15,459 nucleotides of DNA from Longivirga aurantiaca. GTDB lineage: Bacteria > Actinomycetota > Actinomycetes > S36-B12 > CAIYMF01. Position 1 is the first letter of the stretch. Every line of letters begins with the position of its first letter. The notes below the pieces were generated by a model. That model was not told the origin of the DNA. It made no database searches and saw only the letters and a program-made list of their open reading frames with translations. Below, one piece after another: positions 1 through 15,459 of this stretch. Position numbers and translations under genes: made by a program. Where the stretch lies: positions 1-15,459 of the forward strand of contig NZ_JBHSTI010000022.1 in the NCBI RefSeq assembly GCF_042660085.1. The letters run 5' to 3'.

Positions 1-1
1 C

Positions 2-307
2 ACCGACCCTCGCTACCGCGAGGTGCTGAGCGGCATCCGTCGCGACCACGTCGCGCGCGTGACCCGCGAGATCGAGAAGCTGCAGGCCACCGGCGTCGCC
101 GCCGACGACGTGAACCCCGCCATCGCCGCGAGCGCCCTCTGCGCGATGGTCGAGGGCTTCGGCCGGCACTGGTACGGACGCGGCGAGCAGGACTCCGCGT
201 CGTACGACGACGCCACCGCCGTCGCCACTCTCAGCACGCTCTGGGCCCGCGGGCTCGGGCTCACCATCGACCGCAGCGCGAGCACCGATGCAGGGGAGCA
301 GTCATGA
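2..307 (+). CDS. TetR/AcrR-family transcriptional regulator, C-terminal fragment (5' end outside window)
   Basis: The frame is open from the window edge (no stop between nt 2 and 23) to TGA 305-307, with high GC3. The helical C-terminal region (..NPAIAASALCAMVEGFGRHWYG..) resembles TetR ligand-binding domains. Its stop overlaps the ATG of the acyl-CoA dehydrogenase (ATGA 304-307). The HTH is not in the window, so the family call is tentative. Confidence 0.5.
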   Translation, partial: TDPRYREVLSGIRRDHVARVTREIEKLQATGVAADDVNPAIAASALCAMVEGFGRHWYGRGEQDSASYDDATAVATLSTLWARGLGLTIDRSASTDAGEQS

Positions 308-1452
308 TCTTCACGCCCGAGCACGAGCAGTTCCGGAAGTCCGTCCGCGACTTCGTCGAGAAGGACCTCAACCCGTACGCCGACGAGTGGGAGGAGGCCG
401 GCATCTGGCCCGGGCACGAGCTGCTCCCCAAGCTCGCGGCGGTCGGCGGCCTCGGCCTCGAGTACGACCCGGAGTACGGCGGTCAGGGCGCCGACCACTC
501 GTTCACCGTCGTCCTCGCCGAGGAGCTCGGCCGCGCCGACTGCGCGGGCGTGCCGATGGGCATCGCGGTGCAGGCGGCGATGGCGACACCGGCGCTCGCG
601 CGTTTCGGCAGCCACGAGCTGAAGAAGCAGTACCTCGTGCCCGCGCTCGCCGGCGAGATGGTGTGCAGCGTCGCGGTGTCCGAGCCCGACGCGGGCAGCG
701 ATGTCGCGGGGATCCGCACCCGCGCGCGCCGTGACGGCGACGACTGGGTCATCGACGGCCGCAAGATGTGGATCACCAACGGAACCCAGGCCGACTGGCT
801 CTGCCTCCTCGCGCGCACCAGCGACGAGGGCGGCTACCAGGGCATGTCGATGATCGTGGTGCCGACCGACGCGCCCGGCTTCAGCGTCGGACGCCGCATC
901 AAGAAGATGGGCAACCACTCCAGCGACACCGGCGAACTCGTCTTCGACAGCGTGCGCGTGCCGGTGTCGAACACGATCGGCGAGATCGGCCGAGGGTTCC
1001 AGATGCAGATGGCGCAGTTCCAGGACGAGCGCCTCATCGGCTCCTACATGGCGTACGCCGGTGCGCGCCGCGCGATCGACCGCACCATCGACTACCTGCG
1101 CGTCCGCCAGGCGTTCGGCAAGCCGCTGCTGGCGAACCAGCACCTGAAGTACCGCCTGGCCGAGCTCATCGCCGAGGTCGACCTGCTCAAGGAGTACTGC
1201 TACGCGGCGGCCGAGCGCGTCGTCGCGGGCGAGGACGCCACGCGCATGGCCACCATCGCCAAGCTCAAGGCCGGCCGTCTGGCGCGCGAGGTGGCGGATG
1301 CTGCGGTGCAGTTCCACGGCGGCATGGGCTACGCGTCGGAGTACTGGGTCGAGCGCTACTACCGCGACGTCCGCCTCATCTCGATCGGCGGCGGCGCCGA
1401 CGAGGTGATGCTCCGCATCATCGCGCTGCTGGAGGGTATGGACCAGCGATGA
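304..1452 (+). CDS. acyl-CoA dehydrogenase
   Basis: 382-aa ORF with near-saturated GC3. ACAD hallmarks appear in the translation: CSVAVSEPDAGSDVAG (signature-1 region), MWITNG, and C-terminal QFHGGMGYASEYWVERYYRDVRLISIGGGADEVM (signature-2 / catalytic-base region). Confidence 0.93.
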   Translation: MIFTPEHEQFRKSVRDFVEKDLNPYADEWEEAGIWPGHELLPKLAAVGGLGLEYDPEYGGQGADHSFTVVLAEELGRADCAGVPMGIAVQAAMATPALARFGSHELKKQYLVPALAGEMVCSVAVSEPDAGSDVAGIRTRARRDGDDWVIDGRKMWITNGTQADWLCLLARTSDEGGYQGMSMIVVPTDAPGFSVGRRIKKMGNHSSDTGELVFDSVRVPVSNTIGEIGRGFQMQMAQFQDERLIGSYMAYAGARRAIDRTIDYLRVRQAFGKPLLANQHLKYRLAELIAEVDLLKEYCYAAAERVVAGEDATRMATIAKLKAGRLAREVADAAVQFHGGMGYASEYWVERYYRDVRLISIGGGADEVMLRIIALLEGMDQR

Positions 1453-2225
1453 CCGTGCGCTACGAGGTCGACGGCGGCGTCGCGACGATCACGCTCGCGA
1501 GCCCCGAGACCAAGAACGTCCTGTCGGCGGCCATGCTCGCGGAGCTGCCGCAGCACTTCGCGGCAGCCGCCGAGGACGACGCCGTGCGCGTGATCGTGCT
1601 GACCGGCGAGGGCAACACGTTCTGCGCGGGTGCCGACCTGTCGGGCGCTTCGACCGCGGACGCCGACAGCTTCGCGGCGTCAGGCCCCGGCGCGCTGGTG
1701 CGCGTGCTCGAGGCGATGCTCGACCACCCGAAGCCGATCGTGGCTCGCGTGCAGGGGCACGTCGCCGGCGGCGGCAACGGCCTGGTGGCGGCGTCCGACC
1801 TGTCGGTGGCTGTGGAGACGGCGAAGTTCGCGTTCAGCGAGGTGCGCGTGGGGGTCGCGCCGGCCGTGATCTCGGTGGTGTGCCTCGCGCGGATGAACCC
1901 CAACGACGCGCGTGAGCTGCTGCTGACCGGTGAGCGCGTGAGCGCCGAGCGGGTGAAGGCTGCCGGGCTCGTGACGGCGGTGGCCGAGGAGCCGTCGTTC
2001 GACGCCGTCGTCCGGGCCTACGTCGACGCGCTGCTGCTCGGCGGCCCGCAGGCGCTAGCGCGGACCAAGGAGCTGCTGCGCCGCGTGCCGGGGATGGACC
2101 GCGATGCGGCGTTCGCTTTCACGGCCCAGCTGTCGGCGTCGCTCTTCTCCAGCGACGAGGCGCGCGAGGGCATGACCGCGTTCCTGCAGCGCCGCCCCGC
2201 ACCCTGGGCCCCGACCACCGACTGA
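1449..2225 (+). CDS. enoyl-CoA hydratase/isomerase (crotonase) family protein
   Basis: ATG 1449 overlaps the ACAD stop (ATGA 1449-1452), giving 258 aa. Crotonase motifs are VIVLTGEGNTFCAGADL, GHVAGGGNGLVAASDLSVA and FSEVRVGVAP. The same-frame codons 768-1448 in the ORF track are an out-of-frame read of the ACAD gene and are excluded. Confidence 0.9.
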   Translation: MTVRYEVDGGVATITLASPETKNVLSAAMLAELPQHFAAAAEDDAVRVIVLTGEGNTFCAGADLSGASTADADSFAASGPGALVRVLEAMLDHPKPIVARVQGHVAGGGNGLVAASDLSVAVETAKFAFSEVRVGVAPAVISVVCLARMNPNDARELLLTGERVSAERVKAAGLVTAVAEEPSFDAVVRAYVDALLLGGPQALARTKELLRRVPGMDRDAAFAFTAQLSASLFSSDEAREGMTAFLQRRPAPWAPTTD

Positions 2226-2529
2226 CACCCGCGCCAGTCCGTCCCGCGCCGGGGGTGATGGGAAGGATCGCCCGGCTCTCGTGGATGAAGTCCCCTACCG
2301 GGCGAGGGCTTCGCCCATGGCCGGCGGGGGCCCAAGCCCTGCTCCAGAACGTCGGGGGCCGATGACGCGCGCGCGGCATGGGGGGTGTAACGCACCGCGC
2401 TGCTTCCAGCGTTGCAGGCCCGGAAGGGCTCGGCGGCCCCGTACGCCGTTGCATCCGGCGCCTGCTGAGGGTGTGCTATCCCAGGCACACGCGGTGAAAG
2501 CGGTGCCGGTCGTGTCACACGATCGTGTC

Positions 2530-2543
2530 CGTAAACGCTTGCA
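2530..2543. promoter_or_regulatory. candidate LacI/GalR-type operator (CGTAAACGCTTGCA)
   Basis: Matches 12 of 14 positions of the generic LacI-family/cre pattern TGWAANCGNTNWCA, with the central CG. It lies 64 nt upstream of the LacI-family start and overlaps the proposed -35. The half-sites are imperfect (GTAAAC/GCAAGC). Confidence 0.3.
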
Positions 2544-2568
2544 CTTGCGTGTCATGGATCCCTACCCT
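2539..2568 (+). promoter_or_regulatory. candidate housekeeping-sigma promoter of the LacI-family gene (-35 TTGCAC, 18-nt spacer, -10 TACCCT)
   Basis: TTGCAC at 2539-2544 and TACCCT (TAnnnT) at 2563-2568, about 39 nt upstream of ATG 2607, with RBS GGGAAGGAGG at 2592-2601. This is a pattern match only. Confidence 0.25.
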
Positions 2569-2606
2569 GAGGCCGCTGCACGGGCCACGACGGGAAGGAG
2601 GCCGAC

Positions 2607-3611
2607 ATGGCGATGACGATCCGCGACATCGCGCGGGAGGCCGGGGTCTCCACCGCGACGGTGTCCCGAGCGCTGCGCGGCCTGCCCAACGTCGACCCGG
2701 TCACCCGCGAGAAGGTGCGCCAGGTCGCCGAGCGCCTCGACTACGTGGTCTCGCCGGCGGCGTCCCGCCTCGCGAGCGGCCGCGCCGGCAGCATCGCCGT
2801 GATCACGCCGTACATCGCGCGCTGGTACTTCGCCCGGGTGCTCTCGGGCATCGAGGGCGTGCTCCAGGCGTCCGACCTCGACCTGCTGCTCTCGAGCATC
2901 GGCGACCCGGGCGAGACCGGGCACGTGCCCCCGCACCGCAAGCTGCGGCGCCGCGTCGACGGCTTCCTCGTCATCTCGCTCCCGACCGAGACCGAGGGCG
3001 TCAGCGAGATCTTCGACCTCGACCAGCCCGTCGTGCTCATCGACACCGACCACGACGGCTGCTCGTCGATCGGCATCGACGACGTCGCCGGCGCGCGGAT
3101 GGCCGTGCAGCACCTCATCAACCTCGGGCACGAGCGCATCGCGCTCATCTCGGGCCGACCGCGCCCGACCCCGTTCCGCCCGGAGGACAACCGCTTCATC
3201 GGCTACCGCGACACCATGGTCGAGGCCGGCCTGCGCATCGATCCCGACCTCGAGGCCTGCGGACATTTCACGATCGAGGGCGGGGAGCGCGCGATGACCT
3301 CGCTGCTCGCACGGGCCAACCCGCCGACCGCCGTCTTCGCGATGTCGGACGAGATGGCGTTCGGTGCGCTGCGCTCGCTGCGGGCGCACGGACTCGAGCC
3401 AGGACGCGACGTCAGCGTGGTGGGCTTCGACGGCCACGAGATGAGCGAGCACCTCGACCTCACCACCGTCGTGCAGCCGGTCGAGGAGATCGGTGCGCGC
3501 GCGGCGCGGCTGCTGCTCGCGCGCCTCGACGACCCGCAGGCTCCGCCCAAGCACGACGTGCTGCCGCTCGACATGGTCGTGCGCGGCTCCACCGCCCTGC
3601 GCCGTCGCTGA
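2607..3611 (+). CDS. LacI family transcriptional regulator
   Basis: 334 aa with a strong RBS 5 nt upstream. The N-terminal HTH MTIRDIAREAGVSTATVSRALRG is typical of LacI/GalR. It is followed by a periplasmic-binding-protein-like effector domain (SIAVITPY, VDGFLVISL, PTAVFAMSDEMAFGALRSL, VSVVGFDG). Confidence 0.93.
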   Translation: MAMTIRDIAREAGVSTATVSRALRGLPNVDPVTREKVRQVAERLDYVVSPAASRLASGRAGSIAVITPYIARWYFARVLSGIEGVLQASDLDLLLSSIGDPGETGHVPPHRKLRRRVDGFLVISLPTETEGVSEIFDLDQPVVLIDTDHDGCSSIGIDDVAGARMAVQHLINLGHERIALISGRPRPTPFRPEDNRFIGYRDTMVEAGLRIDPDLEACGHFTIEGGERAMTSLLARANPPTAVFAMSDEMAFGALRSLRAHGLEPGRDVSVVGFDGHEMSEHLDLTTVVQPVEEIGARAARLLLARLDDPQAPPKHDVLPLDMVVRGSTALRRR

Positions 3612-3693
3612 CCGTCCGACCTCGCAGGCGCTCACCCCCCGAGATCCCCGGAGGGCGCGGCAACCATCCGAGCCGCCCACCGCGTGAGACTGG

Positions 3694-3991
3694 GTGAGGG
3701 CGGCGTACGGCGGCCCACGACGGATCGGGGTCGACGTGCAGGACAGGCCGGACTTCGCGGAGTTCGTCTCCGTGCGGTCGCCCGCGCCGCTGCGGACGGC
3801 GTACCTCCTCACCGGCGACTGGCGGTACGTCGCCTGCTCCGGCACCCGGCTCGTGCGGCCCGAGCGGCGAGCCGATCAGCGGCACCTGGACGGCGTACGA
3901 CGACCGCAGCACCGGCCTGCTCGATTGCGCAGCCCCGGGCACCGCGTCCGCCCTGGCCGCCAAGGCCGCGGAGCTCTGCCCGAAGGGCTAG
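3694..3991 (+). pseudogene. probable relic of an ECF (actinobacterial SigE-family) sigma factor gene, frameshifted/internally deleted
   Basis: Frame-1 translation from GTG 3694 reads ..DRPDFAEFVSVRSPAPLRTAYLLTGDW. This is the pattern at the N-terminus (start of region 2) of SigE-family ECF sigma factors, but the expected following AEDxxQ and regions 2-4 are missing. GC3 is high in frame 1 only to about 3890. It then becomes high in frame 2, which ends at TAG 3989-3991 (..GEPISGTWTAYDDRSTGLLDCAAPGTASALAAKAAELCPKG*). About 100 codons in total is too short for a sigma factor. Confidence 0.3.
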
Positions 3992-4004
3992 CCCCACCGT
4001 CAGG

Positions 4005-4066
4005 CTGACGAACCCGGCGTTTCCGCACCTGGGAAGCGACGGGTTCATCAGTCTCAGCGATGGGGG
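4005..4066 (+). repeat. palindrome-plus-tail repeat, copy A
   Basis: Arms are 4005-4024 and 4032-4051 (17 Watson-Crick + 1 G:T + 2 mismatches of 20), with a 7-nt spacer at 4025-4031. The tail TCTCAGCGATGGGGG is at 4052-4066. It aligns base-for-base with copies B and C. Confidence 0.75.
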
Positions 4067-4110
4067 TGTCCTGAGGTGCGGGGTGCGCCGGGAGCCGCGA
4101 CGATCGCCGG

Positions 4111-5580
4111 GTGAGGATGCTGTTCGCCGACCAGCTCGGCCCGCACTTCACCACCGATCTCGATCCCGACGAGCAGGTGCTGCTCGTCGAATCGCGCCAG
4201 GCCTTCGCCCGGCGCCGCGTCCACCGGCAGAAGGCGCACCTGCTGCTGAGCGCCCTGCGGCACCGTGCCGCTGAGCTGGGTGATCGCGCCGTCCACGTGC
4301 AGGCGTCGTCGTACGGCGAAGCCCTGCGTCAGGCCGGCATCGACCCGCGCACGGTGACCGTGGTCGACCCGACCTCGTACGCCGCCCGCCGCTGGGCTCG
4401 CGACCAGGGCATGACGGTGCTTCCCGCACGCGGATTCACGATGGGGGAGAACGAATTCCAGGCGTGGCTGGGCACCCGCCGACCGGTCCTCGAGGACTTC
4501 TACCGCCACCAGCGCAGGCGCCTCGACCTGCTCGTGCAGCCCGACGGCGAGCCCGAGACCGGGCGCTGGAACTTCGACGCCGACAACCGCCTGCCCCCGC
4601 CGAAGGGGCAGCGCACCCTCGGTCTCCCGCATCCGTGGTCGCCGACGGAGGACGCGATCGACGCCGTCGTGCGCCGCGACCTCGATGCGTGGGACGGCGT
4701 CACGCTCGTCGGCGTCGACGCGCCGCGCACGTTCGCCGCCACGCGCGCCGAGGCCCTTGCCGCCCTCGACGACTTCGTGCAGCACCGCCTCGCGCAGTTC
4801 GGCCCGTACGAGGACGCCGTGCTGCGCGACGACTGGGCGATGGCCCACAGCCTGCTCTCGGTGCCGATGAACCTCGGCCTGCTCGACCCGCTCGAGGTGG
4901 TCGACGCCGCCGTCGCGGCGTACCGCGCAGGCGACGTGCCGCTGCAGAGCGCAGAGGCGGTCGCGCGGCAGGTGGTCGGCTGGCGCGAGTGGGCGTGGCA
5001 GCTCTACTGGGCGCTCGGCGAGGAGTACGCCGACGGCAACGCGCTCGGCGCGAACGCGCCGATCCCGTCGTGGTTCGCCGACCTCGACGCGGACGACGTA
5101 CGGGCTTCGTGCCTGCGGTCGGCGCTGGCCGACGTACGGGACCGCGGCTGGAGCCACCACATCGTGCGGCTCATGGTGCTGGGCAACTGGGCCCTGCAGC
5201 GCGGCTACGACCCGCGCGCGACCGCGGCGTGGTTCCGCGACTCGTTCGTGGACGGCTACGACTGGGTGATGGTGACCAACGTCGTCGGCATGGCCCTCTA
5301 CGCCGACGGCGGCCGCATGGCCACCAAGCCGTACGCCGCTGGCGGCGCCTACCTCAACCGCATGACGGACCACTGCAAGGGCTGCGCCTACTCGCCGTCC
5401 ACGCGCGTCGGCGCGACGGCCTGCCCGTTCACCGCCGGCTACTGGGCGTTCCTCGACCGCAACGCCGATGCGCTGCGCGGCAACCACCGCCTCGCCCAGC
5501 CCTACGCCGGCCTCGCCCGCCTGGCCGACCGCGGCGCCCTGGTCGCCCAGGAGGCCGCCCGCGGCACCGCCGCCCCCTGA
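4111..5580 (+). CDS. cryptochrome/photolyase family protein, Fe-S cluster type (FeS-BCP; PhrB/CryB-like, putative (6-4) photolyase)
   Basis: 489-aa ORF from GTG 4111; ATG 4117 gives MLFADQLGPHF, the usual N-terminus of this family. Family-like blocks are HSLLSVPMNLGLL, WREWAWQLYW, GWSHHIVRLMVLGN and YDWVMVTNVVGM. Four Cys are positioned for a 4Fe-4S cluster (VRASCLRS; DHCKGCAYSP; GATACPF). Confidence 0.88.
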   Translation: MRMLFADQLGPHFTTDLDPDEQVLLVESRQAFARRRVHRQKAHLLLSALRHRAAELGDRAVHVQASSYGEALRQAGIDPRTVTVVDPTSYAARRWARDQGMTVLPARGFTMGENEFQAWLGTRRPVLEDFYRHQRRRLDLLVQPDGEPETGRWNFDADNRLPPPKGQRTLGLPHPWSPTEDAIDAVVRRDLDAWDGVTLVGVDAPRTFAATRAEALAALDDFVQHRLAQFGPYEDAVLRDDWAMAHSLLSVPMNLGLLDPLEVVDAAVAAYRAGDVPLQSAEAVARQVVGWREWAWQLYWALGEEYADGNALGANAPIPSWFADLDADDVRASCLRSALADVRDRGWSHHIVRLMVLGNWALQRGYDPRATAAWFRDSFVDGYDWVMVTNVVGMALYADGGRMATKPYAAGGAYLNRMTDHCKGCAYSPSTRVGATACPFTAGYWAFLDRNADALRGNHRLAQPYAGLARLADRGALVAQEAARGTAAP

Positions 5581-5607
5581 CGGGCGACGAGTCGTCCACG
5601 ATCACGA

Positions 5608-5680
5608 GTACGGGTCAATCAGTGCAGTTCGACTGCCGTGATCGACCCCAGGGGTCGCCCGTGGGCAGGGGTGGGGGCGG
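5608..5680 (+). repeat. degenerate 3'-half copy (D) of the palindrome-plus-tail repeat
   Basis: ACGGGTCAATCAGTGC (5610-5625) is identical at 13 of 16 positions to the 3' arm/tail junction of copy C (ACGGATTGATCAGTGC). A G-rich block GGGGTGGGGGCGG (5668-5680) resembles the tail of copy C (GGTGGGGGTGGGCGG) but is separated by about 40 extra nt. No matching 5' arm is present. Confidence 0.4.
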
Positions 5681-5833
5681 CGCGGGACGTCCGGTGTTCG
5701 GGCTCGGACGGGTAACAGCACGGGCTCGGAGATGCCAGGATGCGCGGTAGAACACGCGCCGGCGCGTGGTCACGGCGGCGATCCCGCACGGGCCAGGCTC
5801 CTGCGCCCGACGGCAACCGCAGGAGGTCCACCC

Positions 5834-6916
5834 ATGACCGCAGACGGAGGCCCCGAGCTCGTCCAGCTCCTCACCCCCGAGGGCGAGCGGGTCCACCATC
5901 CCGACTACGACGTCGATCTGACGCCGGACGAGCTGAGGGCGCTCTACCGCGACCTCGTCCTCGTACGCCGGGTCGATGCCGAGGCCACCGCGCTCCAGCG
6001 CCAGGGCGAGCTCGGCCTCTGGGCCCAGCTGCTCGGCCAGGAGGCCGCGCAGGTCGGATCGGGGCGCGCCCTGCGCACCGACGACTTCGCGTTCCCGACG
6101 TACCGCGAGCACGGCGTCGCGTGGACCCGCGACGTCGACCCCCTGCAGCTGCTCGGGCTCTTCCGCGGCGTCACCAACGGCGGGTGGGACCCGCACGACC
6201 ACAACTTCGCGCTCTACACGATCGTCATCGGCGACCAGTGCCTGCACGCGGTCGGCTACGCGATGGGCATCCAGCGCGACGGCACCGACCGCGCCGTGAT
6301 CACGTACTTCGGCGACGGCGCGACGAGCCAGGGCGACGTCAACGAGTCGTTCGTGTTCGCCAGCGTCTACAACGCGCCGGTCGTGTTCTTCTGCCAGAAC
6401 AACCAGTGGGCGATCTCCGAGCCGCTCGAGCGCCAGACCCGCATCCCCCTCTACAAGCGCGCGGCCGGCTTCGGCTTCCCCGGCGTACGGGTCGACGGAA
6501 ACGACGTCCTCGCGGTGCTCGCGGTCACCCGCGCGGCCCTGCAGAACGCGCGAGAGGGCAACGGCCCCACGCTGATCGAGGCGTTCACCTACCGCATGGG
6601 CGCGCACACCACGTCCGACGACCCGACGCGCTACCGCGTCGCGGCCGACCTCGAGGCCTGGAAGCTCAAGGACCCGATCGAGCGCGTGAAGGTCTACCTC
6701 GCCCGCAACGGCCTCGCTGACCACGGTTTCTTCGACGAGGTCGAGGCCGAGGCCGAGGTGCTCGCCGTCCGGCTGCGCGAGGGCTGCCGCTCGCTGCCCA
6801 ACCCGGCGCCCGAGTCGCTCTTCGACCACGTGTACGCCGAGGCGCACCCGCTGATCGAGAGCGAGCGCGAGGAGTTCGTGCGCTACCACGCGTCGTTCGC
6901 GGGAGGGGAGCACTGA
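5834..6916 (+). CDS. 2-oxoacid dehydrogenase E1 component subunit alpha (TPP-dependent; branched-chain keto acid dehydrogenase-like)
   Basis: RBS AGGAGG at 5821-5826 and ATG 5834, giving 360 aa. TPP-binding motif GDGATSQGDVNESFVFASVYNAPVVFFCQNNQWAIS, plus the FTYRMGAHTTSDDP region. The codons upstream in the track ORF (5732-5833) are non-coding leader. Confidence 0.92.
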   Translation: MTADGGPELVQLLTPEGERVHHPDYDVDLTPDELRALYRDLVLVRRVDAEATALQRQGELGLWAQLLGQEAAQVGSGRALRTDDFAFPTYREHGVAWTRDVDPLQLLGLFRGVTNGGWDPHDHNFALYTIVIGDQCLHAVGYAMGIQRDGTDRAVITYFGDGATSQGDVNESFVFASVYNAPVVFFCQNNQWAISEPLERQTRIPLYKRAAGFGFPGVRVDGNDVLAVLAVTRAALQNAREGNGPTLIEAFTYRMGAHTTSDDPTRYRVAADLEAWKLKDPIERVKVYLARNGLADHGFFDEVEAEAEVLAVRLREGCRSLPNPAPESLFDHVYAEAHPLIESEREEFVRYHASFAGGEH

Positions 6917-7899
6917 TGGCCGTCACGACGATGGCGAAGGCCATCAACGCGGGCCTGCGCAAGGCGCTCGAGAACGACGAGAAGGTCCTGCTCATGGGGG
7001 AGGACATCGGCAAGCTCGGCGGCGTCTTCCGCGTGACCGACGGTCTGCAGAAGGACTTCGGCGAGGCGCGCGTGATCGACTCCCCGCTCGCCGAGAGCGG
7101 CATCATGGGCACCGCGGTCGGCCTCGCGATGGCCGGCTACCGGCCTGTGGTCGAGATCCAGTTCGACGGGTTCGTCTACCCGGCGTTCGACCAGATCGTG
7201 TCGCAGATCGCCAAGCACCGCGCCCGGTCCGCCGGCCGCACTCCGATGCCGATCACGATCCGCCTGCCGTTCGGCGGCGGCATCGGCGCGGTCGAGCACC
7301 ACAGCGAGTCGCCCGAGGCGTACTTCGCGCACACCGCCGGTCTGCGCGTGATCTCGCCGTCCAACCCGGTCGACGCGTTCGTCATGGTGCAGCAGGCGAT
7401 CGCGAGCGACGACCCGGTCGTCTTCCTCGAGCCCAAGCGCCGCTACTGGGACAAGGCCGACGTCGACGACACGGTCGACATCAGCCGCGCGCAGTCGCCG
7501 TTCACCGCGCGCGTCGTGCGGCCGGGCACCACCGCCACGCTCGCCTGCTACGGCCCGATGGTGCGCACCTGCTTGGAGGCCGCGCTCGCCGCCGAGTCCG
7601 ACGGCCTCGACCTCGAGGTGATCGACCTGCGCTCGGTGTCGCCGCTCGACATCCCGACGGTGGCCGCGTCCGTGCGCAAGACCGGGCGGCTCGTCGTCGT
7701 GCACGAGGCGTCGGTCTTCCTCGGCGTCGGCGCTGAGCTCGCGGCACGCGTCACCGAGGAGTGCTTCCACTCGCTCGAGGCTCCCGTGCTGCGAGTGGGC
7801 GGCTACCACACGCCGTATCCGCCGTCCCGGCTCGAGGAGGAGTACCTCCCCGACCTCGACCGCGTGCTCGACGCCGTCGACCGTTCGTTGGCGTACTGA
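6916..7899 (+). CDS. 2-oxoacid dehydrogenase E1 component subunit beta
   Basis: ATG 6916 overlaps the E1alpha TGA by 1 nt, giving 327 aa. It has a typical E1beta N-terminus (INAGLRKALENDEKVLLMGEDIGKLGGVFRVTDGLQKDFGEARVIDSPLAESGI). Confidence 0.93.
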   Translation: MAVTTMAKAINAGLRKALENDEKVLLMGEDIGKLGGVFRVTDGLQKDFGEARVIDSPLAESGIMGTAVGLAMAGYRPVVEIQFDGFVYPAFDQIVSQIAKHRARSAGRTPMPITIRLPFGGGIGAVEHHSESPEAYFAHTAGLRVISPSNPVDAFVMVQQAIASDDPVVFLEPKRRYWDKADVDDTVDISRAQSPFTARVVRPGTTATLACYGPMVRTCLEAALAAESDGLDLEVIDLRSVSPLDIPTVAASVRKTGRLVVVHEASVFLGVGAELAARVTEECFHSLEAPVLRVGGYHTPYPPSRLEEEYLPDLDRVLDAVDRSLAY

Positions 7900-7910
7900 G
7901 GAGGGTGGAC

Positions 7911-9329
7911 ATGAGCGACATCAAGACGTTCCTGCTGCCCGACGTGGGCGAGGGCCTCACCGAGGCCGAGATCCTGACCTGGCACGTGAAGCCGGGCGAC
8001 ACGGTGGTGGTCAACCAGACCATCGTCGAGATCGAGACGGCGAAGGCCGCGGTCGAGCTGCCCTGCCCATACGCGGGCACGGTGACCGAGGTCTACGTCT
8101 CCGAGGGCGACACGGTCGAGGTCGGCACACCGATCATCGCGATCGCCACGGGCGCAACAGGTTCCGCGCCTGAGCCCGCCCTGTCACCCGCGAGCGACAT
8201 CGTGCCCGCGGTCGCCGTCGAGCCCGACGAGGGCAAGCGCGAGGCCGTGCTCGTCGGGTACGGCGTCAAGCAGACCGGCACGCCGCAGCGACGCCAGCGC
8301 GTCCCGCATGTGACGCCGCACGGCGCGCCCGAGGTCGAGGTCGGCCCGCCCGGCGAGGCCGCGCGCCCGGTGCGCTACGGCAGCCTCGAGGTCGGTCGGC
8401 ACACCGAGGAGGTGCTGTCGCGCCGCAGCCCGGTGCTCGCCAAGCCGCCGGTGCGCAAGCTCGCCAAGGATCTCGGCGTCGACCTCTCCACGGTCGACCC
8501 CACCGGCGACGGCGGCACGCTCACGCGTGCGGACGTCGAGCGCGCGGCCAAGCTCACCGGTCTCGCGCCGTCCACTCGTCCGGCGTACGCCGGTGCCTCG
8601 CGCACGGTCGCGCCCGAGCGCACCGGCCCCCGCGAGGAGCGCACGCCGGTCAAGGGCGTGCTGAAGATGATGAGCGAGGCGATGGTGGCGAGCGCCTTCA
8701 CCGCACCGCACGTCACCGAGTGGGTCGAGGTCGACGTCACGCGCACGGTCGAGCTCGTGGAGAGCCTGAGGAAGCGTCCCGAGCTCGAGGGCGTGAAGGT
8801 CAGCGCACTGCTGCTGGTCGCCGCGGGGCTCATCCGCGCGGCGCGCGCGTTCCCCGGCGTCAACTCCACGTGGGACGGCGAGGCCGGCGAGGTCGTCACC
8901 AAGCACTACGTCAACCTCGGCATCGCCGCGGCGACGCCCCGCGGCCTCATCGTGCCCAACATCAAGGACGCCGACCGGCTCGACCTCGTCGGGCTCGCGC
9001 GGGCGCTGCACGACCTCGTCGACGTTGCGAAGTCCGGGAAGACGCCGCCCGCCGACATGGCGGGTGGCACGATCACGATCACCAACGTGGGCGTCTTCGG
9101 CGTCGACGGCGGGACGCCGATCATCAATCCCGGTGAGTCCGCGATCCTGGCGATGGGCCGAGTGGCCCTGAAGCCGTGGGTCGTCGACGGCGAGGTGCGG
9201 GCTCGGCACGTCATGCAGCTCACGCTGTCGTTCGACCACCGTCACGTCGACGGCGCGCTGGGCTCGCAGGTGCTCGCGTCCGTCGCCCGATTCCTGGAGG
9301 ACCCCGCCCTTGACCTCGTCCTCGGCTGA
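7911..9329 (+). CDS. dihydrolipoamide acyltransferase (E2) of a 2-oxoacid dehydrogenase complex
   Basis: RBS GAGGAGGG just upstream and ATG 7911, giving 472 aa. It has a lipoyl domain with lipoyl-lysine context EIETAKAAVELP, a peripheral-subunit-binding domain (VLAKPPVRKLAKDLGVDLSTV), and a catalytic domain with DHRHVDG. Confidence 0.93.
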   Translation: MSDIKTFLLPDVGEGLTEAEILTWHVKPGDTVVVNQTIVEIETAKAAVELPCPYAGTVTEVYVSEGDTVEVGTPIIAIATGATGSAPEPALSPASDIVPAVAVEPDEGKREAVLVGYGVKQTGTPQRRQRVPHVTPHGAPEVEVGPPGEAARPVRYGSLEVGRHTEEVLSRRSPVLAKPPVRKLAKDLGVDLSTVDPTGDGGTLTRADVERAAKLTGLAPSTRPAYAGASRTVAPERTGPREERTPVKGVLKMMSEAMVASAFTAPHVTEWVEVDVTRTVELVESLRKRPELEGVKVSALLLVAAGLIRAARAFPGVNSTWDGEAGEVVTKHYVNLGIAAATPRGLIVPNIKDADRLDLVGLARALHDLVDVAKSGKTPPADMAGGTITITNVGVFGVDGGTPIINPGESAILAMGRVALKPWVVDGEVRARHVMQLTLSFDHRHVDGALGSQVLASVARFLEDPALDLVLG

Positions 9330-10512
9330 CTCCCACCCGCACCCTTCGCGGCACCACGTGCCGGGCGACCCGACGACGGTCGCCCGGCTTCGTGCGACCC
9401 TCGCCGACTGGCTGACGCCGGACCACATCGGCTGGTCGGTGCGGCATGTGCGCGAGCTGCTGCCGACCGAGCGCATCCGATCGGCCGCGCAGCCGCGCGA
9501 GCTGCCGGAGCGGTTCGAGCCCACGCTGCTCGACCTCACGATCGAGGCGCACGACGGTCCGGTCGCGCTGCACGACCTGCTGCACGACGGCGAGCGCGAT
9601 GCCCTCGTCGTGCTGCACCAGGGCGAGCTCGTGCTCGAGTGGCTCGCGCCCGGTGTGCGCACCGACGAGCAGCACCTCGTCTTCTCCATCACCAAGTCGG
9701 TGACCGGTCTGCTCGCCGGCGCCCTGTCGTCGCGCGGCCTGCTCGACCTCGACGCGCTCGTGGTCGACGTCGTCCCCGAGGTCGCGGGCAGCGCGTTCGC
9801 CACCGCCACGGTCCGACAGCTGATGGACATGGAGGCGTCGTTCGCCTTCGTCGAGGACTACACGCCGGGGCCGGACCTCACGGCGTACCGGCACGCGGCG
9901 GGCTGGTACCCGGCCCCAGCGGGTGCCCCGGCCCTGCGCAACTTCCTCGCCACGCGTGAGCCGGACGGCGAGCACGGCGAGCGCTTCCGCTACCTCTCGC
10001 CGGCGATCGACCTGCTCGGCTGGGTGTGCGCTGCCTCGGCGGGCACCACGTGGGCCGAGGCGGTCGAGCGCTACCTCTGGCAGCCGGCAGGCACCGAGCT
10101 GGGCGCGCACGTCACGCTCGACCGCGAGGGCACCCCGCGCGCGGCAGGCGGGATGAGCGCGCTGCCCCGCGACGTCGCACGGCTCGGCCAGATCGTGGCC
10201 GAGCGCGGTGCGGGCCTCGTGTCGGAGGAGTTCGTCGACGACCTGCTCCACGCCGGGCACCGCGAGCAGTGGGCGCGCGGCGACTTCGCGTCGATGTGGG
10301 CCGACGGCGCCTACCGCTCGTGCTGGTACACGCCGAACATCGACCCCGACGTCGCGCTCGGCATGGGGATCCACGGTCAGATGCTGTACGTCGACGTCGC
10401 GCGCGAGGTGGTCGTCGTCGTCCTGTCGTCGTGGTCCGAGCCCGACGACGAGCAGTGGCACCTCGACAACCACGCCATCTGCCGCACGATCGCCCACACC
10501 GTCGGTGGCTGA
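9310..10512 (+). CDS. serine hydrolase, beta-lactamase fold (NylB/EstB-like esterase-amidase family)
   Basis: 400-aa ORF with the SxxK active-site motif in HLVFSITKSVTGLLAG. The region before it (DALVVLHQGELVLEWLAPGVRTDEQHLVFS) resembles, from memory, the 6-aminohexanoate-dimer hydrolase family. The start is uncertain: TTG 9310 (20-nt overlap with E2) or in-frame GTG 9358. Confidence 0.8.
   Translation: MTSSSADSHPHPSRHHVPGDPTTVARLRATLADWLTPDHIGWSVRHVRELLPTERIRSAAQPRELPERFEPTLLDLTIEAHDGPVALHDLLHDGERDALVVLHQGELVLEWLAPGVRTDEQHLVFSITKSVTGLLAGALSSRGLLDLDALVVDVVPEVAGSAFATATVRQLMDMEASFAFVEDYTPGPDLTAYRHAAGWYPAPAGAPALRNFLATREPDGEHGERFRYLSPAIDLLGWVCAASAGTTWAEAVERYLWQPAGTELGAHVTLDREGTPRAAGGMSALPRDVARLGQIVAERGAGLVSEEFVDDLLHAGHREQWARGDFASMWADGAYRSCWYTPNIDPDVALGMGIHGQMLYVDVAREVVVVVLSSWSEPDDEQWHLDNHAICRTIAHTVGG
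9361..9387 (+). terminator. GC-rich hairpin 32 nt after the E2 stop (possible attenuating/terminator-like structure, no U-tract)
   Basis: CCGGGCGACC (9361-9370) / GGTCGCCCGG (9378-9387) form a perfect 10-bp stem with a 7-nt loop. It lies inside the 5' end of the serine-hydrolase ORF. A stem of this size is roughly expected once by chance in a window this GC-rich, so only its position is suggestive. Confidence 0.25.
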
Positions 10513-10518
10513 GCGACT

Positions 10519-10580
10519 CGAGTCACTGCCCGAATGGTCGCTGAAGCGGTTCGTTCAGCGACCACATGGGCAGTGACTCG
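10519..10580. terminator. 62-nt near-perfect hairpin filling a convergent intergenic gap (putative bidirectional terminator or REP-like element)
   Basis: The outer stem is 10519-10531 CGAGTCACTGCCC / 10568-10580 GGGCAGTGACTCG (13/13). The inner stem is 10535-10545 TGGTCGCTGAA / 10554-10564 TTCAGCGACCA (11/11), with an 8-nt loop GCGGTTCG and a small internal loop. It is flanked by TGA 10510-10512 (+ gene) and the stop at 10589-10591 (- gene). Confidence 0.6.
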
Positions 10581-10588
10581 GAGCCCCG

Positions 10589-11434
10589 CTACGGCGTGAT
10601 GGCGAGGGCGGCGGGCACCCGCGCGGCGAGGTCGGCGTCGCCGGTCAGCTCGACCCTGGCCAGGACGGCGGGGTCGGTGACGTCGAGCCGCCCGGTGGTC
10701 AGTCGGGCGTACGTCTCCCAGTCGGTGCTGACGCCGATGGTCGGCTCGTCGACCGGCGCGATGTCGGCGCCCTTGCCGGCGGGCGTGACCTCGGCGTACC
10801 GCTCGAACTCGATCGGTCCGGTGACGGTGAGCCGGATGGTGGTGCCGGGTGGTGCCTCGACGTTCTTGGCGAGCATGAAGCCGAGCGTGCGCACCATCTG
10901 CACGGCGGCCACCTGCGCGCCGGCCGTCCTCAGGTTCGCCGGCAGCTGCACGGCGCGGCGGATGTCCTGCTCGTGCGTCCAGGTGTCGAACGTGCGCATC
11001 CGCACCATGCGGTCGAGCGGCACCGGCGTGCCGAAGACGCCCATCACCTCGGTCTCGAGGGTGAGCGGGTCGAGCGCCATGATCTGCCCGAGCCGCACGT
11101 CGGCGAGACCGGCGAGCTCGTCGCAGCACTCCTGCTGCGGCTGACCGCGGCGTACGTCGACACCGGTCTCGGTCAGCCGCCCGAAGTCGTTCGCGATGTG
11201 CGGGAAGCGCGACCAGTCGATCTCGTGCTCCGGCTGCGGCCGACCCGCCATGAACGACTCGATCCACGCGAGGTGGCGGACGACGTCGCCCGCGCTCCAG
11301 CCGGGGCACTCCGTCGGTGCCTCCCACTGCTCGGGGGAGAGCCGGCGGCCCAGCTCGGCGACGGTGTGCAGCGCGTCGTTCCACGCGGCGAGCAGCTCGC
11401 GCACGCCGTACGACTCCGCGGGAAGGGTGCTCAT
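10589..11434 (-). CDS. maleylpyruvate isomerase family mycothiol-dependent enzyme (DinB/MDMPI-like)
   Basis: ATG is the complement of 11432-11434, giving 281 aa. The N-terminal DinB/MDMPI pattern is ..SPEQWEAPTECPGWSAGDVVRHLAWIE.., and a C-terminal domain is present. The further 237 upstream codons in the track ORF (to 12145) are antisense to the synthetase gene and are not credible. Confidence 0.85.
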   Translation of the reverse strand: MSTLPAESYGVRELLAAWNDALHTVAELGRRLSPEQWEAPTECPGWSAGDVVRHLAWIESFMAGRPQPEHEIDWSRFPHIANDFGRLTETGVDVRRGQPQQECCDELAGLADVRLGQIMALDPLTLETEVMGVFGTPVPLDRMVRMRTFDTWTHEQDIRRAVQLPANLRTAGAQVAAVQMVRTLGFMLAKNVEAPPGTTIRLTVTGPIEFERYAEVTPAGKGADIAPVDEPTIGVSTDWETYARLTTGRLDVTDPAVLARVELTGDADLAARVPAALAITP

Positions 11435-11525
11435 GCGCCCCAGGCTAGACGCGGCCCCGCCCGTTCCCGCAGGTAATCCGGGCGTCGCGGCGGCCCAGGT
11501 CTCGGCGGGACCCGGCCGGGGCAGG

Positions 11526-12953
11526 ATGGGCGTCGTGACCCTCACGGCGCACTGGGTGCGCGGCTGGCTCGAGCGGCCGGACGACGTCGTCCTCGTCGAC
11601 GGCGACGACGGCTGGGCCCTGACGGGCGCGGCGATGGAGGCCGCCACGCACGAGCTCGCCGGCCGGCTCGCGGCAGCGGGCGTCGGCGCGGGGGACCGGG
11701 TCCTGCTGTCACGGTCGCCCTCGGTCGAGACGGTGCTGGCGTACGTCGCGGTCCTGCGGCTCGGTGCCGTCGTCGTCCCCGCCAGCACGGCGTACACCGC
11801 GCGCGAGCTCGCCCACATCGTCGGCGACGTGCGGCCGGTGCTCGCGCTGGTCGACGACGTCTCGCGCATCGACGGCGTGCGCGCGTATGGCGGCCGCCTC
11901 GACGACCTGCCACCGGGCGTCGCGGTCAGGCTCGACGCCGCGGTCAGCGACGACCTCGCGATGGTGGCGTACACCAGCGGCACCACCGGAGCGCCCAAGG
12001 GCGCGATGCTCAGCCACGGCAACCTGCTGGCGGGCGCACAGGCGCTGGTGCGGACCTGGGGCTGGACGCCGTCCGACCGCCTGCTGCACACGCTGCCGCT
12101 GTTCCACATGCACGGCCTCGGCGCGGGGCTGAACGGCTCGTTCACTGCGGGCGCCTCTGTGGTGCTCTCGCGCTTCGAGCCCGGGCTCGTGGTCGAGACA
12201 GCTGCGTCGTACGGCGCGACGCTCTACTTCGGCGTCCCGACCATGTACGCGAAGCTCGCCGAGTCCGGCTGTCTCGCCGGGCTGCGCGGGCTGCGGCTGC
12301 TCGTGTCGGGGTCGGCGCCGCTCGACCCGGTGCTGTTCGGCCGCATCGCCGAGGAGGCCGGGCAGGCGCCCGTCGAGCGCTACGGCATGACCGAGACGGT
12401 CATGCTCACGTCGAACGCCCTCGACGACCGCGTGCCCGGATGCGTGGGGTGCGCGCTGCCCGGAGTCCAGGTGCGGCTCGGGGACGGCGGAGCCGTGGAG
12501 GTCAAGGGCCCCAACGTCTTCCGCGGGTACTGGGAGCGGCCGGAGGCCTCGGCGGCGGCGTTCACCGACGACGGCTTCTTCCGCACCGGCGACATCGGCA
12601 CGCTCGACGACCAGGGCCGCCTTCGCCTCGTCGGCCGTGCGAGCGAGCTCATCATCACCGGCGGCTACAACGTCTACCCGCGCGAGGTCGAGGACGTGCT
12701 GCGCGAGCACCCCTCCGTCGCCGATGTGGCTGTGGTGGGCCTTCCCGACGCGACCTGGGGCGAGACGGTCGCAGCCTTCGTGGTGCCGACGGAGGCCGGA
12801 CTGTTCGACGCCGAGGTGCTTGCGGCACACGCGTCGGCGGGGCTCGCGGCGTACAAGACCCCGCGCACCTGGCTCGCGGTGGACGAGCTGCCGCGCAACG
12901 CGATGGGCAAGGTGCAGCGCGACGTCCTGCGCACCTTCCACCTCTCACGCTGA
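11526..12953 (+). CDS. AMP-dependent acyl-CoA synthetase/ligase (MatB-like; substrate unknown)
   Basis: Adenylate-forming motifs are YTSGTTGAPKGAM, FRTGDIG, GGYNVYPREVE and the C-terminal PRNAMGKVQR. It is 475 aa from ATG 11526. GTG 11535 is better spaced from AGGA 11523-11526 and is an alternative start. Confidence 0.9.
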   Translation: MGVVTLTAHWVRGWLERPDDVVLVDGDDGWALTGAAMEAATHELAGRLAAAGVGAGDRVLLSRSPSVETVLAYVAVLRLGAVVVPASTAYTARELAHIVGDVRPVLALVDDVSRIDGVRAYGGRLDDLPPGVAVRLDAAVSDDLAMVAYTSGTTGAPKGAMLSHGNLLAGAQALVRTWGWTPSDRLLHTLPLFHMHGLGAGLNGSFTAGASVVLSRFEPGLVVETAASYGATLYFGVPTMYAKLAESGCLAGLRGLRLLVSGSAPLDPVLFGRIAEEAGQAPVERYGMTETVMLTSNALDDRVPGCVGCALPGVQVRLGDGGAVEVKGPNVFRGYWERPEASAAAFTDDGFFRTGDIGTLDDQGRLRLVGRASELIITGGYNVYPREVEDVLREHPSVADVAVVGLPDATWGETVAAFVVPTEAGLFDAEVLAAHASAGLAAYKTPRTWLAVDELPRNAMGKVQRDVLRTFHLSR

Positions 12954-13015
12954 CACTGATCATTCCGTCGTTTCCCGGGCCAGGAAGCGACGGATCGATC
13001 AGTGCGCGCGAGGGG
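12954..13015 (+). repeat. palindrome-plus-tail repeat, copy B (best-preserved)
   Basis: Arms are 12954-12975 and 12983-13004 (19 Watson-Crick + 1 G:T + 2 mismatches of 22), with a 7-nt spacer at 12976-12982. The tail ends in GCGCGCGAGGGG at 13015. It starts 1 nt after the synthetase stop codon. Confidence 0.8.
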
Positions 13016-13031
13016 CTGCGAGGATGCGCGC

Positions 13032-13484
13032 GTGAGCATCTTCGAGGGCGACGACGAGACCGAGGTCGACCTCGGCCGGGTGTCCGAGCTGGCGTCGGCG
13101 GTGCCGCACGACCTGCGCCTCGACCCGCTGCGTGGGGCGATCGGCGCGCTGCTCGACGAGGCCGGCACCCGGGTCGGCACGATCGTCGCCGACGTCGAGG
13201 TGTGGTGGCGCAAGGAGGGGCTGCTCCGCAGACGCGACGTCGACCCGCGCGAGAGCGTGATCGTCGAGGTGTCGTTCGACCCCGTCGCCCTCGACGACGA
13301 CGGCTACCCGACGGTGCTGCCGTGGGTGGAGGCCTCCTTCGAGGCGGACGACGTCGAGGTGGCCGACCTGCTGTCCGGGCGGCTCGCCTACCCCGACCGC
13401 GACCTCGCGATCACGTGGTTCGGCGCGGGCGACGCCGCCCGCGAGCGCCTCGCGTGGCATACGCGGTTCGACGACCCTGCGTGA
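13032..13484 (+). CDS. hypothetical protein, acidic, no recognised domain
   Basis: GTG 13032 is preceded by GAGGA (13020-13024) at good spacing, and GC3 is near-saturated throughout, so it is very likely translated. It is 150 aa and rich in D/E (VSIFEGDDETEVDLG..., FDPVALDDDGYP, EASFEADDVEVADLL). The alternative GTG 13002 lies inside the repeat arm. I do not recognise any family. Confidence 0.7.
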   Translation: MSIFEGDDETEVDLGRVSELASAVPHDLRLDPLRGAIGALLDEAGTRVGTIVADVEVWWRKEGLLRRRDVDPRESVIVEVSFDPVALDDDGYPTVLPWVEASFEADDVEVADLLSGRLAYPDRDLAITWFGAGDAARERLAWHTRFDDPA

Positions 13485-13527
13485 CCCGCCGTACCGAACC
13501 CGGCGCGGCGCCGACCCCTTCCGTGAG

Positions 13528-13590
13528 CCGGATCAACCCGTCGCTTCCTGCCCCGGGATACGACGGATTGATCAGTGCGAGCGGTGGGGG
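13528..13590 (+). repeat. palindrome-plus-tail repeat, copy C
   Basis: Arms are 13529-13548 and 13556-13575 (16 Watson-Crick + 4 mismatches of 20), with a 7-nt spacer at 13549-13555. The tail TGCGAGCGGTGGGGG is at 13576-13590 and runs into a G-tract block. Confidence 0.75.
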
Positions 13591-13614
13591 TGGGCGGGCT
13601 GGGATGATGCGGGC

Positions 13615-14388
13615 ATGACGCGTGTGGCCCTGGTGCAGCTCGACTCCTCCGACACCGAGACGCCTGCCGACCGCCTCGACCGGGCGGCCGGGATCGTGGA
13701 GCGGCTCGTCGACGTCGACCTCGCAGTGCTGCCCGAGCTCTGGCACGTCGGCGCCTTCGACCTCGAGCTCGCGAAGGCCGAGGCGCAGCCGATCGACGGC
13801 CCGGTGGTCACGCGGATGCGGGCTGCAGCACGCACGGCTGGCATCACGCTGCACATGGGCTCGTTCGCCGAGGCGTCCGCCGGCAACCGCTACAACACCT
13901 CGGTCGTGATCGACGCCGACGGCGAGATCCTCGCGACGTACCGCAAGCAGCACCTCTTCGGCTGGGAGGACGGCGAGCCCTCGGTGATGACCGCGGGCGA
14001 CTCGCTCACCGTGCTGCCGACCGCGCTGGGCGCCACCGGCCTTGCCACCTGCTACGACCTGCGCTTCCCCGAGCTGTTCCGCCGGCTGGTCGACTCCGGC
14101 GCCGAGACGTTCCTGCTGTCGTCGGGGTGGCCGATCACCCGCATCGAGCACTGGCAGGTGCTCGCGCGAGCGCGCGCGATCGAGGACCAGGCCTGGGTCG
14201 TCGCGTGCAACGGCGCGGGGAACCACGTCGGCGTCCAGCTCGGCGGCCACTCGGTCGTGGTCGACCCGCGCGGCACCGTCGTCGCCGAGGCCGGCGTCGA
14301 GGAGGAGATCCTGTACGCCGAGATCGATCCGGCTGCGGCACGTGACTGGCGGATGGCGTTCCCCGTGCTGGCCGATCGCCGCCTGTAG
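13615..14388 (+). CDS. carbon-nitrogen hydrolase (nitrilase superfamily) family protein
   Basis: 257 aa. The catalytic-triad contexts are visible: LPELW (Glu), YRKQHLF (Lys) and ATCYDLRFPE (Cys). Confidence 0.92.
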   Translation: MTRVALVQLDSSDTETPADRLDRAAGIVERLVDVDLAVLPELWHVGAFDLELAKAEAQPIDGPVVTRMRAAARTAGITLHMGSFAEASAGNRYNTSVVIDADGEILATYRKQHLFGWEDGEPSVMTAGDSLTVLPTALGATGLATCYDLRFPELFRRLVDSGAETFLLSSGWPITRIEHWQVLARARAIEDQAWVVACNGAGNHVGVQLGGHSVVVDPRGTVVAEAGVEEEILYAEIDPAAARDWRMAFPVLADRRL

Positions 14389-14435
14389 CCCGTACGGCGG
14401 CTCCCGCTGCCGCACCCAGCAGGTGGGATGTGCCG

Positions 14436-14828
14436 ATGGGACTCCTCGACCGGCTGAAGCGCTCGAGGAACGACGAGGTCGACCCCGACGAGCGCTCGCC
14501 TCAGCTCGGCATCAAGTACAAGGACCTCATGGTCGTCGAGCAGATGGTGAAGGCCGGCGCCGACCTCTCAGAGCCGCGGCACTGGATCTACTACCTCTAT
14601 CTGCCCACCGAGGCGCTGGCCGAGGAGGCCGCGGTCGAGGCTCGGGCTGCGGGGTGGGGGACGGTGGTCCGTCCGAGTGCCGACGAGGCCTCGACCCAGT
14701 GGTGCGTGGTGGCCGAGCAGCACGACGTCGTCCTCACCCCTGCGCTGCTCACCGACGCCGACAACCTCTTCCAGGGCATCGCCGACCGGCTCGACGGCGA
14801 CTACGACGGCTGGGAGGCGTCGGTCTAG
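14436..14828 (+). CDS. RraB-like protein (regulator of ribonuclease activity B family)
   Basis: The core EPRHWIYYLYLP and the C-terminal DGDYDGWEASV resemble the RraB family (E. coli RraB has ..YDGWGT.. near its domain end). ATG 14436 is preferred because GGTGGGA at 14422-14428 is well spaced. The track start GTG 14430 is an alternative. Confidence 0.75.
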   Translation: MGLLDRLKRSRNDEVDPDERSPQLGIKYKDLMVVEQMVKAGADLSEPRHWIYYLYLPTEALAEEAAVEARAAGWGTVVRPSADEASTQWCVVAEQHDVVLTPALLTDADNLFQGIADRLDGDYDGWEASV

Positions 14829-15391
14829 CGGCCGAAGTCGGTCACCTTCACCGGTATGCCGCTGCGGTCGTACGTCGTCCACTCGCGCACCTGGCGTCCG
14901 CGGTCGAAGCTGCCGCTGCGCATGAGCGACCCGTCCGCCCGCCACCACTGCCAGTCGCCGTGCAGCTCGCCGTTCTTCATCGCGCCCTTGGCCTTGAGGC
15001 CGCCGTCGGGGTAGAAGTCGCGCACCTTCCCCTTCGCATCCGGCACCATCTGCAGCTCGGTGAGCCTGGCCGCGACCAGCTTCTTCACGAGCGGCTTCTT
15101 CAGGGTCTCGCCCGCCGGCACCTTGATCGCACCCTTGGACGTCTCGTACGCCGACAGCGCGTCGCCGAGCGTCGCGACCACCGAGCCGCTGTGCGGCAGG
15201 TACGACCAGTGCTTCGCCGAGCCGGAGAGACCGGCCACGGCCGTGCCGTCGACGGTCCACGCGGGCGCGCCGTACGCCATCGCCTCCTCGGCCCGCGGCA
15301 GCAGACCGCCGAGGAGCGCCCGCATCGCGGTGAGGCTGCTGCGCTGCGGCTCGGGCTGCTGCGCGATGTACGCGTCCATCCCGCTCGTCAT
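14825..15391 (-). CDS. DUF1801 (YdhG-like) domain protein fused to MORN-variant repeats
   Basis: 188 aa. The N-terminal part (AYIAQQPEPQRSSLTAMRALL..AYGAPAWTVDG) looks like YdhG/DUF1801. The C-terminal part (GELHGDWQWWRADGSLMRSGSFDRGRQVREWTTYDRSG) looks like MORN-variant (YwqK-type) repeats. Its 3' end overlaps the RraB-like gene by 4 nt in convergent orientation. Confidence 0.8.
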   Translation of the reverse strand: MTSGMDAYIAQQPEPQRSSLTAMRALLGGLLPRAEEAMAYGAPAWTVDGTAVAGLSGSAKHWSYLPHSGSVVATLGDALSAYETSKGAIKVPAGETLKKPLVKKLVAARLTELQMVPDAKGKVRDFYPDGGLKAKGAMKNGELHGDWQWWRADGSLMRSGSFDRGRQVREWTTYDRSGIPVKVTDFGR

Positions 15392-15459
15392 GGCGCGACG
15401 CTACTGCGCAGGCACTGACGGGGAACAGTGCTGCCGACGCTGCGGTTGGATGTGTCCGT

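Follow-up and report, generated by a model that had tools for sequence, protein, structure and literature searches.

A dispersed palindromic repeat family at gene ends in Longivirga aurantiaca and its relatives: an undescribed case of the REP/TRIT kind

A 15,459-nt stretch of DNA from Longivirga aurantiaca (contig NZ_JBHSTI010000022.1, positions 1-15,459; hereafter the window) carries nearly identical palindromes at several gene borders. This raises the question of what kind of element they represent and which role would keep them there. In the first-pass annotation, made from the sequence alone, they were described as a dispersed repeat family with three full copies that align base for base, a 3′-half copy, and one common orientation. 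The three full copies (A, B, and C) were found as described, centred at 4028, 12979, and 13552. Their alignment was confirmed by checking the sequences at 4005-4066, 12956-13015, and 13529-13590, a repeat finder placed all three in one family (D3), and a degenerate arm pattern gave six matches in the window, with 0.04 expected by chance.

The unit was found to be an imperfect palindrome of 75-77 nt with the layout CCCC-nn-CGCTSRSA / CTGATCAATCCGTCGYTTCC / N7 / GGAARCGACGGATTGATCAG / TSYSAGCG-nn-GGGG. The core consists of two almost invariant 20-nt arms (CTGATCAATCCGTCGYTTCC and its complement) around a free 7-nt loop, and is extended by two weaker outer arms of ~14 nt each, resulting in a stem of 34 potential pairs. 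The outer part on the 3′ side had been taken for an asymmetric tail that follows one arm only. This part, TSYSAGCG-nn-GGGG, pairs with the C-rich 5′ flank CCCC-nn-CGCTSRSA, so that the palindrome is longer than first described.

Copy A covers 3992-4066 and is made up of an outer arm (3992-4004), the left core arm (4005-4024), the loop (4025-4031), the right core arm (4032-4051), and the second outer arm (4052-4066). It folds at -54.2 kcal/mol (z = -6.0) and scores 63.7 bits (E = 3e-14). Copy B covers 12939-13015, with core arms at 12956-12975 and 12983-13002 and the loop at 12976-12982 (-52.0 kcal/mol, z = -6.7; 70.8 bits). Copy C covers 13515-13590, with core arms at 13529-13548 and 13556-13575 and the loop at 13549-13555 (-59.6 kcal/mol, z = -6.0; 64.0 bits). 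None of the three was assigned to a strand. On the + strand the window copies fold at -52 to -60 kcal/mol with z about -6, and the - strand is almost as stable; over the whole family, stability is ~ -52 kcal/mol on either strand. The 7-nt loop length is fixed in all 55 full copies identified below, including three that were added independently by a gap-tolerant covariance model. In the window copies the loop is also free in sequence, as had been noted for the spacer.

The supposed 3′-half copy at 5608-5680 was rejected as a member of the family. It was missed at E ≤ 1 by the covariance model built from 52 copies, and it shares CCACGATCACGAG...CGGG...GCAGTTSRACTGC with a second repeat family that is present in loci L010, L019, L031, L042, and L047. 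Since this segment belongs to another family, the element occupies three gaps of the window and not four, as had been counted.

Species-representative genomes, a collection that does not include the genome of the window itself, were scanned with a loop-plus-arm pattern, resulting in 53 loci. Eight of these were single matches in unrelated taxa, which is at chance level. The other 45 came from five metagenome-assembled genomes (MAGs), two labelled uncultured Actinomycetes (CAWJMG01 and CAVTWM01) and three labelled Candidatus Nanopelagicales (JBBQAY01, JBBRAQ01, and JBFWNE01). A covariance model was subsequently built from 52 copies and run on the 365 kb around the copies. It added only three full copies to those found with the strict pattern, indicating that copies are either near the consensus or absent. 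Taken together, the pattern scan and the model, a search of relatives that had been proposed at the outset, gave 55 full copies in six related genomes, and the repeats are thus a dispersed family as originally claimed. A metagenome scan gave ~14 additional, more diverged copies; samples with the element include Ga0073899, Ga0073904, Ga0075163, and Ga0209476. Proteins of the window, looked up by exact sequence, were not on record.

The best assembled genome, CAWJMG01, also the closest to that of the window, carries ~24-25 copies on two large contigs (4.18 Mb). The copies are spread along both contigs, and chromosomal clustering, which was looked for in this genome, was not found. One of its loci (L031), 85-95% identical to window positions 3846-7163, harbours the copy A orthologue (L031:4898); the orthologue of copy B is present in metagenome contig L068, centred at 1479. 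Neither a plasmid collection nor viral contigs gave a match to the element. A lineage-specific family, occurring in a small clade of uncultured high-GC Actinomycetes, is well supported.

Searches with the Rfam 15 covariance models, also proposed earlier, left the element unmatched both in the window (E ≤ 1) and in four related loci (E ≤ 0.1), and the second repeat family was likewise without a match in these sequences. Matches to mir-2830 at 10511-10589 were discarded, as they scored 30 bits against a family threshold of 70 bits and reflect hairpin shape only. The first-pass annotation, which had found nothing known to which the repeat could be assigned, was correct as far as Rfam is concerned, but had overlooked a closely analogous motif published from Mycobacterium, TRIT (PMC3152330). 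That the element is an undescribed dispersed palindromic repeat family, and a new case of the REP/TRIT kind, is well supported. The family is new; gene-end palindromes of the REP/TRIT kind were already known.

Gene positions were determined with a simple model based on GC content by codon position, by which the Pfam-supported genes of the window were recovered. The 55 copies lie between 33 same-strand, 16 convergent, and 6 divergent gene pairs, compared with 63% same-strand, 18% convergent, and 18% divergent among all gaps in the same loci. The distance to the stop codon gave a sharper positional signal than the context of the gene pair. Sixty-six element sides face the 3′ end of a gene, and at 55 of them the stop codon adjoins the hairpin base or falls inside it. 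The last base of the stop lies 37-41 nt from the centre, or 0-3 nt from the hairpin base, at 45 sides and 46 nt from the centre at two; at eight sides it lies 26 nt from the centre, where the GCTGACA outer arm includes a TGA. Of the 55 copies, 45 abut a stop codon on one side or both, and start codons on the other side of the element are 36 to >1,000 nt away. Placement of this kind fits a sequence-conserved, REP-like gene-end hairpin, one of the readings put forward initially. The six copies in divergent promoter regions have no upstream gene end and count against it.

Each of the window copies had been described as starting shortly after the stop codon of a + strand gene. Copy A directly follows a TAG (3989-3991, + strand), which abuts its CCCC and ends a truncated gene remnant (about 3846-3991); the intact orthologue of this remnant (L031:3670-4860) ends in a TGA that abuts its own element copy. 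Copy B contains a stop rather than following one. Its outer arms overlap the last codons of an AMP-binding (acyl-CoA synthetase-like) gene (11196/11526-12953), and the TGA of this gene (12951-12953, + strand) lies inside the GCTGACA outer arm, 26 nt from the centre. Copy C is the exception in the window, as it begins 30 nt after a TGA (13482-13484). Between copies B and C lies an open reading frame of 150 aa without a Pfam match (13032-13484, + strand), which is kept in L068. Its GAGGA ribosome-binding site starts a few nucleotides past the end of copy B, and 16 nt separate that end from the start codon. Over the three window copies, downstream cistrons start 16-45 nt past the element.

Elsewhere in the family, one copy lies between same-strand aspartokinase and aspartate-semialdehyde dehydrogenase genes, and at this position the element is therefore not an efficient terminator. 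Convergent gaps without the element usually contain a single stop-to-stop hairpin in these genomes, in which TGA pairs with TCA (for example, window 10513-10587). The element thus fills a general slot for hairpins at gene ends. No functional theme was found among the 30 flanking genes that were scanned, which are housekeeping genes.

Sequence conservation was determined for 16 orthologous copies, representing 14 locus pairs between two MAGs that are ~85% identical and two other pairs. Identity was 93.3% in the core arms, 74.1% in the outer arms, and 59.8% in the loop, compared with 92.0%, 93.2%, and 76.3% at flanking codon positions 1, 2, and 3, respectively. The core arms thus evolve as slowly as codon positions 1 and 2 while the loop drifts, and a sequence-reading partner is worth seeking for this reason. 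Intergenic gaps with the element had an identity of 0.85 (n = 9) and those without it 0.625 (n = 13). Non-orthologous copies also showed a core identity of 93.3%: the small number of core positions that vary have reached saturation, and all others are fixed. Resident copies are therefore under purifying selection for a specific sequence.

Conservation of pairing as such was not detected. Over 52 copies, 83.4% of the cells were paired, slightly below the 85.0% obtained in shuffles, and among 15 diverged copies six double changes kept a pair (6.6 expected by chance) next to 46 one-sided changes. The double change between G4010:C4046 in copy A and C:G in the other two, which had been presented as compensatory, is real and is the sole GC case (alignment columns 25/61), but a compensatory signal is absent from the family as a whole. 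At the Y/R position (columns 35/51) the two arms vary independently, with a Watson-Crick pair in 20 of the 52 copies and none in the other 32.

For strand tests, the 33 copies in same-strand context were oriented by the direction of transcription. Sense and antisense folds were equally stable (-51.6 vs -51.5 kcal/mol, p = 0.87), which gives no sign that it is the RNA form that matters. In the core, G-U pairs of the sense RNA (14) were not commoner than A-C mismatches (22), so that the lack of strand bias among mismatches, first noted in three copies, holds on a much larger sample. The outer arms favour sense G-U pairs (40 vs 20), and the end positions of the loop pair less often than by chance (18 vs 27 expected).

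The common orientation that had been ascribed to all copies was not upheld. Candidate markers of an intrinsic polarity, namely end type (columns 16/70), loop ends (40/46), the Y/R pair (35/51), and the C/G skew of the loop, were mutually inconsistent and did not agree with the direction of transcription. Symmetry of the loop was looked for and not found. The two ends of an element tend to differ in type, 37 of 52 being C.C or G.G. The hairpins run into G-runs and are not followed by a U-tract on either strand, and a scan of the window gave 0 terminator-like sites. In short, the data are in line with a symmetric element that some factor recognises by its sequence, and judged from these sequences it could be an RNA hairpin used from either side or a DNA site.

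As the best explanation, to which we give about an even chance, the element is regarded as a REP/TRIT-like family of gene-end hairpins under sequence-specific selection, probably marking or protecting the ends of transcripts. Its most likely role is that of a two-way transcript-end hairpin set against the stop codon and recognised by a putative sequence-reading factor. Transcription from either side would produce a hairpin of ~ -50 kcal/mol directly behind the terminating ribosome. Such a hairpin may define the 3′ end of the upstream cistron or shield it against 3′-to-5′ decay, and may limit read-through between convergent genes. It would not be a strong terminator, because a U-tract is lacking and the next gene on the same strand often starts 15-45 nt later. 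A putative trans-acting partner would read the arm sequence; such a partner is implied by arms that are kept identical and not merely complementary.

The chief rival is a site that acts purely at the level of DNA, to which we assign about half that chance. Here, a protein acting as a dimer or tetramer would bind double-stranded DNA or an extruded cruciform and recognise the two 20-bp halves independently of each other, and the position at gene ends would be secondary. The binder might act as a roadblock, as a nucleoid-associated or topology protein, or as a regulator; REP/BIME elements are bound by gyrase. A strict arm sequence with a fixed 7-bp spacing in all 55 copies is what such a protein would call for. 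The independent variation of the half-sites, with pairing not above that of shuffles, is in line with it, as are the lack of bias towards the transcribed strand and the copies in divergent promoter regions. Yet it is not obvious why a DNA site should require a stop codon within 0-3 nt of the hairpin base, which is where it lies at 53 of the 66 gene-end sides, and under-pairing at the loop ends is a feature of a hairpin rather than of a duplex. Half-sites of 20 bp are also unusually long for a regulator, the 30 scanned flanking genes have no common function, and the copies are spread over the chromosome rather than limited to one domain.

Copies are gained and lost occasionally. Copy C is missing at the orthologous site in L068, where the flanks are 87-91% identical to window 12407-14561 and copy B is kept. 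The copy at L049:3074 is opposite an empty site in L002, and at the position of the copy at L048:6527 the second repeat family is found in L031. In L009, a block consisting of an element and a DJ-1/PfpI gene is present that is absent from L043, its boundaries being stop-codon/element junctions. Such presence and absence among close relatives could point to a non-autonomous mobile element of the MITE or REPIN type that is selfish and has no host function, and for which gene ends are merely tolerated insertion sites. In the diverged copies, decay from a common consensus affects a single arm at a time, and the only copy that looks recent, copy C, is also without an abutting stop codon, both of which would suit this reading. 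We nevertheless consider it improbable, since 14 of the 16 compared copies are orthologous between genomes that are 24% diverged at third codon positions. Their cores remain 93% identical while the loops drift, indicating purifying selection on resident copies, which argues against a selfish origin.

The signs of mobility were also looked for directly. Neither of the two empty sites (L068 and L002) shows a visible target-site duplication, and no direct repeat flanks the filled sites. Presence and absence, as in MITEs, was seen at three sites. As the whole unit is palindromic, any terminal inverted repeats would be indistinguishable from its body. A RAYT homologue was sought in the 365 kb surrounding all detected copies and not found: a tblastn search of this DNA with E. 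coli RayT gave a best E of 0.059, inside an unrelated gene and on the opposite strand. Transposases and recombinases were not found among the window genes and the 30 flanking genes scanned, in agreement with the earlier statement that the window has no transposase or RAYT gene. The copy number, ~25 per genome, is low.

A further reading, in which the element would be an attC-like recombination site at the borders of small gene cassettes, has very little to recommend it and was dropped on end sequences and gene content. Copies do bracket single genes, as in the window (copy B, the 150-aa reading frame, copy C), with three copies in L009, and as pairs or triplets in L010, L037, L039, L043, and L049, and the block that differs between L009 and L043 is bounded exactly at stop-codon/element junctions. 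However, most flanking genes are syntenic housekeeping genes (leuS, ask/asd, fhs, serA), and no array of elements lies beside an integrase. By inspection, the RYYYAAC/GTTRRRY sites by which attC is defined are absent from the ends, which consist of C-runs and G-runs. The single L043 copy, moreover, matches the second L009 copy along its entire left arm and is therefore not the outcome of a crossover inside the element. Least credible of all is a canonical intrinsic (Rho-independent) terminator repeated by chance, which would account for the high stability and GC-richness of the gene-end hairpin but not for the missing U-tract on both strands, the lack of terminator-like sites in the window scan, the close downstream cistrons (16-45 nt), and the U-tract requirement of mycobacterial RNA polymerase in vitro (PMC3993855).

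Among published elements, the nearest analogue is the mycobacterial TRIT (Tuberculosis Rho-independent terminator motif; Gardner et al. 2011, RNIE), known from 147 palindromic, sequence-conserved copies in M. tuberculosis. TRIT is mostly bidirectional, is placed very narrowly at or over the stop codon, and was reported from Mycobacterium only; a dsRNA-binding factor was suggested for it (PMC3152330). Its function as a terminator is doubtful, because the RNA polymerase of mycobacteria depends on a U-tract in vitro (PMC3993855) and predicted TRIT sites coincide only minimally with mapped 3′ ends (bioRxiv 2022.06.01.494293). Both families are actinobacterial, dispersed, palindromic, and conserved in sequence as well as structure. 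Both are mostly usable from either direction, are narrowly placed at the stop codon, and lack a U-tract. They differ in copy number (147 in M. tuberculosis vs ~25 per genome) and, judged from one mycobacterial example, in core sequence.

A palindrome from M. ulcerans (L055:600-660), which was retrieved with a consensus sequence and which we take to be a TRIT copy, served for the comparison of sequences. It is flanked by convergent genes and begins 5 nt past a TAA. All that this presumed TRIT copy has in common with the element is a C-run at the start, followed by a GCGAGC-type box; its core reads AGACGCAAAATCGC where that of the element reads CTGATCAATCCGTCGYTTCC, and the two cores are not alignable. 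A literature search for the presumed TRIT sequence string gave no match.

Canonical terminators are few in Actinobacteria. TRIT, known since 2011, has so far been the only conserved gene-end motif described. The present element adds a second, unrelated sequence family that is palindromic, sequence-conserved, pinned to the stop codon, and devoid of a U-tract. Its occurrence in a distant actinobacterial clade suggests that gene-end palindromes are a general phenomenon and not a mycobacterial quirk. In a broader form, put forward tentatively and rated somewhat below the chance given to the DNA site, the element and TRIT would be two independent cases of one actinobacterial mechanism. The conserved 20-bp stem, as a hairpin of RNA or DNA set exactly at the stop codon, would be recognised by a protein. 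This protein would terminate, insulate, or process transcripts from both sides and so stand in for the U-tract terminators that these bacteria lack. For annotation purposes, the covariance model can be used to separate the elements from the genes whose last codons or stop they contain.

The gene-end hairpin reading also invites comparison with REP/BIME elements, including the GTAG- and CGTC-tagged REP super-families. These are extragenic and mostly located 3′ of genes, in same-strand or convergent gaps, and in some cases contribute a stop codon or overlap one (Di Nocera et al. 2013, PMC3733652); that survey includes no Actinobacteria. Where a REP is found within 15 nt of a stop codon, translation of the upstream gene is affected, and lowered, according to the work of Liang (2015) as cited in PMC12306157, and the roles proposed for REPs include mRNA stabilisation (PMC12306157). 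The location at gene ends, between same-strand or convergent genes, is REP-like. The anatomy differs: a REP measures 20-40 bp and has an unpaired terminal GTAG/CGTC tag, whereas the element has 20-nt core arms with 14-nt outer arms and no terminal tag, as its CGTC is internal and paired. In CGTC-tagged REP families, stems of 8-9 bp, loops of 4-5 nt, and a CCA tail are found, as opposed to 34 potential pairs and a 7-nt loop. REPs usually exceed 100 copies per genome, compared with ~25 here, and their genomes contain a RAYT (Y1 HUH transposase) gene, typically flanked by copies, whereas none was found in the 365 kb around the element copies. The element was therefore not classified as a tagged REP, failing on tag, size, and copy number.

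Pairs of inverted DNA uptake sequences, which double as terminators in Neisseria and Haemophilus, are similar in another respect. Like the element, they combine a short sequence conserved at the DNA level with an inverted arrangement, a free spacer, and a position 3′ of genes. Uptake sequences are 10-12 nt long, occur in hundreds to thousands of copies, and are often single; in contrast, both arms are present in all full copies of the element, as found by searches for full copies. To our knowledge, natural competence is not known for the clade that carries the element.

The same slot and geometry are shared, finally, by the generic tail-less (I-shaped) gene-end hairpins of high-GC Actinobacteria. 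Those hairpins have unique sequences and turn over rapidly (L020:5109 vs L038:3543; L015:5286 vs L046:5109), whereas the primary sequence of the element stays the same from locus to locus and from species to species.

The three copies of the 75-77 nt gene-end palindrome repeat in the window (A, 3992-4066; B, 12939-13015; C, 13515-13590) received the lowest scores from the family covariance model, at 64-71 bits versus 75-95 bits for most copies elsewhere. Copy B was compared with its orthologue on a metagenome contig (L068:1437-1521; L-numbers denote loci from related genomes and metagenomes), and 5 of the 40 core positions differed, which is roughly the level of the flanks. Taken together, the low scores and this core divergence point to a possible relaxation of core constraint in the lineage of the window.

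Outside the core, the outer arms usually differ in type, with GCTC... on one side and GCTG... or CGTG... on the other. In the alignment of family copies (A1, columns 16/70), 37 of the 52 copies showed a C.C or G.G opposition, clearly exceeding the number expected for independently varying arms, and the orientation of this asymmetry showed no correspondence with gene direction. Selection against overly perfect long palindromes is one idea for its cause.

Upstream of copy A, an ECF sigma factor gene has left an N-terminal remnant (FAEFVSVRSPAPLRTAYLLTGD) at positions 3656-3846, with 88% identity to L031:3076-3242, in the MAG CAWJMG01, and to L048:6580-6743. Approximately 1.45 kb of L031 (3242-4709) is absent from the window, leaving the downstream gene truncated, with its TAG immediately adjacent to copy A. 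ECF sigma factor genes directly adjoin family copies, or are bracketed by them, at three separate loci (L009:812-1309, L037:4632-5861 and L048:6580 onward). This association could be due to chance, as many ECF sigma factor genes are probably carried by these genomes.

A DJ-1/PfpI gene is flanked by two elements at L009:2082-2881, while a single element is present in the relative at L043:4691-4775. The additional block extends from immediately behind the upstream TAG up to and including the TGA of the DJ-1/PfpI gene itself. A simple crossover inside the repeat does not account for this difference, since the single L043 copy agrees with the second L009 copy over the entire left arm. At L030:6559-7272 (- strand), an open reading frame apparently runs through a whole element (centre 6609), so that approximately 30 codons at its C-terminal end would come from the repeat. 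Stop codons are absent from two of the element's three reading frames.

The stretch 5608-5680, taken for a 3'-half copy of the family in the first-pass annotation, was instead found to lie within a member (5598-5680) of a second repeat family with the pattern CCACGATCACGAG..CGGG..GCAGTTSRACTGC. Further copies were located at L010:3180-3358, L019:~1150-1220, L031:2911-3077, L042:~6570-6680 and L047:1246-1453, most second-family copies being positioned at gene ends, and TTCCCTTAGGGAA palindromes are also present in some of the other copies. The second family gave no match in Rfam. Separately, a hairpin repeat of ~150 nt, carrying CCCTTAGGG and CCCTTCAAGGGC palindromes similar to those of L031:2911-3077, is exactly enclosed by convergent stop codons in one genome (L046:5109-5267), versus a 10-nt gap in a relative (L015:5286-5297).

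Between two convergent stop codons, at 10510-10512 and 10589-10591, the gap is occupied exactly by a near-perfect 75-nt hairpin (-59 kcal/mol, z -7.3) at 10513-10587, whose sequence is unrelated to that of the palindrome family. Identification of this hairpin as mir-2830 was rejected, the Rfam matches being weak (30 bits versus a threshold of 70) and reflecting hairpin shape alone. The same build, with TGA pairing with TCA, is shared by many convergent gaps in related genomes.
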